In this document: one piece after another, positions 1-64,000 of the stretch
How positions within the stretch are numbered: position 1 is the first letter of the stretch
How the letters are laid out: the number at the start of each line of letters is the position of its first letter
DNA from: a virus
IMG/VR virus record: IMGVR_UViG_3300045988_046889
Direction: 5' to 3' (one strand)
Length of the DNA: 64,000 nucleotides
Position numbers and translations under genes: made by a program
Notes under the pieces: generated by a model
The model's database searches: none
What the model was told of the DNA's origin: nothing
Seen by the model: the letters and a program-made list of their open reading frames with translations, nothing else

Positions 1-129
1 CCAAGTTCCTCTTATTAAAGCTGCCTTAGGTAAATCAACTTTGTCTATATAACATAATAGTCGAGTTCCTTTATAGATAATCTCTAAAGCTACTACATTG
101 TCATCTATTTCTACCACTCTGTTTTTCAT
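1..129 (-). CDS. partial gene (N-terminal 43 codons; C-terminal part lies beyond the window start)
   Basis: ATG at 129..127 on the minus strand, open to the window edge; begins MKNRVVEIDDNVVALEIIYKGTRLLCYIDKVDL; no domain recognised. Confidence 0.3.
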   Translation of the reverse strand, partial: MKNRVVEIDDNVVALEIIYKGTRLLCYIDKVDLPKAALIRGTW

Positions 130-130
130 A

Positions 131-931
131 CTATTTTCTTATTTTACTTAAATCCAAAAATGTAGAAGTATTCCCACCAGTGATTACTGTTGGTACAGTC
201 CCATCCCATTTCTCAATCCACATCTTCTCAAGGATTTCAGGGGTAAGTGCTTGCTGTCTCAACTCATTGGCCTTTTTCTCTGCCTCTGCTGCTACAATAA
301 GCTTCTTGGCTTGTGCCTCTGCTACCTTCACCTCATTCTCCACCTGCATAGCCTGTTGGATAGCTTTATTCTTGGCATTTACTGACTCTACAATGGTCTG
401 AGGATATTTGAGACCTGAAGTGAGTTGTTCTAATTGGAAGTTCTCTTTGGCAAGTGCTTGAGCCAAGTACCTTTCAATAGCATTTTCAATACTGTCCCTT
501 TTACTTACAATATCATCTGTGGTAAACTTGTTTAATTGGATTCTAAAAGCATCCTTTACATAATTATATAGTGTACCACTAATGACTTCACTTAATTCCT
601 TCCTGTATTTCTTGAAGACAGCAGGTGATTTACCATCAATAATCTTCAATGAAACAGTGGGGTCTACAGTGAACTCGGAACCATCCTTTGCATTGATTGT
701 AAAAGGTTCATAATCAATGGTCTGTACATAAGTAGGATACTCATATACTGTAGTGGTCCAAGGATTATACCACACAATGCCAGTTACCAAAGAAGCATCA
801 TCTACCCCCTTGTCATTACCATATAAGTTCACCTTAATGCCCTCACAGCCTGCATCTACCTTCTCCATGCATGATGTTACTGAGAGCATTACAAATAGGG
901 ACAATATCCCTAGAATCAATTTACTTTTCAT
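131..931 (-). CDS. SPFH/band-7 (prohibitin/HflC-like) membrane-anchored protein with signal peptide
   Basis: 266 aa; N-terminal hydrophobic signal ending ...SVTSC (possible lipoprotein); C-terminal half has the Ala/Glu/Lys-rich coiled coil typical of SPFH proteins (AQAKKLIVAAEAEKKANELRQQA). Confidence 0.55.
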   Translation of the reverse strand: MKSKLILGILSLFVMLSVTSCMEKVDAGCEGIKVNLYGNDKGVDDASLVTGIVWYNPWTTTVYEYPTYVQTIDYEPFTINAKDGSEFTVDPTVSLKIIDGKSPAVFKKYRKELSEVISGTLYNYVKDAFRIQLNKFTTDDIVSKRDSIENAIERYLAQALAKENFQLEQLTSGLKYPQTIVESVNAKNKAIQQAMQVENEVKVAEAQAKKLIVAAEAEKKANELRQQALTPEILEKMWIEKWDGTVPTVITGGNTSTFLDLSKIRK

Positions 932-1118
932 CTCTTTTAAATTTAATTGTTGTTAAACATTTTGTTTTAATTGATAAATAGAATATTACTACTATCAAAA
1001 GAAATCCTAATACATTCTCAACAGAATTTGGTATTGACATCATTCCAAGCCCTAATGTGAGCAGGGCAACGAAGATTATAAACCATACAGCAATCTTTGC
1101 TACTATTTCAGCTTTCAT
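921..1118 (-). CDS. small two-TM membrane protein, overlaps the SPFH gene start (possible NfeD-like partner)
   Basis: 65 aa, two hydrophobic helices, 11-nt overlap with the downstream SPFH gene. Confidence 0.4.
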   Translation of the reverse strand: MKAEIVAKIAVWFIIFVALLTLGLGMMSIPNSVENVLGFLLIVVIFYLSIKTKCLTTIKFKRDEK

Positions 1119-1241
1119 ACCACTCCAATTTTCATGTTTTTTTTTGTCAAACTTATATTTACTTAATCAATAGGTTGTAAAAAAAAAGAAAGGTAAGGAT
1201 GTTATCAGTATCCTTACCTTTACTATGAAAATATTCCTTAC

Positions 1242-1676
1242 TTAGTCTCCAAATATCTGATAAGAATATGAAGTACCACCAAGATGCTCTACTGTCCTCT
1301 TCAAGTGAGCCTCAAGCCTTTCTTTTTTATTCATTGCAGACCATTCTCTTGGCTTGAAACATGGAGGACAAGAATCCTTGCTAATCATGTACTCATAAGC
1401 CTCCTTACTCATGTTGATAGTCTGAGTAGCCGGTTTACATTTTCTAGTGTGGAAGGTGATAATCTCAGGATTTTTCCCATTCTTATCAGTTATCCTCGCA
1501 GAGCCTTTGGTCATCTTGTCCAAATCTTCAGTTTGAACATAGATGGTCTTCTTAAATACTTTACCAGATTTGGTTTTTCTCTCAATGACTTTTCGAGTTG
1601 TTTTAAGGCACTCCTCCTTGCTGAGCATTGTACTTCCTTGAAGTTCAATACTTAGACTTAATTTGATTTCACTCAT
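1242..1676 (-). CDS. hypothetical protein
   Basis: 144-aa ORF with ATG start, tightly packed with neighbours. Confidence 0.5.
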   Translation of the reverse strand: MSEIKLSLSIELQGSTMLSKEECLKTTRKVIERKTKSGKVFKKTIYVQTEDLDKMTKGSARITDKNGKNPEIITFHTRKCKPATQTINMSKEAYEYMISKDSCPPCFKPREWSAMNKKERLEAHLKRTVEHLGGTSYSYQIFGD

Positions 1677-1684
1677 TATTTTTC

Positions 1685-2005
1685 TTACCTTAAACCTCCG
1701 AAGGTTTGTGCTACGACTTCAAGGGTAATAGCCTCTCTCATTTTCTCAGAAATTACTTTCTGTAACATTAAAGGAAGTTCTGACATCAAGGCTGCGATTA
1801 TCATGCCCTTAGATTGGGCATCCTTTAATCTGCTAAACTCAATCAGACAGTTATCCAGCACATCCTCTGTACAACTGTCCCCTGTTGCTTTCCCAATCTC
1901 GATGACTCCTTCCCTAAACCTTTGTCTTGTTCTCAATGACATGCTTGTTCCTGGTGCCTTCTCTACTTTCTGTTTCAGGCCCTCTTCTTGTTTTTCTTGT
2001 TCCAT
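1685..2005 (-). CDS. hypothetical protein
   Basis: The ORF track begins at a TTG at 2026; the first in-frame ATG (MEQEKQEEG...) is at 2005. Confidence 0.45.
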   Translation of the reverse strand: MEQEKQEEGLKQKVEKAPGTSMSLRTRQRFREGVIEIGKATGDSCTEDVLDNCLIEFSRLKDAQSKGMIIAALMSELPLMLQKVISEKMREAITLEVVAQTFGGLR

Positions 2006-2032
2006 CACTTTTTTTTTGTAAAACAATATGTG

Positions 2033-2209
2033 TTAAATACCACTACTATTATCATATTTACACTCTATACAGATGTATCCTTCTGGATTGTAAGTACCAC
2101 ACTTAGGGCATTCCCATATATTCCTTACATCCCAGTTTTGAATATACCCTTTGAGTTTTAGTAAATGATTATACTCCTCTACAGGAATAGTTATAGTTTC
2201 CTCTTCCAT
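2033..2209 (-). CDS. small zinc-ribbon protein
   Basis: CPKCG...CIEC four-cysteine motif; the track start is TTG, the ATG is at 2209. Confidence 0.4.
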   Translation of the reverse strand: MEEETITIPVEEYNHLLKLKGYIQNWDVRNIWECPKCGTYNPEGYICIECKYDNSSGI

Positions 2210-2411
2210 TTCCAATGTGTGTCTAATCAATTAAATAAAGAAGACCTATATTCACATACCAGCCTTCTGTAGCAATATTACTATTGCCCAAACTAAAAAC
2301 CAATCTTACTTATGCAAACAAAACTATACCCTTATATGAGTAAGTATCATTATAACTTTCTTTGTACTCCCAACAAGACTTGAACTTGTGTCTTAAAGTT
2401 AAAAGAAATAG

Positions 2412-2485
2412 TGGCTGATGGGGGACTCCAACTCCCAACCTGAGGTTTAGGAAACCTCTGCTCTATGCAGTTGAGCTAATCAGCC
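2412..2485 (-). tRNA. tRNA-Arg(CCT)
   Basis: Reverse complement folds as a cloverleaf: acceptor GGCTGAT/ATCAGCC, anticodon stem GAGGT/ACCTC with loop TTCCTAA; D- and T-loops are atypical (T-loop TTGGAGT). Confidence 0.45.
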
Positions 2486-2752
2486 TTTTGCATTTTCTGT
2501 TAATGAATGACAATTAGGACATAATACTTGAAGATTATCTTCACAGTTATTTTCCGAATTACCATCAATATGATGAATTTGAAGTGGTACTTTATTGGTA
2601 TAAGGATTTACTTCTCCCCATCCACATTTTTCACATTTGTAGTTTACTTTCTCCAGTAAGTAATTTCTTATTGGAGAGCTACAGGTGAATCCATTTGTAC
2701 CATTAATTTCTCCTGATTTCCATGCTTTAATATATTGTTGTTTTTTGTACAT
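2480..2752 (-). CDS. HNH homing endonuclease
   Basis: CEKCGWGE...LQIHHIDGNSENNCEDNLQVLCPNCH = CxxC...HH...N...CxxC HNH motif; the stop codon overlaps the 5' end of tRNA-Arg(CCT). Confidence 0.65.
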   Translation of the reverse strand: MYKKQQYIKAWKSGEINGTNGFTCSSPIRNYLLEKVNYKCEKCGWGEVNPYTNKVPLQIHHIDGNSENNCEDNLQVLCPNCHSLTENAKG

Positions 2753-2841
2753 TGATGCACACTTTCTACTACAATATTTGTTATAGGAAGCTGGATATTT
2801 AATAAAAGATTTACCGCAATATTGACATATTGCAGTATTTG

Positions 2842-3138
2842 CTAACCCCCTATTAAATGTCTCTTTAGGATTAATTTTTCTTCTTCTTGATAATTGTATT
2901 CCAATCCTTGAAGCTGCTTTATAGGAATACCACCTACTGTAATGTCTGTTGTATCCTCACAACAAGGAGATATTGAAACTACCTGCATTGGAGTGCTGTA
3001 CATTGGTGAATCTATTAGGTCATCTATTTTCACCTCGGAATAATCACACAAGAAGGCATATTTCTTTAAATTAGCACCTATAATCTGCCTGGATGTGAGG
3101 TACTCTTTGGTGTAGACTACATAAATTATTCGTGTCAT
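2842..3138 (-). CDS. hypothetical protein
   Basis: 98-aa ORF with ATG start. Confidence 0.45.
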   Translation of the reverse strand: MTRIIYVVYTKEYLTSRQIIGANLKKYAFLCDYSEVKIDDLIDSPMYSTPMQVVSISPCCEDTTDITVGGIPIKQLQGLEYNYQEEEKLILKRHLIGG

Positions 3139-3308
3139 ATTTTATTTACCTAATCTTTTGATTGTAAATACTCCATATTTAAAGGACTTCTTGAGAGCAA
3201 ATTGTAATGCGCTCCCAATAGTCCTTGTACATATGTATTTTCTAACTCTTGAAGGCTTATAGAATGTCACAAGATACTTGTGCTTTCTTTTGAAAATAGA
3301 ATTGATAT

Positions 3309-3524
3309 TCATTTCTTTCTTTTGTATTTGTAGAGCTCTTTCCTAGCTTCTTTGTCATTCCTATAATTAGTTGTAGTGATTTTGCCTGTAATAGATATTA
3401 TACTTATACTGTACTGGAATGCATATTGACCACCAAGTATTATTTCTCTTCCATAGTTGTCTACTATAATTTCTCTAATGAGACAATCACAGTTTTCTTT
3501 GTGATATGTATGCTTTCTTGCCAT
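3309..3524 (-). CDS. hypothetical protein
   Basis: 71-aa ORF with ATG start. Confidence 0.35.
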   Translation of the reverse strand: MARKHTYHKENCDCLIREIIVDNYGREIILGGQYAFQYSISIISITGKITTTNYRNDKEARKELYKYKRKK

Positions 3525-3527
3525 AGC

Positions 3528-3830
3528 TTAATCATCATAAGGTCTGACAAAAGTATATACATATACATCAAGCTCCTCATTATACTCAAACTCATGATAA
3601 GTGTGAAGAGCATTAGCCATTGAAGGCTGCTGATTATTCCTCATCACCCATTCTTCTCTTTCCCAAGAGCCATCATTCATAATAGATTTTATGGCATTGT
3701 GAGCACGAAGATAGTCCTTATCATTGGTCTTGATGTGATACACATGTCTCTGTGTGTAGTCTTTTTGAGACAATTCTGGCTTATACTCTATCTTATAAAG
3801 TATGCCATTATAACATGATATTTTATTCAT
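3528..3830 (-). CDS. hypothetical protein
   Basis: 100-aa ORF with ATG start, 3-nt gap to the upstream gene. Confidence 0.45.
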   Translation of the reverse strand: MNKISCYNGILYKIEYKPELSQKDYTQRHVYHIKTNDKDYLRAHNAIKSIMNDGSWEREEWVMRNNQQPSMANALHTYHEFEYNEELDVYVYTFVRPYDD

Positions 3831-3858
3831 TTGATTGTGAATTACTGTGTAAACTTAT

Positions 3859-3990
3859 TACCAACCGTGGTCTATATATGTTGCCCCATTTATGTAGGCA
3901 TATCTATCATCAAAGGTAAATTCTTTGGTGAATTCTCTGGGATTTTCTTTTGTCTGTGACCCATATTTGTTATTTATTTCTTTACTCATG
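3859..3990 (-). CDS. small hypothetical protein (44 aa)
   Basis: ATG...TAA ORF (MSKEINNKYGSQTKENPREF...) below the 60-aa track threshold. Confidence 0.2.
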
Positions 3991-4295
3991 ACAGATAAAA
4001 TTTGATTGTTTGCTAATTTTTCAAGGATGAATGGTTATTGTACACAGTAAAAACAACTATGTATTACCCCATTTGTTACTTTTCTAATGTGAGGATAATA
4101 GTCTTACTGGAAGGGGTTTGTTTGATAAATTTTACCATCTGATTGTTCCCTTATCTTATTCTATATCACCATGTTAGACCCAATAAGAGTATTACTTATT
4201 GTAAATATTGCTTACTACATAATATGAGGTGTAGCATATCTAAGAAGTTATACTAAGAGGTAACTAATTCCTATTTGTATACTTTCACACAACAA

Positions 4296-4549
4296 ATACT
4301 ATTAATGTCTAAGTGATAAACTTATTAGTGTCTAAGTGATAAACTTATTGATGACTAAATGATAAACTTATTGATATTTAGATAATAAGCTTATTGATAT
4401 TTAGATGATAAACCTATTGATATTTAGATGATAAGCTTATTAGTGTTTAAGTGATAAGCTTATTGATATTTAAGTGATAAACTTATTGATGTTTAAGTGA
4501 CAAGCTTATTAATGTCTAAATGATAAACCTATTAATGTCTAAGTGATAA
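4296..4549. repeat. tandem array of about 11 iterons (22-23 bp) each containing the palindrome ATAAGCTTAT or ATAAACTTAT
   Basis: Units such as ctaagtgataaacttattagtgt / ttagatgataagcttattgatat repeat head-to-tail with no unique spacers. Confidence 0.85.
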
Positions 4550-4604
4550 GATAAGAAATAAGAAAAGGGTAAGCAGGCACTTTTGCCTGCTAACCCTTGA
4601 TACT

Positions 4605-4865
4605 TTAGAAAGTTGCCAATACAGGTGCTCCACCTTGGCCTTCCTCATGAAGAAGCCAGAATTTGTCACCATCAGGAGTAGTAACATTGCTGACCATAGG
4701 ATTATGAGGAATACCTTTGGCTGCTACAGCTCCAGTCTTTGCACCATAGGCAAAGAATAACTTGCCTGTCTTGGGATTCTTTTTAACACTCAGTTTATCT
4801 ACATGCATTACTGCTTTAAACTGCTCAACTGTCAATGTGTCATTGAATACTAAATTTCTTTCCAT
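4605..4865 (-). CDS. hypothetical protein
   Basis: 86-aa ORF with ATG start; last gene of the leftward block. Confidence 0.45.
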   Translation of the reverse strand: MERNLVFNDTLTVEQFKAVMHVDKLSVKKNPKTGKLFFAYGAKTGAVAAKGIPHNPMVSNVTTPDGDKFWLLHEEGQGGAPVLATF

Positions 4866-5056
4866 AATGTAATTTGTTAATTGTTAATAATGTGAATTTT
4901 TAACCTGAGGGGGTAGGACCCCCATGGGCTAAGTGATGGGGGAGGTGAGGTTGGTGTTACCACCCCTCATAGAAATATCACAAAAAAAAAATATTATAAA
5001 AAAAAAAAATTATTCTAAATTATTGTTACATATTTGCATATATCAGATTTTTTACT

Positions 5057-5064
5057 TACCTTTG
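5057..5064 (+). promoter_or_regulatory. Bacteroidota-type -7 promoter element (TAccTTTG)
   Basis: Matches TAnnTTTG, followed by CAG; lies in the divergent intergenic region after a poly-A tract. Confidence 0.3.
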
Positions 5065-5441
5065 CAGTTGTGTTGGAGTAACAAGTACTTCAGGATAGAG
5101 ATTCATCAACTCTTAAAAGCATAGATGACCCTTTATAATCAGGAGTTTATTTGGGCACAGCAGCTTAGGAAAGCAAAGGATACTAAGAAGGCTACAGGCA
5201 AGTGCCCCACTTGAAGAGGATTACAAATAAGTATTTAGCCGAGCTTTAGGCCAAGTCTTCAAGGGTGGTGTAAAAGACTACAGAGATAACACAGAGTGAG
5301 AACTAATAATATATAAACGGGGTAAAAGACTGATTATAAGGATGCAAGCCATAATGCTGGCAGGGTCTCTTTATATTTTAAGAAAAGATTTGATAATTCT
5401 AGATTCTGTTGGAATAAGGATAAATAGGTTATATAGATAAG

Positions 5442-5843
5442 ATGATTAAGATAAAAGAAAGTATTAAGTGGTTGTGGCAGCTACCACAAAACATGTTGGC
5501 TTTGTGCATTGAAGGTGTACTATGTAGTACAGCATACAGGGAGGGTGAAGCAGATGGCAATACCATTATAGTGAATAGTGTATTACCTTCAGCTATGTCT
5601 TTGGGAGATTATCTCTTTGTAAACCCTATGTCTTCAGAAAGGACAATTAAGCATGAGTGTGGACACAGTAAGCAATCAGATATATTGGGTCCTTTATATT
5701 TGATAGTAATTGGAGCACCCTCATTACTACATAATATAATACATTCTATATGTAGTAGAGCAGGGTTTAAGTGGGATTACTACAGCTTCTATACTGAGAA
5801 GTGGGCTGACAGATTAGTAGGTATAGACAGGAGTATCTCTTAG
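5442..5843 (+). CDS. small HExxH-motif protein (putative zinc metallopeptidase-like)
   Basis: 133 aa; the motif HECGH sits in the middle of the protein; ATG start. Confidence 0.4.
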   Translation: MIKIKESIKWLWQLPQNMLALCIEGVLCSTAYREGEADGNTIIVNSVLPSAMSLGDYLFVNPMSSERTIKHECGHSKQSDILGPLYLIVIGAPSLLHNIIHSICSRAGFKWDYYSFYTEKWADRLVGIDRSIS

Positions 5844-5939
5844 GTAGATACCTAACCAGCTTATTTTCTCACCTTCTAGTGGAAAATTGCTATAATAAAA
5901 AAAGAGCTGGTAATATTTGGATGTGTGAAAAATAATACT

Positions 5940-5947
5940 TATCTTTG
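5940..5947 (+). promoter_or_regulatory. Bacteroidota-type -7 promoter element (TAtcTTTG) upstream of the tRNA array
   Basis: tatctttgcag about 115 nt upstream of the first tRNA. Confidence 0.4.
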
Positions 5948-6063
5948 CAGTGTCAAAGATAAGAAGATAAGAAATGTGTTTTAGGATTAAAGAAGTACTA
6001 CCTTTTTTTTCTTGATAATCTGTTCATACTTGCGTATTTCTAACATAAAGGTAGTACTTCTTT

Positions 6064-6134
6064 TTCTTTATTTTGTCTTGTGGTGTAAAGGTAACACATG
6101 GGTCTTTGGTCCCCACATTGTAGGTTCAAGTCCT
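6064..6134 (+). tRNA. tRNA-Gln(TTG)
   Basis: acceptor TGTCTTG/CAAGACA, D-stem GTGT/ACAC, anticodon loop CTTTGGT, T-arm GTAGG-TTCAAGT-CCTGC. Confidence 0.5.
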
Positions 6135-6153
6135 GCCAAGACAACAAGAAGAT

Positions 6154-6225
6154 GCCCTCTTAGTACAAAGGACAGTACATAAGTCTTCTAAACTTAGAAT
6201 ATAGGTTCGATTCCTATAGGGGGTA
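6154..6225 (+). tRNA. tRNA-Arg(TCT)
   Basis: acceptor GCCCTCT/AGGGGGT, D-stem GTAC/GTAC, anticodon stem TAAGT/ACTTA with loop CTTCTAA, T-loop TTCGATT. Confidence 0.65.
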
Positions 6226-6233
6226 CTTGTTAT

Positions 6234-6305
6234 GGGGATGTAGACTATGGGTTAGGTCATAGCCCTTTCAAGGCTAAGGATAAGGTTCAAATCCTTACTT
6301 CCCTA
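6234..6305 (+). tRNA. tRNA-Glu(TTC)
   Basis: anticodon stem TAGCC/GGCTA with loop CTTTCAA; U8, D-stem GACT/GGTC; T-arm TAAGG-TTCAAAT-CCTTA. Confidence 0.6.
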
Positions 6306-6310
6306 CTAAT

Positions 6311-6383
6311 AGATTATGTGGTGTAGTGGTCTGCATATCACACTGTCAATGTGAAGGCTAGGGTTCAATTCCCTCATAATCTG
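6311..6383 (+). tRNA. tRNA-Asp(GTC)
   Basis: acceptor (A)GATTAT(G)/(C)ATAATC(T), anticodon stem TCACA/TGTGA with loop CTGTCAA, T-loop TTCAATT. Confidence 0.6.
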
Positions 6384-6443
6384 CCCCGTTTATAAGAAAG
6401 TCCTATATCACAGCGGTGATTAGGCAAATGGAAAGGTAACTGA

Positions 6444-6704
6444 ATGGGATTCAGCCTAGTCTTGAAAACTAAGGGAACAGTAAAATGTTTGGGGGTCGGG
6501 ACCTCATCTTTCCGCATGAATAGCAAAAGAATAGGTAATATAGGAGAAGCTAAAGCTTTAGCTAAATTTGTAGAATTAGGTATCCCTGTTTATATACCAT
6601 TTGGTGACAATGAATCAGCAGACTTAATAGCTGAATTTAATGGTAAACTAAACAAGATACAATGTAAAACTACTGCTGCCATAAGTGAGCAATATGGAGA
6701 GTAA
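6444..6704 (+). CDS. hypothetical small protein inside the tRNA array
   Basis: 86-aa ORF with ATG start; its last codons overlap the 5' end of tRNA-Ser(GCT). Confidence 0.25.
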   Translation: MGFSLVLKTKGTVKCLGVGTSSFRMNSKRIGNIGEAKALAKFVELGIPVYIPFGDNESADLIAEFNGKLNKIQCKTTAAISEQYGE

Positions 6705-6781
6705 ATTGCTGAGGTAGCAATCCCCTCTGCTAAAGGGTGAGTACAATAAAATGTATGTGTTTCGAGTACACTGCTCTCCGC
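6697..6781 (+). tRNA. tRNA-Ser(GCT), long variable arm
   Basis: acceptor GGAGAGT/GCTCTCC (7 bp, one GU), D-stem ATTG/CAAT, anticodon loop CTGCTAA, 16-nt variable arm, T-arm TGTGT-TTCGAGT-ACACT. Confidence 0.5.
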
Positions 6782-6884
6782 AATAAACATTATGTAGGAG
6801 TTAAGGTATGAGGCTGGGTTCTTCCTACTTATATAGGTGTAATAGTGTACATAAAAACTTATGTAAAGCCAGCCAACGATAACA

Positions 6885-6957
6885 TAGTAGTAGCCTAATG
6901 GGTGGGGCACTGCATTTGGGATGCAGAGGATGCAGGTTCGAGTCCTGTCTACTATAC
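6885..6957 (+). tRNA. tRNA-Pro(TGG)
   Basis: acceptor ATAGTAG/CTACTAT, anticodon stem CTGCA/TGCAG with loop TTTGGGA, T-loop TTCGAGT. Confidence 0.65.
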
Positions 6958-6969
6958 TAATCATTAATG

Positions 6970-7042
6970 GGGAGGTAGCATAAATGGATAATGCGCTAGA
7001 TTTGCACTCTGGAAGATTGGGTTCGAGTCCCACCTGCTCCAC
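6970..7042 (+). tRNA. tRNA-Ala(TGC)
   Basis: acceptor GGGGAGG/CTGCTCC including the G3:U70 alanine identity pair; anticodon stem CTAGA/TCTGG with loop TTTGCAC; T-loop TTCGAGT. Confidence 0.65.
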
Positions 7043-7125
7043 ATTGTTTTCTTGTTTTTCATAATACTAAGCTATGCTTGAACCCTCTTTTGGGCAGTTA
7101 GAGGTTAAAGAAACTGCCCTATCAA

Positions 7126-7199
7126 TGCTCCTTAGTTCAGTGGTTCAGAATAGTTCCCTTACAAGGAAAAGGTCATAGGTTCGAGTCCTATAGGAGCAA
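7126..7199 (+). tRNA. tRNA-Val(TAC)
   Basis: acceptor TGCTCCT/AGGAGCA, anticodon loop CTTACAA, T-arm ATAGG-TTCGAGT-CCTAT. Confidence 0.6.
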
Positions 7200-7204
7200 C
7201 TAAT

Positions 7205-7276
7205 GGGGATGTAGCTGGAAGGTCTATGCACTTGGCTGTTAACCAAGAGATAAAAGTTCGATTCTTTTTATCCCCG
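7205..7276 (+). tRNA. tRNA-Asn(GTT)
   Basis: acceptor GGGGATG/TATCCCC, anticodon stem CTTGG/CCAAG with loop CTGTTAA, T-loop TTCGATT. Confidence 0.6.
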
Positions 7277-7284
7277 CAAATTTT

Positions 7285-7356
7285 AGGTTCTTAGTTTAAT
7301 TGGCAAAACACTTCTCTCCAAAAGAAGAGTTATGGGTTCGATTCCTTTAGAATCTG
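7285..7356 (+). tRNA. tRNA-Trp(CCA)
   Basis: acceptor AGGTTCT/AGAATCT, D-stem GTTT/AAAC, anticodon stem CTTCT/AGAAG with loop CTCCAAA, T-loop TTCGATT. Confidence 0.65.
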
Positions 7357-7362
7357 CATTAT

Positions 7363-7434
7363 TGGCACATCTTCTAATGGTCAGGAAGCTACTCTGATAA
7401 GGTAGTAATCAAGGTTCAATTCCTTGTGTGCCAA
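7363..7434 (+). tRNA. tRNA-Ile(GAT)
   Basis: acceptor TGGCACA/TGTGCCA, anticodon stem CTACT/GGTAG with loop CTGATAA, T-arm CAAGG-TTCAATT-CCTTG. Confidence 0.65.
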
Positions 7435-7440
7435 CTATAT

Positions 7441-7512
7441 TCTGATGTACTTCAACGGTAGAAGGCTGCTCTCATAAGGCAGTAGTTAGTGGTTCAAGTC
7501 CACTCATCAGAA
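7441..7512 (+). tRNA. tRNA-Met(CAT) (elongator, initiator or Ile2-type not resolved)
   Basis: acceptor TCTGATG/CATCAGA, anticodon stem CTGCT/GGCAG with loop CTCATAA, T-arm AGTGG-TTCAAGT-CCACT. Confidence 0.65.
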
Positions 7513-7518
7513 CTTCAT

Positions 7519-7592
7519 ACTCACTTAGCTCAGTTGGTTAGAGCAGGAATCTTATACATTCAAGGTCAATGGTTCAAGTCCATTAGTGAGTA
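7519..7592 (+). tRNA. tRNA-Ile(TAT) (tentative)
   Basis: acceptor ACTCACT/AGTGAGT, D-region GCTCAGTTGGTTAGAGC, 4-bp anticodon stem with loop CTTATAC, T-arm AATGG-TTCAAGT-CCATT. Confidence 0.45.
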
Positions 7593-7596
7593 CTAA

Positions 7597-7666
7597 TGCT
7601 CCTATAGCTGAATTGGTTAAAGCAACAGTCTCTTAAACTGTGGGTTCAAGTCCCAGTGGGAACACT
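7597..7666 (+). tRNA. degenerate tRNA-like element (anticodon-arm-like ACAGT-CTCTTAA-ACTGT would read CTT/Lys; no valid acceptor stem or variable loop)
   Basis: 5' half resembles a tRNA (GCTCCTATAGCTGAATTGGTTAAAGCA); the T-arm-like hairpin ACTGtGGG-TTCAAGT-CCCAGT abuts the anticodon arm; the 3' end cannot pair with the 5' end. Confidence 0.3.
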
Positions 7667-7669
7667 CAT

Positions 7670-7741
7670 TTCCCTAAAGCATTGGTGGTGATGCTAGAGA
7701 CCTTTAATCTCTGGAACTAGGTTCAACTCCTAGTGGGGAAA
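7670..7741 (+). tRNA. tRNA-Lys(TTT)
   Basis: acceptor TTCCCTA/TGGGGAA, D-stem GCAT/ATGC, anticodon stem AGAGA/TCTCT with loop CCTTTAA (C at position 33 is unusual), T-arm CTAGG-TTCAACT-CCTAG. Confidence 0.55.
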
Positions 7742-7770
7742 CATAATTGTTTAACTCCAAATTTTACAGT

Positions 7771-7878
7771 TATGAGAAGAGTTCTTGATTTTATTAAGAA
7801 AGCTGGTAATGTTTATGTAAGAATCATTGCTAAGAGTCAGATGATGACTCCTACAGGGTCTATTCCAATACCGGAATA
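7771..7878 (+). CDS. possible 35-aa micro-ORF in a gap of the tRNA array
   Basis: ATG...TAA ORF (MRRVLDFIKKAGNVYVRIIAKSQMMTPTGSIPIPE); no other support. Confidence 0.15.
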
Positions 7879-7905
7879 ACCCTTCATTTGGAGGTAAACT
7901 AATTA

Positions 7906-7988
7906 GGGGTAGCTTTAATGTGGTGAATTAAAGCAGACTGTAAATCTGCTGCCATGGGCTATTTAAGGTTCGATTCCTTTCTGCCCCA
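7906..7988 (+). tRNA. tRNA-Tyr(GTA), long variable arm
   Basis: acceptor GGGGTAG/CTGCCCC, anticodon stem GCAGA/TCTGC with loop CTGTAAA, 14-nt variable arm, T-arm TAAGG-TTCGATT-CCTTT. Confidence 0.6.
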
Positions 7989-8055
7989 CTTCAATAGAAA
8001 TCAAAGTCCTTGACTTATGGAAGGTGATGCAGGTAGAGATGCAAATAAGTCATTT

Positions 8056-8130
8056 GGGTACTGGGCAGGTCTGGTGACATTGCGTGAGACTGAAAATCTC
8101 AAGAACAAAGTTTGATTCTTTGAGTACCCA
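8056..8130 (+). tRNA. tRNA-Phe(GAA)
   Basis: acceptor GGGTACT/AGTACCC, anticodon stem TGAGA/TCTCA with loop CTGAAAA, T-arm CAAAG-TTTGATT-CTTTG. Confidence 0.65.
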
Positions 8131-8136
8131 CCTAAT

Positions 8137-8224
8137 GCCCCTTTGGTGGAACAGGTAGACACAATAGCCTTAGAAGCTATGCTGAAGTAATAGTAAGGTA
8201 AGAGTTCGAGTCTCTTAGGGGGTA
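8137..8224 (+). tRNA. tRNA-Leu(TAG), long variable arm
   Basis: acceptor GCCCCTT/AGGGGGT, anticodon stem ATAGC/GCTAT with loop CTTAGAA, 19-nt variable arm, T-arm AAGAG-TTCGAGT-CTCTT. Confidence 0.6.
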
Positions 8225-8280
8225 CTAAAAATAATTTGAAAATAATTAAGTAAATGCTTGGTTATATCATAAGTTTTACT

Positions 8281-8288
8281 TAACTTTG
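8281..8288 (+). promoter_or_regulatory. Bacteroidota-type -7 promoter element (TAacTTTG)
   Basis: taactttgca 21 nt upstream of the ATG at 8309. Confidence 0.4.
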
Positions 8289-8308
8289 CATTATTAAAAT
8301 AAGAGAAT

Positions 8309-8755
8309 ATGTTTGAGGAAGAGAGTTTATTTACTCCAATAGAATCAGATAGGGATATGTTATCCGGTTCTTCACAACTATTCATAGATTTCTTGAATCA
8401 GATTGAAGGTTGGAAGACTAAATGTAAGAATCTACATTGGGCAGCTCCTAAAAAGAATATACATGTATATCTTGATGAGTTCCTTGAAATCCTATCAGAC
8501 TACCAAGATAGTCTTGCAGAAGGTTACATGGGCATACTAGGTAAGATGCAGCCTAATGCTATCAAAGGCACTTCAAGTGATGCATTGAATGCTTACACAT
8601 TTATAGCAGAGGTTAAATCTGCCACCTTAGCATTTTATGCTAAGATACCACAGGATGTTATCTATAAGGGTATTACTTCAGAATGTGAGACTTTCATTCA
8701 GAACATCAACAAGTATGATTACTTGTTCCACTTATGTGATATAAGACCATATTAA
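8309..8755 (+). CDS. hypothetical protein embedded in the tRNA array
   Basis: 148-aa ORF with ATG start and its own -7 promoter motif. Confidence 0.5.
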   Translation: MFEEESLFTPIESDRDMLSGSSQLFIDFLNQIEGWKTKCKNLHWAAPKKNIHVYLDEFLEILSDYQDSLAEGYMGILGKMQPNAIKGTSSDALNAYTFIAEVKSATLAFYAKIPQDVIYKGITSECETFIQNINKYDYLFHLCDIRPY

Positions 8756-8761
8756 GACACC

Positions 8762-8834
8762 GTCCCCTTAGTGTTAATGGTTAGCAAGCTTGTCTTGTAA
8801 ACAAGAAGAGAAGGTTCAAATCCTTTAGGGGGCT
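8762..8834 (+). tRNA. tRNA-Thr(TGT)
   Basis: acceptor GTCCCCT/AGGGGGC, anticodon stem CTTGT/ACAAG with loop CTTGTAA, T-arm GAAGG-TTCAAAT-CCTTT. Confidence 0.6.
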
Positions 8835-9020
8835 CACAAGTTACTAAAAGCTGTCTTATCTACAGTGAGAGAGTAACACTCAATGCTACTAGATAAACCT
8901 CGGCAGGAGCTGACCTGCGCCACTGAAATTAAAAAGCTCGATGAGGTGTAGGTGATTGAGGGTGCAAGTTAAGGTGATACTTGCAATGCCTAAGTACCAG
9001 TTGCCAAATCTTAGGCTCTT

Positions 9021-9092
9021 GTAGATATGGTGTTAGCGGTAGCATATGACATTGCCAATGTCAAGGGGTCAGTTCAAGTCTGATTATCTACT
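9021..9092 (+). tRNA. tRNA-Gly(GCC)
   Basis: acceptor GTAGATA/TATCTAC, anticodon stem TGACA/TGTCA with loop TTGCCAA, T-arm GTCAG-TTCAAGT-CTGAT. Confidence 0.65.
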
Positions 9093-9096
9093 CAAT

Positions 9097-9167
9097 GTGG
9101 GATTAGTGTAATGGTAACATGTAACCCTTCCAAGGTTAATTTGACAGTTCGAGTCTGTTATCCCACT
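9097..9167 (+). tRNA. tRNA-Gly(TCC)
   Basis: acceptor GTGGGAT/ATCCCAC, anticodon stem TAACC/GGTTA with loop CTTCCAA, T-arm GACAG-TTCGAGT-CTGTT. Confidence 0.65.
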
Positions 9168-9175
9168 CTAACATC

Positions 9176-9243
9176 GCGGAGAGAATTGGTATTCAATCCA
9201 GTCTCATAAGCTGGACTCCAAGTGTTCGATTCACTTCTCCGCA
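9176..9243 (+). tRNA. tRNA-Met(CAT), second copy
   Basis: acceptor GCGGAGA/TCTCCGC (7/7), anticodon stem CCAGT/GCTGG with loop CTCATAA, T-loop TTCGATT; the D-arm is short. Confidence 0.55.
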
Positions 9244-9259
9244 ACTAGTTTAAATTGAT

Positions 9260-9460
9260 ATGGAAAAGAGTAGAATGACAAGGACTAAGATAGAGAAGGG
9301 TCAAGAAGTGCATCAGACTATGCATGCTTTGACTGCTGATAATCTTAGGGGAATTGTGAAGGAAGCCAATTCCTTAGGGATTAAAAGGGAAGATATAGTC
9401 TCTCTCTTAGAGGAAAGAGGTCAGTATGTATTAATATACTATTATGGAGGAGAAGCTTAA
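9260..9460 (+). CDS. hypothetical small protein
   Basis: 66-aa ORF with ATG start, immediately after the tRNA array. Confidence 0.4.
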   Translation: MEKSRMTRTKIEKGQEVHQTMHALTADNLRGIVKEANSLGIKREDIVSLLEERGQYVLIYYYGGEA

Positions 9461-9770
9461 TTTAATAGAGAGAGCATTGATGAGTGAGGAGGAGTTCAAG
9501 AAGTATCTGGGAAACAAGGCAGATATAGTAGAGGACCCACTTACAGAAACTCTTAATTTAAGAGATTATAGAGCTGTTGGTAAGTTTAAATCAATTAGGA
9601 GAGCCATAAGAAGAGGGTTAGTATCTCCTTCAGGCACTATATGTCCTAAGAGACCTTTCAATAACAGAGCTAATACTAACAGAAGGAAAGGGCACCACAG
9701 CAGAGTAATGAATGAAGTAAAGAAGTCAATATATGGACAACTCAAACACAGAAGGGCAGAATACCTATAA
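9444..9770 (+). CDS. hypothetical protein (basic C-terminus)
   Basis: 108-aa ORF with ATG start. Confidence 0.4.
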   Translation: MEEKLNLIERALMSEEEFKKYLGNKADIVEDPLTETLNLRDYRAVGKFKSIRRAIRRGLVSPSGTICPKRPFNNRANTNRRKGHHSRVMNEVKKSIYGQLKHRRAEYL

Positions 9771-9951
9771 TGAGGAACCTGTTCTATATTGCAAGCATTG
9801 TTTATCCTTGAAGGTGAGATTTGTACCTAGGATGAAGGATTCGGATTATTGTGATGAGTGTGGCTCTACTGATATTGGGGAGTGCTCAATAGAAGAGTGG
9901 GAGACTAATTACAGGAACAGGTACGGACATAAATATTTGGAAAACTATTAA
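9733..9951 (+). CDS. small zinc-ribbon protein
   Basis: CKHC...CDEC motif; 72 aa. Confidence 0.35.
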   Translation: MDNSNTEGQNTYNEEPVLYCKHCLSLKVRFVPRMKDSDYCDECGSTDIGECSIEEWETNYRNRYGHKYLENY

Positions 9952-9963
9952 ATATAAAATAAT

Positions 9964-10251
9964 ATGGGAGAAAAGGAAGAACTTAGGCATGAACAGCCAT
10001 CTAAGATGAGTTATGAACAGTTGGAGAATGTGGCTCATCAATTGAGTGAACAAGTTAAGCAGTTGTACATGAGCCTTCAGAAATCTAATCTGGAGAATAC
10101 ATTCCAAAGACTTAACTATTTATTTAAGGTGGTAGAAAATGGCCACGCATTTAAGCCGGATTTCTTGAATAAGTGTACAGAGGAAATTGAAAATATGATG
10201 GCAATTCCTGAGGAGGAACAAGAGAAAGCAACTGACAAAGCTGGAGAGTAA
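9964..10251 (+). CDS. hypothetical acidic protein
   Basis: 95-aa ORF with ATG start. Confidence 0.45.
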   Translation: MGEKEELRHEQPSKMSYEQLENVAHQLSEQVKQLYMSLQKSNLENTFQRLNYLFKVVENGHAFKPDFLNKCTEEIENMMAIPEEEQEKATDKAGE

Positions 10252-10712
10252 TGCCATATAAAGACGCTCTCAAAAATAAGGAGTATAAAAGGCAATGGCA
10301 CATAAGAAATAGAGATAGATTACTTGAAAGAGCAAAGATTTCATATCATAATAATCCTGCTCCAAAGATAGCGCAATCAAGGAAATATAGGGAAAATAAC
10401 CCCTCAAAAGCTAAAGAATACTATAAAGATAATAGATTAAAGAATATAGGACTAGTCTTAAGCAGAAGAGATAAAAATAAAGAGGAGGCTATTCTTTCTA
10501 AAGGTGGAAGATGTGAGATATGTGGATTCAAATATAATGGCAAAAATGCTGTTTGTTTCGATTTTCATCATATTAACCCAAATGAGAAGAGATGTAATCC
10601 TTCTACTGCTCTGAGACTTTCAAAAGAGAGGAGGGATGAGGAACTTTCAAAGTGTCTATTAGTGTGTGCAAATTGTCATAGATTAATACATAATAGCAGG
10701 CATGATAAGTGA
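10251..10712 (+). CDS. HNH endonuclease
   Basis: CEICGF...FDFHHINPNEKR...CANCH = HNH motif; basic N-terminus. Confidence 0.6.
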   Translation: MPYKDALKNKEYKRQWHIRNRDRLLERAKISYHNNPAPKIAQSRKYRENNPSKAKEYYKDNRLKNIGLVLSRRDKNKEEAILSKGGRCEICGFKYNGKNAVCFDFHHINPNEKRCNPSTALRLSKERRDEELSKCLLVCANCHRLIHNSRHDK

Positions 10713-11088
10713 GAGACCTAATAACATAATAAGGATACCAACTTCACTATCAGTGAATTTCTTCAAGTTGTGGCTCATGTTCCTAGAACCTTTTCATAAG
10801 TTAACCAAAAGAGAGATAGATGTTGCTGCATCTTTTGTGAAGCAAAGATATGAACTCAGTAAAGTTATCAAGGACAGTGAAATACTTGATAGGGTTACAA
10901 TGAGTGAGGATACAAAGAAGAAGGTGAGGGAAGAGTGTAATATTACTCTTCCACACTTTCAAGTAATTTTGGGTAAATTAAGGAAGAACAAAGTCATAGT
11001 AGATGGCAAGATAAATCCCAAATTCATTCCTAATATCAATGCAGATAATGATGCCTTTCAGTTGTTATTACTCTTCGAGTTAAAATGA
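10702..11088 (+). CDS. hypothetical protein
   Basis: 128-aa ORF with ATG start, overlaps the upstream gene by 11 nt. Confidence 0.45.
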   Translation: MISERPNNIIRIPTSLSVNFFKLWLMFLEPFHKLTKREIDVAASFVKQRYELSKVIKDSEILDRVTMSEDTKKKVREECNITLPHFQVILGKLRKNKVIVDGKINPKFIPNINADNDAFQLLLLFELK

Positions 11089-11357
11089 TATATTCTGATA
11101 TAATTGGTAAGGTTTCCAGTGAGTTGAACCTACCTGTTAAGCTAGTGGATAGAACATACAGGGCATTTTGGTTATTCATTAACCAGTCCATACAATCCTT
11201 GCCATTAAAGGAAGATATTGATGAGGAGGATTTTGCTAAGTTGAAAACAAACTTTAATATTCCTTCATTAGGTAAGTTGACTTGTACCTATGATAGAATG
11301 TTGGGAGTTAAGAAAAGGTTTAAGATTATAAAACAGTTAAGGGAGAAGAAATGCTAA
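11085..11357 (+). CDS. hypothetical protein
   Basis: 90-aa ORF with ATGA overlap to the upstream gene. Confidence 0.45.
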   Translation: MIYSDIIGKVSSELNLPVKLVDRTYRAFWLFINQSIQSLPLKEDIDEEDFAKLKTNFNIPSLGKLTCTYDRMLGVKKRFKIIKQLREKKC

Positions 11358-11776
11358 AGGTTAAAAAGATAAGGCCAATGTTCACTGCACTTATCACTAC
11401 TATGAACAAGTATGAGCATGATGTAGTGACTGAAGGTGGACTTATTGATACCACAAAACAGCAAGGAGGGTTAAAAGAATACCAGACTGTTCTTGCAGTG
11501 GGAGATTCAGTAAGGAATGTAAAGGTTGGAGATTTGGTTTGCATAAACCCAACAAGATATGCAGTCAAACAGCATAGAGAAGGTACACTAAAAGATGGAA
11601 TTGTAACTGATAATCCAGTTATCAAATACAACTTTGATGTTGTTGAAATGGATGGACAGCAATGTCTACTCCTTCAAGACAGGGATATAGACTTTGTGGT
11701 AGAGGAGTGGGAAGAAGTTCCTGACCCTACTCCATCTCCAATTATCCAACCAGATAAAAAAAGACTAATTGTATAA
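11351..11776 (+). CDS. GroES-like co-chaperonin (gp31-like)
   Basis: IRPMFTALIT ... GGLIDTT...QTVLAVGDSV...VKVGDLV follows the GroES pattern IRPL.DRV.....GGI.L......G.V.AVG.G.....VKVGD.V. Confidence 0.45.
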   Translation: MLKVKKIRPMFTALITTMNKYEHDVVTEGGLIDTTKQQGGLKEYQTVLAVGDSVRNVKVGDLVCINPTRYAVKQHREGTLKDGIVTDNPVIKYNFDVVEMDGQQCLLLQDRDIDFVVEEWEEVPDPTPSPIIQPDKKRLIV

Positions 11777-11781
11777 TACAA

Positions 11782-11821
11782 AAGAGTATCAGGAATATTA
11801 TTCTGATACTCTTTTTTTTTT
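11782..11821 (+). terminator. rho-independent terminator
   Basis: AGAGTATCAG...CTGATACTCT stem followed by T11. Confidence 0.7.
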
Positions 11822-11832
11822 ACCAATACTTT

Positions 11833-12372
11833 ATGATAAAATTATTCAGATACGAAGGATATAAGATAATAATATCTGAGGAAGCTCTTGCCCTAAAGCC
11901 ATTCAAGCAAATTTGGCAAAGGGATAGGACTGTTAACAAGGATAAGGCAATCGCAGAATTGGGGTTTATATATTTTTTCTGTGACCCTAGAAGTGATTAC
12001 CAATATCTTGTTGATGAGGATGAGAGAAAGGAAGCTATTAAAGAAGGAGAGGGTATGCCTCCCAAATGGGAGCCTGATAAAGTAGTAAAGGATGCTATGG
12101 AGTTTTACATGTCCTTTAAGCCAATCTCAGCTTTACTTCTTGAAGACACAAGATTCATGGTTGATAAGTTCAGGGCAAAGCTTAGGAGCATTGATTTTGA
12201 CAGTCTTGAAGTAAAGGAATTTAAGGAGATTACCAGCATTGTAAAGCAGATTACTCCACTTGTCAAGGACTTGGATGAAGCAGAAAAGGCCCTCAATTCA
12301 GAAATAAGAAACTCAGGAAAGATGAGAGGTTCAGGAGAGAAGACAATATTTGAAGATGACTTAGCAATATAA
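11833..12372 (+). CDS. hypothetical protein
   Basis: 179-aa ORF with ATG start. Confidence 0.5.
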   Translation: MIKLFRYEGYKIIISEEALALKPFKQIWQRDRTVNKDKAIAELGFIYFFCDPRSDYQYLVDEDERKEAIKEGEGMPPKWEPDKVVKDAMEFYMSFKPISALLLEDTRFMVDKFRAKLRSIDFDSLEVKEFKEITSIVKQITPLVKDLDEAEKALNSEIRNSGKMRGSGEKTIFEDDLAI

Positions 12373-12374
12373 TT

Positions 12375-12716
12375 ATGTTAGAACACTTTATAGAGGGACT
12401 TAATAATCATATTAAGGGAAGAAGAGAAGTTTTGGGCATTCAGACTACAGGTCATTTGGTTTTGCAAAGAGAGATTATCCCACATAGTACTTTTAAGGTT
12501 TTGAAGACTTATAAGTATACTATTTGGTTTGTCAAAGATTTCAAGACATATGAGGTACTTACACTAAAGCATACAGTAAGGTCTCTTACTGGTCAGGAAG
12601 AGTCTGTGAATAAGGATATGAGTGTTACATTATCTGAAATGTTGTTTAATTGGGTAGGTTCATCATTCTATGATGAAGTCATAAGGGGAGAATATAATGG
12701 AATTTCAGAGGATTAA
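12375..12716 (+). CDS. hypothetical protein
   Basis: 113-aa ORF with ATG start, overlaps the TerL start. Confidence 0.45.
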   Translation: MLEHFIEGLNNHIKGRREVLGIQTTGHLVLQREIIPHSTFKVLKTYKYTIWFVKDFKTYEVLTLKHTVRSLTGQEESVNKDMSVTLSEMLFNWVGSSFYDEVIRGEYNGISED

Positions 12717-14985
12717 AATGAACAAATATCAGACTGAGCTTACTGAGGAATTGGTTAATAGCCTTCCTCAGGAAGTTCAGGACCAATTATTTGATATTAT
12801 AAATAATGTAGAGTTTGTCAAGAGACTGATAAGTCCTACAAGGGAATATGCCAAAGACAGGCCAAGGGATGATAGGGGTAGAATTATTGTAGATTTAGCC
12901 AATCCCCATATACTTGAGAATATGGATTACTTCAGGTCATCTGCCATACATTATGAGAAGTATGGTACATTTACCAACCTTAGACCTAATGCCAATCCTA
13001 ATAGTGAATATGGTAAGTGGATAAGAGAAGAGAGAAGAAGGATTTGGGATGGATATGTAAGGGAATCTGATGGAGAATGGGTTACAGGATATTTGTATTG
13101 GTTCCTTAATTATTCTCCTATGATGCTATCCAAGATTAGGGAGTACAAAGATAAGGATGGTAAAAAGAGGAAATCAAAGAGAGCAGATAGAGTAGAGTCA
13201 TTGCCTGAGTGCTGGGAAGGTATATATTGGAGATTCCATTGCTTAAACCAAGCATCAAATGGTGGCCTTTACAACAACTTTGAAGGAGGTCAGCATATGG
13301 CTGAGCTTGCATCCAGAGGTAAAGGTAAGTCATATAGTCTTGCATCAATTCTCAATCACATATTTGTAGTGGGTGAGAACGAGGAAGCACATGAGAAAGT
13401 AAAGGGTATAGTAACTGCTTATCAGAAGGAGTACCTTACCAAGGATGGTGTACTTAATAAGTTTGTAGATATGGCTAACTTCTGTGCAACTAATACTCAG
13501 TTCCCAAGAAAGAGATTAAAGAACTCTTTACAGGAAATGACTTGGATAATGGGGTATAAGGATGTGGAACTGGACATCGAAAGAGGTACCCAGAATACAG
13601 TCTTAGGTGTATCATCTAAGGATGATGAATCTAAGTTGAGAGGTAAGAGAGCTGCCAAGATTCTTATCGAGGAGTTTGGTACTTTCCCTAGACTTGTAGA
13701 CCTATATAATGTATTGTTACCTTCAGTACAGGATGGTGATATTATCTTTGGACAAATCTATATGTTAGGTACTGCTGGTGATAATGAATCAGACTTTGCT
13801 GGTGCCCAAGAAATCATGTATAATCCAAGGGGTTACAATATGTATGCCTTACCTAATGTGTTTGATAAGTATAATCAGGGTAAGCCTTATTTTGTGTTCT
13901 TCTTCCCCGGTTATGTAAACAGAAAAGGATGCTACAATGAAGATGGGGTATCTGATATTATCAAGGCACTGATTGAGATTCTTATGAACAGATACAGGGT
14001 AAAGTATAATTCTACTGACCCTAATACTATTATCAAGACTATTGCTGAGGTTCCTATTACACCTGCTGAAGCTATTGTGAAGACAGGTGTAAACATGTTC
14101 CCTGTAGCTGATTTGACTGAAAGAATAGGTCAATTGGATTCCAATCCTACAGAATATAATGATGTCTATGTAGGTGATTTGGTATTTGGCAAGAATGGCC
14201 AGGTGGAGTATAAGCCTACTTCTGCACAGCCTATCAGAGATTTCCCACATAAGGATAATAAGATTGAGGGAGCTATCGAAATATTTCAGATGCCTGAGAT
14301 TGATAAGAATACCAACAAGCCTTACAATGACAGGTATATATTAGGTGCTGACCCTTATGATGATGATGAGTCAAATACTATGTCATTAGGTTCCATATTT
14401 GTATTGGATTTGTGGACTGATAGAATAGTAGCTGAGTACACAGGAAGACCTTCTTTTGCAGATGATTACTATGAAATTTGCAGAAAACTGTGCCTCTTCT
14501 ATAATGGTAGACTGAACTACGAGTATAATAAGAAAGGCTTATTTTCTCACTTCTCGACAAGAAATAGCCTTTATCTGCTTACAGATGTGTTGGATTTCTT
14601 GAAGGAGAAGCAGATGATGAAGGATGGGATAGGTAATAAGAGTAAAGGTACTAATGCCTCACCTGCCATAAATGCCTATGCAAGAAGTAGGTTGAGAAGT
14701 TGGTTACTGTCCCCAGTTCCTGTTATTCAGACTATTGATGGAGAAAGTAAGGAAGTAATGGTTCCAAGACTGTTTACTGTAAGAAACAGGGCACTATTAA
14801 AGGAGCTTATCAGCTACAACCCTGAGGGTAACTTTGATAGAATATCAGCTATGGGAATGTTGATGCTCCTCAGAGAAGATAAAATGATAAAGTACCAAGG
14901 TAATGTAGGTAGGGACAAGCAAGAGAATGCTGAAAATAGCTATGATGGGGAAGACCCATTCTTCAAGAGAAATTATCGTCCTTGA
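12697..14985 (+). CDS. terL: terminase large subunit
   Basis: 762 aa; ATPase P-loop-like ELASRGKGKSYSLAS in the N-terminal half, acidic nuclease-type motifs in the C-terminal half (ILGADPYDDDE); size and position next to the portal. Confidence 0.6.
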   Translation: MEFQRIKMNKYQTELTEELVNSLPQEVQDQLFDIINNVEFVKRLISPTREYAKDRPRDDRGRIIVDLANPHILENMDYFRSSAIHYEKYGTFTNLRPNANPNSEYGKWIREERRRIWDGYVRESDGEWVTGYLYWFLNYSPMMLSKIREYKDKDGKKRKSKRADRVESLPECWEGIYWRFHCLNQASNGGLYNNFEGGQHMAELASRGKGKSYSLASILNHIFVVGENEEAHEKVKGIVTAYQKEYLTKDGVLNKFVDMANFCATNTQFPRKRLKNSLQEMTWIMGYKDVELDIERGTQNTVLGVSSKDDESKLRGKRAAKILIEEFGTFPRLVDLYNVLLPSVQDGDIIFGQIYMLGTAGDNESDFAGAQEIMYNPRGYNMYALPNVFDKYNQGKPYFVFFFPGYVNRKGCYNEDGVSDIIKALIEILMNRYRVKYNSTDPNTIIKTIAEVPITPAEAIVKTGVNMFPVADLTERIGQLDSNPTEYNDVYVGDLVFGKNGQVEYKPTSAQPIRDFPHKDNKIEGAIEIFQMPEIDKNTNKPYNDRYILGADPYDDDESNTMSLGSIFVLDLWTDRIVAEYTGRPSFADDYYEICRKLCLFYNGRLNYEYNKKGLFSHFSTRNSLYLLTDVLDFLKEKQMMKDGIGNKSKGTNASPAINAYARSRLRSWLLSPVPVIQTIDGESKEVMVPRLFTVRNRALLKELISYNPEGNFDRISAMGMLMLLREDKMIKYQGNVGRDKQENAENSYDGEDPFFKRNYRP

Positions 14986-15064
14986 CCTTGTCAGTAAATT
15001 TAGTAAAACGGGAATGGACACTTAATAAATTATTTATATACTTGCATGGGATTATATTTTTATT

Positions 15065-15072
15065 TAACTTTG
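15065..15072 (+). promoter_or_regulatory. Bacteroidota-type -7 promoter element (TAacTTTG)
   Basis: ttaactttgcaaag about 22 nt upstream of the ATG at 15095. Confidence 0.4.
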
Positions 15073-15094
15073 CAAAGTAACTAGATTGAAGTAT

Positions 15095-15772
15095 ATGGAA
15101 GAGAAGTACATAGTATACCTACATATAAATAAGACAAATAATAAAGTCTATGTAGGAATAACCCGTTTCACGAAGAATCCTAATAGGAGATGGAGAAATG
15201 GCATAGGATACAAAGAGACTTCTTTGATATATAAGGCTGCTCTGAAATATGGATGGGGCACTTTCAGTCATGTAATACTTTGCAAGACTACAAAAGAAAG
15301 GGCATGTCTATTAGAGCAGTCTCTTATAAAGCTCTACAAGAGTAGAGGACTAAGCTATAATATAGGGTTGGGGGGAGAGGGTGCTGAATCCTTTCCAGAT
15401 GAAACTAAGGAGAAACTTAAACAGTATGCTCCTTGGATTAAGGGTAAACATCATACTGAAAAAGCTAAGAAGAAAATAAGTGAAGCAGGAAGAAGACCTT
15501 GTTCTGAAGAGACTAAAAAGAAAATCAGTAGAGCTAATAAAGGTCATAACAATGGCATGTATGGTAAGCATGTTTCTGACTATGTGAAGAAATTAATATC
15601 TGATAAATTTAGCAAGCCTGTACTTCAATTGGATTTGAATAATAACATTATTGATAGATTTTCCTCTGCTTCAGAGGCAGAAAGGTACTTAAATGGTAGA
15701 GGCAGTCATATAGGCTGTTGCTGTCTTGGCAAGAGGAAAACTGCTTATGGATATAAATGGAAATATGAGTAA
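15095..15772 (+). CDS. GIY-YIG homing endonuclease (free-standing, between terL and portal)
   Basis: KYIVYLHINKTNNKVYVGIT...R...YN = GIY-(10)-YVG motif plus a basic NUMOD-like repeated C-terminus; the track start (15086) is TTG, ATG at 15095. Confidence 0.6.
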   Translation: MEEKYIVYLHINKTNNKVYVGITRFTKNPNRRWRNGIGYKETSLIYKAALKYGWGTFSHVILCKTTKERACLLEQSLIKLYKSRGLSYNIGLGGEGAESFPDETKEKLKQYAPWIKGKHHTEKAKKKISEAGRRPCSEETKKKISRANKGHNNGMYGKHVSDYVKKLISDKFSKPVLQLDLNNNIIDRFSSASEAERYLNGRGSHIGCCCLGKRKTAYGYKWKYE

Positions 15773-18194
15773 TTTTATACAACTTCCTCCACAGCAGTTA
15801 CCTTTTAGCAAAAAGAACAGAAAGTGGAGGAAACAAATTTTGGATTGGGCAGATAGTAAGACCTTCTTCAATTATAACCTAGTCAGAAAATCTGTAGTAC
15901 ATAAGAAGATTAACTACGACCTTCTTAATGGCAAGCTTCATATGAGTGACCTTGAGATGATATTGAATCCTGAAGAGATACAGGCAAGTTTTGTACCTAA
16001 CAGGATTCAACATTATCCCATTATGAACAGTAAGTTAAATGTACTGAGGGGGGAAGAGAGCAAAAGAGCTTTTGATTGCAGGGTAGTGATAACTAATCCT
16101 AATGCCATCTCTGAGATAGAGAATAATAAGAAACAGGAATTACTACAAAGACTGCAAGAATGGGTCTCAGCCTCTTATCAGTCAGAAGAGGCTGCTGCTA
16201 AGGAGCTTGAGAAAATAGGTGACTATTACACCTATGAATGGCAGGACATTAGAGAAATCAGAGCCAATGCCTTGTTGAATCATTATAAGACGGAGTTGAA
16301 TCTGCCCTTGATTCTCAACCAAGGGTTTATAGATGCAATGGCAACAGGGGAGGAAATGTACCAATGTGACATAGTAGGAGGAGAGCCAATTGTTGAAAGG
16401 TTGAATCCCATGAAGGTTAGGATATTCAAGTCAGGATATAGCAATAGGGTTGAGGATGCTGACATGATAATCATTGAGGACTATTGGAGTCCCGGCAGGG
16501 TTATTGATACTTTCTATGACGTATTGACAAAGAAGGATATAGAGTACATAGAGAAGATACCTGACCATGTAGGACAGGCTGCTGTAGACTCTATGGACAA
16601 TGTTGATGAAAGGTATGGATTTGTCAATAACTACATGATTGGGGATGAGATAAATACTGAAGCAGAAGGATTCTTTTGGGACCCCTTAGGAGGATGCGAT
16701 GGCATAGCCAATTCCTTATTACCCTTTGATGTTGCTGGAAATATCAGGATACTTAGAGTATATTGGAAGTCAAGAAGGAGAATAAAGAAGATAAAAAGAT
16801 ATGACCTTCAAACAGGTGAAGAGATATTTAACTTCTATCCTGAGACCTATATAGTAGATAAGGATGCTGGTGAAGAGGAGCAGATATTTTACATAAACGA
16901 GGCTTGGGAAGGAACAAAGATTGGCACTGACATATATGTCAATATGAGGCCAAGAGTAGTTCAATACAATAGACTCAGTAACCCTTCAAGATGCCATTTT
17001 GGAATTATAGGCTCAATTTATAATCTGAATGACAACAGGCCCTTTAGCTTGGTAGATATGATGAAGCCGTATAATTACATGTATGATGTTATACATGATA
17101 GGCTTAATAAGCTACTGGCAAGGAACTGGGGAACATTATTAAGACTTGACTTTGCCAAAAAGCCTAAGGGCTGGGATATAGAAAAGTGGTTGTACTATGC
17201 AAAGATTATGGGTATTGCAGTTGAGGATAGCTTCAAAGAAGGTAACATAGGTGCAGCTACAGGAAAAATAGCAGGTGCCCTGAATAATGCATCCACAGGA
17301 GCAATTCCTACATCTGACGGTAACCAGATACAGCAGTATATAAACCTTATTGAGTTCATAAAGATGGAGATGACTGAGGTTGCTGGTATTACTAAACAAA
17401 GGGAAGGTCAGGTAAGCAATAGAGAGACAGTAGGTGGAGTAGAGAGAAGTATGGTACAATCCTCATACATTACAGAATGGCTGTTTATGACACATGATGA
17501 TGTAAAGAGGAGAGTATATGAATGCTTACTTGAAACAAGTAAGGCTGCACTGAAAGGAAGGAAGAAGAAGTTCCAGTATATTCTCTCAGACGGGTCTTTG
17601 AAAGTAATGGAGATAGATGGAGATGAGTTTGCAGAGTCAGATTATGGGCTTGTAGTGGATAGTAGTAATGGAATTCAGGAACTGAACTCAAAACTTGATA
17701 CTTTGGCACAAGCAGCTTTGCAGAATCAGGCTTTGACACTCTCAACTATTATGAAGTTGTTTGGCTCGTCTTCACTTGCTGAAAAGCAAAGGCTTGTTGA
17801 AAAGGATGAGAGAAATCTACAGGAAAGACAGGCTCAGGCACAGCAACAGCAATTACAGGTACAGCAACAGGAAATAGAGCAAAAGGCTCAATTGGAGCAA
17901 GCTAAGTTGCAACAGGAAGATGCCCTCAATAGAAGAGATAATGAGACCAAGATACTGATTGCACAAATGCAGGCTATGAGTAAAGGTAGTGAAGATGGGG
18001 ATTCTATAGAATCAGAGTATTCACAGGAGGCCAAAGACAAACTACTTGAGCAGATAAGGGAATTTGATTTAAGACTTAAGCTTGACAGGGAAAGGCTGGA
18101 GCATGATAAGGAGAAGGCCGAAACTGATGCAAGGCTCAAGGAAAAACAAATAAATAAGCAGAAAGCAACTTCTAATAACAATAATAAGCAATGA
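15747..18194 (+). CDS. portal protein
   Basis: About 815 aa, immediately after terL; Gln-rich C-terminal coiled coil (QAQAQQQQLQVQQQEIEQKAQLEQ); the track start at 15726 is TTG; ATG candidates at 15747 or 15765, both overlapping the endonuclease stop at 15772. Confidence 0.5.
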   Translation: MDINGNMSNFIQLPPQQLPFSKKNRKWRKQILDWADSKTFFNYNLVRKSVVHKKINYDLLNGKLHMSDLEMILNPEEIQASFVPNRIQHYPIMNSKLNVLRGEESKRAFDCRVVITNPNAISEIENNKKQELLQRLQEWVSASYQSEEAAAKELEKIGDYYTYEWQDIREIRANALLNHYKTELNLPLILNQGFIDAMATGEEMYQCDIVGGEPIVERLNPMKVRIFKSGYSNRVEDADMIIIEDYWSPGRVIDTFYDVLTKKDIEYIEKIPDHVGQAAVDSMDNVDERYGFVNNYMIGDEINTEAEGFFWDPLGGCDGIANSLLPFDVAGNIRILRVYWKSRRRIKKIKRYDLQTGEEIFNFYPETYIVDKDAGEEEQIFYINEAWEGTKIGTDIYVNMRPRVVQYNRLSNPSRCHFGIIGSIYNLNDNRPFSLVDMMKPYNYMYDVIHDRLNKLLARNWGTLLRLDFAKKPKGWDIEKWLYYAKIMGIAVEDSFKEGNIGAATGKIAGALNNASTGAIPTSDGNQIQQYINLIEFIKMEMTEVAGITKQREGQVSNRETVGGVERSMVQSSYITEWLFMTHDDVKRRVYECLLETSKAALKGRKKKFQYILSDGSLKVMEIDGDEFAESDYGLVVDSSNGIQELNSKLDTLAQAALQNQALTLSTIMKLFGSSSLAEKQRLVEKDERNLQERQAQAQQQQLQVQQQEIEQKAQLEQAKLQQEDALNRRDNETKILIAQMQAMSKGSEDGDSIESEYSQEAKDKLLEQIREFDLRLKLDRERLEHDKEKAETDARLKEKQINKQKATSNNNNKQ

Positions 18195-19060
18195 AAAGAT
18201 TTAGAGATATTATACAAGATATAAAAGCTCCAAGTACAAGTGACCTCTGGATTAATAATGGAGAGTTGAAGTACTATACTAGTAATGGCTGGAAAGCCAT
18301 TGCTGGTAATGGCTCTTCCGATGTATATGTTCTACCGGGTAACCTTCAAACAACAGAAGGATGGTCTACAACAGACGTAGAATCTATTGTAGGGAATTGG
18401 GATGAGTTTACAAAAGCTGTCTCAGGTGGTAAGATAATTGTTGGTTATTTTCAAAACGGGGGACAATTTGTCAAAAGTACTGCCTCAGTGATAGAAAATG
18501 ACGGGGTAACCTTTTTAAGTTTTAGCTTTTATCAGATTCTTTGTGTATATGTTATTGACCAAAGTTATATAGCTATTGCTGCTATTGATAATTTTCTTTG
18601 TGTGAGTTCTGTTGTAGACAGACTAAATAGTTCAGGAACTGAATTACCTCTCTCTGCCAACCAAGGTAGGATTCTTAATGGTAGGGTAACAGAATTAGAG
18701 AGTAAGTCTAATGTTGCAGTGCTTACACCTACAGGTACAAAACTAATGGAGTTGGTATCCAGTAGTCCTAATGTTACACAAGAGCAGTTGGTTGAAGCAG
18801 GTTTCACTCCTGAAATATGTAGAAGGTTGAATGCTGGAGAAGTGATTTACATGAGTGGTGAATGTGCTGGTTTTGGTAATGATGCTTTGTATCCAATACA
18901 GGGTATTGCCCCTAATTCCTCTCCTGACTTAGTACCGTCTAGATTGTGCTACTGTCACTATAGTAGTTATAATGTGGATGGCACTGCTAATGGAGGGTGC
19001 TTTACTACAATTAAGAAGCAATCCTCAGGTCAGTACTTTGTAGATTATATTGAGGTGTAG
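18191..19060 (+). CDS. tail fibre-like protein
   Basis: 289 aa; N-terminal motif DLWINNGELKYYTSNGWKAI is shared with neighbouring fibre genes. Confidence 0.4.
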   Translation: MKRFRDIIQDIKAPSTSDLWINNGELKYYTSNGWKAIAGNGSSDVYVLPGNLQTTEGWSTTDVESIVGNWDEFTKAVSGGKIIVGYFQNGGQFVKSTASVIENDGVTFLSFSFYQILCVYVIDQSYIAIAAIDNFLCVSSVVDRLNSSGTELPLSANQGRILNGRVTELESKSNVAVLTPTGTKLMELVSSSPNVTQEQLVEAGFTPEICRRLNAGEVIYMSGECAGFGNDALYPIQGIAPNSSPDLVPSRLCYCHYSSYNVDGTANGGCFTTIKKQSSGQYFVDYIEV

Positions 19061-19061
19061 T

Positions 19062-19214
19062 ATGGAAATGATGAAAAAGAAACAGGTTGTTGCTTCCCAT
19101 AATAGAGAGCCTCTTATAGAGAATCTATGGTTAAGGGATGGCAAGTTGCTATACTTTGTCAATGGAGAGTGGCAACCTGTATTAGGTCAAGATTCTAAAG
19201 TAATTATAGAGTAA
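19062..19214 (+). CDS. 50-aa ORF resembling an orphan fibre N-terminal module
   Basis: MEMMKKKQVVASHNREPLIENLWLRDGKLLYFVNGEWQPVLGQDSKVIIE carries the same LW..G.L.Y..NG.W motif as 18191 and 25007. Confidence 0.3.
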   Translation: MEMMKKKQVVASHNREPLIENLWLRDGKLLYFVNGEWQPVLGQDSKVIIE

Positions 19215-19215
19215 C

Positions 19216-19407
19216 ATGTTCACTAAGAATCAAATAGAAGAAATTAGAGACAAATTGGCTCAGTTGGGAGTCAAGGATACAGAGTTTAAGGTAACAGAAG
19301 AAGTATCTGAAGATGATATGATATCCATTGTCTCAGGTGGTGAGAATAAGATAATCCTGTTGAAAGACCTATTGAGTGAAGCAGCAGGTACTATTATTAT
19401 TGAGTAA
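19216..19407 (+). CDS. hypothetical small acidic protein
   Basis: 63-aa ORF with ATG start. Confidence 0.3.
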   Translation: MFTKNQIEEIRDKLAQLGVKDTEFKVTEEVSEDDMISIVSGGENKIILLKDLLSEAAGTIIIE

Positions 19408-19418
19408 AAAAAAAAAAA

Positions 19419-20747
19419 ATGAAGATTATTAATTCAATTATGCCAACGAGTGACATAAAAGCACTGGCAGCAAATGGACAAAAACTAAGAGTAGCGGTAA
19501 CAAAGACTTCCGCGCAAGGTAAGAGTGCACAAAGTGCTACACCTAATTTAATGTCTTTCAGTACTGATGAAAACAGTATTTGGTTTAATAAGAAGAAGTA
19601 CGGAGTGTACATATTAAAAGGTTTTGAAAACCTCAAGACTGGTAGTAATACAAGTGTTATTCAATCCTTTTTGGGAGACTTTACCTATGATAGATGGGTA
19701 GATGCTGTAAATGCGGGAAATATTGTATTTGTTGAAACAGATAATACATTAGTACCTGCTAGTATACGTGCTAGCAACTCTGAGAACCTAAATATAATGT
19801 TTGTTACACCTACACATACCTGTTCTATTAATATACATTATTCAACTGGTAGTGGGTATTCTGTTGACCTAATACAACAGGACTCTTTAGTGAGAGTTGC
19901 AGATATTAATAATACACTCACTAGTAGCAGCACAGACAAGCCGCTATCCGCCGCAATGGGAAAAAAGCTGCAAGACGAGAAGTTAGCGAAAACAGACGTA
20001 GTGAATAACCTTACTACTACTGACGCTTCAAAAGCCTTATCAGCAGCTCAAGGTAAGGCTCTTAATGACAGAATCTCAGGTCTGGGTAATGTATATAGAG
20101 TAAAGGGTACTAAGACTAATTTATCTGATGTACTAGCTCTGACAGATGCAAAGGTTGGTGATGTTTGGAATGTAACTAATGCCTTTACTTTAGGTGGTAA
20201 GCCCTATCCTGCAAATACCAATATTGTGTGTATTACAGCAACTAGTTCATCTGACCATGATGAAGGCAATTGGGACCCTTTGGGAGGTACTGTGGATTTG
20301 GGTACTTATGTGGCTAAGAGTGATATAGTTGATAACCTATCAACTTCAGATTCAAAAAAGCCTCTCTCTGCTAAACAAGGACTTGCCCTTGCTACTATGA
20401 TAACGGAATTAAAAGATGGTAAGGGGACCTATCAGCTTCTCAAAGCATTTGGAAGTAGCACACCATCTTCTCAAGGAGAAGTAGATGCTATTCTAGGCCC
20501 CTATAGTAGCTTTAATGCTGCCCTTAATACAGGTAAGATAATACATGGAATATATAAAGATGGCTTCAATAGGTGGAATACAGTAACATTCTCAGCATTC
20601 AATGATACTACTGCTAATAGAGTTAGAATGTATGCAATACTAAATCCTTCTACCATGGTAGCCGTACTAGCTAACCACAATGGAACTAATTGGATTTCTG
20701 CCACTATAGATGAAGGCCCTCTTGATGGGGGCATCACCATAGAGTAA
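19419..20747 (+). CDS. tail fibre-like protein
   Basis: 442 aa, Ser/Thr/Asn-rich with short internal repeats (DKPLSAAMGKKLQ / KALSAAQGKALN / KKPLSAKQGLALA). Confidence 0.4.
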   Translation: MKIINSIMPTSDIKALAANGQKLRVAVTKTSAQGKSAQSATPNLMSFSTDENSIWFNKKKYGVYILKGFENLKTGSNTSVIQSFLGDFTYDRWVDAVNAGNIVFVETDNTLVPASIRASNSENLNIMFVTPTHTCSINIHYSTGSGYSVDLIQQDSLVRVADINNTLTSSSTDKPLSAAMGKKLQDEKLAKTDVVNNLTTTDASKALSAAQGKALNDRISGLGNVYRVKGTKTNLSDVLALTDAKVGDVWNVTNAFTLGGKPYPANTNIVCITATSSSDHDEGNWDPLGGTVDLGTYVAKSDIVDNLSTSDSKKPLSAKQGLALATMITELKDGKGTYQLLKAFGSSTPSSQGEVDAILGPYSSFNAALNTGKIIHGIYKDGFNRWNTVTFSAFNDTTANRVRMYAILNPSTMVAVLANHNGTNWISATIDEGPLDGGITIE

Positions 20748-20755
20748 AAAAAGTT

Positions 20756-22468
20756 ATGAGTGCAAAAGGTAAAGAGTTTAAAGTAAATGTATCTACCAAC
20801 AGGGCTACTGCAATAAGTAGCTCTGCTGGTAGTTACCCTAATGTGTTGTATTTCCCTACAGATGATGATAATGTCATCATATTTAATGGGAACGTATATG
20901 ATTGGAATGCAAGTACAGTATCTCCTAAGCAAATTGGCAACAGTGAAAACTTGAATAACTATAATACTTTAAGTAAATTAGGAGTATACTATTCCAGTGG
21001 AGGTAATAGTATTACTAACAAGCCCTCTGGAGTCAATAATTTTGCTCTCCAAGTATTCAAAGATGGAGTAGGAGATACTTCTGTAAGTCAGACATTATAC
21101 GCTAATAATACTATATATGTTAGGGGATATAATGGTACTAGCTGGTCTTCTTGGACTAAGATTGGTGCAGGAGGTATAACTTCTATACCTCAAGCTTCTA
21201 GTTCAGCATTAGGAGGTATAAAGATAGGGTACTCTGATAATGGCAGGAATTATGCTGTAGAGTTGGATAGCTCTGGTAAGGCTTATGTTAATGTACCATG
21301 GGCAGATACAAACACAACATATAATGTTGCTACTACTAGTGCCAATGGACTTATGAGTTCCAGTGATAAGTCCAAGCTTGATGGAATCCAAGCAGGTGCA
21401 GATGCTGTGTCATTCAGCAGGTCTTTGTCTTCAGGTACAAAGATAGGTACCATCAATATTAATGGTGTCAATACTGACATATATGCTCCAACAGCAGGAG
21501 AGCAAGTTGAGTATGGAGTAGCTACTTCAACTACACTAGGATTGGTTAGGATTGGGTATCCTGAGAATAGTAAGAATTATCCTGTTGAGCTTAATTCCTC
21601 AAATCAGATGTATGTCAATGTCCCTTGGACTGATAATAATACTACCTATTCTAATGGAGAGGGATTGAATTTAAGTGGTACAGTCTTCTCCCTGAAAAAG
21701 GCAACACCTACTACACTAGGTGGTGTAAAGGTATCCAGCACTGAGATTAGAACAATATCTACTGTTGCTGCTGCTACTTTTGGTCCACAGAACAGAATAT
21801 ATCCTGTCCAGCTTGCTTATCCATCAGGTAGTGCAGGGACGGATGGTAATAAGGTACTTTCAGTGTATGTTCCTTGGAAGGATACTATTTATAGTATAGT
21901 AAGTACCTCAAAGGATGGGTTAGTCAGTATGAGTTCTGCATTGGCAGAGTTAGCTCGCGAAGATAAGGATGCTGGTAACCTAGGTTCTCTTGCTAGATTT
22001 GGAGAGAAGGGCATGTTGGAGGTTTCAACAATTGTGGAAGATGACTTAGCTCTGGTTAATAAGAGTAATAGCTGGACAGTATATCAGGACTTTAAGTCAG
22101 GTGCTGGTAATTCAGGCTCTGATATGAGATTCAAAAGGGAAATCACATGTATGCCTGATGTGTTGGACAATCTGATGTCATTAAATGTCATAAAGTATAT
22201 ATGGGAACACCCTGATGAAAATGGTATAAGATGCACTTTTGGTGTGAAAGCTGACCAGCTTCTGTCACTGGGTGGTGTATATGCTACTATGGTCCACAGC
22301 AGGGCTGATAAATATGATACCAAGTGGGTAGAATATGATAGATTTGGCGTGCTGGCAATCAAGGCATTACAGGAGGTTGTAATGAGGAACAAGCAACTGG
22401 AGAGCAGGATAGAATATCTTGAGGATACGATAAATTCTATGAGAAGAGTATGGGAAGAGAATTCATGA
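20756..22468 (+). CDS. tail fibre/spike with C-terminal peptidase-S74 intramolecular chaperone domain
   Basis: C-terminal ...GSDMRFKREI...GVKADQL... matches the S74 autoproteolytic consensus SD.R.K..I ... G.IAQ(E/D)(V/L) (Ser at 22118..22120); three internal repeats of the GY.(D/E)N.(R/K)NY.VEL(D/N)SS....YVNVPW.D.NTTY type. Confidence 0.55.
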   Translation: MSAKGKEFKVNVSTNRATAISSSAGSYPNVLYFPTDDDNVIIFNGNVYDWNASTVSPKQIGNSENLNNYNTLSKLGVYYSSGGNSITNKPSGVNNFALQVFKDGVGDTSVSQTLYANNTIYVRGYNGTSWSSWTKIGAGGITSIPQASSSALGGIKIGYSDNGRNYAVELDSSGKAYVNVPWADTNTTYNVATTSANGLMSSSDKSKLDGIQAGADAVSFSRSLSSGTKIGTININGVNTDIYAPTAGEQVEYGVATSTTLGLVRIGYPENSKNYPVELNSSNQMYVNVPWTDNNTTYSNGEGLNLSGTVFSLKKATPTTLGGVKVSSTEIRTISTVAAATFGPQNRIYPVQLAYPSGSAGTDGNKVLSVYVPWKDTIYSIVSTSKDGLVSMSSALAELAREDKDAGNLGSLARFGEKGMLEVSTIVEDDLALVNKSNSWTVYQDFKSGAGNSGSDMRFKREITCMPDVLDNLMSLNVIKYIWEHPDENGIRCTFGVKADQLLSLGGVYATMVHSRADKYDTKWVEYDRFGVLAIKALQEVVMRNKQLESRIEYLEDTINSMRRVWEENS

Positions 22469-23280
22469 CACAAATAGAGGCAGTAAAGAAGGTAGGAGGT
22501 TCCCTACCTTCTGCTACAAAACAATTTTGTACAGCCTCTTGGCTTGCAGGCCATTCTAGTATATTTGATACCAACTCCCTACAAGGGTATGAAGCAAAAG
22601 ACTTTGTGAGTGAAATGCATATAAAGCCTGCTATAGTAACAACTAAATATGAAATAATAATTCCTGAGGTGAGGGTTTCTTTTGGATTTGAAAGTGGCAC
22701 TCCTCGAGGATTTACACGTCTTAGTGACTCTGACCAGTTATCACAGACTAAGGCAGTCTTATGTGCAGTACCTGTTGATGGTGGTCAGATTTCTTCAAGT
22801 GTATATACTCCTACTAATGGTGGTAGAGATGACAATTATGGTGCACAGTATATGCTATTCTCAGGCATGAAAATATATGTTGTTGCAGGCACTTCACTAG
22901 CTAAGTTATACATAGTATTGTATAATGACCAAAGTACCATGGTTCAGTATAATAATAAGAGCATTACCAATCTTATGTCAGGTAACAACATATATAAGCT
23001 GGTTAATGCTACTATGAGAAATAGTTCCGCTTACAGTAACCTGTTTAATGGTGCAAATTACACAAAGACACAAGCAGTAGGTGATTCTAATGGTAATGCT
23101 ACTAATTCTGTGTGGTGTGCTATGCTTCCATTGGCAGATGATGGAAGATCTAATGGGAGTTATTCAGTAGGTTCAAACATGGATGCACCTCCCACTAATG
23201 TCAATTATAACCAGCAATTATACAACTTCAAGGGTTCTATAATTTACAACAAATTAAATTCATTTACTCCAACTACATAG
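22450..23280 (+). CDS. tail fibre-like or receptor-binding protein
   Basis: 276 aa, Asn/Ser/Thr-rich, overlaps the upstream fibre gene by 19 nt. Confidence 0.35.
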   Translation: MGREFMTQIEAVKKVGGSLPSATKQFCTASWLAGHSSIFDTNSLQGYEAKDFVSEMHIKPAIVTTKYEIIIPEVRVSFGFESGTPRGFTRLSDSDQLSQTKAVLCAVPVDGGQISSSVYTPTNGGRDDNYGAQYMLFSGMKIYVVAGTSLAKLYIVLYNDQSTMVQYNNKSITNLMSGNNIYKLVNATMRNSSAYSNLFNGANYTKTQAVGDSNGNATNSVWCAMLPLADDGRSNGSYSVGSNMDAPPTNVNYNQQLYNFKGSIIYNKLNSFTPTT

Positions 23281-23282
23281 CT

Positions 23283-23897
23283 ATGAGAAAGATATTAGTA
23301 AGTATTATATCAGTGATTATGCTGGCTTCCATATCCTGTTCCATATATTACTGCAATAGGTATAAGAAAATATCTAATGAGTTGGCTATTGCAGTGAATA
23401 ACAATAAAGCATACTCCTTGGAGAACAGTTCCCTGAAGAAGGAAAATAGAGTGTATAAGCTAACTGCTGAGCAGCTTGAGTATTACAGTGATTCCATTAC
23501 TGTTGAAATGGACAGGATTAGAAAGGAGTTGAAGATAAAGGATAAGGATTTGCAATACTTACAATATCTGTTATCTACATCAGAAAGGATAGATACTGTT
23601 ACTTTCCAAGATACCATATTCAGTGAAACAACATTTCATGTTGATACTCTGATTGGGGATAAATGGTATCAGTTGAAGCTGGGAATGAAATTCCCTAATG
23701 TCATTACAGTGCATCCTAAATTTGTAAGTGAGAAATACATAGTTACACATAGCAAGAAAGAGACTGTAAATCCTCCTAAGAAATTTTTTCTGTTTAGATG
23801 GTTTCAGAAGAAACATAGAGTGGTGGAAGTTACTATTGTGGAAAATAGTCCCTATGTGAATAATAAGCAGCAAAAATTTATTGAAATAATTAAATGA
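23283..23897 (+). CDS. membrane-anchored protein (N-terminal TM), lysis-cassette candidate
   Basis: 204 aa, N-terminal hydrophobic helix SIISVIMLASISCSIYY. Confidence 0.35.
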   Translation: MRKILVSIISVIMLASISCSIYYCNRYKKISNELAIAVNNNKAYSLENSSLKKENRVYKLTAEQLEYYSDSITVEMDRIRKELKIKDKDLQYLQYLLSTSERIDTVTFQDTIFSETTFHVDTLIGDKWYQLKLGMKFPNVITVHPKFVSEKYIVTHSKKETVNPPKKFFLFRWFQKKHRVVEVTIVENSPYVNNKQQKFIEIIK

Positions 23898-23898
23898 C

Positions 23899-24279
23899 AT
23901 GATTGACCTAGGTATATTAATTACTGGAGGAGTAGGGATAATAACCACAGTAATCAGTGGTTGGACTTCTTGGTTCTTTGCAAGAAGAAAGTATAATAGT
24001 GAGGTAGATAATAACCTCATAGAGAACATGCAGCAGTCTTTGGAGTTTTATAAGAAGTTGTCTGACGATAACAAGAACAGGCTTGACGAGGTTCTTAAAA
24101 GAAATGCAGAGCTGGAACAGGAGATAAGGGATTTAAGGAAGCAGATGTTCAGTCTAATGAACTCCATCTGTACTGACCTTACTTGTCAGTTGAGGAAAAG
24201 AAACTTGAATTTATTTAATGAGCAAAATGGAACTGATAGTAGACAGGAAATGGAAGAAACAGAGTTACACGATAAGTAA
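23899..24279 (+). CDS. N-terminal TM + coiled-coil protein (holin or i-spanin-like candidate)
   Basis: 126 aa; TM helix GILITGGVGIITTVISGWTSWFFA followed by a charged coiled coil. Confidence 0.35.
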   Translation: MIDLGILITGGVGIITTVISGWTSWFFARRKYNSEVDNNLIENMQQSLEFYKKLSDDNKNRLDEVLKRNAELEQEIRDLRKQMFSLMNSICTDLTCQLRKRNLNLFNEQNGTDSRQEMEETELHDK

Positions 24280-24691
24280 CCTCCTTGTAGATGGGAAGTG
24301 GTTCTGTAATGTACTTGAAGATACTGATAGAGGATTAGATGACAGCATGAGTGTCGCTAAAATCAAATCCTTAAAGGAACCAGGCATTACAGCAATCCCT
24401 AGTGGAACTTATGATGTAACTTTAGATGTGTATAGCCCTGGGTTTGGGCCTAAATCTTTCTATAAAGGAACATGCAATGGCAAATTACCCAGACTTCTTA
24501 ATGTAAAGGGGTTTGATGGTATCCTTATACATGCAGGTAATACAGATAAGGATACTTCAGGATGTCTCTTGGTAGGTGTAAACTCTGAAGTTGGTAAGGT
24601 TCTGAATAGTCAGGATACATTCAGGAGGCTATATAAGCTACTTCAAGAGGGCAAGAATAGAGGTGAGAAAATAACCATAAAAATTCTATGA
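24218..24691 (+). CDS. putative cell-wall hydrolase (YkuD/L,D-transpeptidase-like H...SxGC motif), endolysin candidate
   Basis: ILIHAGNTDKDTSGCLLVG resembles the His...Ser-x-Gly-Cys catalytic motif; the 5' end overlaps 23899..24279 in another frame, so the true start may be an internal Met. Confidence 0.3.
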   Translation: MSKMELIVDRKWKKQSYTISNLLVDGKWFCNVLEDTDRGLDDSMSVAKIKSLKEPGITAIPSGTYDVTLDVYSPGFGPKSFYKGTCNGKLPRLLNVKGFDGILIHAGNTDKDTSGCLLVGVNSEVGKVLNSQDTFRRLYKLLQEGKNRGEKITIKIL

Positions 24692-24742
24692 TATGGCAAA
24701 GAAGTGTGGTTGCAAAGGAAAAGGTAAGAACAATAGAGGTAA

Positions 24743-25003
24743 ATGATTATGGATGCAAGAATAGTTTCAAATCAAGTTATAAATAGCCTTCAAATATCTG
24801 TACTGAAGGAAGTGCCTTCAGGGAACTTCAATCCTGGAGTCAACTTCCTACTGAAGAATATATCTGATGATGATGTGGAGGTTACTATAATTCCAGCAGG
24901 ACAAAAGGATAGCATAAAGACTATTCTAGGTGTTGGATGGAATCCAGAGATATGTAAAGGTGTTATAAATGCTCCTTCAGGAGTTCTTCAATATGGATAT
25001 TAA
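24743..25003 (+). CDS. hypothetical protein
   Basis: 86-aa ORF with ATG start, 4 nt before the next gene. Confidence 0.4.
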   Translation: MIMDARIVSNQVINSLQISVLKEVPSGNFNPGVNFLLKNISDDDVEVTIIPAGQKDSIKTILGVGWNPEICKGVINAPSGVLQYGY

Positions 25004-25006
25004 GAT

Positions 25007-27106
25007 ATGGCAATAGCAATTATAGGTACATTAAAGCATCTTCCTAAGGCATCAATACTGCCTACTTTACCAGAGACAGGTAGACCTAACAGGATATATT
25101 TTATCCCCAATGAAGACCCTACAGAAGATAATAGGTATAATGAATATCTATGGGTAAAGGATGAGACTTATCCTGATGGCCATTGGGAGCTTGTTGGTCC
25201 TACCACAATAGACCTGACTGATTATGCCACTAAGGAAGAGGTAAGTGATTTGGAAGACTCCATAGGTGAGCAAATAAAGAAGTATTTGCCCTTATCAGGA
25301 GGTACAATGGATAAGGGCAGCAACATATCCTTCCCATCAGATAGTGGGAGTACTGTGTATAATGGTTCTGGAATATCAGTGGGTGGCAAAGCCAGTACTG
25401 ACATCCTACATGCAGCAGGAGGCACTACTAAAGTTAAAACCTTGAATGGGGAATCTATATTAGGAGAAGGTAATATTGTAATAAATCCTTCAAGTGTTCC
25501 AGTATCTTTAAGTTGGTATAATAGGACTAGCAGTCAATATGATGCTACAATAAACCTGACAATTGGGGATACCACAGTAAACCTATTCCCTAATATATTC
25601 AAATTGTTTAAATCTGGTGTAATTTCCACCTCCGAGTCCCTTAGTATAGAACTTACTGCTAATCCTGGGGGAAGTGGGACACCACAAGTTCCTACCTCAT
25701 TATGCCAGTGGAGCATACCTTTGGCTGACGGTAATACCGCAGGTATTATATCAAGTGAGGATAAGGCTAAGTTAGATAATCTATCTGACCCAAAGAATTT
25801 GCTAGCTTATGGTGTGGAATGGGATTCTACCAACAGTAGTCCTGTACTTACTAGAATAGGTAACATGAGCCTGCATAAGTCTCTCCCAATACAATCAGCA
25901 TTAAGAGGATGTGTATGCCAAGGTAAAAGGATAATGTATTATTTGGACCCAAATGACTGGTCTAAGAAAGCAGATGGTACAGATTCCAGATTGGATGGAT
26001 ATGATGGTACTGTGCAGGTAGAGGTACCTGAATTTTATTTGTGGTCTGAAACAGAAGGAACCAAGTCCAGAGTATATGTGTCTACCCAAAAAGTAGTTCC
26101 TTATGCTGTAAGGATTCCTCATATGTTGGTAGATGCTTACAGGAGTACTATTCTCAATGAAGTGCCTGAGAACATGGGCTATCTATCTACACTTCAAGTC
26201 AATAGTGCTATTTCAGTTGTAAATACCTCTTCTTATTGCAGAGGAGGAAATAATAGCTCTAGCAGTGATACCTACTTGGAATCAGATAAATTCAGGACTA
26301 ATTTAGGAAAACCTAGAACAAGCACTAGTAGGGCAAACTTCAGAACTTATGCCAAAAATGCTGGCAAGATGCTGCTCACCTATGAATATTACAAGGCAAT
26401 ATTCTATTGGTTGTATGTTATAGAATATGCAAACTTCAATAGTCAGGCAAACTATGTTGAAGATTTGACTGAAGATGGATATAGACAGGGAGGGCTTGGT
26501 AGTGGAGTTACTACTTGGAGTGATACTGTTTGGAATACTTATAATGGCAGATGCCCAATAACTCCATGTGGATATTGTAATGAGTTTGGTAACTTTACTG
26601 GAATTAAGGACTTGGTAATTCCTGCTTCAGATGGTATCAGTACCATAACTTTCAAAGTACCAAGGTGGAGAGGATTTGATAACGTGTTTGGAGATGTTTG
26701 GACTAATCTGGATGGTATCCTAATAGATACTCCTGTCGGTGCCAGTGAGTCTACACCAAATTATGTGTATATTATAAATGACCCTGATAAGTTCACTGAT
26801 ACTTTGTCAGATGCACCTACCAATGCGGATAGAGTAGTAGTATCAAGACATGCAGGAGGGTATATTACAAAGTGGGCATTAGGGGAGTATGCAGATATAA
26901 TACCTGTTGGTGTTGGTGGTTCTGCAACCACTTATATGTGTGACTATTACTGGGCAGATTACGATAATACTCAGAATACGCTGCTGGTTGGTGGCCGGGC
27001 TGTTGATGGTGGTTTTACTGCTGGCTTGGCTGCCTTCGGTTCTACTGTTGGTTCGGGTCATGTTGATGCCTCTGTCAGCTTTAGGTGTTTAACACTAATA
27101 AGCTGA
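25007..27106 (+). CDS. tail fibre/receptor-binding protein; its C-terminus (ending SFRC, C-type-lectin/FGE-like) is the target of a diversity-generating retroelement
   Basis: 699 aa; N-terminal YLWVKDETYPDGHWELVG fibre motif; C-terminal ...WADYDNTQNTLLVGGRAVDGGFTAGLAAFGSTVGSGHVDASVSFRCLTLIS overlaps the VR. Confidence 0.6.
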   Translation: MAIAIIGTLKHLPKASILPTLPETGRPNRIYFIPNEDPTEDNRYNEYLWVKDETYPDGHWELVGPTTIDLTDYATKEEVSDLEDSIGEQIKKYLPLSGGTMDKGSNISFPSDSGSTVYNGSGISVGGKASTDILHAAGGTTKVKTLNGESILGEGNIVINPSSVPVSLSWYNRTSSQYDATINLTIGDTTVNLFPNIFKLFKSGVISTSESLSIELTANPGGSGTPQVPTSLCQWSIPLADGNTAGIISSEDKAKLDNLSDPKNLLAYGVEWDSTNSSPVLTRIGNMSLHKSLPIQSALRGCVCQGKRIMYYLDPNDWSKKADGTDSRLDGYDGTVQVEVPEFYLWSETEGTKSRVYVSTQKVVPYAVRIPHMLVDAYRSTILNEVPENMGYLSTLQVNSAISVVNTSSYCRGGNNSSSSDTYLESDKFRTNLGKPRTSTSRANFRTYAKNAGKMLLTYEYYKAIFYWLYVIEYANFNSQANYVEDLTEDGYRQGGLGSGVTTWSDTVWNTYNGRCPITPCGYCNEFGNFTGIKDLVIPASDGISTITFKVPRWRGFDNVFGDVWTNLDGILIDTPVGASESTPNYVYIINDPDKFTDTLSDAPTNADRVVVSRHAGGYITKWALGEYADIIPVGVGGSATTYMCDYYWADYDNTQNTLLVGGRAVDGGFTAGLAAFGSTVGSGHVDASVSFRCLTLIS
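26987..27088 (+). repeat. DGR variable repeat (VR) within the last 34 codons of the fibre gene
   Basis: Aligns with the downstream copy at 27188..27286; 21 of 22 substitutions fall where the downstream copy has A; hairpin GTGTTtAACAC at 27086..27096. Confidence 0.75.
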
Positions 27107-27187
27107 TTTGATAAAGAAAAGAAAATCATAGTTTCACTATGTAGGACATATGTTATACGACTTGGTTAGTTCTAATTGTAAAAACCA

Positions 27188-27286
27188 GTTAGTAGCAAGG
27201 CTAATAATGGTTCTACTGCTAGCTTGGCTAACTTCAATTCTACTAATAGTTCAGGTAATGTTAATGCCAATGTCAGCTTTAGGTAT
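27188..27286 (+). repeat. DGR template repeat (TR), non-coding, rich in AAT/AAC/AGT codons in the fibre frame
   Basis: gtt agt agc aag gct aat aat ggt tct act gct agc ttg gct aac ttc aat tct act aat agt tca ggt aat gtt aat gcc aat gtc agc ttt agg tat. Confidence 0.75.
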
Positions 27287-27572
27287 TTTTTTTTTGTTTT
27301 CTTCTTGAATTTTATATGTGATACATGTTCCTTGCCTCTAGGCAAAAGATAAATAGTTTAAAAAGTGCTAGTAAGGGTTGCTGAAAGTGCTTAATATGAA
27401 ACACCTAAATTATGGTTAAAAGAAAAGGAAATTTGATTTCATCCCTATGCAGGATGGATAATATTCTCTTGGCAGATACAAATGCTAGGAAAGCTAAAAG
27501 GAGGAGTAGAAGTACTCAAGGATTGCTTAATAGCTTTGGTGGAATTTATTGAAGTAATTAGGAGAAGAAGAT

Positions 27573-27914
27573 ATGATAACTCAAAGAAAGACTATAATAC
27601 CCATATTCAATTATAAGCTTACCATAGTCATATTTGATAGATGGGAAGAGTTGGAAGGAAGTATACCTCAGGATGAAATGGATACAGAAGCAAATGCTAT
27701 TACCATAAGTGCATATGGAGCATCTTTAGTAGCTGTTAATTCAAGGAGAGGAAGTAGCATAGTCCATGAGGCTGAGCATATAAAGAATCATATATGGCAG
27801 TACATAGGATACACCCCTCAGAGAGATAATGATGATGTGGATGCATACTTGCTGACTTACATATATAATAAGATAACACAAGTATTTTATAAGCATAAAG
27901 ACGATAAGGAGTAA
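27573..27914 (+). CDS. hypothetical acidic protein downstream of the TR
   Basis: 113-aa ORF with ATG start; acidic overall, which argues against an Avd-like DGR accessory protein. Confidence 0.4.
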   Translation: MITQRKTIIPIFNYKLTIVIFDRWEELEGSIPQDEMDTEANAITISAYGASLVAVNSRRGSSIVHEAEHIKNHIWQYIGYTPQRDNDDVDAYLLTYIYNKITQVFYKHKDDKE

Positions 27915-27920
27915 TATAGT

Positions 27921-27949
27921 AGGAGGTAATTATTACCTCCTTTTTTTTT
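27921..27949 (+). terminator. rho-independent terminator
   Basis: GGAGGTAAT/ATTACCTCC stem followed by T9. Confidence 0.7.
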
Positions 27950-28076
27950 GTACATATGTTACTAAGTTAAAGCCCAAGGTATAATCTTGCCCTTTCTTTT
28001 TGCATATATAATAAGTATCTTATTTGTGCTTGCAAAGTAATTTATTTACTATATTGTATGGGTGTAAAATTCTATA

Positions 28077-28084
28077 TAACTTTG
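28077..28084 (+). promoter_or_regulatory. Bacteroidota-type -7 promoter element (TAacTTTG)
   Basis: taactttgcattg about 30 nt upstream of the ATG at 28115. Confidence 0.45.
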
Positions 28085-28114
28085 CATTGTTTAATTATAT
28101 CATAATGGGAGATT

Positions 28115-29296
28115 ATGGAAGAAGAATTGATTTTAGACAATATTCTAGGAGCAGAGGAAATAGAGAATCTGTTTGTAGATGATGAAGTACAGGATACTTC
28201 GCCTGAAGATGAAGTAACTCCTGACCAAGAGGATGGTAAGGAGGATAAAAAGAATAAAGAGAAAGACGAAGAAACTACTGAGGTTATTGATGTAGATAAC
28301 TTGTTTACAGATGAGCCAGAGAGCGTAGGTAGTGGAAAGGATAATACAAAAGGAAAGGAAGATACTTCCTCTAGAGAGGACAGCACTTCTCCCCAAAAAA
28401 CTATCTACTCTTCCATTGCTAAAGCCTTGAAGGAGGAAGGTATCTTTCCAGACCTTGATGATGAAGTCCTCTCTAAAGTCAAGGAGCCTGAAGATTTCAG
28501 GGACTTAGTGGAACAGCAAATCAAGGCTGGTCTTGAAGAGAGACAGAAGAGGATTGATGATGCACTTAATTATGGCATTGAACCCACAGAGATAAAAAGG
28601 TATGAGAATACCTTGAACTTCCTTGACAGTGTTAAGGAGGAAAATATCACTGATGAGAGTGATAAAGGTGAAGAGTTGAGAAAGAATCTTATCTTTCAGG
28701 ACTTCATTAATAGGGGTTACAGCAGAGAAAGAGCCACAAGAGAAGTACAGAAATCCTTTAATGCTGGTACTGATATTGAGGATGCAAAGGAAGCATTGAA
28801 GAGTAATACTGAATACTTCAAGGGTAAATATGATGACCTTATTGAGGATGCCAAGTTAGAGGCACAGAAGGAAGAAGAGAACAGGAAGGAACAGGCTAAT
28901 AAACTAAAGGAGTCTATTCTCAATGAAAAGAATATATTGGGAGACTTGTCAATAGATAAGCCGACAAGGCAGAAGATATATGATAACATATCCAAGCCTA
29001 TATATAAAGACCCTGAAACTGGAGAGTATTATACTGCTATTCAGAAGTATGAAAAGGATAACAGAGTAGACTTCCTGAAGTACTTGGGTCTGATTTTTAC
29101 ATTGACTGATGGGTTCAAGAGCCTTGATGGTCTGGTAAAAGGCAAGGTAAGGAAAGAGGTAAAGAATGGCCTGAGGGATTTGGAACACGCTATTAATAAC
29201 ACTGCAAGAAACTCAGATGGTAATCTGAAGTTTGTTAGTGGAGTAGATGAAGACCCTGAATCATTCATAGGTAAAGGTTGGAAAATAGATGTCTAA
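28115..29296 (+). CDS. scaffolding-like protein (highly acidic, coiled coil)
   Basis: 393 aa; N-terminal third is Asp/Glu-rich (EEELILDNILGAEEIENLFVDDEVQDTSPEDEV...); long helical middle; two genes upstream of the putative MCP. Confidence 0.4.
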   Translation: MEEELILDNILGAEEIENLFVDDEVQDTSPEDEVTPDQEDGKEDKKNKEKDEETTEVIDVDNLFTDEPESVGSGKDNTKGKEDTSSREDSTSPQKTIYSSIAKALKEEGIFPDLDDEVLSKVKEPEDFRDLVEQQIKAGLEERQKRIDDALNYGIEPTEIKRYENTLNFLDSVKEENITDESDKGEELRKNLIFQDFINRGYSRERATREVQKSFNAGTDIEDAKEALKSNTEYFKGKYDDLIEDAKLEAQKEEENRKEQANKLKESILNEKNILGDLSIDKPTRQKIYDNISKPIYKDPETGEYYTAIQKYEKDNRVDFLKYLGLIFTLTDGFKSLDGLVKGKVRKEVKNGLRDLEHAINNTARNSDGNLKFVSGVDEDPESFIGKGWKIDV

Positions 29297-29327
29297 ACAA
29301 TTATGCCGAGGATAAAAAGGTTGATAC

Positions 29328-29353
29328 AATGGGTAGGAGACCCTAATCTCCTA
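29328..29353 (+). other. perfect 10-bp stem hairpin (GGGTAGGAGA-cccTAa-TCTCCTACCC) without a T tract
   Basis: Seen directly in the sequence after the scaffold-like gene; possible RNA processing, attenuation or regulatory stem-loop. Confidence 0.4.
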
Positions 29354-29378
29354 CCCAACAGAGAAAAAAACAAACATA

Positions 29379-30128
29379 GTGTATAAGGATAAGTCTGCTT
29401 CTTACTCTTCACTTATAGAGGTGTGTGAGAACACGGATAATCCTTCACTTCCATATGTATTTACATTAGGTCCTGCTAAAAGCTGTAGGGTAATATGTGT
29501 CAATAAACTTAGTCGTATTGATACTACCAATGTAAAAGATAAGACTAAGATATTCATAGCAAGTATGATTCATTCCAGATATGGCTCCAATGAATCTGTC
29601 ACTCCCGGTTTTGGAATTTGGGGAATGTATAGTAGTATTGTCATGCCGGGGATATATCTTATTTACTCAATGGGTAACAATGTATCAGTAACAGTAACAC
29701 CCATTACTGACAGTAATGATATAAAGAAACTATCTCAAGGCTCTTTGGATGAACCACCTTCAGAAATTATGACTCCAGGTCTTAAACTACAGAAGTTTAC
29801 TCCGATAATGTTGTTTTCTGAATTTACCAATTCAAGGATACTTTGGAACACAGATAATACAAAAGCTTTCATTTCATGTGGTGGAGGCTGCTTCATTCCT
29901 GTATTGCTTTTTAGGAATGGAAAAGACTTGAAGTCTGAAAGATTTAATCCTGAAAGCATAAGAAAGGCATTGACTTCCAAAGACGAAGTTCTGTTATTGT
30001 TCTCATCCCTTTCTTATCACGATAATGAATTGAAGGTACTAAAGGATGGTACTACTTATAAGTTGAATAAGACTTGGGAGGACTTAGGACTTCAGGATTT
30101 GTATGAAGAATATTTAAAATCTAAGTAA
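29379..30128 (+). CDS. hypothetical structural-module protein
   Basis: 249-aa ORF; the track start is GTG (the first ATG is far internal), so the start is uncertain. Confidence 0.35.
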   Translation: MYKDKSASYSSLIEVCENTDNPSLPYVFTLGPAKSCRVICVNKLSRIDTTNVKDKTKIFIASMIHSRYGSNESVTPGFGIWGMYSSIVMPGIYLIYSMGNNVSVTVTPITDSNDIKKLSQGSLDEPPSEIMTPGLKLQKFTPIMLFSEFTNSRILWNTDNTKAFISCGGGCFIPVLLFRNGKDLKSERFNPESIRKALTSKDEVLLLFSSLSYHDNELKVLKDGTTYKLNKTWEDLGLQDLYEEYLKSK

Positions 30129-30161
30129 AGATTATAATTTTAACTAATAAACAATTATTTT

Positions 30162-31538
30162 ATGGCTGGAAAATTAGGTAAGTTTCAGATGGTGGGCTTC
30201 CAACATTGGAAGGGTTTGACTAAAGAGAACCACCTAGGCTCTATCTATCAGTTAGCTCCGCAAAGAGCTACAAACCTAATGGTACAACTGCTGGCCTTCT
30301 ATAGAGGAAAGACACTTGATTCATTCTTGAATCAGTTCCCTGTAAAGGAGTTCGAGGATGACAGTGAATACTACTGGGACGTTATTGGTTCTTCAAGAAG
30401 GAATATTCCTTTGGTAGAGGCAAGAAAAGAGGATGGAACAAAGGTTGAAGATGATGGTAGTATGATTGGAGAGGGTACTTCTCCCTTCTATCTTGTTTTC
30501 CCTGAGGACTGGTTTGCAGATGGTGAGTACATTGTGGGTAATCTAAATGAACTGTACCAATTCAGAATTTTAGGAGACCCTAGAATGGAAGGTACCAATG
30601 CAGTTTATAAGGTAGAACTTGCTGGAGGTAATACAGCAGGAATTCCTGCTGAAAGGCTACTTGCAGGAGAGAGATTCTCTATTGAAGCTGCATTTGTAGA
30701 AAAGGAACTATCAAGAAAAGTTGGTGATGTAAGATATACAAGCCCTGTTTCTATGAGGAATGAGTGGTCTGTAGTAAGAATCCAACACAAGGTTCCGGGT
30801 TCAATGCTGAGCAAGAAGTTGGCTGTAGGTATTCCTATTATCAAGGAGACTGATGGTAGATATACCAAGTCAATAGCTAAAATGTGGATGCATAATGTGG
30901 ACTTTGAGGTAGAACAACAATTCTCTGAGTACAAGAACAATGCTCTTGCATTTGGTAGAAGCAACAGAAACTCCAATGGTGAATATATGAACATTGGTAA
31001 GTCTGGTGGTGTAATCAAGACTGGTGCTGGTCTGTTTGAGCAGATGGAAGTTGCTAATACTATGTACTACAATGTATTCAGCTTGAAGCTTCTTGAGGAT
31101 GCCCTATATGAGCTTTCTGCTTCTAAATTGGACTTTGGTGATAGATACTTCCTAATCAAGACTGGTGAAAGAGGTGCTATTCAATTCCACAAGGAAGTGT
31201 TGAAGACAGTATCAGGTTGGACACAGTTTGTTCTTGATAACAACTCTATTGGTGTTGTTCAGAAGACTCAGTCTCAGTTGCATCAAAATGCCCTGAGTGC
31301 AGGTTTCCAATTTGTAGAATATAGAGCACCTAATGGTGTAAGGGTTAAGATTGATGTAGACCCATTCTATGATGACCCTGTTAGAAATAAGATACAACAT
31401 CCAAATGGAGGTGTTGCCTTCTCTTACAGATATGATATTATGTATATTGGTACTATGGACCAACCTAATATCTTCAAGTGTAAGATTAAGGGTGATAATG
31501 AATATAGAGGTTACCAATGGGGATTAATGGCTGCATAA
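30162..31538 (+). CDS. putative major capsid protein
   Basis: 458 aa; position after the scaffold-like gene, size and mixed alpha/beta composition; no motif-level proof. Confidence 0.4.
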   Translation: MAGKLGKFQMVGFQHWKGLTKENHLGSIYQLAPQRATNLMVQLLAFYRGKTLDSFLNQFPVKEFEDDSEYYWDVIGSSRRNIPLVEARKEDGTKVEDDGSMIGEGTSPFYLVFPEDWFADGEYIVGNLNELYQFRILGDPRMEGTNAVYKVELAGGNTAGIPAERLLAGERFSIEAAFVEKELSRKVGDVRYTSPVSMRNEWSVVRIQHKVPGSMLSKKLAVGIPIIKETDGRYTKSIAKMWMHNVDFEVEQQFSEYKNNALAFGRSNRNSNGEYMNIGKSGGVIKTGAGLFEQMEVANTMYYNVFSLKLLEDALYELSASKLDFGDRYFLIKTGERGAIQFHKEVLKTVSGWTQFVLDNNSIGVVQKTQSQLHQNALSAGFQFVEYRAPNGVRVKIDVDPFYDDPVRNKIQHPNGGVAFSYRYDIMYIGTMDQPNIFKCKIKGDNEYRGYQWGLMAA

Positions 31539-31665
31539 GCCTTTGCACATTTCTCAGTTCCCATAGCCTGACCTAGAAACAGAAGAGAGGCTAAAAATAA
31601 AACAAGGTTAATTGCTGGAAGTTCCTTAGAGCTTTCACTGCTTTTTAAACTTCAAACATTTAAAT

Positions 31666-32253
31666 ATGGAAGTTAAAGAATTATGGAAGTCCCTTGAAGA
31701 GTATAAGGGTATTAGAGTAAGCTCAATTGGTAGAATATGGAAAGCTGCCAATAAGAGTAGAAAAGAGAGAATATTGACAGAGTTTCCAAAAGATAGAGAT
31801 GGTTATTGTAGAGTCTCAGTTCAGAAATTGGATGGAACTTGGACTTCACAACCAGTACATAGATTAGTTGCTAAAGCATTTATCCCTAATCCAGATAATA
31901 AACAAGCAGTTAATCATATAGATGGAAACAGACAAAATAATAGGATTGAAAATCTAGAGTGGGTAACTCCAAAGGAAAACGTAATACATTCTTTTAGATT
32001 TGGGTCAAGAAGAGTATATAAGGAAGTTCCTAAGAAGACAATTCTAACAGATTTTCAAATAAGTCAGATAGATAAACTTAGAGAGACATATACAGTCAAT
32101 CAGATTGCTAAACTCTTTAATATAGAATATCAATCTCTTAAAAACATAATTCATAAAAAGAAACAATGTGAAAGATTGGATAATCAGCAGCCAAGCATAT
32201 ATAATAGTATATATGAAGGTTCAGAGACTATCCCAGATGGGAGTAAGCATTAA
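31666..32253 (+). CDS. HNH homing endonuclease (HNH_3/NUMOD type)
   Basis: HRLVAKAFIPNPDNKQAVNHIDGNRQNNRIENLEWVTPKEN is the canonical HNH_3 motif; free-standing after the putative MCP. Confidence 0.65.
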   Translation: MEVKELWKSLEEYKGIRVSSIGRIWKAANKSRKERILTEFPKDRDGYCRVSVQKLDGTWTSQPVHRLVAKAFIPNPDNKQAVNHIDGNRQNNRIENLEWVTPKENVIHSFRFGSRRVYKEVPKKTILTDFQISQIDKLRETYTVNQIAKLFNIEYQSLKNIIHKKKQCERLDNQQPSIYNSIYEGSETIPDGSKH

Positions 32254-32583
32254 GTAATGCTGAAATGCCTTGCTCATCTAAATAGATGATGAAGATATAG
32301 TCCGAACTTTAGTGAAAGCTAAAGATATTACATGGGCACGATGTAATAGTAACATAAAAATGTGAGAAATCCATTTACAGGACAGATAGGTAATCCTTAC
32401 ATGTCATTTGATGAGGATGCTGCTGTAATACACAGAATGGCTACTCTTGGTATCTGTGTTCTTGACCCAACAAGAACTATGTCATTGATTCCTGCTATTT
32501 TGCAAGGATAAACTATAAAGGGGAGTAGGGGTAACTCCTGCTTCCCTTAATTTATTTTTATTTCTATTAAATAAGGAGAAGAT

Positions 32584-33615
32584 ATGTCAAAGGAAAAGGA
32601 AGAAGTAGATTATGGTATACTTGGTTTTGAAGTAGATGATACAGCACTGTCATTGAAGGAAGTGCCAAAAGAAGAGGAAAAACCTGCAAGGAGAAAACCA
32701 AAAGCCCCACAGGAAGTGGGAAATATAGAAGAGGATGGTGATGAGCAGTTGATAAGCTGTTTAAGAAATGAGAGAGTAATTGTCAGATTCATTCCCAAAC
32801 TAGGAGGAATATGGGGGACTAACCCTAAACATCTTCTTGCTGGAGGTATGGCAGAAGGGTCTGTTAGGATATTTGTAGTACCTAGACTGTCATCAGGCAT
32901 GTATGTCAATGTACTTACAGACAAGGAAAAGGCATTCTTGGAAGATGCAATGGGCTTGGAATACAATGCCCTAAGTATCTATAAGAAGGTAGATAACTTC
33001 TGGGATGATTCTAATGAGAGTGGGATAAATAAGGTAAGACTGACAAAACAGGATAATTACCTTAACCTGTCCAATCCAGAAGATTATATAAGATATAAAA
33101 TACTCTTGGCTAATAAGGACTTTATTGCACCATCATTGCAGGCTTTGCAAGACAGACCTAAGGCTTCATATCAGTTTGTCATCATTTCTGAGAATGATGA
33201 GACAAAGACTGCTCAGGATAATATGAGCACTACAATGAAGTGTTATAAGGAGTTTGGAAAGATTGAGAGTGATGTGGATACTTTGAGAGTTATCATAGAG
33301 ACTGTTGATGGAAGACCTACATCTCAAAATGCTAAACTAGAGTTCTTGCAGACTAAGGCTAATGAGCTTATTCAATCCAATAACAAGCTCTTCCTGAAGG
33401 TTATCACTGACCCAATGTTGCCTACTAAGGTATTCATCAAGAAGAGTATAGAAGCAGGATTGATTTCAAATAGAGGAGGTTTCCTATACTTGAGAAGTGA
33501 CAATACTCCACTATGTGAGGCTAATGAGGAACCTACATTGAATACAGCAGCCAAGTACCTGAACTCTCCAAAACATCAGGAAATCAAGTTTTCCTTGGAG
33601 GCTAAGTTAAAATAA
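32584..33615 (+). CDS. hypothetical virion-module protein
   Basis: 343-aa ORF with ATG start; acidic/basic N-terminus. Confidence 0.45.
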   Translation: MSKEKEEVDYGILGFEVDDTALSLKEVPKEEEKPARRKPKAPQEVGNIEEDGDEQLISCLRNERVIVRFIPKLGGIWGTNPKHLLAGGMAEGSVRIFVVPRLSSGMYVNVLTDKEKAFLEDAMGLEYNALSIYKKVDNFWDDSNESGINKVRLTKQDNYLNLSNPEDYIRYKILLANKDFIAPSLQALQDRPKASYQFVIISENDETKTAQDNMSTTMKCYKEFGKIESDVDTLRVIIETVDGRPTSQNAKLEFLQTKANELIQSNNKLFLKVITDPMLPTKVFIKKSIEAGLISNRGGFLYLRSDNTPLCEANEEPTLNTAAKYLNSPKHQEIKFSLEAKLK

Positions 33616-33631
33616 AGAAGAATATAAGATT

Positions 33632-34495
33632 ATGACACTACAGGAGTTTTCAGATGAATTTGATGTTCTCTACAATAATATATCCAGTAACCAAGCTCCG
33701 GGCCTTAATGAGTATGAAAAGTCTGTGTTCCTCACAAAAGCTCAGAATGAGATAATAAAGAACTACTTTACTTCTACCCAAGGAGGTAACAAGTACCAGC
33801 AAGGGTTTGATGATTCTGCCAAAAGACAAATAGATTTCTCTACTCTTCTAGTGCAAGAAGCCTGTCCCTTGATAAAGGTGGATTCCAAGAGGGGAACTGA
33901 TATTTTGGAGGGTGTCGCAATCCCCGGAAATATCTATGGTAGTGCTCCTGAAGCTGTGCTATTCAATGCCCCTAGCTTTATTGACAAAATACTGTTAGTG
34001 GTATCAGAAAGGATAATCATTAAGGGTGCAGATGATAATGTAGATAAGTATTATCAGGTAGTGCCTATAAAATTAGATAGTTTGCTTAATAACCTGAGCA
34101 AGCCCTATGGAAGACCTTTAAAGAGGCAAGTGTGGAGAGTTATAGAGACTTTTGGAGACCCTAAAGGGTCTGGAGACCAGACTGTAATTCCCACAAAGTA
34201 CAATGGGTTCAGGTTTATATTGCATGATGCAGATGAGAAATTCCTAGGAGAATCTGGAGGTGAAAGTCCAGAGAGTACCAAGGCCATTTACTTTATCACA
34301 TATCTAATCAAGCCTAAGCCAATAGTATTGGAGGACTTGGTTGGTGTATCAGTAGATGGAGAATCACAGCAATCTCCATGTGTTTTGAATAGTGAACTAC
34401 ATCCTGAAATTCTTCAAAGGGCAGTAGAGTTAGCTAAATCTGCTTATATGGGAGATTTGAAAAGTAGTGTTGAACTGGGACAAAGAAGTGAATAA
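33632..34495 (+). CDS. structural-module protein, paralogue A
   Basis: N-terminus MTLQEFSDEFDVLYNNISSNQAPGLNEYEKSVFLTKAQNEII parallels that of the next gene. Confidence 0.5.
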   Translation: MTLQEFSDEFDVLYNNISSNQAPGLNEYEKSVFLTKAQNEIIKNYFTSTQGGNKYQQGFDDSAKRQIDFSTLLVQEACPLIKVDSKRGTDILEGVAIPGNIYGSAPEAVLFNAPSFIDKILLVVSERIIIKGADDNVDKYYQVVPIKLDSLLNNLSKPYGRPLKRQVWRVIETFGDPKGSGDQTVIPTKYNGFRFILHDADEKFLGESGGESPESTKAIYFITYLIKPKPIVLEDLVGVSVDGESQQSPCVLNSELHPEILQRAVELAKSAYMGDLKSSVELGQRSE

Positions 34496-35181
34496 TGACA
34501 ACTGAGGAATTTTCTAATGAATTTGATGTTCTATTGAACAGTTACTCTTCAGGTGGAGTCGAGTTCAACGAGTATGAGAAATCAATCTTTCTCACAAAGG
34601 CCCAAGAAGACCTGTTAGTGGAATTATACAATGGTAAGAATCCATTCAGGGAATCATTTGAAGAGACTGAGGAAATAAGGAGATACCTGAGTAACTTGGT
34701 AAAGACTTATACTACTACTGAAAAAATAGCAGACATTACTGGAATATCTGATAAGTCTGTATTCTTCAAGTTACCTAGTGACTTGTGGTTTATAGTTTAT
34801 GAATCAGTTGAACTGAGGGATGATAAGCTAGGCTGTAAGGATGGTAACCAAGTACTTGTGGTACCTACTACCTTGGATGATTACTACAATACATATAACA
34901 ATCCATTCAGGGGTCCAGGATATAGAAGAGTCCTGAGGCTTGATATTGATAACGGGATTGCAGAAATAGTATCAAAGTATAATATAAGCAGGTACTTAGT
35001 CAGGTACCTATCTAAACCCAATCCAATCATATTGGTAGCATTGCCTGCCCATCTAAACATAAATGGAGAAAGCAAGATAATGGATTGTAATTTGCATCCT
35101 GCATTGCATAGGGTAATACTTGATAGGGCAGTAGGACTTGCAATAGCAAGTAAGGGTTTGGATACAAACAGAACAAAATAA
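34495..35181 (+). CDS. structural-module protein, paralogue B
   Basis: N-terminus MTTEEFSNEFDVLLNSYSSGGVEFNEYEKSIFLTKAQEDLL; ATGA overlap with paralogue A. Confidence 0.5.
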   Translation: MTTEEFSNEFDVLLNSYSSGGVEFNEYEKSIFLTKAQEDLLVELYNGKNPFRESFEETEEIRRYLSNLVKTYTTTEKIADITGISDKSVFFKLPSDLWFIVYESVELRDDKLGCKDGNQVLVVPTTLDDYYNTYNNPFRGPGYRRVLRLDIDNGIAEIVSKYNISRYLVRYLSKPNPIILVALPAHLNINGESKIMDCNLHPALHRVILDRAVGLAIASKGLDTNRTK

Positions 35182-35210
35182 ACTATTGTGTAATTTAATA
35201 TTAAATTAAA

Positions 35211-36266
35211 ATGGCAACATTTAGTACAAATCAGGTAAGGCAATTTTATGTAGCAACTGCATTTAAGGCTTCTCATGTAATTGAGTCTGATACTGCTGGT
35301 GCTATTGCAGTATCAAATGATACTGAAAAGAAACACCTGTATTTTGAATATAAGGGAGCTGATAACAGAATGAGAAGTGACCTTATAGATATAGAAAACA
35401 TTCTCTATGCAAAGGCAACTGGTGCTGATAGCATGGCTTACAAGATGAAGTCAGCTACCATAGCATTGGATTCAAGTGTTAATGGTGGTGCTCCAGTTGC
35501 AGGTCAGGATTATATCCTAAGAATTGCATTTAAACAGTATGTGGGCATGTCTGATGAGGACCAATACTTCAAATATGGCATGGTTCATGCTTATTCTGGC
35601 ATGACTGCTGATGTGTTCTACAAGACTCTTGCTCAATCTATTGCTAAGAACTTTAGCAGGGAAATAGTTCCCTTGATTAAGATTGAGGTACATAGTGCTG
35701 CAACCAAGAGCGAGGGAAGATTTGATGCAAATGGTTATATGACAGTAACTCCTTCTACTAAGGATAATGGCAAGAGTGATAATACTAACCCATACTATGA
35801 TGGTACTTCAGCAATTGTAGCTGACATTGACAGCATCAGAATTACTGAGGTAGAACAACCTTGGAGATTGGGTGTTATGTCTCAGACCCCAGTATATTTC
35901 ACTGTACAGCCAGTTGAAATAATTGTAGATGGAGATGAGAGAATTTGGGGCACTGTAGAGATGGGTACCAATGGTACAATAGGTAATGGTAAGGCTATTG
36001 CAGATTTAGAGTACTTCTGTATGGGTGAAAGAGGAGACATCTACAGAGGCATTGGATGGCCTAATAATATTCCTACTACTTATCTGATAGACCCAAGCAA
36101 GACATATAATGTGCTTGATATACACTATGCCTATGTAGGTAGCAATGAGTCAGTACAAAAGTCTGAAAAGACAATAACTATTGCTTGTGCAGATAAGACA
36201 GTTCTCAATCAGATAATCAGTGCAGTGAAAACTGCTACAGGACTTACTATTGCAGACATCTCCTAA
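35211..36266 (+). CDS. abundant-type virion protein (alternative MCP, tail-tube or head-component candidate)
   Basis: 351 aa, begins MATFSTNQ..., followed by a strong terminator; function not resolved. Confidence 0.35.
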   Translation: MATFSTNQVRQFYVATAFKASHVIESDTAGAIAVSNDTEKKHLYFEYKGADNRMRSDLIDIENILYAKATGADSMAYKMKSATIALDSSVNGGAPVAGQDYILRIAFKQYVGMSDEDQYFKYGMVHAYSGMTADVFYKTLAQSIAKNFSREIVPLIKIEVHSAATKSEGRFDANGYMTVTPSTKDNGKSDNTNPYYDGTSAIVADIDSIRITEVEQPWRLGVMSQTPVYFTVQPVEIIVDGDERIWGTVEMGTNGTIGNGKAIADLEYFCMGERGDIYRGIGWPNNIPTTYLIDPSKTYNVLDIHYAYVGSNESVQKSEKTITIACADKTVLNQIISAVKTATGLTIADIS

Positions 36267-36281
36267 AGCGAGATATAAATA

Positions 36282-36308
36282 AGGAGACTTTTATAGTCTC
36301 CTTTTTTT
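36282..36308 (+). terminator. rho-independent terminator
   Basis: AGGAGACT-tttA-TAGTCTCCT followed by T7. Confidence 0.7.
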
Positions 36309-36328
36309 ATTTACCTAATTTGTGTAAT

Positions 36329-36901
36329 ATGATAAGATTTGCTACATTAAAAGCCTCAGGAGAATGCAGGCAGTTGGTAATTGATGCTTCTATAGAAGCA
36401 TACTCCTTCTATAATGATGTCTATATTGACTCAGTAGTCATAGATACTCAGGATACCTTCATGACCTCTGGGCCATCATCAAGCAGTGTATATACAAAAA
36501 GCATTGATGGTAATTCCAAGCATGTGACATTAATCCTAGACAAGACAGATTTCAATGCAGCAGTAGATTTTGGTAAGGACTTATTCTTTGTCTATATTAC
36601 TGTCAAAGGTACAATGGCACCTGATACTCCATGTGGGTATGACAGATATTATGATTTAGGAATAGCTGTCAATATGCATAACCTTTATAAGTCACTGATG
36701 GGTGGCATCAGACAGGTAGAGGAGACTTGCAATATTCCCAAGCAGCTTATAGACAAATACCTTCAACTGAAGGCTTTTACTACTTCCTTAAAGACAGGGA
36801 ACTATACTTTGGCAATAAAGTATTGGAACAAGTTCTTTAGGAACTGTGTGATAACAGATGATACAAGTACTAAATGTAAGTGCTCATTATGGATAACTTA
36901 A
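36329..36901 (+). CDS. hypothetical virion-module protein
   Basis: The track start at 36320 is TTG; ATG at 36329 (MIRFATLKASGE...). Confidence 0.45.
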   Translation: MIRFATLKASGECRQLVIDASIEAYSFYNDVYIDSVVIDTQDTFMTSGPSSSSVYTKSIDGNSKHVTLILDKTDFNAAVDFGKDLFFVYITVKGTMAPDTPCGYDRYYDLGIAVNMHNLYKSLMGGIRQVEETCNIPKQLIDKYLQLKAFTTSLKTGNYTLAIKYWNKFFRNCVITDDTSTKCKCSLWIT

Positions 36902-37227
36902 GTAATGTATTGGAAAGGGCATTAACTACATACTTCAATATACTTTCAAATACGGGATATGTATGTTATAATGATGTCAATAAGTTACTGCTTTTGTCCT
37001 TGATAGAAGAGCTTACTAGTGGCCCAATGTCTGCCTTTATAGATGATAAGGACTACAATAGCATGAATAATGCCTTATATTGTATATTTGGTACTTCATG
37101 TCTAATACCATATCCTCCTACTGAGGAAAGCTCTGCCATATATGGTCAAGAAGAGTCTATCAGAATATCTGAGGATGGCATGATAAGATTCACACAAGAT
37201 AACAAGCCTAGAACTCCTGCTATATAA
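36889..37227 (+). CDS. hypothetical protein
   Basis: The track start at 36880 is GTG; ATG at 36889 (MDNLSNVLERAL...). Confidence 0.4.
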   Translation: MDNLSNVLERALTTYFNILSNTGYVCYNDVNKLLLLSLIEELTSGPMSAFIDDKDYNSMNNALYCIFGTSCLIPYPPTEESSAIYGQEESIRISEDGMIRFTQDNKPRTPAI

Positions 37228-37270
37228 GTTATATATTTGCTTACTGCAAAAGATTCAATTAAAACTATTG

Positions 37271-37308
37271 CAATATTGATTATAAATATCTATATTTGCA
37301 ATAGTTTT
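37271..37308. promoter_or_regulatory. 10-bp inverted repeat CTATTGCAAa ... tTTGCAATAG in an AT-rich intergenic leader
   Basis: Perfect inverted repeat with about 18-nt spacing, followed by a T-rich tract, upstream of the ATG at 37339. Confidence 0.3.
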
Positions 37309-37338
37309 TTATTTATTAATAAGCATGCATATATAGTT

Positions 37339-38013
37339 ATGACATACAGAGAATTAGTTTATTTATGTCTGGATGAGGTAAAGAGTATATCAGATGACTC
37401 TACTTTCAATGAGAATCATATTATACTTTTGGCAGATAAGTATAGGGCATTCCTTATAAAGCAAAGATATTCTGATGTCAAGAAGCATATACCTGAAAGC
37501 AACTATCAGACTATATGTCTGGATTTGACCAAATCAGTATCTCCTTCTGGTCCATGTGGCAGAACCTATCTTATGAGTAAGGAAGAGGTACCTAATATAT
37601 TAAGTGTCAGTAATACCAGAGTATACCCTATTGATTTCTATCAGGATAGTATAACTTTCATAAGCAGGGATAGGATGAGATATGTAGGATATGACAAATA
37701 TCTACAGAACATAATATATTGCTCTCTTGCTCCGGATAACCACTTGTATTTAATCTCTATGAATCCCCAATTCCTTTACCTCTCCAAGATAAAGGTAACT
37801 GCTATATTTGAAGATGCCAGCATAGCCTCTGAATTGGAATGTGGAGACAATAAGGAGTGTGATGTGCTTGATAGGAAATTTCCTATTGAGGAGAGCCTTG
37901 TTACTCCCCTTGTAAGTCTTATAGTAGGAGAGGTGCTGGGTGCTAAATACAGACCTGATGATAATAAGAACAATGCTAAGGATGATTCATCTGATGTTTC
38001 AGTAAAGCAGTAA
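37339..38013 (+). CDS. hypothetical virion-module protein
   Basis: The track start at 37237 is TTG in a low-complexity AT-rich leader; first ATG at 37339 (MTYRELVYLCLDEV...). Confidence 0.4.
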   Translation: MTYRELVYLCLDEVKSISDDSTFNENHIILLADKYRAFLIKQRYSDVKKHIPESNYQTICLDLTKSVSPSGPCGRTYLMSKEEVPNILSVSNTRVYPIDFYQDSITFISRDRMRYVGYDKYLQNIIYCSLAPDNHLYLISMNPQFLYLSKIKVTAIFEDASIASELECGDNKECDVLDRKFPIEESLVTPLVSLIVGEVLGAKYRPDDNKNNAKDDSSDVSVKQ

Positions 38014-38016
38014 CCT

Positions 38017-38571
38017 ATGAGTGATTGTCAGGAAGAGTATAAGAGATGGAAGGAGTTTAGGGTATCAGTGTGCCACTTGAATGAACATAGGACACATAAG
38101 GTATCAGGTTCCTTGGGTGTATATGATGCCTATAAGTATATAAGGAAAAACAAGTGGTTTGACATAGGCAGGCCATTGACTGAGCATGAGTTTTACAGCA
38201 TTATAAGAAGAGTCAACAACTATCTGGCTGAAGAGCTGCTTAAAGGACATGATATTAGTCTTCCTCATAGGATGGGAAGACTGGAGCTGAGAAAATATGA
38301 TGCCAAAATCTACCTCAAAGATAATAAGGTTGTCACCAACTTGCCAATAGATTGGGATAAGACATTAAGGTTATGGTATGAAGACAAGGAATCTTATGAT
38401 AATAGGACTTTAGTTAGAGTGGAGGAGAAAGAGGTATTTAAAATCCATTATAATAGAAGCAAGGCAGACTATAATAACCAAACCTTTTATGAGTTCAATC
38501 CCAATAGAGAATTAAGGAAAGAATTGAAGAAGAGGATAAAAGATGGCAAGATTGATGCCTTCAAGTGTTAA
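38017..38571 (+). CDS. hypothetical virion-module protein
   Basis: 184-aa ORF with ATG start. Confidence 0.45.
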   Translation: MSDCQEEYKRWKEFRVSVCHLNEHRTHKVSGSLGVYDAYKYIRKNKWFDIGRPLTEHEFYSIIRRVNNYLAEELLKGHDISLPHRMGRLELRKYDAKIYLKDNKVVTNLPIDWDKTLRLWYEDKESYDNRTLVRVEEKEVFKIHYNRSKADYNNQTFYEFNPNRELRKELKKRIKDGKIDAFKC

Positions 38572-38607
38572 ACTAAAGGATTGTAGAAATTTAATTGAGA
38601 TGGATAA

Positions 38608-39315
38608 ATGATTAATAATATTCAATATACTAACATCAGACAGATACTGGATAGACTGAAAAGGCATCCTCTATTGCAGAACCTTACACTTGAACAAGTG
38701 GTATCCCACCTAGTTACATTTATTGGGATATTTGGAATGCCAGAGTTATATTTAAATAAGGAGAGTGTACTGCATATAGAAGAGTTTAGGGCCATATTAC
38801 CCTGTGACCTTGTATCCATAAATCAGGTGAAGGAGTGTAAGACTGGGATATGTTTAAGGAGCATGACAGATAATTTCATGCCTAGAGAACATCGTGATAA
38901 GTATGAAGGACATAAAAGACCACAAGAGTTTGCCTTTAAGACACAAGGCAGAGTAATATATACTTCCTTCAAGTCAGGAGATATAATGGTCTCATACAAG
39001 TCTGTTCCAATAGATGAGGATGGGTTCCCATTACTCATAGACAATCCTGTGTTTATGAGAACACTTGAGCTATATATTAAGATGGAAGAGTTCACTACTT
39101 TGTTTGATATGGGAAAGATTTCTCCTGCTGTATTACAGAACACCCAACAACAATATGCTTGGTCAGCAGGACAATTACAGAGTGAATTTACTATACCATC
39201 ACAATCTGAAATGGAATCAATAAGCAGAATGTGGAATACTCTCATTCAAAGGACAAGTGAGTTTGATAATGGATTCTCTTCTCTTGGCAATAAAGAGTAT
39301 ATAAAATTGCAATAG
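38608..39315 (+). CDS. hypothetical virion-module protein
   Basis: 235-aa ORF with ATG start, 2 nt before the 1453-aa gene. Confidence 0.45.
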   Translation: MINNIQYTNIRQILDRLKRHPLLQNLTLEQVVSHLVTFIGIFGMPELYLNKESVLHIEEFRAILPCDLVSINQVKECKTGICLRSMTDNFMPREHRDKYEGHKRPQEFAFKTQGRVIYTSFKSGDIMVSYKSVPIDEDGFPLLIDNPVFMRTLELYIKMEEFTTLFDMGKISPAVLQNTQQQYAWSAGQLQSEFTIPSQSEMESISRMWNTLIQRTSEFDNGFSSLGNKEYIKLQ

Positions 39316-39316
39316 T

Positions 39317-42300
39317 ATGATAAAGAAATCTACATGGCAGATAAAAGGTATGCAGAGGGACTTGTCTGTAAGCAAATTCTCTTCTGAGTATGCTTATGAG
39401 AACAAGAATATAAGGATAATGTCTACTGATGATAGTACCCTGCTCAGCATAATAAATGAGAAGGGTACTAAAGAGGTATCAAACATAGAAGGTATAGACT
39501 CTATAAAGGGATTACCTATAGGACAAGCTACAATTAATGGTTATCTAGTACTGTTCACTACAGACCAAGACAATGGAAAAGATTACATATATAAGATATG
39601 GTTTGACAAGGACAGCTTGCATGGAGCAATATTATATGATAGTAACAAAGGCAATCTTAACTTTAATCCTCTCTATCCTATAGAGACATTGTCATTCTAT
39701 GAAGATGATAACATACAGAAAGTATATTGGACTGATGGATTAAACCAGCCCAGAGTTATCAATATTACTTCTATAGAAGATTACACACCCAATTCTTTTG
39801 ACTTTGTTATGAGTTTGAATCCCGGTTCAACTGTTAACATAACCAATATAGAAAAAGGGTATAGTGGGATATTCCCGTCAGGGGTAATACAATATTGTGT
39901 TACAGTCTATACCAAGAATGCTCAGGAGTCCAATATACTGGCTATATCTCCTCTATATTACATAACAAAGTATGATAATGGAGGTAGTCCTGAGGATTCT
40001 TTATCTGTGAGTTTTAATGTGACAGTGTCTGTTAAAGATGTTGCATGTGAATATGTCAGATTATATTCAATACTGAGAACTACACAAGATTCAACTCCCA
40101 TTGTCAAAAGAGTTCAAGATATAAAGTTATCTTCCTCTACTCAAACAATCAGTTTTACAGATACTGGTAATATTGGAGAGAGTATTGACCCTACTGAATT
40201 ATTATACTTGGGAGGAGAAGACATATCTTGTGGTACAATGTGCCAAAAGGACAATACATTATTCTTAGGAAATATCAATGTTAATAGAATTGAGCCTGAT
40301 AGCTCTATTAGAGAGTACTTCAGAGGATTAAATGTAAACCTCAATACAGTTACCACAATTAATTTGGGAACACCTTCTGGATATTATCAACATGAGTTTC
40401 AGTTGAATAACAACTCTAGCACTATTAAGATATTTAAATATTTGGAGTGGTACAGATTTGGCATACAGTTTAAGCATAAGTCAGGCAGGTGGTCTTCTCC
40501 AGTATTCATAAAAGACGCTCAGATTACCAAAACACCCGGTACTAATGACTTATATGGTAGTTTTGGTGTTTCAAATCTGGTATTCTATAAGTGCATACCT
40601 GAGGTATCATTCAATGATGATACCATAATTGGTAAACTAAAGGATTTAGGATATATTGGATTCAGACCTATAATAGTATATCCCTCTATAGGGGATAGAG
40701 AAGTAATATGCCAAGGAGTTTTATGTCCCACTGTTTATAATGTTGGTGACAGATTCAGTAATTCCCCATTTGTACAGTCTTCTTGGTTCTCAAGACCCAA
40801 CATTCCCTTTGATGTGATGAGGTCAGAGTCTGGGGATGCAGGCTTGCCAGATGTGTCACCTATATTTGACGTTCCTGAAAAGGCATTATATAGTGACCAA
40901 ACCTTGTCAAGATATGGTATAATAAATAATGATAAGCAGTTTTATTCTCCTAATGAGTCGGTTAATATAAATATTTCCTTGGTTGATGCAGGTACTTGGG
41001 CTGAGTGTAGGCATAGTAGTCCTATACCGGGAAACACTCATAGGAATGCGGAGATACAGAATATATCCTACCCTCCTGCCACTCCACGCCTTGCAGGAGG
41101 AAACCATTTGCTGACAGATTTCAGTGAATATGTGGAGAAGCATAAACATGAGTTTTTTGTAGACCAATCAATAGTTACTCTTCATTCCCCAGATATTGAA
41201 TTTAACAGTGAAGTTGAGAATTATGATATTTCCAAGTGTAAGCTAAGGATAATAGGTGCAACTTTGGTAACCGCCAGTGTAGGGGATATTGACATTGTAA
41301 CTTCTACCACAGGAACTACCATGGTTGGCGCAAATAATGAGAAGTTCCCACCAACAGGGTTTTATAAGGAGTCTTGTGGTAGTGTCAACATATCCCCTTG
41401 GGCATTCAGAAGCCAATTGGCTAATATCAACTGGATAGATAATATTCAAAGAGACTTTAGTGATGTTATGCCCTCACAATATAGAAGGATGCAGATAGGC
41501 TTTGCCACATATCCTTGGCATAGGAGTGGAGGTCTTGATGGTACAGGCTGGGCAGATGAGAATGGATATAGACCTGCCAAGTTACAGTATAAGAGGCTAT
41601 CCAATTTGAAATTCTCTGCCACTAACCTGTACCTTAGCAGTACTAGTACATGGGATTCAGGGGAACTTGCAGATGCACAGATTTTTAATTCAAACGAGGT
41701 TACTCCACTCAAATTGAAGGCTCAGGAGCATTCTGGAAAAGGCACTTTAGTGTACTATGGAAATGTAGATAAGATTACTTCAAATACTGAATATTCAGGT
41801 AGTGATTATTACCAGATTGTAACATCTTCCACCTATAATCGGAATGATACCTCATATACTAACCACGACATATATGTTGGTGACTTTACACCTACCATAC
41901 CTTTCACTAATAACTCAATAAATAAGGCATATGACCCTGTACACATAAAGTACAAGTCTACCCCTCATGCTGTTATTGTACTTGAAGACAAGTACAACTT
42001 GGGTAAGTACTCATATAAGGTTTTGCCTACTATCATAGATGGTAATGATTATGGAGAGCCTACATCTAGTAGTTGGCCTGTAAACCGTGTTGCAATAACT
42101 CATGATGGTGCCCCTAACTTCTGGGATACTTTGGAAGTATACAACTCTGTGTCTCAGGATGTTATAGGAGACTTTGCAGGCACTGGTCCTAATAAGACAG
42201 TTAAAAGTATCCAATATGGCTGGTGGTGGTTAGCAGAATTATACAGAAGTGATGTCACTAATAGGTTTGGAGGAGAGTCTGATGATGCTATACAGAGTAA

Positions 42301-43678
42301 TCAATGGTTACCATGTGGAGAAACTACATATTTCTATGATGATGACTCCAGCCATACTTATCTTGTAAAGTACTTGGAAGGAGACACATACTTCCAAAGG
42401 TATGACCATTTAAAGACTTATCCATTTACTTTGGAAGATGAAAACTCGGTGACTGAGATAATGTCATTTATGTGTGAGACAAGGGTAAATCTAGATGGCA
42501 GGTATGACAATAATAGAGGCAATACTTCTAATCTATATATAACCCCTGAGAACTTTAACAAGCTAAATCAAGTATACAATCAAAAGGATAACTTCTTTAC
42601 CTATAAGGTAAGTACTGATGATACTTCGGTATTGAACAAATTTCCTAATGTGGTTACTTGGACTAAGACTAAAACTGCTGGAGAACTTATTGATACTTGG
42701 ACCAATATCACTCTTGCATCCACTCTTGATTTTGATGGTGACAAGGGCAGTGTAACAGCTCTGAGAATGCATAATAATAATATCCTTGCTTTTCAAGATA
42801 AAGGCATTAGTCAGATATTGTATAATGAGAATGTGCAGATTTCTCCCACTAATGGAGTGCCTATTGAAATTGCCAACAGTGGAAAAGTTACTGGTAAGAG
42901 GTGCTTATCTGATAGTATAGGATGTTCTAATAAGTGGTCTATATGCAGGACACCTAATGGTACCTATTTTATAGATGATATTACCAAAGGTATCTTCCTA
43001 CTCAACAACCAGTTGGATAACATCTCTGATAGGCTTGGATTCCATTCATGGATTAACAGTAGGTCAACTGGAATAAATGTATGGAATCCTAAAGACTTTA
43101 GTGGATTTGTAACATACTATGATAAGGTAAATGGAGATGTATTCTTCATAAGCAAGGATGAGTGCTTGGCATTTTCAGAACCATTAGGCCAGTTCTCTTC
43201 ATTCTACAGCTATGAGAATGTGCCATATTTCTCCAATATACTAGACAGGGGACTGTGGGTAAAGGATGGGAAGCTATGGCTGCACAATGAAGGTGATTAT
43301 AATACCTTCTTTAACAGTTACCAGCCTTTCTATACTACTGTCATATCCAATCCTGATATGACCCAAGATAAGATATTCAATACTCTTGAGTTCAGGGCAG
43401 ACAGTTGGAACAGTGAAGGTAAGCTATTGGATACAACCTATGATACTCTCAGTGTTTGGAATGAATACCAAAGTGGTGAATCCAAGCTTACTCATGTACT
43501 TGGAAGACCTTCAAGTCTCAAGAAGAAGTTCAGGATATGGAGAGCTAATATACCAAGGGATGAATCAAACAATAGGGACAGGATGAGAAATCCTTGGCTA
43601 TACCTTAAGTTGTCTATGGAATCTGAAAACACAAATAAGACCATATTGCATGATATGGTGGTGCACTACTTTGAATAA
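39317..43678 (+). CDS. large tail protein (1453 aa)
   Basis: Uninterrupted 4.4-kb ORF in the tail module; Ser/Thr/Asn/Tyr-rich beta-type composition. Confidence 0.5.
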   Translation: MIKKSTWQIKGMQRDLSVSKFSSEYAYENKNIRIMSTDDSTLLSIINEKGTKEVSNIEGIDSIKGLPIGQATINGYLVLFTTDQDNGKDYIYKIWFDKDSLHGAILYDSNKGNLNFNPLYPIETLSFYEDDNIQKVYWTDGLNQPRVINITSIEDYTPNSFDFVMSLNPGSTVNITNIEKGYSGIFPSGVIQYCVTVYTKNAQESNILAISPLYYITKYDNGGSPEDSLSVSFNVTVSVKDVACEYVRLYSILRTTQDSTPIVKRVQDIKLSSSTQTISFTDTGNIGESIDPTELLYLGGEDISCGTMCQKDNTLFLGNINVNRIEPDSSIREYFRGLNVNLNTVTTINLGTPSGYYQHEFQLNNNSSTIKIFKYLEWYRFGIQFKHKSGRWSSPVFIKDAQITKTPGTNDLYGSFGVSNLVFYKCIPEVSFNDDTIIGKLKDLGYIGFRPIIVYPSIGDREVICQGVLCPTVYNVGDRFSNSPFVQSSWFSRPNIPFDVMRSESGDAGLPDVSPIFDVPEKALYSDQTLSRYGIINNDKQFYSPNESVNINISLVDAGTWAECRHSSPIPGNTHRNAEIQNISYPPATPRLAGGNHLLTDFSEYVEKHKHEFFVDQSIVTLHSPDIEFNSEVENYDISKCKLRIIGATLVTASVGDIDIVTSTTGTTMVGANNEKFPPTGFYKESCGSVNISPWAFRSQLANINWIDNIQRDFSDVMPSQYRRMQIGFATYPWHRSGGLDGTGWADENGYRPAKLQYKRLSNLKFSATNLYLSSTSTWDSGELADAQIFNSNEVTPLKLKAQEHSGKGTLVYYGNVDKITSNTEYSGSDYYQIVTSSTYNRNDTSYTNHDIYVGDFTPTIPFTNNSINKAYDPVHIKYKSTPHAVIVLEDKYNLGKYSYKVLPTIIDGNDYGEPTSSSWPVNRVAITHDGAPNFWDTLEVYNSVSQDVIGDFAGTGPNKTVKSIQYGWWWLAELYRSDVTNRFGGESDDAIQSNQWLPCGETTYFYDDDSSHTYLVKYLEGDTYFQRYDHLKTYPFTLEDENSVTEIMSFMCETRVNLDGRYDNNRGNTSNLYITPENFNKLNQVYNQKDNFFTYKVSTDDTSVLNKFPNVVTWTKTKTAGELIDTWTNITLASTLDFDGDKGSVTALRMHNNNILAFQDKGISQILYNENVQISPTNGVPIEIANSGKVTGKRCLSDSIGCSNKWSICRTPNGTYFIDDITKGIFLLNNQLDNISDRLGFHSWINSRSTGINVWNPKDFSGFVTYYDKVNGDVFFISKDECLAFSEPLGQFSSFYSYENVPYFSNILDRGLWVKDGKLWLHNEGDYNTFFNSYQPFYTTVISNPDMTQDKIFNTLEFRADSWNSEGKLLDTTYDTLSVWNEYQSGESKLTHVLGRPSSLKKKFRIWRANIPRDESNNRDRMRNPWLYLKLSMESENTNKTILHDMVVHYFE

Positions 43679-43771
43679 CTCAATAGAGATAGCCTAAAGG
43701 GAAGGTAAGTAATAAACTTATCTTCCCTTTACTTTTTAAATAATATTCTTGTATAATTCTGATACTTTACT

Positions 43772-43779
43772 TATCTTTG
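43772..43779 (+). promoter_or_regulatory. Bacteroidota-type -7 promoter element (TAtcTTTG)
   Basis: ttatctttgcaaat about 19 nt upstream of the ATG at 43798. Confidence 0.4.
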
Positions 43780-43797
43780 CAAATAAATTATTATAAC

Positions 43798-46569
43798 ATG
43801 GTTAATAGAAAAGTTATAAGGAAACACAATAGTCCTGTTACTGTTGGCATCATCAATAGATATGGTGATGGTGGTAGTATATGGGACATTAGCAAGCTTT
43901 TTACCAAAGAAAACTTAGGTAAACTAGGTCTTGGATTATTAGGCCCTGCTGGTAATGCAGCAAATGGTTTAATAAGTAATGGACTAAGTTCAGGAGCAGG
44001 CAATGCAGTCAATAAAGTAGGAAGTACTGCGGGTTCTGCCATTAGCACAGTCAACCCTTTATTAGGAGGCATTGTGTCTGCTGGTACTGGGTTGATAGGT
44101 GGTATAACCAATGCATTATTCGGTTCAAAGATTAATGAGGAAAATGTCAATAATGTCAGAAACTCCAATAATGCCCTGAGTACAGTTAAAGTTGATAGCA
44201 GTAGCAATGACTCTATACTTAATCAATGGTCTAATCAGGACTTTGGAGCAGACTTCTCCCAGTCAGATATTGGGAAAGATGGATTGTTCAGTGATAAGGC
44301 AGAAGATTTATACAATGAGTTGAAGAAGGAACAAGAGATAGCCAGAGGCAGAGCACTGCTAAGTTATGATAATGCAATAGAAAGTGCCGATAAGATGAAT
44401 GATTTAAGAGCTATGTCCAATTACATGGCAAAGGGAGGTAAGATTCATATCAAGCCTGAGAACAGAGGCAAGTTTACTGCACTTAAAAAGAGAACTGGAA
44501 AGTCATCATCTTGGTTCAAGGAACATGGTACTCCTGCACAAAAGAAGATGGCTACCTTTGCCTTAAATGCTAGAAAGTGGAAACATGATGATGGAGGATG
44601 GATAGATGAAGAGTTTACTTTGCCTTACAGTGCCTATATAGCAGACAGGGTAAATAACATGGGACTTAATAACTCTCAAAAGGCTGCTGTATACAGTTCA
44701 ATATATGGGGAATCAAGGTTCAATCCCTATGCCTATAATCCCGGAGGTGGTGGAAAGGGAGCACATGGAATCATGCAATGGAGAGGTGCCAGAATACCTG
44801 AAAGCTCTCATCTGCCTAGCCAAATGGACTACTTGGAAAATACACTTAATAGTGTAGATAGGATGAATTGGTTGAGTAAGAGAAGTCTGAACAATTTCAA
44901 GGAATCCAATACTCCTGAGGCTTCCTCCTCTGCATTTGAAAGAGGATATGTCAGGGGAGAGGAGTTCTCTAGAACCTCTAAAAGAAAGAAGGCAAGGTCT
45001 GTATATGACAAGATGCACACTCCCAGTCTGTCTGACTTATCAGATTATAATATGAGAACTATTACCAAACCTAATATACAAGTACCTTTTAATCCATTTG
45101 GAGATGGTGGCCTCATGGGTACTCATGGAGCAGATTTTACCAATGGTGTCACTGTTATAAATAATGGAGGATACCATGAAGAGAATCCACATGAAGGAGT
45201 ACAGATTGGGGTTGATTATAATGGAATACCTAATCTTGTGGAAGAAGGAGAGGTGATTTATAATGATTATGTATTTAGTAACAGGATTAAAGTACCTGAT
45301 TCAGTGAAGCAGAAGTATAAATTGAAGGGTAGCAAAGGTCTGACATTTGCAGATGCTGCCAAAAAGATTCAAAAGGAATCTGAGGAAAGGCCCAATGACC
45401 CAATAAGCAAGAGGGGATTGGAAGATGGCCTCATAAAATTAATGCAAGAGCAGGAAGCTCTTAGAGGACAGGGGCAATATGGACTTGAAGGAGTACAATA
45501 TGCAGAAGGAGGTCTTATACCTGATGATTACACATATACTCCGGTGTTTGGTTCTTGGAAATCAGGAGAGTTGCCAGAGGTTACAGCTACAGCAAAGAGG
45601 CCCAGCATGATTAAATATGTGGATTATGACATACCTTCTACCATAGAGCCTATAGGTATTGATGGTCTTTATGCAGGATTTAGTGGCCTGTCTCCTATGG
45701 AAATATCAGGTATTGGTGAAGTAGGATATGATATACCTTCTAATGTGGAAGGTACAACTCCTGCTAAAGTTAGGGTACCCAAAAGAAAGGGTAATACAGA
45801 TAGAAGAGGATTTGATGCTACTTGGCTAAGATATGCACCTGTAGTAGGTTCTGCAATAGGGTTGGGTCAAAGTATATTCAGCAGGCCTGATTATACAGGA
45901 CCTGATGCAATCATAGAGGCTGCAAACAAAGTAGGTAATTATACCCCTGTAAGCTATAAGCCAATAGGGAATTACCTGCAATATAAACCACTTGACAGAA
46001 ACTTTTATATAAATAAGCTTGGTGCACAGGCTGGTGCAACAAGAAGAGCTATCATGAACTCTTCAAGTCCTTCAAGGAATGCCGCACTACTTGCAGCAGA
46101 CTATAATGCACAAGGAAAGTTGGGAGACTTAGCAAGACAGGCTGAGGAGTACAACTTGGCACAAAGACAAATGGTAGAGCAGTTTAATAGAGGAACCAAT
46201 CAAGCAAACTCTGAAATGGGACTTAAAGCTGCAATGGCTAACCAAGAGGCTGCACTAAAGGCAGGAAGCACAAGGCTAAGTGGTATTACACAAGCTATGG
46301 CAATGAGAGATGCAATAGATGCAAGAAGAGGTGCAAGTATGAGTGCTAACCTGACTAATCTGTTTGACTCATTGGGTAATATAGGAATAGATGCTTATAA
46401 CAGGTCTGACAGGGATATGCTAATCAACTCAGGGGTATTTGGTACTCTAAGCCAGAAACCTAAGGAATGGAGTAAAGAAGAGTGGGAGGATTACAAGATG
46501 TCTGTAGCAGGAGGCAAGTATTCTAAAGGAGGAAAATTAAAGAAGAGAAGAGGAGGTCTCACTTACTAA
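43798..46569 (+). CDS. glycine-rich tail/ejection protein with internal lytic transglycosylase (SLT) motif
   Basis: The track start at 43777 is TTG, ATG at 43798; N-terminal Gly/Ala/Ser-rich tract; SIYGESRFNPYAYNPGGGGKGAHGIMQW carries the SLT signature E-S...G.MQ (Glu at 44710..44712). Confidence 0.5.
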   Translation: MVNRKVIRKHNSPVTVGIINRYGDGGSIWDISKLFTKENLGKLGLGLLGPAGNAANGLISNGLSSGAGNAVNKVGSTAGSAISTVNPLLGGIVSAGTGLIGGITNALFGSKINEENVNNVRNSNNALSTVKVDSSSNDSILNQWSNQDFGADFSQSDIGKDGLFSDKAEDLYNELKKEQEIARGRALLSYDNAIESADKMNDLRAMSNYMAKGGKIHIKPENRGKFTALKKRTGKSSSWFKEHGTPAQKKMATFALNARKWKHDDGGWIDEEFTLPYSAYIADRVNNMGLNNSQKAAVYSSIYGESRFNPYAYNPGGGGKGAHGIMQWRGARIPESSHLPSQMDYLENTLNSVDRMNWLSKRSLNNFKESNTPEASSSAFERGYVRGEEFSRTSKRKKARSVYDKMHTPSLSDLSDYNMRTITKPNIQVPFNPFGDGGLMGTHGADFTNGVTVINNGGYHEENPHEGVQIGVDYNGIPNLVEEGEVIYNDYVFSNRIKVPDSVKQKYKLKGSKGLTFADAAKKIQKESEERPNDPISKRGLEDGLIKLMQEQEALRGQGQYGLEGVQYAEGGLIPDDYTYTPVFGSWKSGELPEVTATAKRPSMIKYVDYDIPSTIEPIGIDGLYAGFSGLSPMEISGIGEVGYDIPSNVEGTTPAKVRVPKRKGNTDRRGFDATWLRYAPVVGSAIGLGQSIFSRPDYTGPDAIIEAANKVGNYTPVSYKPIGNYLQYKPLDRNFYINKLGAQAGATRRAIMNSSSPSRNAALLAADYNAQGKLGDLARQAEEYNLAQRQMVEQFNRGTNQANSEMGLKAAMANQEAALKAGSTRLSGITQAMAMRDAIDARRGASMSANLTNLFDSLGNIGIDAYNRSDRDMLINSGVFGTLSQKPKEWSKEEWEDYKMSVAGGKYSKGGKLKKRRGGLTY

Positions 46570-46570
46570 T

Positions 46571-48319
46571 ATGGCAAATTATAGTTTGGTTGTAAATAGC
46601 AAGTTCCAGCCTTTCTCTTTTGACAGGTACTTGCAACCATATCAAATATATGGTCAGAATTATAAGGAAATTGAGGAACAATATACTGACTTGTCTACAA
46701 AGGCTGGTATATGGGATGGCTTAGCCAATGAGCAGACTGACCCATATACCTATAAGATGTACAAGACCTATGCAAATGATTTGGAGAATCAAGCCAGTCA
46801 GCTTGCAAGTGAAGGACTTAATGCTGTAAGTAGGAAGAACATGCTCAACATGAGAGCAAGGTACAGTAAGGAAATTATTCCTATTGAGCAAGCATATAAG
46901 GCAAGGACAGAAGAGGCAGCAGAACAATATAAGGGAAGAGCTGCTGGTATGGTATATGAAGGAGATGCTTCTACAGCATCATTAGACAGATACCTGAATA
47001 ATCCCTCTATAAGATTCAATCAGGCTAATAGTCAAGAGGGATTCAAGAGGGTAGCTACTACTGCTTCTGCATTATCCAAAGGATTGAGAGACTATAGAAA
47101 TGGCAAGAGACTTGACCCCTATGTCAAGACTTGGCTACAAGAACATGGATATAAGGATACTGATGTAGCAAAGGCCATCAATGACATTCAAAGACTGATT
47201 AATGGAGATACTGATGTGGATACTAGTGGAGTCCTTAATTCTATCCTTCAGGATGAGCTTAATGTCTCTGGAGTAGGCAAGTGGTCAGACAAAGCTGCTG
47301 TTATGGACTACTTCAGTAGAGTAGCCCCAGCATTATATCAGGCAGTTGGCCAGACCCAAGTATCTCCTTATGAGGATTATGGAGCCAAGCTATCAGCACA
47401 GGAGGCTATGCAGAAGAGATTGAAAGCTTTAGATAACCCTACCCCGACATTGAATTACAAGCCTAGGACATTATCACACTTAGAGGCTAATGGGACTATA
47501 TATAATGCAAGGCAGACGATGAATAGATTGAATATTCCCGGGAAAGGACTGAAGGCTTCTTACTTTGGTAAGAAGGGTACATATAACCCATTAAAGGTGT
47601 ACGAGGAATATAGGAAGATGACAGGACCTGTAAGGCCAGGTATAGGAACTGAACTATACCAAGCTCAGTATGGAGTACATAGGCCTTGGTCTGATATAGA
47701 GAAAGAGGCTATGGATACTCTCAAGAAGAAATATGGAGAGGACATAAAGGTTTTATCTGACGAAGACTATAAGACGCTAAAGGGTATTGGTTATACCAAC
47801 AAGTCATCGCTTGATGACTTCAGGAATATGGATGAAACAATAAACTCTGCTGCAAAATCCTATACGGAATACTTTATAAATGGAGACCCTGAGTATCTAT
47901 CAGAAGTATTGACTAAGAATATAAGTAACCAAAAGAATTGGGAAAAATCGTTGGCTGGAAATGCAACTGTCTTGGATAAAAACTTTAATAGAACTTCCAA
48001 GAAGTTTGACCCTGAAGATTATGGAACTGAGGACAATCCTATAGTGGATTTCAGTCACAGTACCAAACATAGGGGCAAGGTAATAGTATCTTATAAGGAT
48101 GGGTCAAAGGTTGCATTTAGTCCTGACCTTATCTCAGGAGAAATGGGTAACCTGTTCAGACTATATGACAGAAGGATTAAAGAGTTGATGTCTGAGGGAT
48201 TTACTGAGAAAGAGGCAGAGGATTATGGAGAAATGTTTCTTATGGAAGGTATAAGTTCTATAGGATTGGGTGGATATAACCAATCCTTGACAAAGACCAG
48301 TTCTAAAGTTGGGGGATAA
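46571..48319 (+). CDS. hypothetical virion protein (582 aa)
   Basis: ATG 2 nt after the previous stop; co-oriented with the giant gene. Confidence 0.45.
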   Translation: MANYSLVVNSKFQPFSFDRYLQPYQIYGQNYKEIEEQYTDLSTKAGIWDGLANEQTDPYTYKMYKTYANDLENQASQLASEGLNAVSRKNMLNMRARYSKEIIPIEQAYKARTEEAAEQYKGRAAGMVYEGDASTASLDRYLNNPSIRFNQANSQEGFKRVATTASALSKGLRDYRNGKRLDPYVKTWLQEHGYKDTDVAKAINDIQRLINGDTDVDTSGVLNSILQDELNVSGVGKWSDKAAVMDYFSRVAPALYQAVGQTQVSPYEDYGAKLSAQEAMQKRLKALDNPTPTLNYKPRTLSHLEANGTIYNARQTMNRLNIPGKGLKASYFGKKGTYNPLKVYEEYRKMTGPVRPGIGTELYQAQYGVHRPWSDIEKEAMDTLKKKYGEDIKVLSDEDYKTLKGIGYTNKSSLDDFRNMDETINSAAKSYTEYFINGDPEYLSEVLTKNISNQKNWEKSLAGNATVLDKNFNRTSKKFDPEDYGTEDNPIVDFSHSTKHRGKVIVSYKDGSKVAFSPDLISGEMGNLFRLYDRRIKELMSEGFTEKEAEDYGEMFLMEGISSIGLGGYNQSLTKTSSKVGG

Positions 48320-48325
48320 GTAAAT

Positions 48326-51300
48326 ATGGAGTATCAAGATATAACAAAGACGGGCCCTGTAGGTCTTAAAGGTCTTAAAGGACTTAAAGGACTTAACAGG
48401 GTCCCTGAAATGGGAGAGTTTGAATTAAGTGTATTGGGAGGTACAAGGGCATTACAACAGTCCTTGGCACCTTCCACCTCTGAGGAGGTAGGTATAGAGT
48501 TGGCTGATAAAGGATATGGTCAAAGCATCTATGATGAAGACATAAACTTTGTCAGTCAGGCTGATGACCTGAATGAAGTCAGAGCCATAGAGCAGCCTTG
48601 GTATGCCCAATTAGGGGCAGGTCTTGCCAAAGGAGCTGTGTTGACAGGTACCACTTTCCTTGATGGTACTGTAGGATTAGTGCTTGGTGCAGGTACTGCA
48701 ATAAATGAGGGGAGATGGTCTGGTCTGTGGGATAATGATTTTTCCAAGGCTATGCAATCAGTCAATGAATGGTCTGAAGAGGCACTACCTAATTACTATA
48801 CAAGAGATGAGCAGGAGGAGCCTTGGTATGAGAACATCTTTACTGCAAACTTCATAGGTGACAAGTTCATCAAGAATCTAGGATTCAGTGTAGGTGCCTT
48901 CTATAGTGGTAATATAACTGCTGCTGGGTTGAAAGCCTCTAGACTGCCTCAATTAATAGGAGCCATTAAGAACTCATCAAAGGCTCCAGCAATAGTCAAT
49001 TCTACTGTAGGAGCCACTATCTCCTCAGTAAACGAGGGAAGAATAGAGGCCCTGAATAATAGTAAGGATTGGTTTGAGTTGCAAAAAGCACAGCTTGATG
49101 ACAGGTATAATCAAAGGATGCAGGCTATAGGGGATGCTTATGGTGGCACTGAAATGTATAACCAACTTGTATCTGCTGAAAGCCAAGCATATAATAAGGC
49201 ATTGGAGAAGCTGAGTGAAGACAGGTTAAAGATGGGTAATGCTGATTTGCTTATGAATATACCTGTCCTGTTGGCTTCCAATATAACTCAGTTTGGCAAA
49301 CTGTATGCCAATGGATTCAAGACTGCAAGAAAGACTACCAATATAATGGGAAAAGCAGGGGAATATACTGCTGGTACTACAAGGTTGGGAACTGTTGCTG
49401 CCATAACAAGAGGTGCCCTGTCAGAAGGTGCTGAGGAGATGGCACAGAGTATAGCAAGCAGGACAGCAGGCAATTACTATTCAACTGATGTAAACAACTT
49501 CTACAAGTCAAAGACTGACCCTGAAGCTTCACAAGAAACATTGGATTGGGTTAAGGCATTTGCCCAAGGAGTAAATGAGACTGTCAATGAAGGGTCTTCT
49601 TGGGAAGAGTTCTTTATTGGTGCCCTTACAGGTGCATTGGGTATGCCTAGATTCAGAAGTATAAGGAATAAGCAGGGAGGTATCCAATCCCCTGTTACCA
49701 TTGAGGGAGGAGCCATAAATGAGTGGAGAGATTACAATGAGAGGATGGCAAGGGAAGAGAGAATTGCCAACTACATGAATGACAGAGTAAATTCTCCTGA
49801 GTTTAAGAACTACTATCAAGGTCTTATCAGGCATAACAAGTATCAAAATGATATGAATAGGGCTGCTGAGCAGGGTGATGAGTTCAACTTCAAAAATGCA
49901 GAGCATGCCCAGTTGGTATCTGATATTGCCATGTTTGATAATGCAGGAAGGATGGAAGACCTTAACACACTTATTGATGCTGCATTTGATACATCAGACG
50001 AGAATCTTGCCTCTATTGTAGAGAATACCACAACTGCTCTTGAAGATGGTTCTAAGGTTGGCCCATTTGTAGATAGGAATGGAAACCCCATGTATGCTAC
50101 TCCAGAGGGCAAACAGGAGATGATAGAGAAACTACAGCAGAATCATGATGAAATGACCAAGACCATCAGTGATTACCTGAAGATAAGAGATGACATTGAT
50201 ATTAGGACAGCCCAGCAATTATCAGATGACCAGCTTGAGGAACTGACTTGGATGAAGTCCCAAATTGGTAATTGGGCTGAAAGGGCTACAGCTATGTCTG
50301 GAGAGGTAAAGTCAGCTATTGGTAATGTGATAGGCAATCTAAATTCATTCCTTAGATTCAATCAGCAAGTAAGGAGCAGTGAGGGTCAGTCTCATAAAGG
50401 ATTGTCTGAAGGGTATCAACAGGCAGACAATAATATAAGAGCCATTGAGAAAGCTATAAATACTCTTAGCTTTGTAAAAGGTCAGGAGGATAATGTCTTG
50501 CCTAGAACATTGATAGACTATCCTAAGTTTACCAAGGGATTAATCAATGAGATTAATGAGGTTGATGATACTGTGCTTAGTGGGGATGAGAAAGAAGACA
50601 TTATAACCAAGATTAATGATATTGTCAAGTTAGGAAATGCCTCAGAGGTATATAACAACAAACTTAATGAGTACCTCAGGAATCCTCAGAAGCAGATAGA
50701 AGACCATATAAAGGCAGGTGAACAAGCTGCACAACAAGAAGCTGAGAAGAAATCAAATGACCTGAAAGCTTCTTTGAGTTCTGCACAGAATCTACAAGAG
50801 TTCAGAGCTATCTTGGATGACCAAGATGATATAGTAAACAGGAATAATACCCTGAAAGACTTGGAAGATGAAGGTAATGAGATGGCCAAGAACTATAGAG
50901 AAACCTCACAATATAATAATGAGGTCAGTAGGATTATACAATCCTCAGATGAAGAGCCACAAGTAAAGCAAGATGCTATTAAACTCCTTCAAGACCAATT
51001 CAATAACTCTGAGAATCTTGAACAGATGGCCAATCCCAACTCCATATTCATTAATAACGATAATGCTTTTGATGAAGATTCTGAAGGAGATATTGAGTTG
51101 TCTACAACAAGATTCCAAGAAGCTCAATATGCCCTGCAAAAGGCAATGTCCCAGGTAAATGATGATAATAGATTCAAGGATAGGTTCTCTCCTGAATATA
51201 GGAAACCTGTAGAAAAAAGAGAAGGTACCACAAGAGGAGATGATAGAAGAGACACTACTGGAGACAGTGGGACTCCTACTGTCCCTGTAGTGACAAGTAG

Positions 51301-54300
51301 TGAGGACTTGCCTGTAACAGAAGTACCTGTTGGCAATGTAACTCCTGAAATGGTTAATGAGGAGAATAAGAAAGCCAATGAAAGGGTGGAAGCTCCACAG
51401 AGGCCAAGTAGGGACAGAGTCAACCAGTTCTATAGACCTGCCATACCTGAGTTGCATATAGAAGCAAGCAAGGAAGGTGACTTTAGGCCATTTGATGTTG
51501 TAGTAGGTGAAAGGGAAAAGGGAGTGGACTTCTCTGGTATCTATGGTTATCTTAGAGACCAGGATACATTCAGATATTTAAATGAAGGTAATTTGAAGGC
51601 AGGTGATGAGCTTGGATTTATGATTGACCCAGACTTCAATGACAAAACCATCTTCATTATAGATAGGAAGAATAACCAAGTAGTTGGCAGCTTGGATGAG
51701 TCTGACTACAGTGTTTCAAGGTATGAGGGCCTGAAGGGACTTGAAGAGAGAATAAAAGATGAGTTTGCTAACAGAGAAAATAAGGCTGGTAAATTCATTG
51801 CCACACCTGTTACAAGAGTATCCAAGATGATGGTAGGCAGGATTCCTTATGGTAGTACAGAAAGAAGTCTTAAAGACATCCCTAATGTATCATCAGAAGG
51901 CAGAAGACCTGTTTTTGGAATCATCAAGAATGGAGTTTTGACAACTAATGGCAAAGTCAATGACAGTCTTGTTATCAAGCCAGTAGATATGGGCCAAAAG
52001 GAAGGCAGACTATATCTACTTGTTCCTAATGGGGCTGGAAAGTATTCACCTGCTGCTGTAAGGGTTAAGCACTTCAATAATGAGGAGTTCAATTTAAATG
52101 ACCCTTCAGTAAGCTCTACTCCAGTTGGAGAGGATATAAAAAATGCGATTAACAACCTGTCTATGGCTACATCACAAGGTGATGTGTCTGCTGCAATGCA
52201 GGACTTGGCACAAGACCTGTATATGCAGGATATAATGGTTACTTGGTTTAGTAGCAAGTCAGGTGATGGTATTGTAATTAGTAAGAAGGTCAAAAGGCCA
52301 GATGGTACTTATGAGAAAGTTATCATAGATGGTAAGGAGCAAATCAAGGAAGATAAGCATGATATATACTTCTCTACAGGGAGTAAGACTGCTATCATTT
52401 CAGGAGTAGAATGGGATATAACAGCAGCAGAAGAACAAGGTGATACAAGTGCTTTCAATGCTCCTAAAGACCCTGATGATATATACAATGAAATACTTGG
52501 GCACCTTATTAAATTCAACCTTCCTTTACAAGTCAGTACAAAGAGGATTAATGAGGGTGCATACAATAACAGGCTTATCAATTCTGACATTCTTACCTCA
52601 AATATTACTGAAGCTTCAGTAAGAAGCACTTGGTTTACAACTGATTACTTTGATGATGAAGGTAATCTCCATCAGGCTGTAAGTCCAGCCTCAGTAGCTC
52701 CTCAGCCTAAGAGGAAGATTGAGACTCCTGTAGGCGGTACTGAGGGTGCTATTTCAGGTACAAGAATAGTATCTGCATTTACAAACAAGCCTTACTTTGT
52801 AGATTTGAAGACAAACACTATCAGGGATGAGCAAGGTAGGAATGTAAAAGTTACTGATAGCAATAGAGTACTGTTTGATTTAGCTTGGGCACAAGATAAC
52901 TTCGGGAGTTTCACAGACTCATCAATAATGGTGGACAACAAGGTTCTTACACCTAATGGTCAGGTTCTTGACAGGACTTCACAGAAGTATATCACAGGCC
53001 AAGAGGCACAAGATGTGAAGGATACTATTGCAGGAAAGAAGAAGGAGAGAGAGGACAGGGTTGCCAAGTCCAAGAAGATTATCAGTGAGATATATGAGAA
53101 TCAAAGAAGGATTGACAAGACAAGGACTGATGGCGAGTTCTATTATGTGCTTGAAGATGATGGTGAGTATCACCAATATAGTAGAGTACACAGTAGATTA
53201 GGTTCTAACTGGATAGAGTCCTCTAAGCAAACAGAGGCTTTAACTCAGGTGAGAGCCAAGTTATCACAGTTGGTTGATGTTCCAGCACAATATGACAATT
53301 ACTTGAAATTCCTTGAGAATAAGTACAAGATTAGTCTTGATGGTTACCAAGGAAAGGCTGATGCCAAGAGTAGGGACACTATTGTGAACATAGTAAGGGA
53401 CAAGATGTCTGGTACCAACTCACAAAGGGCATTGGATGCTGGCTCAGCAGTAGATAGTATTATCAGGCAATATTTCACTATAAGAGATGTGTCAAGGATA
53501 GTCAAGCCATCTAATATGTCAGAAAATGCCTTCATGGATTTGATTACTACTCTTAACAGGGTCAAATCAAATATGGAGCATATGGGAGAAAGGTTCCTTG
53601 CTGATAATATTATATTGTATCAGAAATATCCTGATGGTACAAGAGTTGCAGGAGAAGTTGATATTCTATCAGTTGATAAGGATGGTAACTTTAGAATCTA
53701 TGATGTGAAGTCAAGCAGATACAGCTTCTATGACTTTACTGACAGATATGGACACAAGGTAAATTACTTTACCACCCCATCTGCCACTCAAAGAATGAGT
53801 GCAAAGGATTACTATACCTTACAGTTGTCTGCATACAAGAACCTGTTTGAATCCCAGTATGGAACCCCGATTACCAAACTGGCTATAATGCCATTTGTGC
53901 TGAGCTATGACAGGGAGAATGTATCAGCAGTACAAAGTGAGAAAGGCATTCCTGTTGAGTATAATCCTGCTGTAAATGTACCTTTGGTTAGTTCTGTTGA
54001 GGTAAATAAGGTTGCTGAAGCTCCTGCTACTCCAGCACAGAACCAGCAAGTACTGCCCATCTTTGAAACTTCATTGGAAACTCAGAATCCTGTAGATAGG
54101 ATACTGCCTGAAAACTCTTTGGGAAAAGATTCTATTGTGGGTTATTATGAGAAGGATGGGAAATTATATAAAGGATATATCAAGAAGGCTGGTGAGGTAG
54201 AAGGTATTCCTATATACATTACAAAGGAGAGAGACAGGGGATTTGGCAGAGAGGGTGAAATGAATGAGTCATCTTCTTACTTTGTGGTATTACCAAATGG

Positions 54301-64000: not shown

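Follow-up and report, generated by a model that had tools for sequence, protein, structure and literature searches.

Eight probable host-type promoters sharing a composite TTG-N20-TAnnTTTG motif in an uncultured crAss-like phage

The window analysed here is the whole 64,000-nt stretch of IMG/VR virus record IMGVR_UViG_3300045988_046889 and represents a crAss-like phage with approximately 98% identity to the uncultured phage cr85_1 (Steigviridae, Kahnovirus). A preliminary description of this DNA reported six copies of the octamer TAnnTTTG, all of which are present at the positions given and are followed by CA: TACCTTTG at 5057, TATCTTTG at 5940 and 43772, and TAACTTTG at 8281, 15065 and 28077. 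The list was incomplete, as it missed two further sites at 37291(+) and 56718(−). The site originally flagged, P5940 (5917..5949, + strand), consists of TTG at 5917–5919 and the box TATCTTTG at 5940–5947 followed by CA, with a predicted transcription start site (TSS) at approximately 5952. It precedes the tRNA array, in which tRNA-Gln starts at 6074, 126 nt further on. In between is a 17-bp hairpin, and its U-rich tail means that transcription might halt ahead of the tRNAs. Orthologous tRNA-array promoters are found at 1596 in cr85_1, 1649 in crAss001 and 2500 in DAC17. Homology with cr85_1 resumes at 5916, by the −33 box; the upstream sequence is non-homologous, and the spacing between TTG and the box is still 20. 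The palindrome TATCTTTG-N6-CAAAGATA at this site is not kept in cr85_1 and was treated as chance.

The first site, P5057 (5034..5066, +; TTG 5034–5036, box TACCTTTG 5057–5064, CA 5065–5066, predicted TSS at approximately 5069), lies in the divergent region separating the leftward and rightward gene blocks. It is followed by approximately 373 nt without a credible ORF and then by a 133-aa gp4-like (HExxH) ORF at 5442–5843, which shows 47% identity to crAss001 gp4 (E = 1e-39). The orthologous sites are at 115 in cr85_1, 651 in crAss001 and 1928 in DAC17. The 373-nt leader was considered as a non-coding RNA and rejected: it has no Rfam match, its structure is weak (z = −1.98), and sequence conservation with crAss001 ends with the promoter. 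A conserved small ORF in this leader was looked for and not found. Downstream of the tRNA array promoter, P8281 (8258..8290, +; TTG 8258–8260, box TAACTTTG 8281–8288) precedes a DpsA-like gene with its ATG at 8309, giving a predicted 5′ UTR of approximately 16 nt, and has orthologues at 4523 in crAss001 (gp7 DpsA) and 5167 in DAC17. P15065 (15042..15074, +; TTG 15042–15044, box TAACTTTG 15065–15072) precedes a GIY-YIG/NUMOD homing endonuclease gene (ATG 15095), after which comes the portal gene at 15747; the crAss001 orthologue (11610) is immediately ahead of the portal gene, and that of DAC17 (12476) is ahead of a 762-nt ORF and the portal gene.

Four sites lie in the remainder of the window. 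P28077 (28054..28086, +; TTG 28054–28056, box TAACTTTG 28077–28084) is located upstream of a gp31-like gene (ATG 28115) and then the major capsid gene; its boxes are kept and its spacer has diverged in L018 (58% protein identity) and in crAss001 (27063), and the DAC17 orthologue is at 26177. P37291 (37268..37300, +; TTG 37268–37270, box TATATTTG 37291–37298), one of the two sites missed earlier, precedes the tail ring protein 2 gene (ATG 37339), the product of which matches PF25702 CrAss_Ring_2 over its full length (E = 3e-61). The strict motif occurs at this position in 72 of 80 IMG/VR relatives, and orthologues are found at 35107 in crAss001 (gp40) and 32761 in DAC17. P43772 (43749..43781, +; TTG 43749–43751, box TATCTTTG 43772–43779) precedes the cargo protein 1 gene (ATG 43798; PF25725 crAss_CARG1), and the genes behind it, including those for the 582-aa and 2521-aa proteins associated with the virion RNA polymerase, extend to 55891; the crAss001 orthologue at 41960 (gp45) has a spacing of 19. 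The other site missed earlier, P56718 on the − strand (56709..56741; TTG 56741–56739, box TATCTTTG 56718–56711), precedes an HNH/NUMOD4 homing endonuclease gene (ATG 56687), and an identical site is present in cr85_1 at 52867(−). The claim that a gene start or the tRNA array comes within about 20–30 nt after each site holds for 8281, 15065, 28077 and 43772, where 18–30 nt separate the box end from the ATG, but not for 5057 (377 nt to the ORF at 5442) or 5940 (126 nt to tRNA-Gln). The predicted leaders, which lack a Shine-Dalgarno sequence, are 14–36 nt long at six of the eight sites and 373 and 122 nt at the other two.

The bare octamer is not over-represented in the whole window (72 matches on both strands vs 66.9 ± 6.9 in shuffles); the enrichment that the preliminary description took as decisive is seen upstream of genes, where 9 matches lie 15–70 nt from co-oriented CDS starts vs 1.9 expected (binomial P = 1.3e-4). 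Intergenic matches in sense orientation number 12 vs 3.1 expected in the window. The non-random object is the composite TTG-N20-TAnnTTTG, with 8 matches at a spacing of exactly 20 and 0–3 at any of the other spacings between 15 and 25; Markov simulations give 1.30 expected matches for this form and 0.08 for TTG-N20-TAnnTTTGCA, which is also observed 8 times. A permissive gene model leaves 8.3% of the window uncovered, and seven of the composite sites fall there; the eighth is covered solely by a dubious 62-aa ORF. All eight are outside credible genes and co-oriented with the local genes. Their geometry places TTG at −35 to −33 and the −7 box at −12 to −5, with CA after the box in 8/8, and every box fits the refined form TAHHTTTG, with G missing from −10 and −9. 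The anticipated TTTG partner at −33 was found in reduced form: TTG is exactly 20 nt from the box at all eight sites, but the full TTTG occurs in just two, and the others read CTTG or ATTG.

Several candidates for additional members were set aside. A ninth TAnnTTTGCA at 6997 lies inside tRNA-Ala without a TTG partner and is regarded as chance, and the bare −7 boxes upstream of genes at 27531, 1155(−), 3555(−), 2326(−), 37232 and 8308 were not counted, having no TTG at 19–21 nt. A weight matrix of 57 positions derived from the eight sites was overfitted, scoring the training sites at 39–54 bits and all others at 8 or less, and a mismatch scan of the window found no convincing degenerate copies. 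A scan of the window for E. coli-type sigma-70 consensus sequences likewise gave no enrichment (76 vs 73, 79 vs 75 and 69 vs 65).

The same spacing peak is present in phages with known hosts. At a spacing of 20, crAss001 (host Bacteroides intestinalis) has 19 matches vs 0–5 at other spacings, and DAC17 (host B. thetaiotaomicron) has 8 vs 0–2. Orthologous sites exist in crAss001 for 7/8 window promoters and in DAC17 for 6/6 junctions within the 35.7 kb examined, and the motif stands ahead of the same genes in both phages, namely those for the tRNA array, DpsA, portal, gp31, ring protein 2 and cargo protein 1. This conservation spans genera with 55–70% protein identity. Among 31 promoters of four genera, positions that were not used for selection are also conserved (−31 A in 26/31, −26 T in 28/31, −4 C/T in 31/31 and −3 A in 29/31), and in the upstream A/T block A is enriched at −54, −53, −50, −49 and −41 with no sharp motif.

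In the cultured relative phi14:2, such promoters have been mapped. Drobysheva, Sokolova et al. described “extended tripartite” middle/late promoters for phi14:2 and candidate genus VI of the betacrassvirinae (now Steigviridae), analysing 14 genomes and 126 promoters, and mapped the middle promoters P070, P075, P108 and P110 by primer extension (bioRxiv 10.1101/2020.03.07.982082). TTG-N20-TAnnTTTG is present in 4/4 of these mapped promoters. The preprint also reports that rifampicin blocks middle and late transcription and that a bacterial holoenzyme starts in vitro at the same 5′ ends (bioRxiv 10.1101/2020.03.07.982082). The phi14:2 promoters and those of the window share the core and the kinds of downstream genes (tRNAs, portal, an IHF-containing unit and virion RNA-polymerase proteins), and may share an A-rich upstream block; they differ after the box, where phi14:2 has TTTGT(A) and the Bacteroides phages have TTTGCA. 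An explanation by functionless chance matches of an A/T-rich word would suit the chance frequency of the bare 8-mer in the window and the A/T-richness of intergenic DNA, yet it is refuted by the single sharp spacing peak, the 8 composite matches vs 0.08 expected and the identity with the mapped phi14:2 promoters, and the strict co-orientation with genes and the conservation of orthologous sites across genera speak against it as well, leaving it a negligible probability.

The geometry of these sites is that of the Bacteroidota primary sigma factor. The −33/−7 consensus TTTG/TAnnTTTG was established on B. fragilis genes and then borne out across the genomes of B. thetaiotaomicron, Flavobacterium johnsoniae and F. 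psychrophilum, with the −7 box at −12 to −5, the start 4–5 nt downstream and G avoided at −10/−9 (TAHHTTTG); B. thetaiotaomicron leaders have a mode of 23 nt and a median of 32 nt (PMC7366714, PMC6847099, PMC9723704). The phage sites have the same −7 box at the same position, the G of the upstream element at −33 and short leaders without Shine-Dalgarno sequences, the predicted 14–36 nt agreeing with the B. thetaiotaomicron mode and median. They differ from the host promoters in being invariant in TTG alone rather than TTTG, in the fixed 20-nt distance and in the CA present in 8/8. The −33 element is weak or undetectable in host genomes (PMC7366714, PMC6847099, PMC9723704) and fixed in the phage, and the phage promoters therefore look near-consensus and are probably strong.

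On the observed motif with its statistics, its position and orientation, its orthologous conservation and its identity with the mapped promoters of a relative, we consider it highly probable (about 0.88) that the TAnnTTTG sites are a real motif marking eight promoters for the host RNA polymerase with the Bacteroidota primary sigma factor (sigma-A, sigma-ABfr). The earlier assignment to Bacteroides sigma-A-type promoters is accordingly upheld by the −33/−7 architecture, the phi14:2 promoters and the orthologous positions. Each promoter would comprise an A/T-rich stretch at approximately −55 to −40, a −33 element with TTG at −35 to −33 (most often TTGCAT) and, always 20 nt further on, a −7 element extended to TA(H)(C)TTTGCA (−12 to −3), and transcription would start 4–5 nt past the G of the −7 box, approximately 12 nt past its first T. 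The promoters would drive the tRNA array, the genes for virion structure, packaging and lysis, and those for two homing endonucleases. The start sites and the dependence on the host polymerase are predicted by analogy with phi14:2.

A different enzyme could in principle read the motif, as the phage encodes and packages its own multisubunit RNA polymerase (giant proteins at 48326–55891 and 56801–63970), and the crAss001 authors raised the possibility of a role in late infection for two of its subunits. In phi14:2, however, the transcripts of the virion polymerase are rifampicin-resistant and share no common upstream motif, and the genes behind the motif are rifampicin-sensitive and their motif is read by the bacterial holoenzyme (bioRxiv 10.1101/2020.03.07.982082). 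The motif is moreover the consensus of the host phylum, and a promoter of the phage polymerase is thus very improbable. With E. coli sigma-70 promoters, the host-type promoters proposed here share TTG at −35 to −33, a 17-bp gap to TAnnTT at −12 to −7 and the conserved T−12, A−11 and T−7; they differ in the −10 hexamer, where TA(H)(C)TT with an added TG(CA) takes the place of TATAAT. The geometry shared with the sigma-70 −35/−10 elements explains why the E. coli holoenzyme reads the phi14:2 promoters.

The promoter class is already described for gut crAss-like phages (Steigviridae), and in this respect the reading is correct and ordinary. A literature search for crAss-phage promoters under the TAnnTTTG name found nothing relevant; the phi14:2 study by Drobysheva, Sokolova et al. 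reportedly appeared in Nature in 2021. To our knowledge, all Crassvirales with known hosts infect Bacteroidota, so that the step from the motif to a Bacteroidota host, although sound, adds nothing to what taxonomy already implies. The strict composite motif is absent from the one Suoliviridae crAss-like phage and the one Flavobacterium phage scanned; it is, to judge from these genomes, a Steigviridae trait, and its absence is therefore no argument against a Bacteroidota host. Shine-Dalgarno cores are found upstream of 12/61 gene starts in the window, equal to the 18% background and without enrichment, and this lack of Shine-Dalgarno usage, likewise typical of Bacteroidota, supports such a host.

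Together with intrinsic-terminator-like hairpins, which lie just upstream of three promoters and at unit ends, the promoters would divide the rightward half of the genome into transcription units. The preliminary description had spoken of at least five, which proves too narrow, since eight promoters are predicted and the units would reach terminators far past the first gene. P5057 would serve the leader and the gp4-like ORF, P5940 the tRNA array, and P8281 the DpsA-like gene, tRNAs, regulators and terminase. The P15065 unit would contain the GIY-YIG endonuclease, portal, tail and lysis genes and end at the terminator-like hairpin with a T-run at 27921..27941 (+), which closes the unit upstream of P28077. 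P28077 would drive the gp31-like gene and the capsid genes; the strong hairpin at 32518..32548 (+; 14 pairs, 7 GC), after the capsid gene, is probably a partial terminator inside this unit. Another terminator-like hairpin with a T-run (36281..36303, +) follows the gene at 35211–36266 and has no promoter of the TTG-N20-TAnnTTTG class behind it. The P37291 unit would extend from ring protein 2 through a 1453-aa protein to the hairpin at 43695..43731 (+; 16 pairs and a T-rich tail), 18 nt upstream of the P43772 −33 box, and the P43772 unit from cargo protein 1 through the 2521-aa protein to the hairpin at 55914..55940 (+), which follows the gene of that protein. P56718(−) would drive the HNH endonuclease; upstream of it, after the 1351-aa gene, is a terminator-like hairpin at 56773..56798 (−; 11 pairs, T-run) that scores on both strands. 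The timing and extent of each unit are predictions. In the leftward replication block of cr85_1, very few composite sites are found in most of its length, and many genes must therefore be served by long operons or another promoter class.

P37291 itself is enclosed by a hairpin (37261..37308, +) formed by the arms AAAACTATTGCAA at 37261–37273 and TTGCAATAGTTTT at 37296–37308 and containing a short inner stem; TTATTTATT comes next. Its folding energy is −15.7 kcal/mol (z = −3.56), and UUAUUUAUU stands directly after it. The stem is A/T-rich and interrupted rather than G+C-rich with a short loop, and the terminator scan did not call it. In relatives, the hairpin has −16 to −30 kcal/mol with 3–8 T right after the stem in most versions, and several have tight 6–10 nt loops and G+C-rich cores. 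Compensatory changes maintain the hairpin across 31 distinct orthologous versions, with 20 different arm sequences preserving pairing. Many of its pairs are G-U, and the sense RNA is more stable than the antisense RNA in 29/31 versions; these features are evidence that the structure is under selection. Covariation was assessed from folds of the individual sequences and from pair counts that took the partner of G−33 as anchor. This anchor is fitted to the structure, and the count includes only pairs outside it, compared with slid and column-shuffled controls. RNAalifold predicted no structure on the MAFFT alignment of the 31 ring-2 promoters, in which the 3′ arm is displaced by 0–4 nt relative to the −7 box.

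In this sense-strand hairpin the −33 box falls within the 5′ arm, and the 3′ arm holds the −7 box together with the predicted +1, so that a new transcript would begin inside the 3′ arm and be unable to form the hairpin. From these sequence features, the hairpin is probably a terminator overlapping the promoter, and we infer an intrinsic-terminator-like RNA hairpin acting on read-through from upstream genes. P37291 might then be a dual-use element whose approximately 48 nt end or process the capsid-operon transcripts and start a new transcript, a proposal to which we give slightly less than even odds. At portal and lysis promoters of crAss001 and DAC17, related hairpins have the −33 box at their centre, and promoter hairpins may be a general Steigviridae way of packing unit boundaries. 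Compact promoter/stem-loop cassettes exist in other phages, among them the PeSL (promoter-early stem-loop) modules of the T4 type and the N4 virion polymerase's hairpin promoters, the latter small (5–7 bp) and read on DNA by the phage polymerase. P37291 resembles them in joining a promoter to a conserved stem-loop at a gene-module boundary and differs in that the stem encloses the promoter itself and G-U pairs favour the sense RNA. No description of a promoter within a hairpin at the ring-2 gene, or of crAss terminator/hairpin elements, was found in the literature covered, which was incomplete and did not take in the phi14:2 figures. If a terminator does overlap P37291, adjacent late units would be insulated in less than 50 nt, and the hairpin would offer a way to test why genes with one promoter motif differ in timing, which is so far unexplained.

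Inverted repeats and timing also bear on whether these are a phage-specific subclass of host-polymerase promoters, needing or timed by a phage-encoded factor that reads extra positions. These could be TTGCATA..T behind the −33 box, the CA that follows the −7 box, the A/T block further upstream, or the inverted repeats near −35. As candidates for the factor, the phage encodes zinc-finger or VpsT-like regulators and HU/IHF-like proteins at 9733–11357 and 38017–38571. Such a factor would fit the conservation of the unselected positions over four genera, the spacing of 20 in 8/8 sites and the inverted repeats with arms of at least 9 nt in 7/31 promoters vs 3% of shuffles. It would also fit the use of one motif before “middle” genes in phi14:2 and “late” genes in crAss001, which means that the motif alone fails to explain timing. 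Against it, the inverted-repeat arms covary with no single sequence kept, making a sequence-specific dimeric protein site unlikely, and 7/8 window promoters are without a significant fold. In phi14:2, moreover, the E. coli sigma-70 holoenzyme alone reads the promoters from the correct start in vitro (bioRxiv 10.1101/2020.03.07.982082). We therefore regard a required or timing phage factor as unlikely, and less so than a phage-polymerase promoter, and retain recognition by the host sigma-A holoenzyme as the preferred reading. As a separate observation, the phage motif, with its fixed spacing, CA extension and conserved spacer positions, is much stricter than the reported host promoters, so that an additional specificity factor encoded by the phage is conceivable.

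The value of the promoter finding is practical more than conceptual. A precise map of promoters and terminators is gained for an uncultured Kahnovirus, and it would, by analogy with phi14:2, be confirmed that in this phage late and structural genes depend on the host Bacteroidota-type polymerase. The near-consensus phage promoters could be strong, compact parts for Bacteroides genetics. The comparison also corrects the public annotation of cr85_1, in which ring protein 2 is truncated.

All six TAnnTTTG(CA) sites listed in the preliminary description as -7 promoter elements are present in the window, and in each of them a TTG precedes the box at a distance of exactly 20 nt. Bare TAnnTTTG occurs at chance frequency (72 matches vs 66.9 +/- 6.9), and the form with CA occurs 9 times vs 4.4. 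What counts is position, not number: 9 co-oriented matches lie 15-70 nt upstream of a CDS start vs 1.9 expected (P=1.3e-4), and 12 are intergenic and sense vs 3.1 expected. Because of this enrichment upstream of starts and in intergenic sense positions, the motif withstands the objection, raised with the original claim, that it might not exceed background there. A spacing scan of TTG-Nx-TAnnTTTG (x=15-25) found 8 matches at x=20 and 0-3 at each other spacing; first-order Markov simulations gave 1.30 expected for TTG-N20-TAnnTTTG, and 0.08 once the CA that follows the box in all eight is required. The promoters are named by the starts of their -7 boxes, seven of them on the plus strand (5057, 5940, 8281, 15065, 28077, 37291, 43772) and one on the minus strand (56718); 37291 and 56718(-) had been overlooked. 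A permissive gene model leaves 8.3% of the window uncovered, and seven of the eight sites fall there; the only ORF overlapping the eighth, 62 aa long and spanning the promoter, lacks credibility. All eight share the orientation of the local genes. A mismatch-tolerant scan of the window yielded no more convincing members, and a ninth TAnnTTTGCA, at 6997, was rejected as it lies within tRNA-Ala with no TTG partner. Recast as a composite motif, the observation is real, chance matches being excluded by these statistics and by conservation.

Aligned on the box, the sites share an A/T-rich segment followed by TTG (usually extended to TTGCAT or TTGTAT), 20 nt and TA(H)(C)TTTGCA. The Bacteroidota -7 element occupies -12 to -5, with transcription starting 4-5 nt downstream, and disfavours G at -10 and -9, the refined form being TAHHTTTG (PMC6847099, PMC9723704), which 8/8 window sites obey. 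Start sites were predicted at box start + 12. Since 20 nt separate it from the box, the TTG would fall at -35 to -33, the position to which the name "-33 TTTG" refers (PMC7366714). All sites have the TTG of this partner; the full TTTG is found only at 5057 and 5940, the others having CTTG or ATTG. The skeleton can also be read as sigma-70-like (TTGnnn, 17 nt, TAnnTT); a scan with the E. coli consensus showed no enrichment anywhere in the window.

By its sequence, the window is assigned to a crAss-like phage. Across bases 28000-36000, it is 98% identical to uncultured phage cr85_1 (MT774390; Crassvirales, Steigviridae, Asinivirinae, Kahnovirus oralis) and ~75% identical to the Bacteroides phages crAss001, DAC17 and PhiCrAssBcn, and it is collinear with cr85_1 throughout, apart from several insertions and deletions. 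A leftward gene block (1-4865) is followed by a long rightward block (4900-55900), which carries the genes for packaging, structure and lysis together with an array of 21-22 tRNAs, and by a second leftward block from 56100 with giant virion RNA-polymerase genes. The array may be one tRNA larger than the 20 plus-strand tRNAs of ARAGORN, because an extra tRNA at 7598-7664 was called by Rfam (40.6 bits) with no ARAGORN counterpart.

The same eight sites are found in cr85_1, which has two more: one precedes a tail gene that the window lacks, the other the catalytic RNA-polymerase gene. At P5940, the window upstream of 5916 is non-homologous to cr85_1, yet the cr85_1 TTG also lies 20 nt from the box. 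P15065 is conserved, and its GIY-YIG gene is mostly unalignable to the cr85_1 endonuclease DNA (15163-15748). In crAss001, spacing 20 again forms a peak (19 vs 0-5 at other spacings), with sites before the tRNA array (1649), DpsA (4523), portal (11610), gp31 (27063), gp40 ring protein 2 (35107), gp45 cargo protein (41960, spacing 19) and gp50 (64762, minus strand); DAC17 shows 8 vs 0-2 at the same gene junctions (35.7 kb covered). Comparison of the gp31 promoter in the window, in crAss001 and in a relative with 58% identity shows a varying spacer between conserved boxes. In 31 promoters of four genera, positions outside the selection are also conserved, both in the spacer (-31 A 26/31, -30 T 25/31, -26 T 28/31) and downstream of the box (-4 C or T 31/31, -3 A 29/31). 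No spacing peak was detected in the Suoliviridae crAss-like phage cr60_1 or in Flavobacterium phage Fpv1. There are hints of a different transcription strategy in the more distant cr60_1, whose annotation lists an "RNA polymerase sigma-W factor" gene of the phage itself as well as a tmRNA (3573-4148 and 5587-6033).

Investigations on phi14:2 (Steigviridae, host Cellulophaga baltica) mapped middle promoters by primer extension before g070, g075, g108 and g110, and revealed that middle and late transcription, not early, is blocked by rifampicin and that E. coli holoenzyme generates the same 5' ends in vitro; 126 similar sites were reported in 14 crAss-like genomes of its group, in many cases ahead of genes for tRNAs, the portal, IHF or RNA polymerase (bioRxiv 10.1101/2020.03.07.982082). 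The phi14:2 sequence contains TTG-N20-TAnnTTTG at 4/4 mapped promoters. RNA-seq of crAss001 resolved three temporal modules (early, middle and late), the latter two being assumed by the authors to be transcribed by the host polymerase (PMC8375218). Because of these shared promoters and the crAss001 literature, the window motif belongs to a promoter class known from earlier work on this phage family. In view of the phi14:2 results, use of these promoters by the phage's own polymerase is unlikely. Action of a phage co-factor on host-type promoters, which would suit a motif that is stricter than host promoters and precedes different temporal gene classes in different phages, is rather improbable. 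The reading as Bacteroidota-type promoters is supported by the composite motif, its conservation and the mapped phi14:2 promoters. The -7 box is specific to the Bacteroidota primary sigma factor (PMC7366714, PMC9723704). Shine-Dalgarno 4-mer cores are not enriched (12/61 gene starts vs 18% in random sequence), and the 20 nt before the 61 CDS start codons are A-rich (40-56% A). The Bacteroidota host originally proposed agrees with the box, the absent Shine-Dalgarno signal, the A-rich upstream region and taxonomy; this inference is correct but adds nothing beyond taxonomy, and the genus is not derivable from it.

Regarding the targets, P8281 precedes a DpsA-like gene (ATG 8309, 20 nt from the box end); P15065 a GIY-YIG/NUMOD homing endonuclease (ATG 15095, 22 nt), then the portal gene (15747); P28077 a gp31-like gene (ATG 28115, 30 nt), then the capsid gene; P37291 the tail ring protein 2 gene (ATG 37339, 40 nt; PF25702, full length, E=3e-61); P43772 cargo protein 1 (ATG 43798, 18 nt; PF25725 plus a lysozyme domain), then 582-aa and 2521-aa proteins; and P56718(-) an HNH/NUMOD4 homing endonuclease (ATG 56687, 23 nt). 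Predicted leaders of these six promoters with a near gene are 14-36 nt, in line with those measured in B. thetaiotaomicron (23-nt mode, 32-nt median; PMC7366714). The distance of 20-30 nt to a gene start or the tRNA array, as first described, fails for P5057, where ~373 nt without a credible ORF precede a gp4-like ORF at 5442 (47% identity to crAss001 gp4), and for P5940, which lies 126 nt from tRNA-Gln with a 17-bp hairpin and U-rich tail between. This perfect 17-bp inverted repeat (5989-6063; AAAGAAGTACTACCTTT ... AAAGGTAGTACTTCTTT, ~41-nt loop; fold z=-2.7) is followed by TTCTTTATTTTG, with the first tRNA at 6074; crAss001 lacks it, and its tRNA begins 26 nt after the box. The repeat could be an attenuator, terminator or processing site.

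The promoters mark boundaries of transcription units, as had been proposed, because terminator-like hairpins with their T-runs closely precede P28077 (27921-27941), P43772 (43695-43731) and P56718(-) (56798-56773), and others are located after the 2521-aa gene (55914-55940), after the capsid gene (32518-32548), and at 36281-36303 and 11780-11815. The units are longer than listed: that of the 8309 gene most likely extends via four tRNAs, regulators and terminase to 14985, and the GIY-YIG unit is predicted to extend via portal, tail and lysis genes to ~27914.

Of slightly more interest than the promoter class itself is the promoter-in-a-hairpin at P37291, which is bracketed by a 13-bp inverted repeat (arms 37261-37273 and 37296-37308, then TTATTTATT). 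RNA of 37261-37308 has a folding energy of -15.7 kcal/mol (z=-3.56); for the remaining seven promoters of the window, folding is not significant (z +0.8 to -1.7). A ring-2 protein alignment provided 80 related loci from IMG/VR, 72 of which have the strict promoter motif before the ring-2 gene, in 35 distinct versions (84-nt window). After omission of near-duplicates, 31 versions were folded, and 31/31 form a hairpin whose 5' arm contains the -33 box and whose 3' arm contains the -7 box and +1 (all z < -3.6, mean -6.4). Sense RNA is stabler than antisense in 29/31 (mean -23.6 vs -16.8 kcal/mol) because of many G-U pairs. Six positions 5' of TTG (-36 to -41) are 94.6% paired vs 70.0 +/- 2.0% in column shuffles, and a slid-partner control on a wider position set gave 42-55%. 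The arms vary (20 distinct sequences, up to five pair types per position) with compensatory changes. Selection thus acts on the structure of a nucleic acid, in the simplest case an RNA hairpin in read-through transcripts from upstream genes. An RNase III processing site or a DNA-level element is possible. As an A-tract, stem and U-tract are present, the hairpin is probably an intrinsic terminator overlapping the next promoter. Termination there is a step we infer; transcripts from P37291 would start within the 3' arm and be unable to form the hairpin. In crAss001 and DAC17, portal and lysis promoters also have hairpins centred near -35. The cr85_1 counterpart (33832-34170) of the ring-2 gene (37339-38013) is annotated as a 113-aa protein; as the 224-aa window ORF starting at ATG 37339 covers the entire CrAss_Ring_2 profile, the deposited gene is 5'-truncated.

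Mosaic differences from cr85_1 occur at junctions 27975 and 1130 and at 2352-2962, 5428-5916 and 15162-15749; two breakpoints are at or just upstream of promoters, namely 5916 (-33 box of P5940) and 27975 (~80 nt before P28077). Four cr85_1 genes (record 23090-25563) and ~2.3 kb (record 91504-93807) are missing from the window, which also has non-homologous segments. In the divergent region upstream of P5057, 4900-4968 is a hairpin-forming sequence (gagggggtaggaccccc; gatgggggaggtgaggttggtgttaccacccctcat), its G+C-richness unusual vs the genome's 37% G+C; it may be near a genome terminus, because the cr85_1 record ends and begins there with a 101-bp overlap. Relative to cr85_1, a 598-nt insertion (29385-29981) separates the gp31-like and capsid genes; neither Pfam nor PHROG gave a match for the ORF overlapping it (29565-30128, 187 aa). 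At 31528-32365, an 838-nt insertion absent from cr85_1 interrupts the major capsid gene, with exon 1 ending at 31527 (...YQWGL) and exon 2 at 32366-32511; the insertion contains an ORF for an HNH/NUMOD4 endonuclease (31666-32253) and, at 32096-32324, a match to group I introns that stays below threshold (RF00028, 38.9 bits, E=3e-8).

Follow-up and report, generated by a model that had tools for sequence, protein, structure and literature searches.

A putative tRNA operon of a crAss-like phage and the passengers between its tRNA genes

What, besides tRNAs, is carried in the tRNA array of a phage genome? The window analysed here is a stretch of 64,000 nucleotides of viral DNA, in which an earlier note, made from the sequence alone, had folded a long series of tRNAs by hand and had pointed to gaps between them. 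The stretch 6074-9245 on the plus strand is very probably the tRNA operon of a crAss-like Bacteroides phage (Kahnovirus, Steigviridae), with passengers. It matches the uncultured phage cr85_1 (Kahnovirus oralis), with 96.5% identity over 84% of the region length; the array is already annotated in cr85_1, and the region is also syntenic with crAss001. The array itself is a known, ordinary kind of crAss-like gut phage cluster, and the novel lead of the locus is a pseudoknotted RNA in one of its gaps.

The tRNA genes of the array

With default settings, ARAGORN called 20 tRNA genes on the plus strand at 6074-9245, plus Arg(cct) on the minus strand at 2411-2485. The Rfam tRNA model confirmed 18 of the 20, as well as Arg(cct), at the gathering score. 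These genes, all called by ARAGORN, are listed with their Rfam scores.

2411..2485, minus, tRNA-Arg(CCU), apart from the array, 56 bits
6074..6145, plus, tRNA-Gln(UUG), 57.2 bits
6154..6226, plus, tRNA-Arg(UCU), 63.9 bits
6234..6306, plus, tRNA-Glu(UUC), 60 bits
6310..6386, plus, tRNA-Asp(GUC), 58.7 bits
6884..6957, plus, tRNA-Pro(UGG), 66.8 bits
6969..7040, plus, tRNA-Ala(UGC), 50.5 bits
7126..7200, plus, tRNA-Val(UAC), 66 bits
7205..7277, plus, tRNA-Asn(GUU), 56.8 bits
7285..7357, plus, tRNA-Trp(CCA), 59.1 bits
7363..7435, plus, tRNA-Ile(GAU), 60.8 bits
7441..7513, plus, tRNA with anticodon CAU, 65.7 bits
7519..7593, plus, tRNA-Ile(UAU), AUA reader, 65.4 bits
7906..7989, plus, tRNA-Tyr(GUA), long variable region, 37 bits
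8056..8132, plus, tRNA-Phe(GAA), 47.2 bits
8137..8225, plus, tRNA-Leu(UAG), 51.9 bits
8762..8835, plus, tRNA-Thr(UGU), 50.6 bits
9021..9093, plus, tRNA-Gly(GCC), 51.8 bits
9097..9168, plus, tRNA-Gly(UCC), 62.9 bits

At the relaxed threshold (-ps90), ARAGORN added Ser(gct) and Ser(tga) to the default set, and consequently the plus-strand array holds 22 intact tRNA genes and one pseudogene. The earlier note had proposed a check by ARAGORN and Rfam, and none of its anticodons was reassigned: every tRNA on its list was confirmed, with the identity and anticodon given there, and the spacers and ORFs lie where it had placed them, while tRNA-Ser(UGA) at 6430-6514 had been overlooked. No suppressor anticodon (CTA, TCA or TTA) was called by ARAGORN at either threshold, as the note had also held, and the G3:U70 pair that it had seen in tRNA-Ala is visible in the sequence itself, where G6971 is paired with T7038. 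The tRNA with anticodon CAU at 7441..7513 is either an elongator Met or a lysidine-type Ile. Regarding the alleles, tRNA-Pro(UGG) differs from that of cr85_1, and tRNA-Leu(UAG) resembles that of crAss001 and differs from that of cr85_1.

Three further members of the array are listed separately.

7598..7664, plus, tRNA-Lys(CUU) pseudogene, Rfam 40.6 bits, 6 positions of the model deleted
7670..7742, plus, tRNA-Lys(UUU), ARAGORN only
9175..9245, plus, tRNA-Met(CAU), initiator-like, ARAGORN call and drawing

The first, which default ARAGORN did not call, turned out to be what had been described as a degenerate tRNA-like element: aligned against the cr85_1 gene, which is intact at 75 nt, it shows a 7-nt deletion that leaves the T stem without its 5' strand and removes the variable loop as well, and there is an additional C3.A70 mismatch. 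The other two had no Rfam match, even at E<=10. tRNA-Lys(UUU) has non-canonical C33 and A8, and tRNA-Met has a C1xA72 mismatch and a 3-bp D stem, with a single nucleotide between acceptor and D stem. Some members of the array may thus be poor or non-translational tRNAs, given C33 in Lys(UUU) and the reduced D region of Met 9175.

Two serine tRNA genes and the segment around them

Could the gaps hide non-canonical tRNAs or small RNAs, as the earlier note had supposed? The guess was borne out twice, by tRNA-Ser(UGA) in the gap 6384-6696 and by the pseudoknotted RNA in 8835-9020. The features of the serine segment are as follows.

6400..6425, plus, conserved hairpin immediately 5' of Ser(UGA), CCTA-t-ATCAC-agcg-GTGAT-TAGG (fold, relatives)
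6430..6514 (ARAGORN 6430-6515), plus, tRNA-Ser(UGA), anticodon 6463-6465, ARAGORN -ps90
6516..6704, plus, 62-aa ORF, N-terminal half of a PD-(D/E)XK homing-endonuclease-like protein (Pfam, PHROG, PDB)
6696..6780 (ARAGORN 6696-6781), plus, tRNA-Ser(GCU), anticodon 6729-6731, ARAGORN -ps90
6781..6883, plus, variable spacer, part of the mosaic segment 6524-6911

Ser(UGA) has an 8th acceptor pair (T6437-A6506), discriminator G6514 and a long variable arm; its T stem is GGGG/CCTC and its T loop GTCGGGA, and its D stem of 6 bp (CTGAAT/ATTCAG) is closed by the loop GGG. It was found neither by default ARAGORN nor by Rfam, including at E<=10. Ser(GCU) was likewise missed by default ARAGORN and Rfam; its acceptor is GGAGAGTA/TGCTCTCC, its discriminator G6780 and its T stem GTGT/ACAC, its D stem has 5-6 bp and its variable arm is long, and the -ps90 drawing shows 8 bp in the acceptor and 4 bp in the T stem. 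Among 86 distinct homologues of Ser(UGA), 94.7% of cells are paired and covariation is 0.650 (0.177 when shuffled); for the 39 homologues of Ser(GCU), the values are 94.9% and 0.675 (0.186 when shuffled). Family covariation and the -ps90 call together support the hand-folded Ser(GCT).

Evidence for the architecture comes from the 8th acceptor pair, which is Watson-Crick in 86/86 and 39/39 distinct members, and each family shows four pair types (UA 60, GC 16, AU 9, CG 1, unpaired 0 for Ser(UGA); AU 29, UA 6, GC 3, CG 1, unpaired 0 for Ser(GCU)). The alternative 5th T-stem pair is lost whenever its 3' base changes. It should be noted that both families were gathered with patterns in which the T arm is held constant, and therefore T-stem length is tested solely via the flanking pair. 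In the window copy of Ser(UGA), both 8/4 (T6437-A6506) and 7/5 (T6490-A6506) pairings are possible, so the 8/4 call there rests on the family. Covariation thus supports two phage-borne families with a putative 8-bp acceptor/4-bp T-stem architecture. This 8/4 form is rare among tRNAs, as reportedly described by Mukai et al. in 2017. Being non-canonical, it would explain why standard tools and GenBank annotations miss both genes.

The hairpin 5' of Ser(UGA) folds at -8.5 kcal/mol (z = -2.03) and is retained in crAss-like relatives with other stem sequences, for example CCTCTgCCAA-agag-TTGGAGAGG in crAss001.

An 86-aa ORF had been proposed in the same gap. It is in part an artefact: the Ser(UGA) gene accounts for the first 24 codons, and the true ORF, which starts from the ATG at 6516, is a truncated endonuclease gene that runs 9 nt into tRNA-Ser(GCU). 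The protein matches Pfam PF11645 (E = 2.9e-15, profile positions 1-53 of 138), PHROG 5018 (E = 3.9e-18) and PDB 2ost (E = 0.0044, with residues 3-53 aligned to 4-54 of 151), and full-length relatives of 125-130 aa sit in other phage tRNA arrays. Judged by these matches, 6516..6704 is the decayed remnant of a free-standing PD-(D/E)XK homing endonuclease, lying between two Ser genes. The ORF is absent from cr85_1 (its segment is missing from locus L001), and the mosaic segment 6524-6911 differs from cr85_1. The spacer 6781..6883 is common to only one other fetched locus (L017), and its fold is no better than shuffles (z = -0.01).

A pseudoknotted RNA between tRNA-Thr and tRNA-Gly

The gap between tRNA-Thr and tRNA-Gly holds a conserved RNA, strongly supported by covariation, with the following helices.

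8838..9015, plus, conserved pseudoknotted RNA, 178 nt
8840-8845/8872-8877, plus, P1
8850-8853/8863-8866, plus, P1a
8856-8862 with 8890-8896, plus, pseudoknot
8879-8884/8955-8960, plus, P2
8898-8901/8943-8946, plus, P3, variable, contains GC-rich hairpin 8903-8918
8964-8968/8980-8984, plus, P4
8989-8994/9010-9015, plus, P5

The pattern was matched by 56 IMG/VR loci. Across 25 distinct sequences, the share of paired cells is 98.7%, and two-sided changes occur in 5/7 pairs of the pseudoknot, 5/6 of P2, 3/5 of P4 and 4/6 of P5; covariation is 0.450, against 0.140 when shuffled and <=0.112 when slid. The RNA lies 2-5 nt 3' of tRNA-Thr and 4-6 nt 5' of the next tRNA. It had no Rfam match at E<=10 and no match among the contigs of 185,579 bacterial genomes. 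The GC-rich hairpin GCAGG-agctga-CCTGC, which the earlier note had picked out in this gap, is present at 8903-8918; it does not stand alone: P3, a variable arm, carries it as a lineage-specific insertion.

Promoter-like motifs, further passengers and codon usage

How might such an array be expressed? The features outside the tRNA genes that bear on this, together with the remaining passengers, are listed below.

5937..5949, plus, promoter-like motif ACTTATCTTTGCA, including the proposed TAnnTTTG '-7' element (enrichment)
5989..6064, plus, leader hairpin, 17-bp perfect inverted repeat AAAGAAGTACTACCTTT / AAAGGTAGTACTTCTTT, then a T-rich run
7092..7119, plus, conserved Ala-Val spacer hairpin GGGCAGTT-agaggttaaaga-AACTGCCC (compensatory variants)
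7772..7879, plus, 35-aa micro-ORF MRRVLDFIKKAGNVYVRIIAKSQMMTPTGSIPIPE, conserved in relatives
7856..7882, plus, hairpin GGGTCTATTCC-aatacc-GGAATAACCC over the micro-ORF stop codon, then TTCATTT
8012..8051, plus, conserved Tyr-Phe spacer hairpin (stem variants in relatives)
8278..8290, plus, second copy of the promoter-like motif, ACTTAACTTTGCA, 19 nt 5' of the Dps-like ORF
8309..8755, plus, 148-aa ORF, Dps/ferritin-like (annotated homologous CDS)

The earlier note had assumed one polycistronic precursor from 5940. The motif counts do not establish this: TANNTTTG by itself shows no enrichment in the window (72 found, 66.9 expected), and a second copy of the longer motif AYTTANCTTTGCA lies within the array. 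The longer motif is enriched in the window (6 found, 1.56 expected, 6/6 on the plus strand), a count reached by 0/100 shuffles, and its copies would have promoter activity. With copies at 5937, about 125 nt 5' of the first tRNA, and at 8278, the array plausibly comprises two or more transcription units. The second copy agrees with the promoter motif that had been claimed for the 148-aa ORF. Between the first copy and the first tRNA lies the leader hairpin (fold of 5950-6073: -26.6 kcal/mol, z = -2.38).

The homologous CDS in cr85_1 and crAss001 are annotated 'putative DpsA', and the matches of the 148-aa ORF to DUF5856 (E = 1e-5, under the Pfam cut-off), PHROG 858 (E = 6.5e-6) and the PDB Dps 2d5k (E = 0.19) hint at a Dps-like protein.

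The micro-ORF had no Pfam or PHROG match. Nine diverged crAss-like loci have an ORF of 27-37 aa at the same position, 5' of tRNA-Tyr; at the DNA level, the region is 66-85% identical across loci, M1, V4, Y15, T28 and G29 are invariant, and the ORF is, as judged from these alignments, conserved at the amino-acid level. The fold of its gap (7743-7892) has z = -3.64, and relatives retain the hairpin over the stop codon with the other sequence GGAACTATTCC-agtt-GGAATATAGTTCC. The Ala-Val hairpin shows compensatory stems in relatives (GGGTAGTT/AACTACCC, GGACAGTT/AACTGTCC) around an invariant loop. The Tyr-Phe hairpin consists of an outer stem GACTTAT/ATAAGTC, which covaries in L228, an inner stem TGCA/TGCA with five complementary versions in relatives (TGCA, TGTA/TACA, TGTG/CACA, TAGG/CCTA, CTAG), and the loop GGTAGAGA.

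For the transcription units, maturation and charging of the phage tRNAs, we infer the following. Bacteroides '-7'-type phage promoters at ~5937 and ~8278 would drive long precursors, which host RNase P and 3'-end processing enzymes would cut at the 2-12-nt spacers. The operon may also act as a landing pad for passengers, which it then carries: the endonuclease fragment, the micro-protein gene, the Dps-like gene, the conserved spacer hairpins and the pseudoknotted RNA; the last would fill the Thr-[x]-Gly slot in place of a tRNA, and be freed by the same cuts as a discrete stable RNA. The freed tRNAs would read phage-favoured codons, making phage translation less dependent on the host tRNA pool; here, phage-biased codons are defined by phage usage alone and general knowledge of Bacteroides. 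Codon usage was computed from 20 long ORFs of the window. Among Arg codons, AGA accounts for 57%, AGG for 42% and CGN for ~1%, and the phage Arg tRNAs are Arg(UCU) and Arg(CCU). Of the Ile codons, 48% are AUA, and the phage has Ile(UAU). GC3 is 0.35, and 12 anticodons start with U. With simple wobble, the phage tRNA set reads 77% of the codons of these ORFs.

The tRNA array and its gene content

The array is an object of a known kind, since a near-identical genome is already public. Window positions 5800-9400 match cr85_1 (MT774390; Crassvirales, Steigviridae, Kahnovirus oralis) with 96.5% identity over 84% of the length, and more weakly match crAss001, PhiCrAssBcn isolates and Kehishuvirus, all of them Bacteroides phages. 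A tRNA array and a 'putative DpsA' gene are part of the existing GenBank annotation of cr85_1 at the corresponding site. The array of crAss001 (MH675552), for which 25 tRNA genes were predicted by ARAGORN (Shkoporov et al. 2018, PMC6235969), has the gene order of the window, and the order common to the window, cr85_1 and crAss001 is Gln-Arg-Glu-Asp-...-Ser-Pro-Ala-Val-Asn-Trp-Ile-Met-...-Lys-Lys-...-Phe-Leu-DpsA-...-Thr-Gly-Gly-Met. The window differs from cr85_1 in an endonuclease fragment, in other alleles of Ser(GCU), Pro and Leu, and in a broken Lys(CUU) gene. Neither record annotates the Ser(UGA) gene of 8/4 architecture (8-bp acceptor, 4-bp T stem) or the pseudoknotted RNA at 8838-9015, and Ser(GCU) is also unannotated in cr85_1. 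The present analysis adds two unannotated 8/4 Ser tRNAs, a corrected 86-aa ORF and an apparently undescribed pseudoknotted RNA.

At default settings, ARAGORN called 20 tRNAs on the + strand within 6074-9245 and Arg(cct) on the - strand at 2411-2485, and Rfam confirmed 18 of the 20, as well as Arg(cct), at the gathering score. With canonical tRNAs defined by an RF00005 covariance-model score of at least the gathering score of 29 bits, 18 intact array genes, the Lys(CUU) pseudogene and Arg(CCU) belong to this class, and Rfam returned no match at E<=10 for Ser(UGA), Ser(GCU), Lys(UUU) (7670-7742) or Met (9175-9245). When the ARAGORN score threshold was lowered to 90% (-ps90) over the whole 64 kb, Ser(tga) 6430-6515 and Ser(gct) 6696-6781 were added, and no further tRNA anywhere. 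Hidden His, Cys or suppressor tRNAs, an 8/4 tRNA-His included, were thus rejected for the whole window at -ps90, and the extras at -ps80 are implausible, namely a 'Cys(aca)' on the Lys pseudogene, a 'Trp' over Lys(UUU) and a 'Leu' within the Dps-like ORF. ARAGORN found no tmRNA.

The final tally for the array is 22 intact genes and one pseudogene. The earlier note, which had folded the tRNAs by hand, had listed 21 of these and the pseudogene but overlooked Ser(UGA), found by ARAGORN at -ps90. Every anticodon in the default ARAGORN output is the one it had assigned, and its statement that no suppressor anticodon is present agrees with both the default and the -ps90 calls. Its observation as a whole is confirmed and its reading is largely correct. 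Nothing in the array points to a change of the genetic code.

The degenerate element noticed earlier is a Lys(CUU) pseudogene at 7598-7664 (40.6 bits in Rfam), in which a deletion takes the variable loop and the 5' strand of the T stem, and which has gained a C3.A70 mismatch; the cr85_1 copy is intact. Two intact genes are missed by Rfam because of odd features seen in the ARAGORN drawings. Position 8 of Lys(UUU) 7670-7742 is A, and position 33, almost always U in tRNAs, is C, while the crAss001 counterpart of this tRNA has the normal U33. Met 9175-9245 shows a C1xA72 mismatch, and its D stem, of 3 bp, is separated from the acceptor stem by a single nucleotide. The mismatch, C9175 opposite A9243, is that of an initiator tRNA-fMet, but the three consecutive G:C pairs at the base of the anticodon stem are missing (stem UCCAGU/GCUGGA, with loop-side pairs A-U, G-C and U.G), so the gene is described as 'initiator-like' only.

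Features in and around the array other than intact tRNA genes
5054, 5937, 8278, 15062, 28074 and 43769, + strand: copies of the promoter-like motif AYTTANCTTTGCA, the 5937 copy lying upstream of the array
5989-6064, + strand: leader hairpin, a 17-bp perfect inverted repeat with a 42-nt loop, then a T-rich run (z = -2.38)
6400-6425, + strand: short conserved hairpin, preceding Ser(UGA) in the crAss-like group
7092-7119, + strand: spacer hairpin in the gap 7041-7125, loop AGAGGTTAAAGA invariant, compensatory stem changes in relatives
7598-7664, + strand: Lys(CUU) gene remnant, 7 nt lost (TGGACTC)
7772-7879, + strand: 35-aa micro-ORF with a conserved peptide
7856-7882, + strand: hairpin over the micro-ORF stop codon, kept as a structure in relatives
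8012-8051, + strand: spacer hairpin in the gap 7989-8055, loop GGTAGAGA invariant, compensatory stem changes in relatives
8278-8290, + strand: promoter-like motif ACTTAACTTTGCA upstream of the 148-aa ORF

A pseudoknotted RNA in a tRNA slot

It had been guessed that the gaps between the tRNAs may hide non-canonical tRNAs or small RNAs, and both were found: the gap 6384-6696 holds the 8/4 Ser(UGA), and the gap 8835-9020 holds a conserved pseudoknotted RNA of 178 nt. The first 50 nt of the latter gap recur in Kolpuevirus 'frurule' and cr126_1, and between the window and the Kolpuevirus copy all stems are retained via compensatory changes. A pattern on the invariant 5' hairpin retrieved 56 IMG/VR loci, and the alignment of 25 distinct sequences of 136-196 nt supports the helices P1, P1a, P2, a variable P3, P4 and P5, together with a pseudoknot of 7 bp in which the P1a loop pairs with a strand further downstream (in the window, 8856-8862 with 8890-8896). 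Among these sequences 98.7% of the cells are paired, and two-sided changes occur in 5/7 pairs of the pseudoknot, 5/6 of P2, 3/5 of P4 and 4/6 of P5; the covariation is 0.450, compared with 0.140 for shuffled alignments and a maximum of 0.112 for slid ones. The GC-rich hairpin reported earlier is present at 8903-8918, but it lies within a P3 insertion of ~40 nt that is found only in the Kahnovirus-like lineage.

Searches with Rfam 15 at E<=10 gave nothing over 8838-9015 (in a 3.6-kb search) or over the 136-nt Kolpuevirus copy, and the pattern had 0 matches in 185,579 bacterial and archaeal species genomes. A covariance model of the RNA found one further diverged crAss-like copy (locus L027, 103 bits) and weak matches (E = 0.002-0.045) in unrelated phage contigs with 22-25 tRNAs (L101 and L112). 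The pattern built from the latter gave seven distinct sequences with the same helix order and compensatory changes of their own. With this distant subfamily (L101, L112, L309-L316) added, two-sided changes appear in 3/6 pairs of P1, although the combined alignment was fitted to the model and the counts therefore lean towards the structure.

The pseudoknotted RNA occupies a tRNA slot. It starts 2-5 nt past tRNA-Thr(UGU) and ends 4-6 nt ahead of the tRNA that follows, either Gly or an initiator-like Met. This position implies that the RNA would be released by RNase P and 3'-end processing enzymes. Tentatively, we regard the 178-nt element as the founding example of an undescribed family of pseudoknotted stable phage RNAs, which would take the position of a tRNA in the operon, be excised by host tRNA-processing enzymes and act in trans, and which would occur in several crAss-like genera and probably in unrelated phages with large tRNA arrays, no copy having been found in bacterial genomes.

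A function in cis is conceivable but seems to us rather doubtful; the element would then be a platform for processing or an insulator, or would control read-through into Gly, Gly and Met by sensing a ligand or a protein. The element always lies directly upstream of a tRNA, the last helix (P5) is followed by a terminator-like T run in some members of the distant subfamily (e.g., L112, L309, L310, L311 and L314), and conserved hairpins occur in other spacers of the array too, all of which would suit such a function. However, the distances to the flanking genes equal the tRNA-to-tRNA spacing, and therefore both ends of the element would be cut by tRNA processing; the 7-bp pseudoknot and two conserved loops of 11-15 nt exceed the needs of an insulator; and crAss001 manages without the element, its Thr and Gly genes being adjacent. 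As for the proposed trans-acting RNA, a parallel exists in Escherichia coli, where the small RNA 3'ETS-leuZ is derived from a tRNA-operon spacer. Both are non-tRNA RNAs with ends set by tRNA-processing cuts in a polycistronic precursor, as we infer for the phage element, but the phage RNA, which has six helices and a pseudoknot, greatly exceeds 3'ETS-leuZ in size and in degree of structure.

The pseudoknotted RNA is strongly supported and, as judged by Rfam 15, apparently undescribed; a catalogue of 10,006 candidate viral RNAs has also been published (Fremin et al. 2023, PMC10690425). Strong covariation and a precise tRNA-slot context make the RNA a well-defined candidate for a novel non-coding RNA of phages, and cultured relatives carry it, for example Kolpuevirus 'frurule' on Bacteroides cellulosilyticus.

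Some minor observations concern its surroundings. In the distant subfamily a tRNA-like 3' end (GGTTCGAATCCTGTCCTGACTACA), on which ARAGORN is silent, precedes the pseudoknotted RNA (L101, ~3080-3133), and a protein gene follows the T run in the members that have one. In Kolpuevirus 'frurule' (L226, ~2642-2715) an initiator-like tRNA-Met stands directly 3' of the RNA; it is called by ARAGORN at -ps90 only and is neither in GenBank nor in the default output. The string AAGGTGA is found, possibly by chance, both in the P4 loop at 8970-8979 (TTAAGGTGATA) and at 8020-8029 in the internal loop (GGAAGGTGA) of the hairpin in the Tyr-Phe spacer.

Two 8/4 serine tRNAs and the role of the array

The gap 6387-6523 is conserved with 68-82% identity in crAss001, Kehishuvirus, cr112_1, a rodent-gut crAss-like virus, a 635-kb phage, Cellulophaga phage phi10:1 and Prevotella Lak megaphages, and its homologues adjoin tRNA genes in every such phage. 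The core common to them adopts a serine-type tRNA fold, and its anticodon loop, CUUGAAA, is invariant. The string 'GAAAGTCC' had hinted at a mini RNase P RNA or an SRP-like RNA at 6398-6520, a reading that was rejected since the core forms a Ser tRNA and ARAGORN at -ps90 concurs. A split tRNA over 6387-6883 with an intron-borne endonuclease was rejected as well: no group I or group II intron model matched at E<=10, each of the Ser genes is intact, and the endonuclease ORF stands on its own in the interval that separates the two.

The Ser(UGA) family was gathered by a pattern on the anticodon loop and T arm, which occurs at no fewer than 120 loci (>=120) in IMG/VR and on 36 contigs, spread over unrelated phyla, in the 185,579 species genomes; the lineage is therefore mainly phage-borne. 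For 86 distinct sequences, 94.7% of the cells are paired, and two-sided changes are found in 22/28 pairs (the four T-stem pairs being pre-set by the search patterns in both Ser families); the covariation is 0.650, compared with 0.177 when shuffled and at most 0.127 with partners slid. The eighth acceptor pair is UA in 60, GC in 16, AU in 9 and CG in 1, with 0 unpaired, and the would-be fifth T-stem pair is T.C, T.T or another mismatch whenever its 3' base is not A. The T arm of Ser(GCU), GTGTTTCGAGTACAC, recurs in ~40 serine-type tRNAs with GCU or GGA anticodons from widely differing viral contigs. Here, 39 sequences have 94.9% of the cells paired and a covariation of 0.675 vs. 0.186, and the eighth acceptor pair is AU in 29, UA in 6, GC in 3 and CG in 1, again with 0 unpaired.

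In the window, the eighth acceptor pairs are T6437-A6506 in Ser(UGA), a copy that on its own could pair either way, T6490-A6506 being also possible, and A6703-T6772 in Ser(GCU), which ARAGORN draws with an 8-bp acceptor and a 4-bp T stem and whose hypothetical fifth T-stem pair is T.T. The variable-arm helix shows two-sided changes in 5/5 pairs in the UGA family and 4/5 in the GCU/GGA family. The discriminator is G in 68, T in 15 and A in 3 sequences of the UGA family, and G in both window copies. The consensus D arm of the UGA family has a 6-bp stem, of which 6/6 pairs covary, and a CGGC-type 4-nt loop; the window Ser(UGA) has a 6-bp stem with a 3-nt GGG loop, and Ser(GCU) a stem of 5-6 bp with a loop of 5-7 nt. 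Within each family the T arm is the same even in very different phages, whereas the sequences of the D, anticodon and variable stems change freely.

Such (8/4) tRNA-Ser have been described in bacteriophages, proteobacteria and rumen Clostridia, and are marked by a long variable arm, a G73/U73 discriminator and a long D stem like that of tRNA-Sec (Mukai et al. 2017, Nucleic Acids Res 45:2776, PMC5389517). Judged by sequence, the predicted Ser(UGA) and Ser(GCU) of the window are of this architecture, with which they share the 12-bp acceptor branch split 8+4, the long variable arm, G73 or U73, in part the long D stem, and the occurrence in phage tRNA clusters. Unlike those of the allo-tRNAs in that study, the anticodons here are true Ser anticodons (UGA, GCU and GGA) and therefore give no hint of recoding; moreover, the hosts are Bacteroides phages, which are absent from that paper, and the window has D loops of 3 nt and 5-7 nt in place of the tetraloop that closes the D stem in that class, as it does in tRNA-Sec. 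The 8/4 Ser tRNAs belong to a known but rare class that is apparently unreported in crAss-like phages, and no literature linking crAss phages to allo-tRNAs or to the pseudoknotted RNA was found. The tRNA counts of crAss-like phages, which are among the most abundant human-gut viruses, come from default ARAGORN runs, the list in the cr85_1 record being of the same sort as that of crAss001. These counts are too low by at least one Ser isoacceptor in each of cr85_1 and crAss001, and by two in cr85_1, because those genes have the rare 8/4 architecture. The two 8/4 Ser lineages, present in >100 phage contigs, form a natural system in which to ask why phages retain this shape.

Three further observations belong here. 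crAss001 (L020) has an unannotated 8/4 tRNA-Ser(UGA) at 2182-2266, its Ser(GCU) being a normal 7/5 tRNA, and at ~4140-4237 a sequence that looks like tRNA-Tyr(GUA) with a variable region of ~40 nt; both are absent from the GenBank record and the default ARAGORN output. The Ser(UGA) 8/4 pattern is also present in seven Nocardia genomes (L273, L275, L282, L283, L286, L293 and L297), one of which is a complete chromosome.

In 20 long ORFs of the window, GC3 is 0.35, AGA/AGG make up 99% of the Arg codons and AUA 48% of the Ile codons, and 77% of the codons are readable by the phage tRNA set, which includes Arg(UCU), Arg(CCU) and Ile(UAU) and has mostly U34 anticodons. Since the AGA, AGG and AUA usage is matched by the supplied tRNAs, codon supplementation appears to be the best-supported role of the array as judged by phage codon usage alone; transcription, processing and charging of the array tRNAs are presumed throughout. 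That counter-defence would be the main role, with a near-complete set replacing host tRNAs cut or depleted by anticodon nucleases and tRNA-targeting defences and with odd shapes aiding escape, is in our opinion unlikely. The set does span 18 amino acids, beyond the codon-bias need, and the constant 8/4 Ser T arms and the mostly phage-borne distribution of Ser(UGA) would be in keeping with counter-defence. However, the anticodon loops are canonical (CUUGAAA and CUGCUAA) and therefore offer no obvious escape from anticodon nucleases, and the close fit to AGA, AGG and AUA is what codon supplementation predicts. The two roles are compatible and not exclusive. It is highly improbable that both Ser-like elements are tRNA-like relics or regulatory or decoy RNAs instead of translational tRNAs. 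In favour of that reading, both score below threshold in default ARAGORN and in Rfam, the usual T54 and A58 are lacking in the T loop of Ser(UGA), GUCGGGA, and some allo-tRNAs are reported to be translationally inactive (Mukai et al., PMC5389517). Against it, all stems show strong compensatory change among the 86 and the 39 distinct sequences, the anticodon loops, 7 nt long and bearing Ser anticodons, do not vary, the long variable arms and mostly G73 are SerRS identity elements named by Mukai et al., these are the only Ser tRNAs of the array while the phage commonly uses UCA and AGU, and the nearby Lys(CUU), a true relic, shows what decay looks like.

Transcription, spacers and an endonuclease remnant

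The 148-aa ORF of the gap 8225-8761, annotated as 'putative DpsA' in crAss001 and cr85_1, has weak Dps/ferritin matches (DUF5856, 26.9 bits with a cut-off of 34.6; PHROG 858, E = 6.5e-6; PDB Dps 2d5k, E = 0.19). The extended motif AYTTANCTTTGCA occurs 6 times in the window, always on the + strand, vs. 1.56 expected, and 0/100 shuffles reach six; the motif probably represents the consensus of phage promoters of the Bacteroides -7 type. The short TANNTTTG alone was rejected as a promoter signal, being not enriched (72 found vs. 66.9 expected), and scans for sigma-70 promoters (15 vs. 13.3) and terminators (4 vs. 3.0) were at chance. A single polycistronic precursor driven from 5940 had been proposed. 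A motif copy does lie at 5937, but another lies at 8278, and the pair suggests that the array is probably covered by at least two transcription units, so that one unit is not required. The leader hairpin, between the promoter-like motif (ending at 5949) and the first tRNA, may serve for attenuation, for processing or for the binding of a protein.

The gap 7742-7905 folds much better than its shuffles (z = -3.64) and contains the micro-ORF, the conservation of which was judged by translating related loci. A 27-37-aa ORF exists at the matching site upstream of tRNA-Tyr in nine diverged crAss-like loci, where the DNA identity is 66-85% only and the peptide retains M1, V4, Y15, T28, G29 and a PTGxIP motif. 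The micro-ORF is predicted to be a real micro-protein gene, and it has no family match in Pfam or PHROG. For the spacer hairpins at 7092-7119 and 8012-8051, the simplest guess is processing or folding insulation; the spacer 6781-6883 has neither fold signal nor conservation.

The 86-aa ORF reported earlier in the gap 6384-6696 needs correction: its first 24 codons are the Ser(UGA) gene read as protein, an artefact also seen in L252, and what stands is a 62-aa ORF from the ATG at 6516. This ORF matches the PD-(D/E)XK endonuclease family PF11645 of Pfam with 56.9 bits (cut-off 26.1, E = 2.9e-15). Because it covers profile positions 1-53 of 138 only and stops at 62 aa, where a complete domain takes about 125-150 aa, it is best read as a remnant and not an active enzyme. 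Full-length relatives of 125-130 aa exist in other phage tRNA arrays. The same shortened copy is found in seven other viral contigs, six being identical over the aligned 59 residues and one having a single substitution. The ORF aligns to residues 4-54 of the 151-residue chain of I-Ssp6803I (PDB 2OST), whose coding sequence lies within the group I intron that interrupts a cyanobacterial tRNA-fMet gene. PF11645 membership, the 51 aligned N-terminal residues and the tRNA-gene setting are common to both; unlike I-Ssp6803I, the window ORF has ~53 of the 138 profile positions left and is free-standing between two intact tRNA genes, with no intron detected around it by Rfam models at E<=10.

In cr85_1 the endonuclease fragment is missing, and window 6524-6911 is replaced by a shorter, differing segment, with only the 3' third of Ser(GCU) in common and tRNA-Pro as another allele; in crAss001 the slot is taken by a different small gene, Gp5. 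This absence, the differing flanking alleles and the truncated ORF form the pattern expected if a free-standing homing endonuclease had invaded the array, carried flanking alleles along and later decayed. The closest precedent is SegB in the T4 tRNA cluster (2008, PMC2330249). As in the T4 tRNA operon, a free-standing homing endonuclease gene and non-tRNA stable-RNA genes stand among the tRNAs, the endonuclease gene is present in some relatives only, and the flanking alleles differ. However, SegB is an intact GIY-YIG enzyme while that of the window is a truncated PD-(D/E)XK enzyme, and the likeness drawn here to the T4 species I and II RNAs is one of arrangement.

The Leu site differs as well: the window Leu(UAG) at 8137-8225 resembles the crAss001 allele, and cr85_1 has two different genes there (L001, 3591-3764), one of them an ARAGORN 'tRNA-???'. 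Together with the differences at 6524-6911 and 5429-5915, this shows cassette-like mosaicism between 96%-identical genomes.

Many unrelated phage contigs (L031, L048, L053, L062, L100, L178, L214, L251, L252, L261 and L266) also carry genes for PF11645-like PD-(D/E)XK enzymes within their tRNA arrays or next to them, a recurrence which suggests that this family commonly homes into tRNA clusters.

Follow-up and report, generated by a model that had tools for sequence, protein, structure and literature searches.

I-TevI, a GIY-YIG endonuclease encoded within the td intron of phage T4, represses its own promoter. In this modular enzyme, NUMOD3-type elements form part of the linker that joins the catalytic domain to a helix-turn-helix. 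The SegA-G proteins of phage T4 have an N-terminal GIY-YIG domain followed by a C-terminal DNA-binding tail; their genes are found between conserved genes without an intron, are patchy among close relatives and are transferred with co-conversion of flanking markers, a recognised hallmark of homing (PMC2988022). In the T4 arrangements mobE/nrdA and segG/gene 32, the endonuclease gene overlaps or abuts an essential neighbour, and translational coupling was proposed as a means of control (PMC2988022). In ICP1 and in the zeta crAss-like phage Lera, several endonuclease genes cluster at the terminase and capsid genes, the endonuclease content varies between near-identical genomes and domains are swapped (PMC10448857, PMC12386605). 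In this study, we analysed a locus of a crAss-like gut phage that resembles these systems. A GIY-YIG gene lies precisely between the leader and the start codon of the portal gene, and it is very probably an active or recently active free-standing homing endonuclease gene. The element belongs to a well-known class and is no new kind of system. Nevertheless, a single site exhibits the whole life cycle of such an element in crAss-like gut phages, from invasion through allele replacement and mosaic recombination to decay and loss, with the insertion point and the transfer tract resolved to tens of bases.

The window, that is the whole stretch of 64,000 nucleotides analysed, belongs to a crAss-like gut phage. 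Its closest match is the uncultured phage cr85_1 (MT774390; Crassvirales, Steigviridae, Asinivirinae, Kahnovirus oralis), with ~97% identity in a megablast of positions 12500-18500, for which bajarodcaudo virus 1 and IAS virus were remoter matches. In a whole-window blastn, the window and cr85_1 are collinear at 94-99% with the exception of a few indels. A homing element accounts for local breaks within these otherwise 97%-identical genomes. The features at the terL-portal junction are the following:

12697..14985, + strand: terL, large terminase subunit, left neighbour (PHROG 6681, E 2.9e-97; 98.8% nucleotide identity to cr85_1 terL)
15042..15072, + strand: Bacteroidota-type promoter-like motif (TTG at 15042-15044, 20-nt spacer, TAACTTTG at 15065-15072)
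15095..15772, + strand: GIY-YIG homing endonuclease gene (ATG 15095, TAA 15770-15772, 225 aa; Pfam and PHROG matches)
15765..15772, + strand: 8-nt overlap ATGAGTAA of portal ATG and endonuclease TAA
15765..18194, + strand: portal protein gene, right neighbour (PHROG 6547, E 1.5e-129)

The protein encoded at 15095..15772 has three Pfam domains with scores over the cut-off, namely GIY-YIG (PF01541; aa 4-84, nt 15104-15346, E 2.9e-7), NUMOD3 (aa 134-169, nt 15494-15601, E 1.9e-13) and the NUMOD1 helix-turn-helix (NUMOD1/IENR1; aa 174-208, nt 15614-15718, E 8.8e-5), and the ORF matches PHROG 314 'homing endonuclease' (E 3.3e-36). It thereby shares the modular layout of I-TevI and, in having an N-terminal GIY-YIG domain and a C-terminal DNA-binding tail, that of the Seg proteins. 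A PDB search with the single protein sequence gave no match, and I-TevI was reached only by a profile of 10 allele sequences, which aligns with the catalytic domain (PDB 1MK0/1LN0) at a weak profile E of 1.4e-3. The motifs are not degenerate: Y8, Y19, R32, E74 and N89, the equivalents of I-TevI Y6, Y17, R27, E75 and N90, are invariant across the 10 allele sequences. Unlike I-TevI, the gene is not intron-encoded. Compared with empty sites, the insertion consists essentially of the ORF alone (~670 bp) and comprises no intron or intein, and an Rfam scan detected no group I intron in 14900-15900; therefore, the endonuclease gene is free-standing. It forms a separate ORF that is in frame with neither terL nor portal. 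The pN/pS values of intact copies (0.1-0.25) indicate purifying selection and are similar to those of terL and portal. The family is abundant, with 874 metagenomic homologues and clusters of 347-489 members, and a literature search for crAss and GIY-YIG returned unrelated fungal papers only. The GIY-YIG homing endonuclease gene that the original prediction had placed between terL and portal was thus confirmed by Pfam, PHROG and flanking-gene matches; it is intact and of the I-TevI/Seg type, with predicted activity. The likeness to the T4 Seg enzymes is one of class, the gene being assigned to no particular Seg family and cleavage being predicted. In contrast to T4 Seg of T-even phages, the gene resides in a crAss-like phage of Bacteroidota and sits at the exact start codon of an essential late gene, apparently usurping its promoter and leader.

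An alignment with IAS virus, cr85_1 and others identifies 15765 (MS[N/E]F...PPQQLP) as the conserved portal start, whereas the ATG at 15747, which had also been considered plausible, falls within the endonuclease ORF; the gene model is corrected accordingly. The proposed overlap of the endonuclease stop with the portal start was confirmed, since the TAA at 15770-15772 shares the 8 nt with the ATG at 15765. An ATGAGTRA overlap is common to all alleles, and in a 64%-identical allele of another crAss-like phage the overlap reads ATGAATGA. Here too, as in mobE/nrdA and segG/gene 32, the endonuclease gene overlaps an essential neighbour. However, mobE is the downstream, down-regulated partner, whereas at this locus the endonuclease gene is upstream and the essential portal gene downstream. 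The original prediction had also assigned the endonuclease gene a -7 promoter of its own. The TAACTTTG box and the TTG are indeed present, and the composite motif is enriched about three-fold (15 occurrences in the window versus 5.1 +/- 2.1 in shuffles), but it does not belong to the endonuclease. The columns of the -7 box and the TTG do not vary among relatives, whether these carry the endonuclease gene or not. In relatives that lack it, the leader (...ATTGAAGTAT) is conserved too, and promoter motif and leader stand immediately 5' of the portal ATG. Consequently, the endonuclease ATG takes the exact position of the portal ATG in empty-site genomes. The motif at 15042..15072 is thus the putative ancestral promoter and leader of portal, which would now drive the endonuclease gene. 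A sigma-70 promoter and terminator scan was uninformative, the phage being one of Bacteroidota. The empty-site portal start ATGGGATATGAAATG was considered as a scar of the endonuclease end ...GGATATAAATGG; a similar start (ATGGGAAATAGT...) is also present in L063, a more distant endonuclease-less relative.

For the comparison with endonuclease-less relatives, 80 related loci were gathered from IMG/VR by a terL-based scan. Most of them come from a single dataset (3300045988), so that the locus counts may overstate the number of independent events. The terL-portal site was empty in 46 loci, occupied by an intact gene of one of about four alleles in 20 and by a degenerate one in 10, and four loci were uninformative or different:

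Empty, 46 loci: ~95-185 nt separating the terL and portal matches
Intact, window-type, 225 aa, 5 loci: 96-99% amino acid identity to the window
Intact, cr85-type, 227 aa, 7 loci: ~42% amino acid identity to the window
Intact, L052-type, 228 aa, 2 loci
Intact, third allele, 210 aa, 6 loci: ~60-63% amino acid identity to the window
Degenerate, 10 loci: frameshift in L006; deletions in L010, L021/23/64, L046, L067 and L068; disrupted hybrids L078 and L083
Uninformative or different, 4 loci: L061, L073, L074 and L075

Decaying copies hence make up 10 of the 30 occupied sites, and at least one copy counted as intact, that of L038, bears a substitution in the YVG motif. IAS virus and bajarodcaudo virus 1 likewise lack the gene. 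At the same terL-portal site of another crAss-like contig of ~102 kb, a 64%-identical allele was found, and a 53% relative of the endonuclease is located at a different site. The comparison thus defined the insertion point and revealed a patchy gene instead of a fixed syntenic component. Sequence identity along the locus was compared for three pairs:

L017 vs L011: terL 86.1%, endonuclease 99.6%, portal (nt 200-2400) 78.9% nucleotide identity
L014 vs cr85_1: terL 94.1%, endonuclease 100.0%, portal (nt 200-2400) 82.5% nucleotide identity
Window vs cr85_1: terL 98.8%, endonuclease 58.4%, portal (nt 200-2400) 97.4% nucleotide identity

The endonuclease gene is therefore 99.6-100% identical between phages whose terL and portal flanks diverge by 6-21%. 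The limits of the transferred block were read from runs of informative sites:

15033..15854, + strand: transferred block (co-conversion tract)

This block includes the gene, ~45-60 bp upstream of it and ~75-90 bp of the portal 5' end. On backbones of the endonuclease-less type, L017 is window-like across 15048-15839 only and L083 across 15033-15854 only, and L014 is cr85-like across 15051-15956 only. Since the cr85-type tract extends to ~15956, the portal part amounts to ~75-190 bp over all cases. Such short tracts bounding the gene are the classical signature of homing (PMC2988022). Intron-less homing of the GIY-YIG gene, as suggested in the original prediction, is accordingly well supported: relatives differ in whether they carry the gene and in which allele, some copies have decayed, and short flanks were converted along with it.

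The window allele itself is a mosaic. Pairwise alignment with sliding identity delimited a first segment:

15034..15162, + strand: mosaic segment 1, leader and codons 1-23 (~100% identical to the cr85-type allele)

The remainder of the catalytic domain (15163-15440) is unique, with ~60% identity to any sampled allele, and the stretch from ~15440 to 15800, with the DNA-binding tail and the first portal codons, shares 75-100% identity with the 210-aa third allele. Phage endonucleases are known to shuffle their domains (PMC10448857).

Based on these observations, we propose that during co-infection the enzyme would cut endonuclease-less Kahnovirus genomes near the terL-portal junction, the equivalents of ~15033-15095 and/or 15765-15956 in empty-site genomes being the candidate cleavage target. 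Repair would then copy the donor gene together with ~50 bp upstream and ~75-190 bp of portal, without the involvement of an intron. Transcription and translation initiation of the endonuclease would use the ancestral portal promoter and leader, and portal would begin at the 3' end of the cassette. In the population, the site cycles among an empty state, occupation by one of about four mosaic alleles, and decay.

It is tempting to speculate that the cassette has acquired a regulatory function in addition to homing, with an AUG-sequestering hairpin and the ATGAGTAA overlap coupling portal translation to that of the endonuclease ORF, or gating it. The corresponding structure was predicted at the following position:

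15732..15806, + strand: predicted RNA hairpin over the portal AUG (endonuclease 3' end pairing with portal codons ~8-14)

The hairpin has a minimum free energy of -18 kcal/mol, with a z-score of -2.07 on 15725-15805. For the 3' module shared by the window-type and the third allele, 100-nt z-scores lie between -1.9 and -3.1; empty sites, with values of +0.2 to +0.8, are unstructured. The 3' arm of the hairpin is formed by portal synonymous variants (CAG CAG TTA) that are inherited with the endonuclease gene. An RNAalifold consensus comprises 21 pairs with one compensatory change, and this minimal covariation support reflects stems that hardly vary. In favour of such a device, the 8-nt overlap is kept in all alleles, where it is compatible with termination-reinitiation, and all remnants retain the 3' end of the endonuclease gene. 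However, no significant structure was predicted in the cr85-type, L052-type and L086 alleles (z -0.14, -0.5 and +1.2), and the AAATATGAGTAA end also occurs 5' of an unrelated gene, there without the hairpin. The hairpin is thus suggestive only. Moreover, at least six natural lineages persist in which the upstream ORF is frameshifted or truncated, from which it follows that portal does not need full-length translation of the endonuclease and is not obviously blocked by it; evidently, portal can start translation on its own. Among decayed copies, the frame into the portal start was preserved in two and lost in about six, which equals the chance expectation. Taken together, a regulatory device of this kind appears unlikely, and the occlusion of the portal start by endonuclease translation raised in the original prediction, like coupling to it, is unproven. 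Potentially, the position of the cassette between the initiation region and the AUG of portal, together with its hairpin-forming 3' module, makes it hard to lose, with portal synthesis depending on ribosomes that read through the 3' end of the cassette. We regard this as quite doubtful; if true, it would explain why decayed copies keep the 3' end and why the hairpin-completing portal variants travel with the gene.

In principle, ordinary homologous recombination between co-infecting phages could move the cassette without any action of the nuclease. The endonuclease would then be an inactive or irrelevant passenger, and its patchiness would result from ordinary recombination and deletion among co-infecting crAss-like phages. 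The mosaic alleles and the hybrids L078 and L083 do point to frequent recombination in the terL-portal region, and a third of the occupied sites hold degenerate copies. Nevertheless, we consider a passive passenger highly unlikely, as each of three backbones shows recombination tracts that closely flank the endonuclease gene on both sides, purifying selection acts on the intact copies, every catalytic residue is invariant, and virtually identical copies are embedded in diverged flanks. Homing thus continues to be the favoured explanation.

That the gene encodes a domesticated nuclease with a phage function (packaging with terL, degradation of host DNA or exclusion of competitors) instead of a purely selfish one may be suggested by its position next to terL, by purifying selection and by terminase-adjacent HNH nucleases that can help cos cleavage (discussed in PMC10448857), but it is hardly credible for a gene that is absent in 46 of 80 close relatives as well as in IAS virus and bajarodcaudo virus 1, is exchangeable for 42-63%-identical alleles, occurs as broken copies in viable-looking genomes and encodes not a packaging-type HNH but a GIY-YIG enzyme whose modular DNA-binding tail resembles that of I-TevI, and inter-phage competition is a by-product of homing anyway. 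A packaging-associated terminase partner, conserved and syntenic in all relatives, was rejected as well, because the gene is missing in most relatives and broken copies are tolerated.

The original prediction counted five free-standing homing endonucleases in the window. Five ORFs do exist, and the four HNH ORFs among them each have Pfam and/or PHROG HNH matches; a tblastn search detected no endonuclease paralogues in the 64 kb beyond these five. However, the HNH gene at 31666, described as following directly after the major capsid protein (MCP) gene, is not free-standing but is located inside an 838-bp insertion that splits the MCP gene:

30162..31526, + strand: MCP exon 1, aa 1-455 (tblastn with cr85_1 MCP, 98.5%; PHROG 11589)
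31527..32364, + strand: putative group I intron of 838 nt in the MCP gene (insertion relative to cr85_1 MCP; predicted splicing)
31666..32253, + strand: HNH ORF in the intron, NUMOD4 and HNH_3 (Pfam and/or PHROG HNH matches)
32365..32511, + strand: MCP exon 2, aa ~456-503 and stop (tblastn 98% over aa 455-503, which map to 32362-32508)

With cr85_1 MCP as reference, the exons rejoin into an intact reading frame. The Rfam model Intron_gpI (RF00028) matches 32096-32324 with 38.9 bits, short of the gathering score of 50 (E 4.3e-8 in a local search of 1.3 kb), and P7 and J8/7-like consensus stretches match within the RF00028 alignment. In cr128_1, a homologous MCP gene is annotated as split and accompanied by an HNH gene, and the MCP of bajarodcaudo virus 1 is also annotated as split, with endonuclease ORFs. 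Hence, the MCP gene probably contains a group I intron that bears an HNH gene and would be removed by splicing, and the MCP gene model has to be corrected as well. This arrangement resembles I-HmuI-type HNH endonucleases, whose NUMOD4 and HNH_3 ORF lies in a group I intron of an essential gene, but differs in that the ribozyme match stays under the Rfam gathering score, the junction implied by cr85_1 comes after A instead of the usual U, and splicing is a prediction. A candidate junction ending in U, GGAUU|AAAUCC instead of the TTA|AGA of cr85_1, would cost one Arg codon. Markers based on terL, portal or MCP should be used with caution, being open to disturbance by mobile elements.

The density of endonuclease genes, which had been called high, does not stand out. 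The five ORFs correspond to ~4% of the 64 kb, less than in T4, where 15 such genes take up 11% of the coding potential (PMC2988022), and a zeta crAss-like phage is known to carry five such ORFs, all of which are missing in a 91%-identical relative (PMC12386605). The view of sites adjoining terminase and capsid genes as hot spots, in contrast, agrees with the clustering of endonuclease genes documented near them (PMC10448857). Variable endonuclease content among close genomes and swapped domains connect the window with ICP1 and Lera; ICP1 differs in its endonuclease families (T5orf172 and IPA-HNH), and Lera is a zeta crAss-like phage whereas the phage described here belongs to Steigviridae. The other HNH genes of the window are the following:

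2480..2752, - strand: small HNH ORF, 90 aa (Pfam HNH, E 1.8e-5)
10251..10712, + strand: free-standing HNH gene, 153 aa (PHROG 2255, E 5.8e-20)
56109..56687, - strand: free-standing HNH gene, NUMOD4, HNH_3 and NUMOD1 (Pfam matches)

The 3' end of the ORF at 2480..2752 overlaps tRNA-Arg(CCT), found at 2411..2485 as anticipated. The surrounding region differs from cr85_1, and no DNA-binding module was detected in this HNH ORF, so that a role in homing is no more than putative. The gene at 10251..10712, for which Pfam gave no match at E<0.01, is inserted between an ORF at 9964-10251 and a VpsT-like gene at 10702-11088. It is lacking in cr85_1, where 43 bp fill the site; four of ~70 relatives carry it, and in five others this site is taken by a different NUMOD4-HNH gene. 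Finally, the gene at 56109..56687 was found between two converging gene blocks, in line with its proposed location at the convergence of two transcription units. The genomes of cr85_1 and PhiCrAssBcn14-18 share this gene, which bajarodcaudo virus 1, cr112_1 and tikkala lack.

A second hot spot for endonuclease genes lies at 10217-10711 of the window, flanked by ORF 9964-10251 and the VpsT-like gene. The site is empty in the majority of relatives, and two unrelated HNH families were observed there, each in different relatives (IMG/VR loci L007, L010, L039 and L042, and also L015, L052, L054, L068 and L073). Identity of 99-100% in the gene downstream of the HNH site is restricted to relatives carrying the same HNH gene. 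In addition, some relatives harbor extra GIY-YIG paralogues 1-3 kb upstream of terL, with 28-39% identity to the GIY-YIG endonuclease of the window. Therefore, additional insertion sites exist in the genus.

GIY-YIG paralogues upstream of terL in relatives:
L025, 3576-4121
L032, 2963-3508
L047, 3454-4116
L054, 3591-4121
L069, 4424-4993

The terL-portal junction also takes cargo other than endonuclease genes. In the more distant loci L074 (5466-7388) and L075 (terL 60%), terL and portal are separated by ~1.9 kb, which encodes three non-endonuclease ORFs of 107, 307 and 143 aa.

At this junction in the window, a predicted hairpin (15732-15806) surrounds the portal AUG, and the 3' end of the endonuclease gene pairs with portal codons 8-14. 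The significance of this hairpin is limited to the allele module of the window, and a single compensatory change was detected among relatives. The 3' end of the GIY-YIG endonuclease family may routinely provide the gene that follows with its start codon. A different GIY-YIG endonuclease with the same terminus, ...GYKWKYE* / AAATATGAGTAA, was observed in another type of phage (IMG/VR contigs L095, L096, L098 and L106). There, the ATG embedded in AAATATGAGTAA is the start of an unrelated downstream gene (MSKKIP...).

The terL genes of relatives possess in-frame inserts of ~0.9-1.1 kb each at three or more positions, including after aa ~215, ~340 and ~360 (L077 (5001-8285), L069, L078, L079, L080 and L085). 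In L077, terL is a single 1094-aa ORF, and its LAGLIDADG-like motif, together with a Cys-start and an ...HN|T end, indicates a putative intein. None of these in-frame inserts was found in the terL of the window.

The MCP gene of the window is itself interrupted, and simple ORF calling ends it prematurely at 31538.

MCP gene and its upstream flank in the window:
29379-30128, ORF of 249 aa, includes the 598-bp insertion 29384-29982
30162-32511, MCP gene, interrupted; exon 2 at 32365-32511
31527-32364, probable group I intron of 838 bp (splicing inferred), with HNH ORF 31666-32253 inside

The 598 bp inserted shortly 5' of the MCP gene are extra relative to cr85_1, a ~97% identical uncultured phage; a Pfam search with the 249-aa ORF gave no match. 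Conversely, two segments of cr85_1 are absent from the window: ~2.3 kb (cr85_1 91503-93808) at ~1130, which includes the larger part of the ribose-phosphate pyrophosphokinase gene together with adjoining genes, and ~2.5 kb (cr85_1 23089-25564) at ~27975, with the tail-protein gene and its neighbours. Furthermore, 20 tRNA genes are densely packed at 6074-9245 of the window, and Rfam yielded an additional tRNA-like match at 7598-7664 (40.6 bits) that was uncalled by ARAGORN.

Follow-up and report, generated by a model that had tools for sequence, protein, structure and literature searches.

A diversity-generating retroelement remnant with a deleted reverse transcriptase at the tail-fibre gene of a Kahnovirus oralis-like crAss-like phage

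Our analyses of a 64,000-nucleotide stretch of viral DNA (IMG/VR record IMGVR_UViG_3300045988_046889; the whole stretch is referred to below as the window) indicate that the 3' end of its tail-fibre gene very probably belongs to an avd-less diversity-generating retroelement (DGR) of the organization target gene-variable repeat (VR)-template repeat (TR)-reverse transcriptase (RT), which has retained its cis elements and has recently lost its enzyme by a deletion of 2,319 bp. Because its RT is reduced to codons 1-33, the cassette in the window is a remnant and not a complete DGR. The apparent paradox of a DGR signature without an enzyme is settled by an RT that was deleted in place, and the RT stub together with an intact sibling locus shows how this occurred. 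All of the features described below are on the + strand.

On the basis of sequence comparisons, the window is assigned to a gut crAss-like phage (viz. Crassvirales, Steigviridae, Kahnovirus oralis, cr85_1-like). It exhibits 97.2% nucleotide identity to the cr85_1 reference (NC_055883.1) over 83% of a 5.5-kb query, and it encodes the crAss hallmark Pfam Crass_capsid (E 6e-206); no relevant literature was found under the name cr85_1. The ENA contig ERZ27261318:k119_126390 matches the window without any difference over 8.1 kb, and the exact 699-aa fibre protein is present, by exact look-up, on 4 contigs of 50-200 kb, all of which also carry the exact 113-aa protein encoded downstream in unchanged gene order. 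The exact 1351-aa protein of this genome is likewise found on 4 contigs, 2 of them from different datasets (ERZ27261318 and ERR1137273), and the sample independence of the 4 contigs with identical fibres is shown only in part, its basis being this 1351-aa protein and not the DGR region.

The target of the element is a tail-fibre or receptor-binding gene (25007..27106), a 699-aa ORF matching PHROG 5302 ('tail protein', E 5e-81) and 93-94% identical to the fibres of cr85_1 and its siblings. A profile search of PDB sequences with the fibre gave no match. The fold was tested by structure prediction because a sequence-level Pfam search of the fibre detected no FGE, C-type-lectin or DUF1566 family (a match to PilS was dismissed as chance). 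In the resulting model the C-terminal 445 aa (25769..27103) form a predicted C-type-lectin/FGE-like domain, which bears out the fold proposed for this C-terminus in an earlier note on this DNA, and the VR codes for the last ~34 residues of the modelled domain. The DGR variable proteins TaqVP (PDB 5vf4) and TvpA (PDB 2y3c) share only 10-17% sequence identity with the window domain, which, unlike them, is fused to the N-terminal part of a phage fibre.

The VR (26987..27088) is 102 nt long, ends 5 codons before the fibre stop codon, and contains one in-frame codon more than the TR (27188..27286), a non-coding repeat of 99 nt with 28 adenines that is followed directly by a T-run (27287-27296); no ORF is present between the two repeats. 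The substitution table claimed earlier was reproduced by pairwise alignment as well as by in-register comparison: 22 substitutions separate VR and TR, 21 of them at TR adenines, and the other differences are a C/T mismatch at TR column 26 and an in-frame insertion of 3 nt in the VR. Given 28 A among the 99 TR positions, the hypergeometric probability of at least 21 of 22 substitutions falling on A is 1.5e-14, and these A-specific mismatches support the reading of the repeats at the tail-fibre 3' end as a DGR VR/TR pair. By codon position, 17 of the TR adenines are at position 1, 10 at position 2 and 1 at position 3. The TR of the window differs from the sibling consensus TR at 3 positions, all of which are adenines in the consensus; in view of these differences and of the additional VR codon, the most recent homing may have drawn on a TR of slightly different sequence, or the resident TR may have undergone changes afterwards. 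Weak VR/TR homology may also start 3 nt earlier (26984 and 27185, respectively).

The related genomes exhibit the hypervariability at A-sites for which a check had been proposed. Among 34 sibling VRs (31 of them distinct), 26 of the 31 TR-A columns are variable as against 8 of the 68 non-A columns (Fisher P 3e-12), and the mean entropy of TR-A columns is 1.08 bits, compared with 0.11 bits for non-A columns and 0.14 bits for 300 nt of upstream sequence. The TR of one sibling (L004) was read directly from its sequence, as a repeat search with 8-nt seeds misses it because A-site mismatches break the seeds.

Downstream of the TR, a candidate RT-17-like spacer RNA (27328..27404), with the hairpin CCUUGCC-UCUA-GGCAAAA, matches Rfam RF03020 at 36.5 bits (E 8e-6), which is below the gathering score of 40.4 for this family. 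The sibling spacers also score below it, and neither the window region nor the intact siblings yielded a match at Rfam gathering thresholds. The window and the intact sibling L111 have identical spacers (100%), and the spacer is likely the cis element of the TR RNA that serves in priming or RT binding. The RT motifs, a class of RNA, adjoin RT genes, and RT-10 lies between TR and brt in the Bordetella phage BPP-1 (PMC5737381). The VR/TR homology ends at ...AGGTGT/TTAACAC in the VR and ...AGGTAT/TTTTTT in the TR; near this end, a TTT/TTA difference is fixed among the siblings but is not seen in the window TR. The GTGTT-t-AACAC hairpin, which had been put forward as an IMH-associated structure, is weak as DNA (-3.4 kcal/mol with the outer stem included), and relatives have GTGCTTAACAC at this site with the loss of one pair (-2.9); the hairpin is evidence neither way.

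The earlier statement that no RT is present in the window holds insofar as no functional RT is encoded, but a stub of the DGR RT gene (codons 1-33 plus 2 nt) is found at 27412..27512, next to a TR that has no complete RT beside it. The stub forms part of a 46-codon ORF (27412-27552), in which RT codons 1-33 are followed by unrelated DNA up to the stop at 27552, and which falls below the 60-aa cut-off of the earlier ORF listing. In a tblastn search of the window with a sibling RT, residues 1-33 matched 27412-27510 with 100% identity (E 8e-15) and no other match better than E 1 was seen over the 64 kb; a profile HMM of 67 DGR RTs produced a single match to the six-frame translation (27409-27549, HMM positions 1-33, E 5.5e-6). 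An RT elsewhere in the window was rejected, as both searches see the stub alone. The 6.9 kb that follow the right end of the window on the same contig (L124) have no RT. In the complete cr85_1 genome there is one RT fragment (residues 143-269), at the same locus, and no other RT. This fragment is unannotated in the RefSeq record of Kahnovirus oralis. A second RT in the remaining ~27 kb of the 98-kb genome (record 1-7375 and 78242-98077) is excluded by analogy with cr85_1 only. We see no sign of the suggested location of RT and Avd elsewhere in the genome, given that the 97%-identical cr85_1 holds a single RT fragment at this locus.

The sibling contig L111 (UEYF01000054.1) carries a complete fibre-VR-TR-spacer-RT cassette, the RT of which is 338 aa long with a YADD motif (Pfam RVT_1, E 1e-16; PHROG 1423, E 9e-107). 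Positions 25000-27512 of the window align with 937-3446 of L111 and positions 27514-27975 with 5766-6227, and relative to L111 the window is missing 2,319 bp between these colinear flanks. The deletion junction (27504..27512) coincides with a 9-nt microhomology, GAGTAGAAG, which in L111 occurs both in RT codons 31-34 and in the intergenic sequence that follows a GIY-YIG gene; RT codons 34-338 were lost in the deletion together with three genes further downstream (viz. a 135-aa ORF, an HTH protein and the GIY-YIG endonuclease). Over the 424 nt from the fibre end up to the junction, the window agrees with L111 at 414 positions, with no difference in the final 185 nt (spacer and stub), which argues that the RT loss is recent. 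The RT stub and the colinearity with L111 thus favour the alternative of a very recently orphaned VR/TR pair. The exact window junction had 0 matches in IMG/VR and was absent among 25 metagenome contigs, and the 46-aa fusion ORF likewise had no exact match on record.

The 113-aa ORF of unknown function that follows (27573..27914; PHROG 1365) is 97% identical to L111 5825-6166, a counterpart that follows the intact RT at a distance of 1.5 kb, and it is an ordinary downstream neighbour that is neither a DGR part nor Avd. An Avd identity was rejected, as the ORF has no Pfam match and belongs to PHROG 1365, in agreement with its earlier description as not Avd-like. The genes around the complete L111 cassette gave no Avd-like Pfam match either, and intact cassettes of this DGR type also lack avd (L111; PMC7290462). 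Lineage-3 crAss DGRs typically have no such gene (PMC7290462), so its lack does not exclude DGR membership.

At the same locus, at least 14 other deletion layouts are found in siblings, and most of the RT-defective siblings have lost the TR as well, wholly or partly. In one sibling (L107) the TR is deleted at exactly the junction seen in the cr85_1 group, but the VR is completely different, so that recombination or diversification after the loss is needed. Human gut metagenomes also contain RT-positive siblings, namely L111 and probably L112. An orphaned pair or a distant RT had been considered unusual; however, in crAss-like genus I most genomes (73% of 91; PMC7290462) have a truncated or deleted RT beside a surviving VR and/or TR.

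By analogy with established DGR biology, in the intact form represented by L111 the TR and the structured spacer would be transcribed, the adjacent 338-aa RT would copy the TR RNA and misread its adenines, and the cDNA would replace the VR at the fibre 3' end, such that ~20 codons on the ligand-binding face of the C-type-lectin domain would be re-randomised. In the window, a deletion between the two GAGTAGAAG copies took RT codons 34-338 and the three genes, leaving VR, TR, spacer RNA and RT start untouched. The fibre VR would then be the product of past mutagenic homing, and as the genome would be unable to rewrite it alone, it would remain frozen unless an RT comes from outside.

Such an outside RT is the substance of the first alternative, in which the cassette is still active with an enzyme supplied in trans, be it encoded beyond the window or contributed by an intact sibling phage in the same cell or by a DGR of the host or of a prophage. 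In BPP-1, plasmid-supplied brt restores homing. The retention of all cis elements, with a spacer matching that of an RT-positive sibling perfectly, agrees with this possibility, as do the existence of RT-positive siblings in human gut metagenomes and the divergent VR behind the shared L107 junction. We nevertheless regard it as unlikely: no RT is found in the 64 kb, in the next 6.9 kb of the contig or elsewhere in cr85_1; the TR loss of most RT-defective siblings gives no sign of selection for keeping cis elements; all 4 contigs carry one fibre sequence (although exact look-up is blind to variants); no other VR was seen joined to the window junction in IMG/VR or the 25 metagenome contigs; and near-identical TR-less genomes differ at 4 of 99 positions, one of them non-A, which is unlike fresh homing. 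A related and rather improbable proposal is that RT-less genomes with a perfect VR, TR and spacer are 'cheaters', whose fibre is diversified in trans during co-infection with an RT-positive sibling. If this were true, the DGR enzyme would be a shared good in the crAss-like phage population, its gene would be lost time and again because single genomes can do without it, and the junction shared by L107 and the cr85_1 group with unrelated VRs would reflect trans-homing and not recombination.

It is highly improbable that the missing RT is an assembly artefact, in which two GAGTAGAAG sites were joined or strains were mixed while the real cassette is intact. The assembly of metagenomes with mixed crAss-like strains is error-prone, possible errors are seen in the sibling contig L005, where the RT is frameshifted and the TR aberrant, and the junction was not recovered from IMG/VR or the scanned metagenome contigs; against this, a 9-nt repeat is far shorter than assembler k-mers (the contig name indicates k = 119), the identical fibre and 113-aa neighbour recur in the same order on 4 contigs, more than 12 different deletions at this locus come from independent assemblies of different projects, including the curated cr85_1, and the same phenomenon was reported independently in other crAss-like phages (PMC7290462). 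A chance repeat or diverged tandem duplication of the fibre 3' end, without any DGR, has nothing but the existence of a direct repeat in its favour and is a negligible prospect, refuted by the one-sided A-specificity, the RT stub and RT-associated RNA motif immediately downstream, the intact RT of siblings at the stub position, the concentration of VR variation at TR-A columns and the predicted C-type-lectin fold.

With the loss of the enzyme by deletion as the preferred reading, complete and decayed DGR cassettes are extended to the Steigviridae crAss-like phage Kahnovirus oralis, a second family in which the DGR enzyme is lost repeatedly, by many independent routes, while the fibres stay highly diverse. 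The recurrent loss raises the questions of the cost of RT carriage, the role of the neighbouring homing endonuclease and trans-complementation; the locus is otherwise an ordinary relic. For the alpha, delta, epsilon and zeta groups of crAss-like phages, incomplete DGR cassettes are already on record (PMC7290462, PMC11054128), and the DGR listings in PMC11054128 and PMC10136315 cover these groups without Steigviridae.

The closest likeness is to the crAssphage LMMB group (genus I, AlphacrAssvirinae, Intestiviridae), which shares the order target gene-VR-TR-RT without avd (the repeats being given there as VR(IMH) and TR(IMH*)), likewise at the end of the tail-gene block, and in which most genomes, like the window, have an incomplete cassette with a truncated RT and the TR present or absent (PMC7290462). 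The RTs are of the same lineage, that of LMMB being 57% identical to the sibling RT of the window phage. The window phage differs in belonging to Steigviridae (Kahnovirus) and in its fibre, which is a different protein (699 aa vs. 486 aa), and for it the exact deletion, the microhomology and an intact progenitor-like sibling are identified here. Compared with BPP-1 (mtd-avd-TR-brt), the window has no avd, its RT is deleted, its TR lies 100 nt past the target-gene stop codon, and no obvious GC-rich IMH or strong cruciform is seen. The epsilon crAss-like phages are similar in that one genus contains complete cassettes beside fragmented or deleted RTs, a loss that has been read as retrohoming no longer being used (PMC11054128), and they differ in their RT clade, their receptor-binding protein and their genome size (144-159 kb).

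The window carries a recently orphaned cassette of a diversity-generating retroelement (DGR), not a new kind of element. Its DGR region is 97.2% identical to the crAss-like phage cr85_1 (NC_055883.1; Crassvirales, Steigviridae, Kahnovirus oralis), and a Crassvirus major capsid protein ORF is present at 30162-31538 (Pfam E 6e-206). The window shares an identical 8.1-kb stretch with the ENA contig ERZ27261318:k119_126390 (98,077 bp), which places it at record positions 7376-71375.

The terminal ~100 nt of the gene for a 699-aa fibre protein (25007-27106, + strand; C-terminus ...LLVGGRAVDGGFTAGLAAFGSTVGSGHVDASVSFRCLTLIS), which form the variable repeat (VR, 26987-27088), are repeated 100 nt past the stop codon as the template repeat (TR, 27188-27286). 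Aligned in register, the copies differ by 22 substitutions, 21 of which are located at a TR adenine (chance probability 1.5e-14, with 28 A among 99 TR positions); there is otherwise a single C/T mismatch, and the VR, the coding copy, is one codon longer. The TR adenines fall at codon positions 1, 2, and 3 in 17, 10, and 1 cases, respectively, the same placement at positions 1 and 2 as in the AAY-rich templates of DGRs. Hence, on the adenine-specific one-sidedness and the codon-position bias, the VR/TR asymmetry described in an earlier note on this DNA is correct, and the DGR signature that it recognized is real. The GTGTT/AACAC hairpin also pointed out there is marginal (-3.4 kcal/mol as DNA including the outer stem; one pair fewer in siblings) and carries no weight as evidence. 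The extra in-frame VR codon, relative to the window TR, is located at 27011-27013; the sibling contigs L102 and L113 have one at the same place (GGT-GGT/GGT-AGT) and L101 has one elsewhere, and these longer VRs may be templated by a TR variant with one more codon or result from slippage of the reverse transcriptase (RT).

Scanning for the conserved end of the fibre in IMG/VR and in metagenome contigs identified about 36 contigs of the same phage species. When 34 sibling VRs (31 distinct) were aligned to the consensus TR, 26 of the 31 TR-adenine columns varied (mean entropy 1.08 bits), versus 8 of the 68 other VR columns (0.11 bits; Fisher's exact P 3e-12); the 300-nt stretch preceding the VR had 37 variable columns of 300 (0.14 bits). 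The population variation that the earlier note proposed as a check on its reading is thus present, and it is evidence that the element has been at work in the window's lineage. The window TR differs from the sibling consensus at columns 29, 39, and 93, all consensus adenines, and at each holds the base of the window's own VR; likewise, in L111, L113, and L095, 4 of 5 A-site TR variants match the base of their own VR. These variants suggest that the TR has undergone gene conversion by the VR or that mutagenised cDNA has occasionally homed into it. Siblings share a fixed TTT/TTA difference between the ends of VR and TR, which the substitution at column 93 has erased in the window.

The earlier note, using an ORF cut-off of 60 aa, reported no RT in the window. 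Below that cut-off, a 46-codon ORF (MVKRKGNLISSLCRMDNILLADTNARKAKRRSRSTQGLLNSFGGIY; 27412-27552) follows the TR and precedes the next long ORF. Its 5' part, used as an exact DNA query, matched two IMG/VR contigs, in one of which the same ORF start runs into an RT (motifs ...LDITKFYPSIDH..., ...GVPIGNYLSQYFANLYL..., and YYYRYADDIVILG). Residues 1-33 of this RT match window 27412-27510 by tblastn with 100% identity (E 8e-15), and no other window match is better than E 1. A profile HMM of 67 DGR RTs from IMG/VR, applied unfiltered to all six reading frames of the window, has its sole match at 27409-27549 (HMM positions 1-33, E 5.5e-6). Hence, the window contains no functional RT, yet the first 33 RT codons remain, and this stub sits exactly at the RT place of a 'target-VR-TR-RT' cassette. 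Past the right end of the window, 6.9 kb of the same contig gave no match to the RT profile. In the complete cr85_1 genome, which has a fibre with a VR and is without a TR, tblastn identified no RT beyond one fragment, which covers residues 143-269 with the YADD box (NC_055883.1 22163-22543, or 5437-5817 of its excerpt L001) and is unannotated in RefSeq.

A complete cassette is found in the sibling L111 (UEYF01000054.1, 102.7 kb), viz. fibre, TR, 125-nt spacer, and an uninterrupted 338-aa RT (Pfam RVT_1, E 1e-16; PHROG 1423 'reverse transcriptase', E 9e-107), and the same layout with an intact 344-aa RT in L004, a more distant relative. The RT of L111 is followed 3' by a 135-aa ORF, an HTH protein, a GIY-YIG endonuclease, and a 113-aa ORF, the last 97% identical to its window counterpart at 27573-27914. 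Window 25000-27512 aligns with L111 937-3446 (96% identity) and window 27514-27975 with L111 5766-6227 (97% identity); therefore, L111 3447-5765, a segment of 2,319 bp comprising RT codons 34-338, the 135-aa ORF, and the HTH and GIY-YIG genes, is absent from the window. The 9-nt GAGTAGAAG, read directly in the sequences, is common to both breakpoints (window 27504-27512), through which the deletion may have been microhomology-mediated. From the fibre end to the junction 414 of 424 nt are identical between window and L111, and the final 185 nt (spacer and stub) are identical throughout; therefore, the cis elements have not begun to decay and, measured against the diversity of the species, the RT loss is recent. 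The RT was deleted in place, bearing out the earlier suggestion of a recently orphaned VR/TR pair. Trans-complementation of the cassette by RT-positive siblings is possible though unlikely; it alone among the readings would be truly novel, but nothing observed here requires it. On the window, the adjoining 6.9 kb of its 98,077-bp contig, and the cr85_1 genome, the cassette is not the remote-RT system offered earlier as the other alternative; the in-place deletion explains the RT absence.

The L111 segment 4454-5703, absent from the window and holding the 135-aa ORF, HTH_17 protein, and GIY-YIG endonuclease, looks like a free-standing homing-endonuclease module; speculatively, such a module beside the RT might add to the exceptional instability of the locus via double-strand breaks and imprecise repair. 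A further deletion of about 2.5 kb, at window 27975 (versus L111 6227-8702 and versus cr85_1) has removed four small genes, annotated in cr85_1 as 'putative tail protein', 'nuclear pore complex-like protein', and two hypotheticals; in L003, L006, and L012 these are likewise absent or other DNA is found there.

Siblings were also compared with a composite intact reference (position 1, fibre end; TR, ~100-198; RT start, 318). The window retains 1-417, and the other contigs retain 1-460 (L095), 1-50 and 735-end (L006, L107, L110), 1-50 and 735-1116 (cr85_1), 1-50 and 735-1064 (L088), 1-40, 324-368, and 736-1156 (L003), 1-58 and 324-1149 (L103), 1-49 (L085, L105), 1-222 and 1158-end of the reference (L087), 1-108 and 222-315 (L089, L100), 1-136 and 1240-end (L090, L092, L109, L115, L116), 1-136 and 945-end (L101, L108), 1-136 and 799-981 (L099, L102), 1-67 and 1363-end (L098), 1-234 and 838-end (L012), 1-259 (L094), or 1-304 (L113). 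With at least 14 deletion layouts among the compared contigs, the DGR locus appears to be a graveyard of independent deletions. L111 has the only demonstrably intact cassette; the part of the locus that L112 covers is intact, and L005 has an RT frameshift and an aberrant TR. In this contig (L005/L002; IMGVR_UViG_3300029780_000039) the 3' two-thirds of the TR is adenine-poor and 7 nt shorter, with T-to-G changes, and the RT frameshift is near codon 112; this reflects either the decay of an over-written TR or low contig quality. The TR-deleting junction of L107 (CATAGTTTCACT joined to TGGATATTACC) is exactly that of the cr85_1 group (L001, L006, L088, L104, L110), whereas its VR is completely different and its fibre about 8% divergent; even L001 and L006, near-identical TR-less genomes (99.9% upstream), have VRs that differ at 4 positions. 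These patterns may result from recombination, from selection on point mutations, or from trans-homing.

The fibre target domain was unrecognised by sequence searches; its family comprises >6,500 proteins. An AlphaFold2 model of fibre residues 255-699 (33-sequence alignment) has pTM 0.84 and mean pLDDT 74.8; its confidence is low in the VR, which is not surprising for a hypervariable segment. The TR-RT spacer matches Rfam RT-17 (RF03020) at 27328-27404 below threshold (36.5 bits, E 8e-6; gathering score 40.4), including a hairpin CCUUGCC-UCUA-GGCAAAA. What defines the Rfam RT motifs is their position beside RT genes, and in BPP-1 one of them, RT-10, is found between TR and brt (PMC5737381); the match is consistent with, though not proof of, a candidate DGR RNA element. 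No gene resembling the accessory gene avd was found in the window or around the intact cassette.

Elsewhere in the window, the major capsid gene, uninterrupted in cr85_1 (503 aa), is split: cr85_1 residues 1-455 correspond to 30162-31526 and 455-503 to 32362-32508. Within the insert of roughly 835 nt are an ORF for an HNH_3/NUMOD4 endonuclease (31666-32253) and, at 32096-32324, a sub-threshold match to the group I intron family (RF00028; 38.9 bits, E 3e-8). The insert is probably a mobile group I intron bearing a homing endonuclease. Another NUMOD4/HNH_3 endonuclease ORF (56109-56741, - strand; gene call on L124, part of the window's own contig) lies between giant virion-RNA-polymerase-like genes; with the intron endonuclease, the genome has several homing-endonuclease-type genes. 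A 249-aa ORF (29379-30128) between a 393-aa ORF and the capsid gene belongs to no Pfam or PHROG family. It lacks a counterpart in cr85_1 (no match to window 29385-29981) and in both L006 and L111 (no match to 29462-29799), whereas the alignment of L012 with the window continues right through it.

The survival of VR and TR with a deleted RT is already known and is common in this virus order. The same cassette architecture occurs in genus I crAss-like phages, where complete cassettes were found in only 16% of 91 genomes and, in 73%, the RT and/or the target gene was truncated, whether VR and TR were present or not (Morozova et al., 2020; PMC7290462). RTs are fragmented or deleted in epsilon crAss-like phages, and complete or incomplete cassettes were earlier found in the alpha (Intestiviridae), delta (Suoliviridae), and zeta groups (PMC11054128); a review cites DGRs for genus I only (PMC10136315). 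No statement on a Steigviridae DGR was found in the open-access literature text, so the window case adds one family to the list. In being avd-less, its cassette is like the crAssphage LMMB lineage-3 DGR (PMC7290462).
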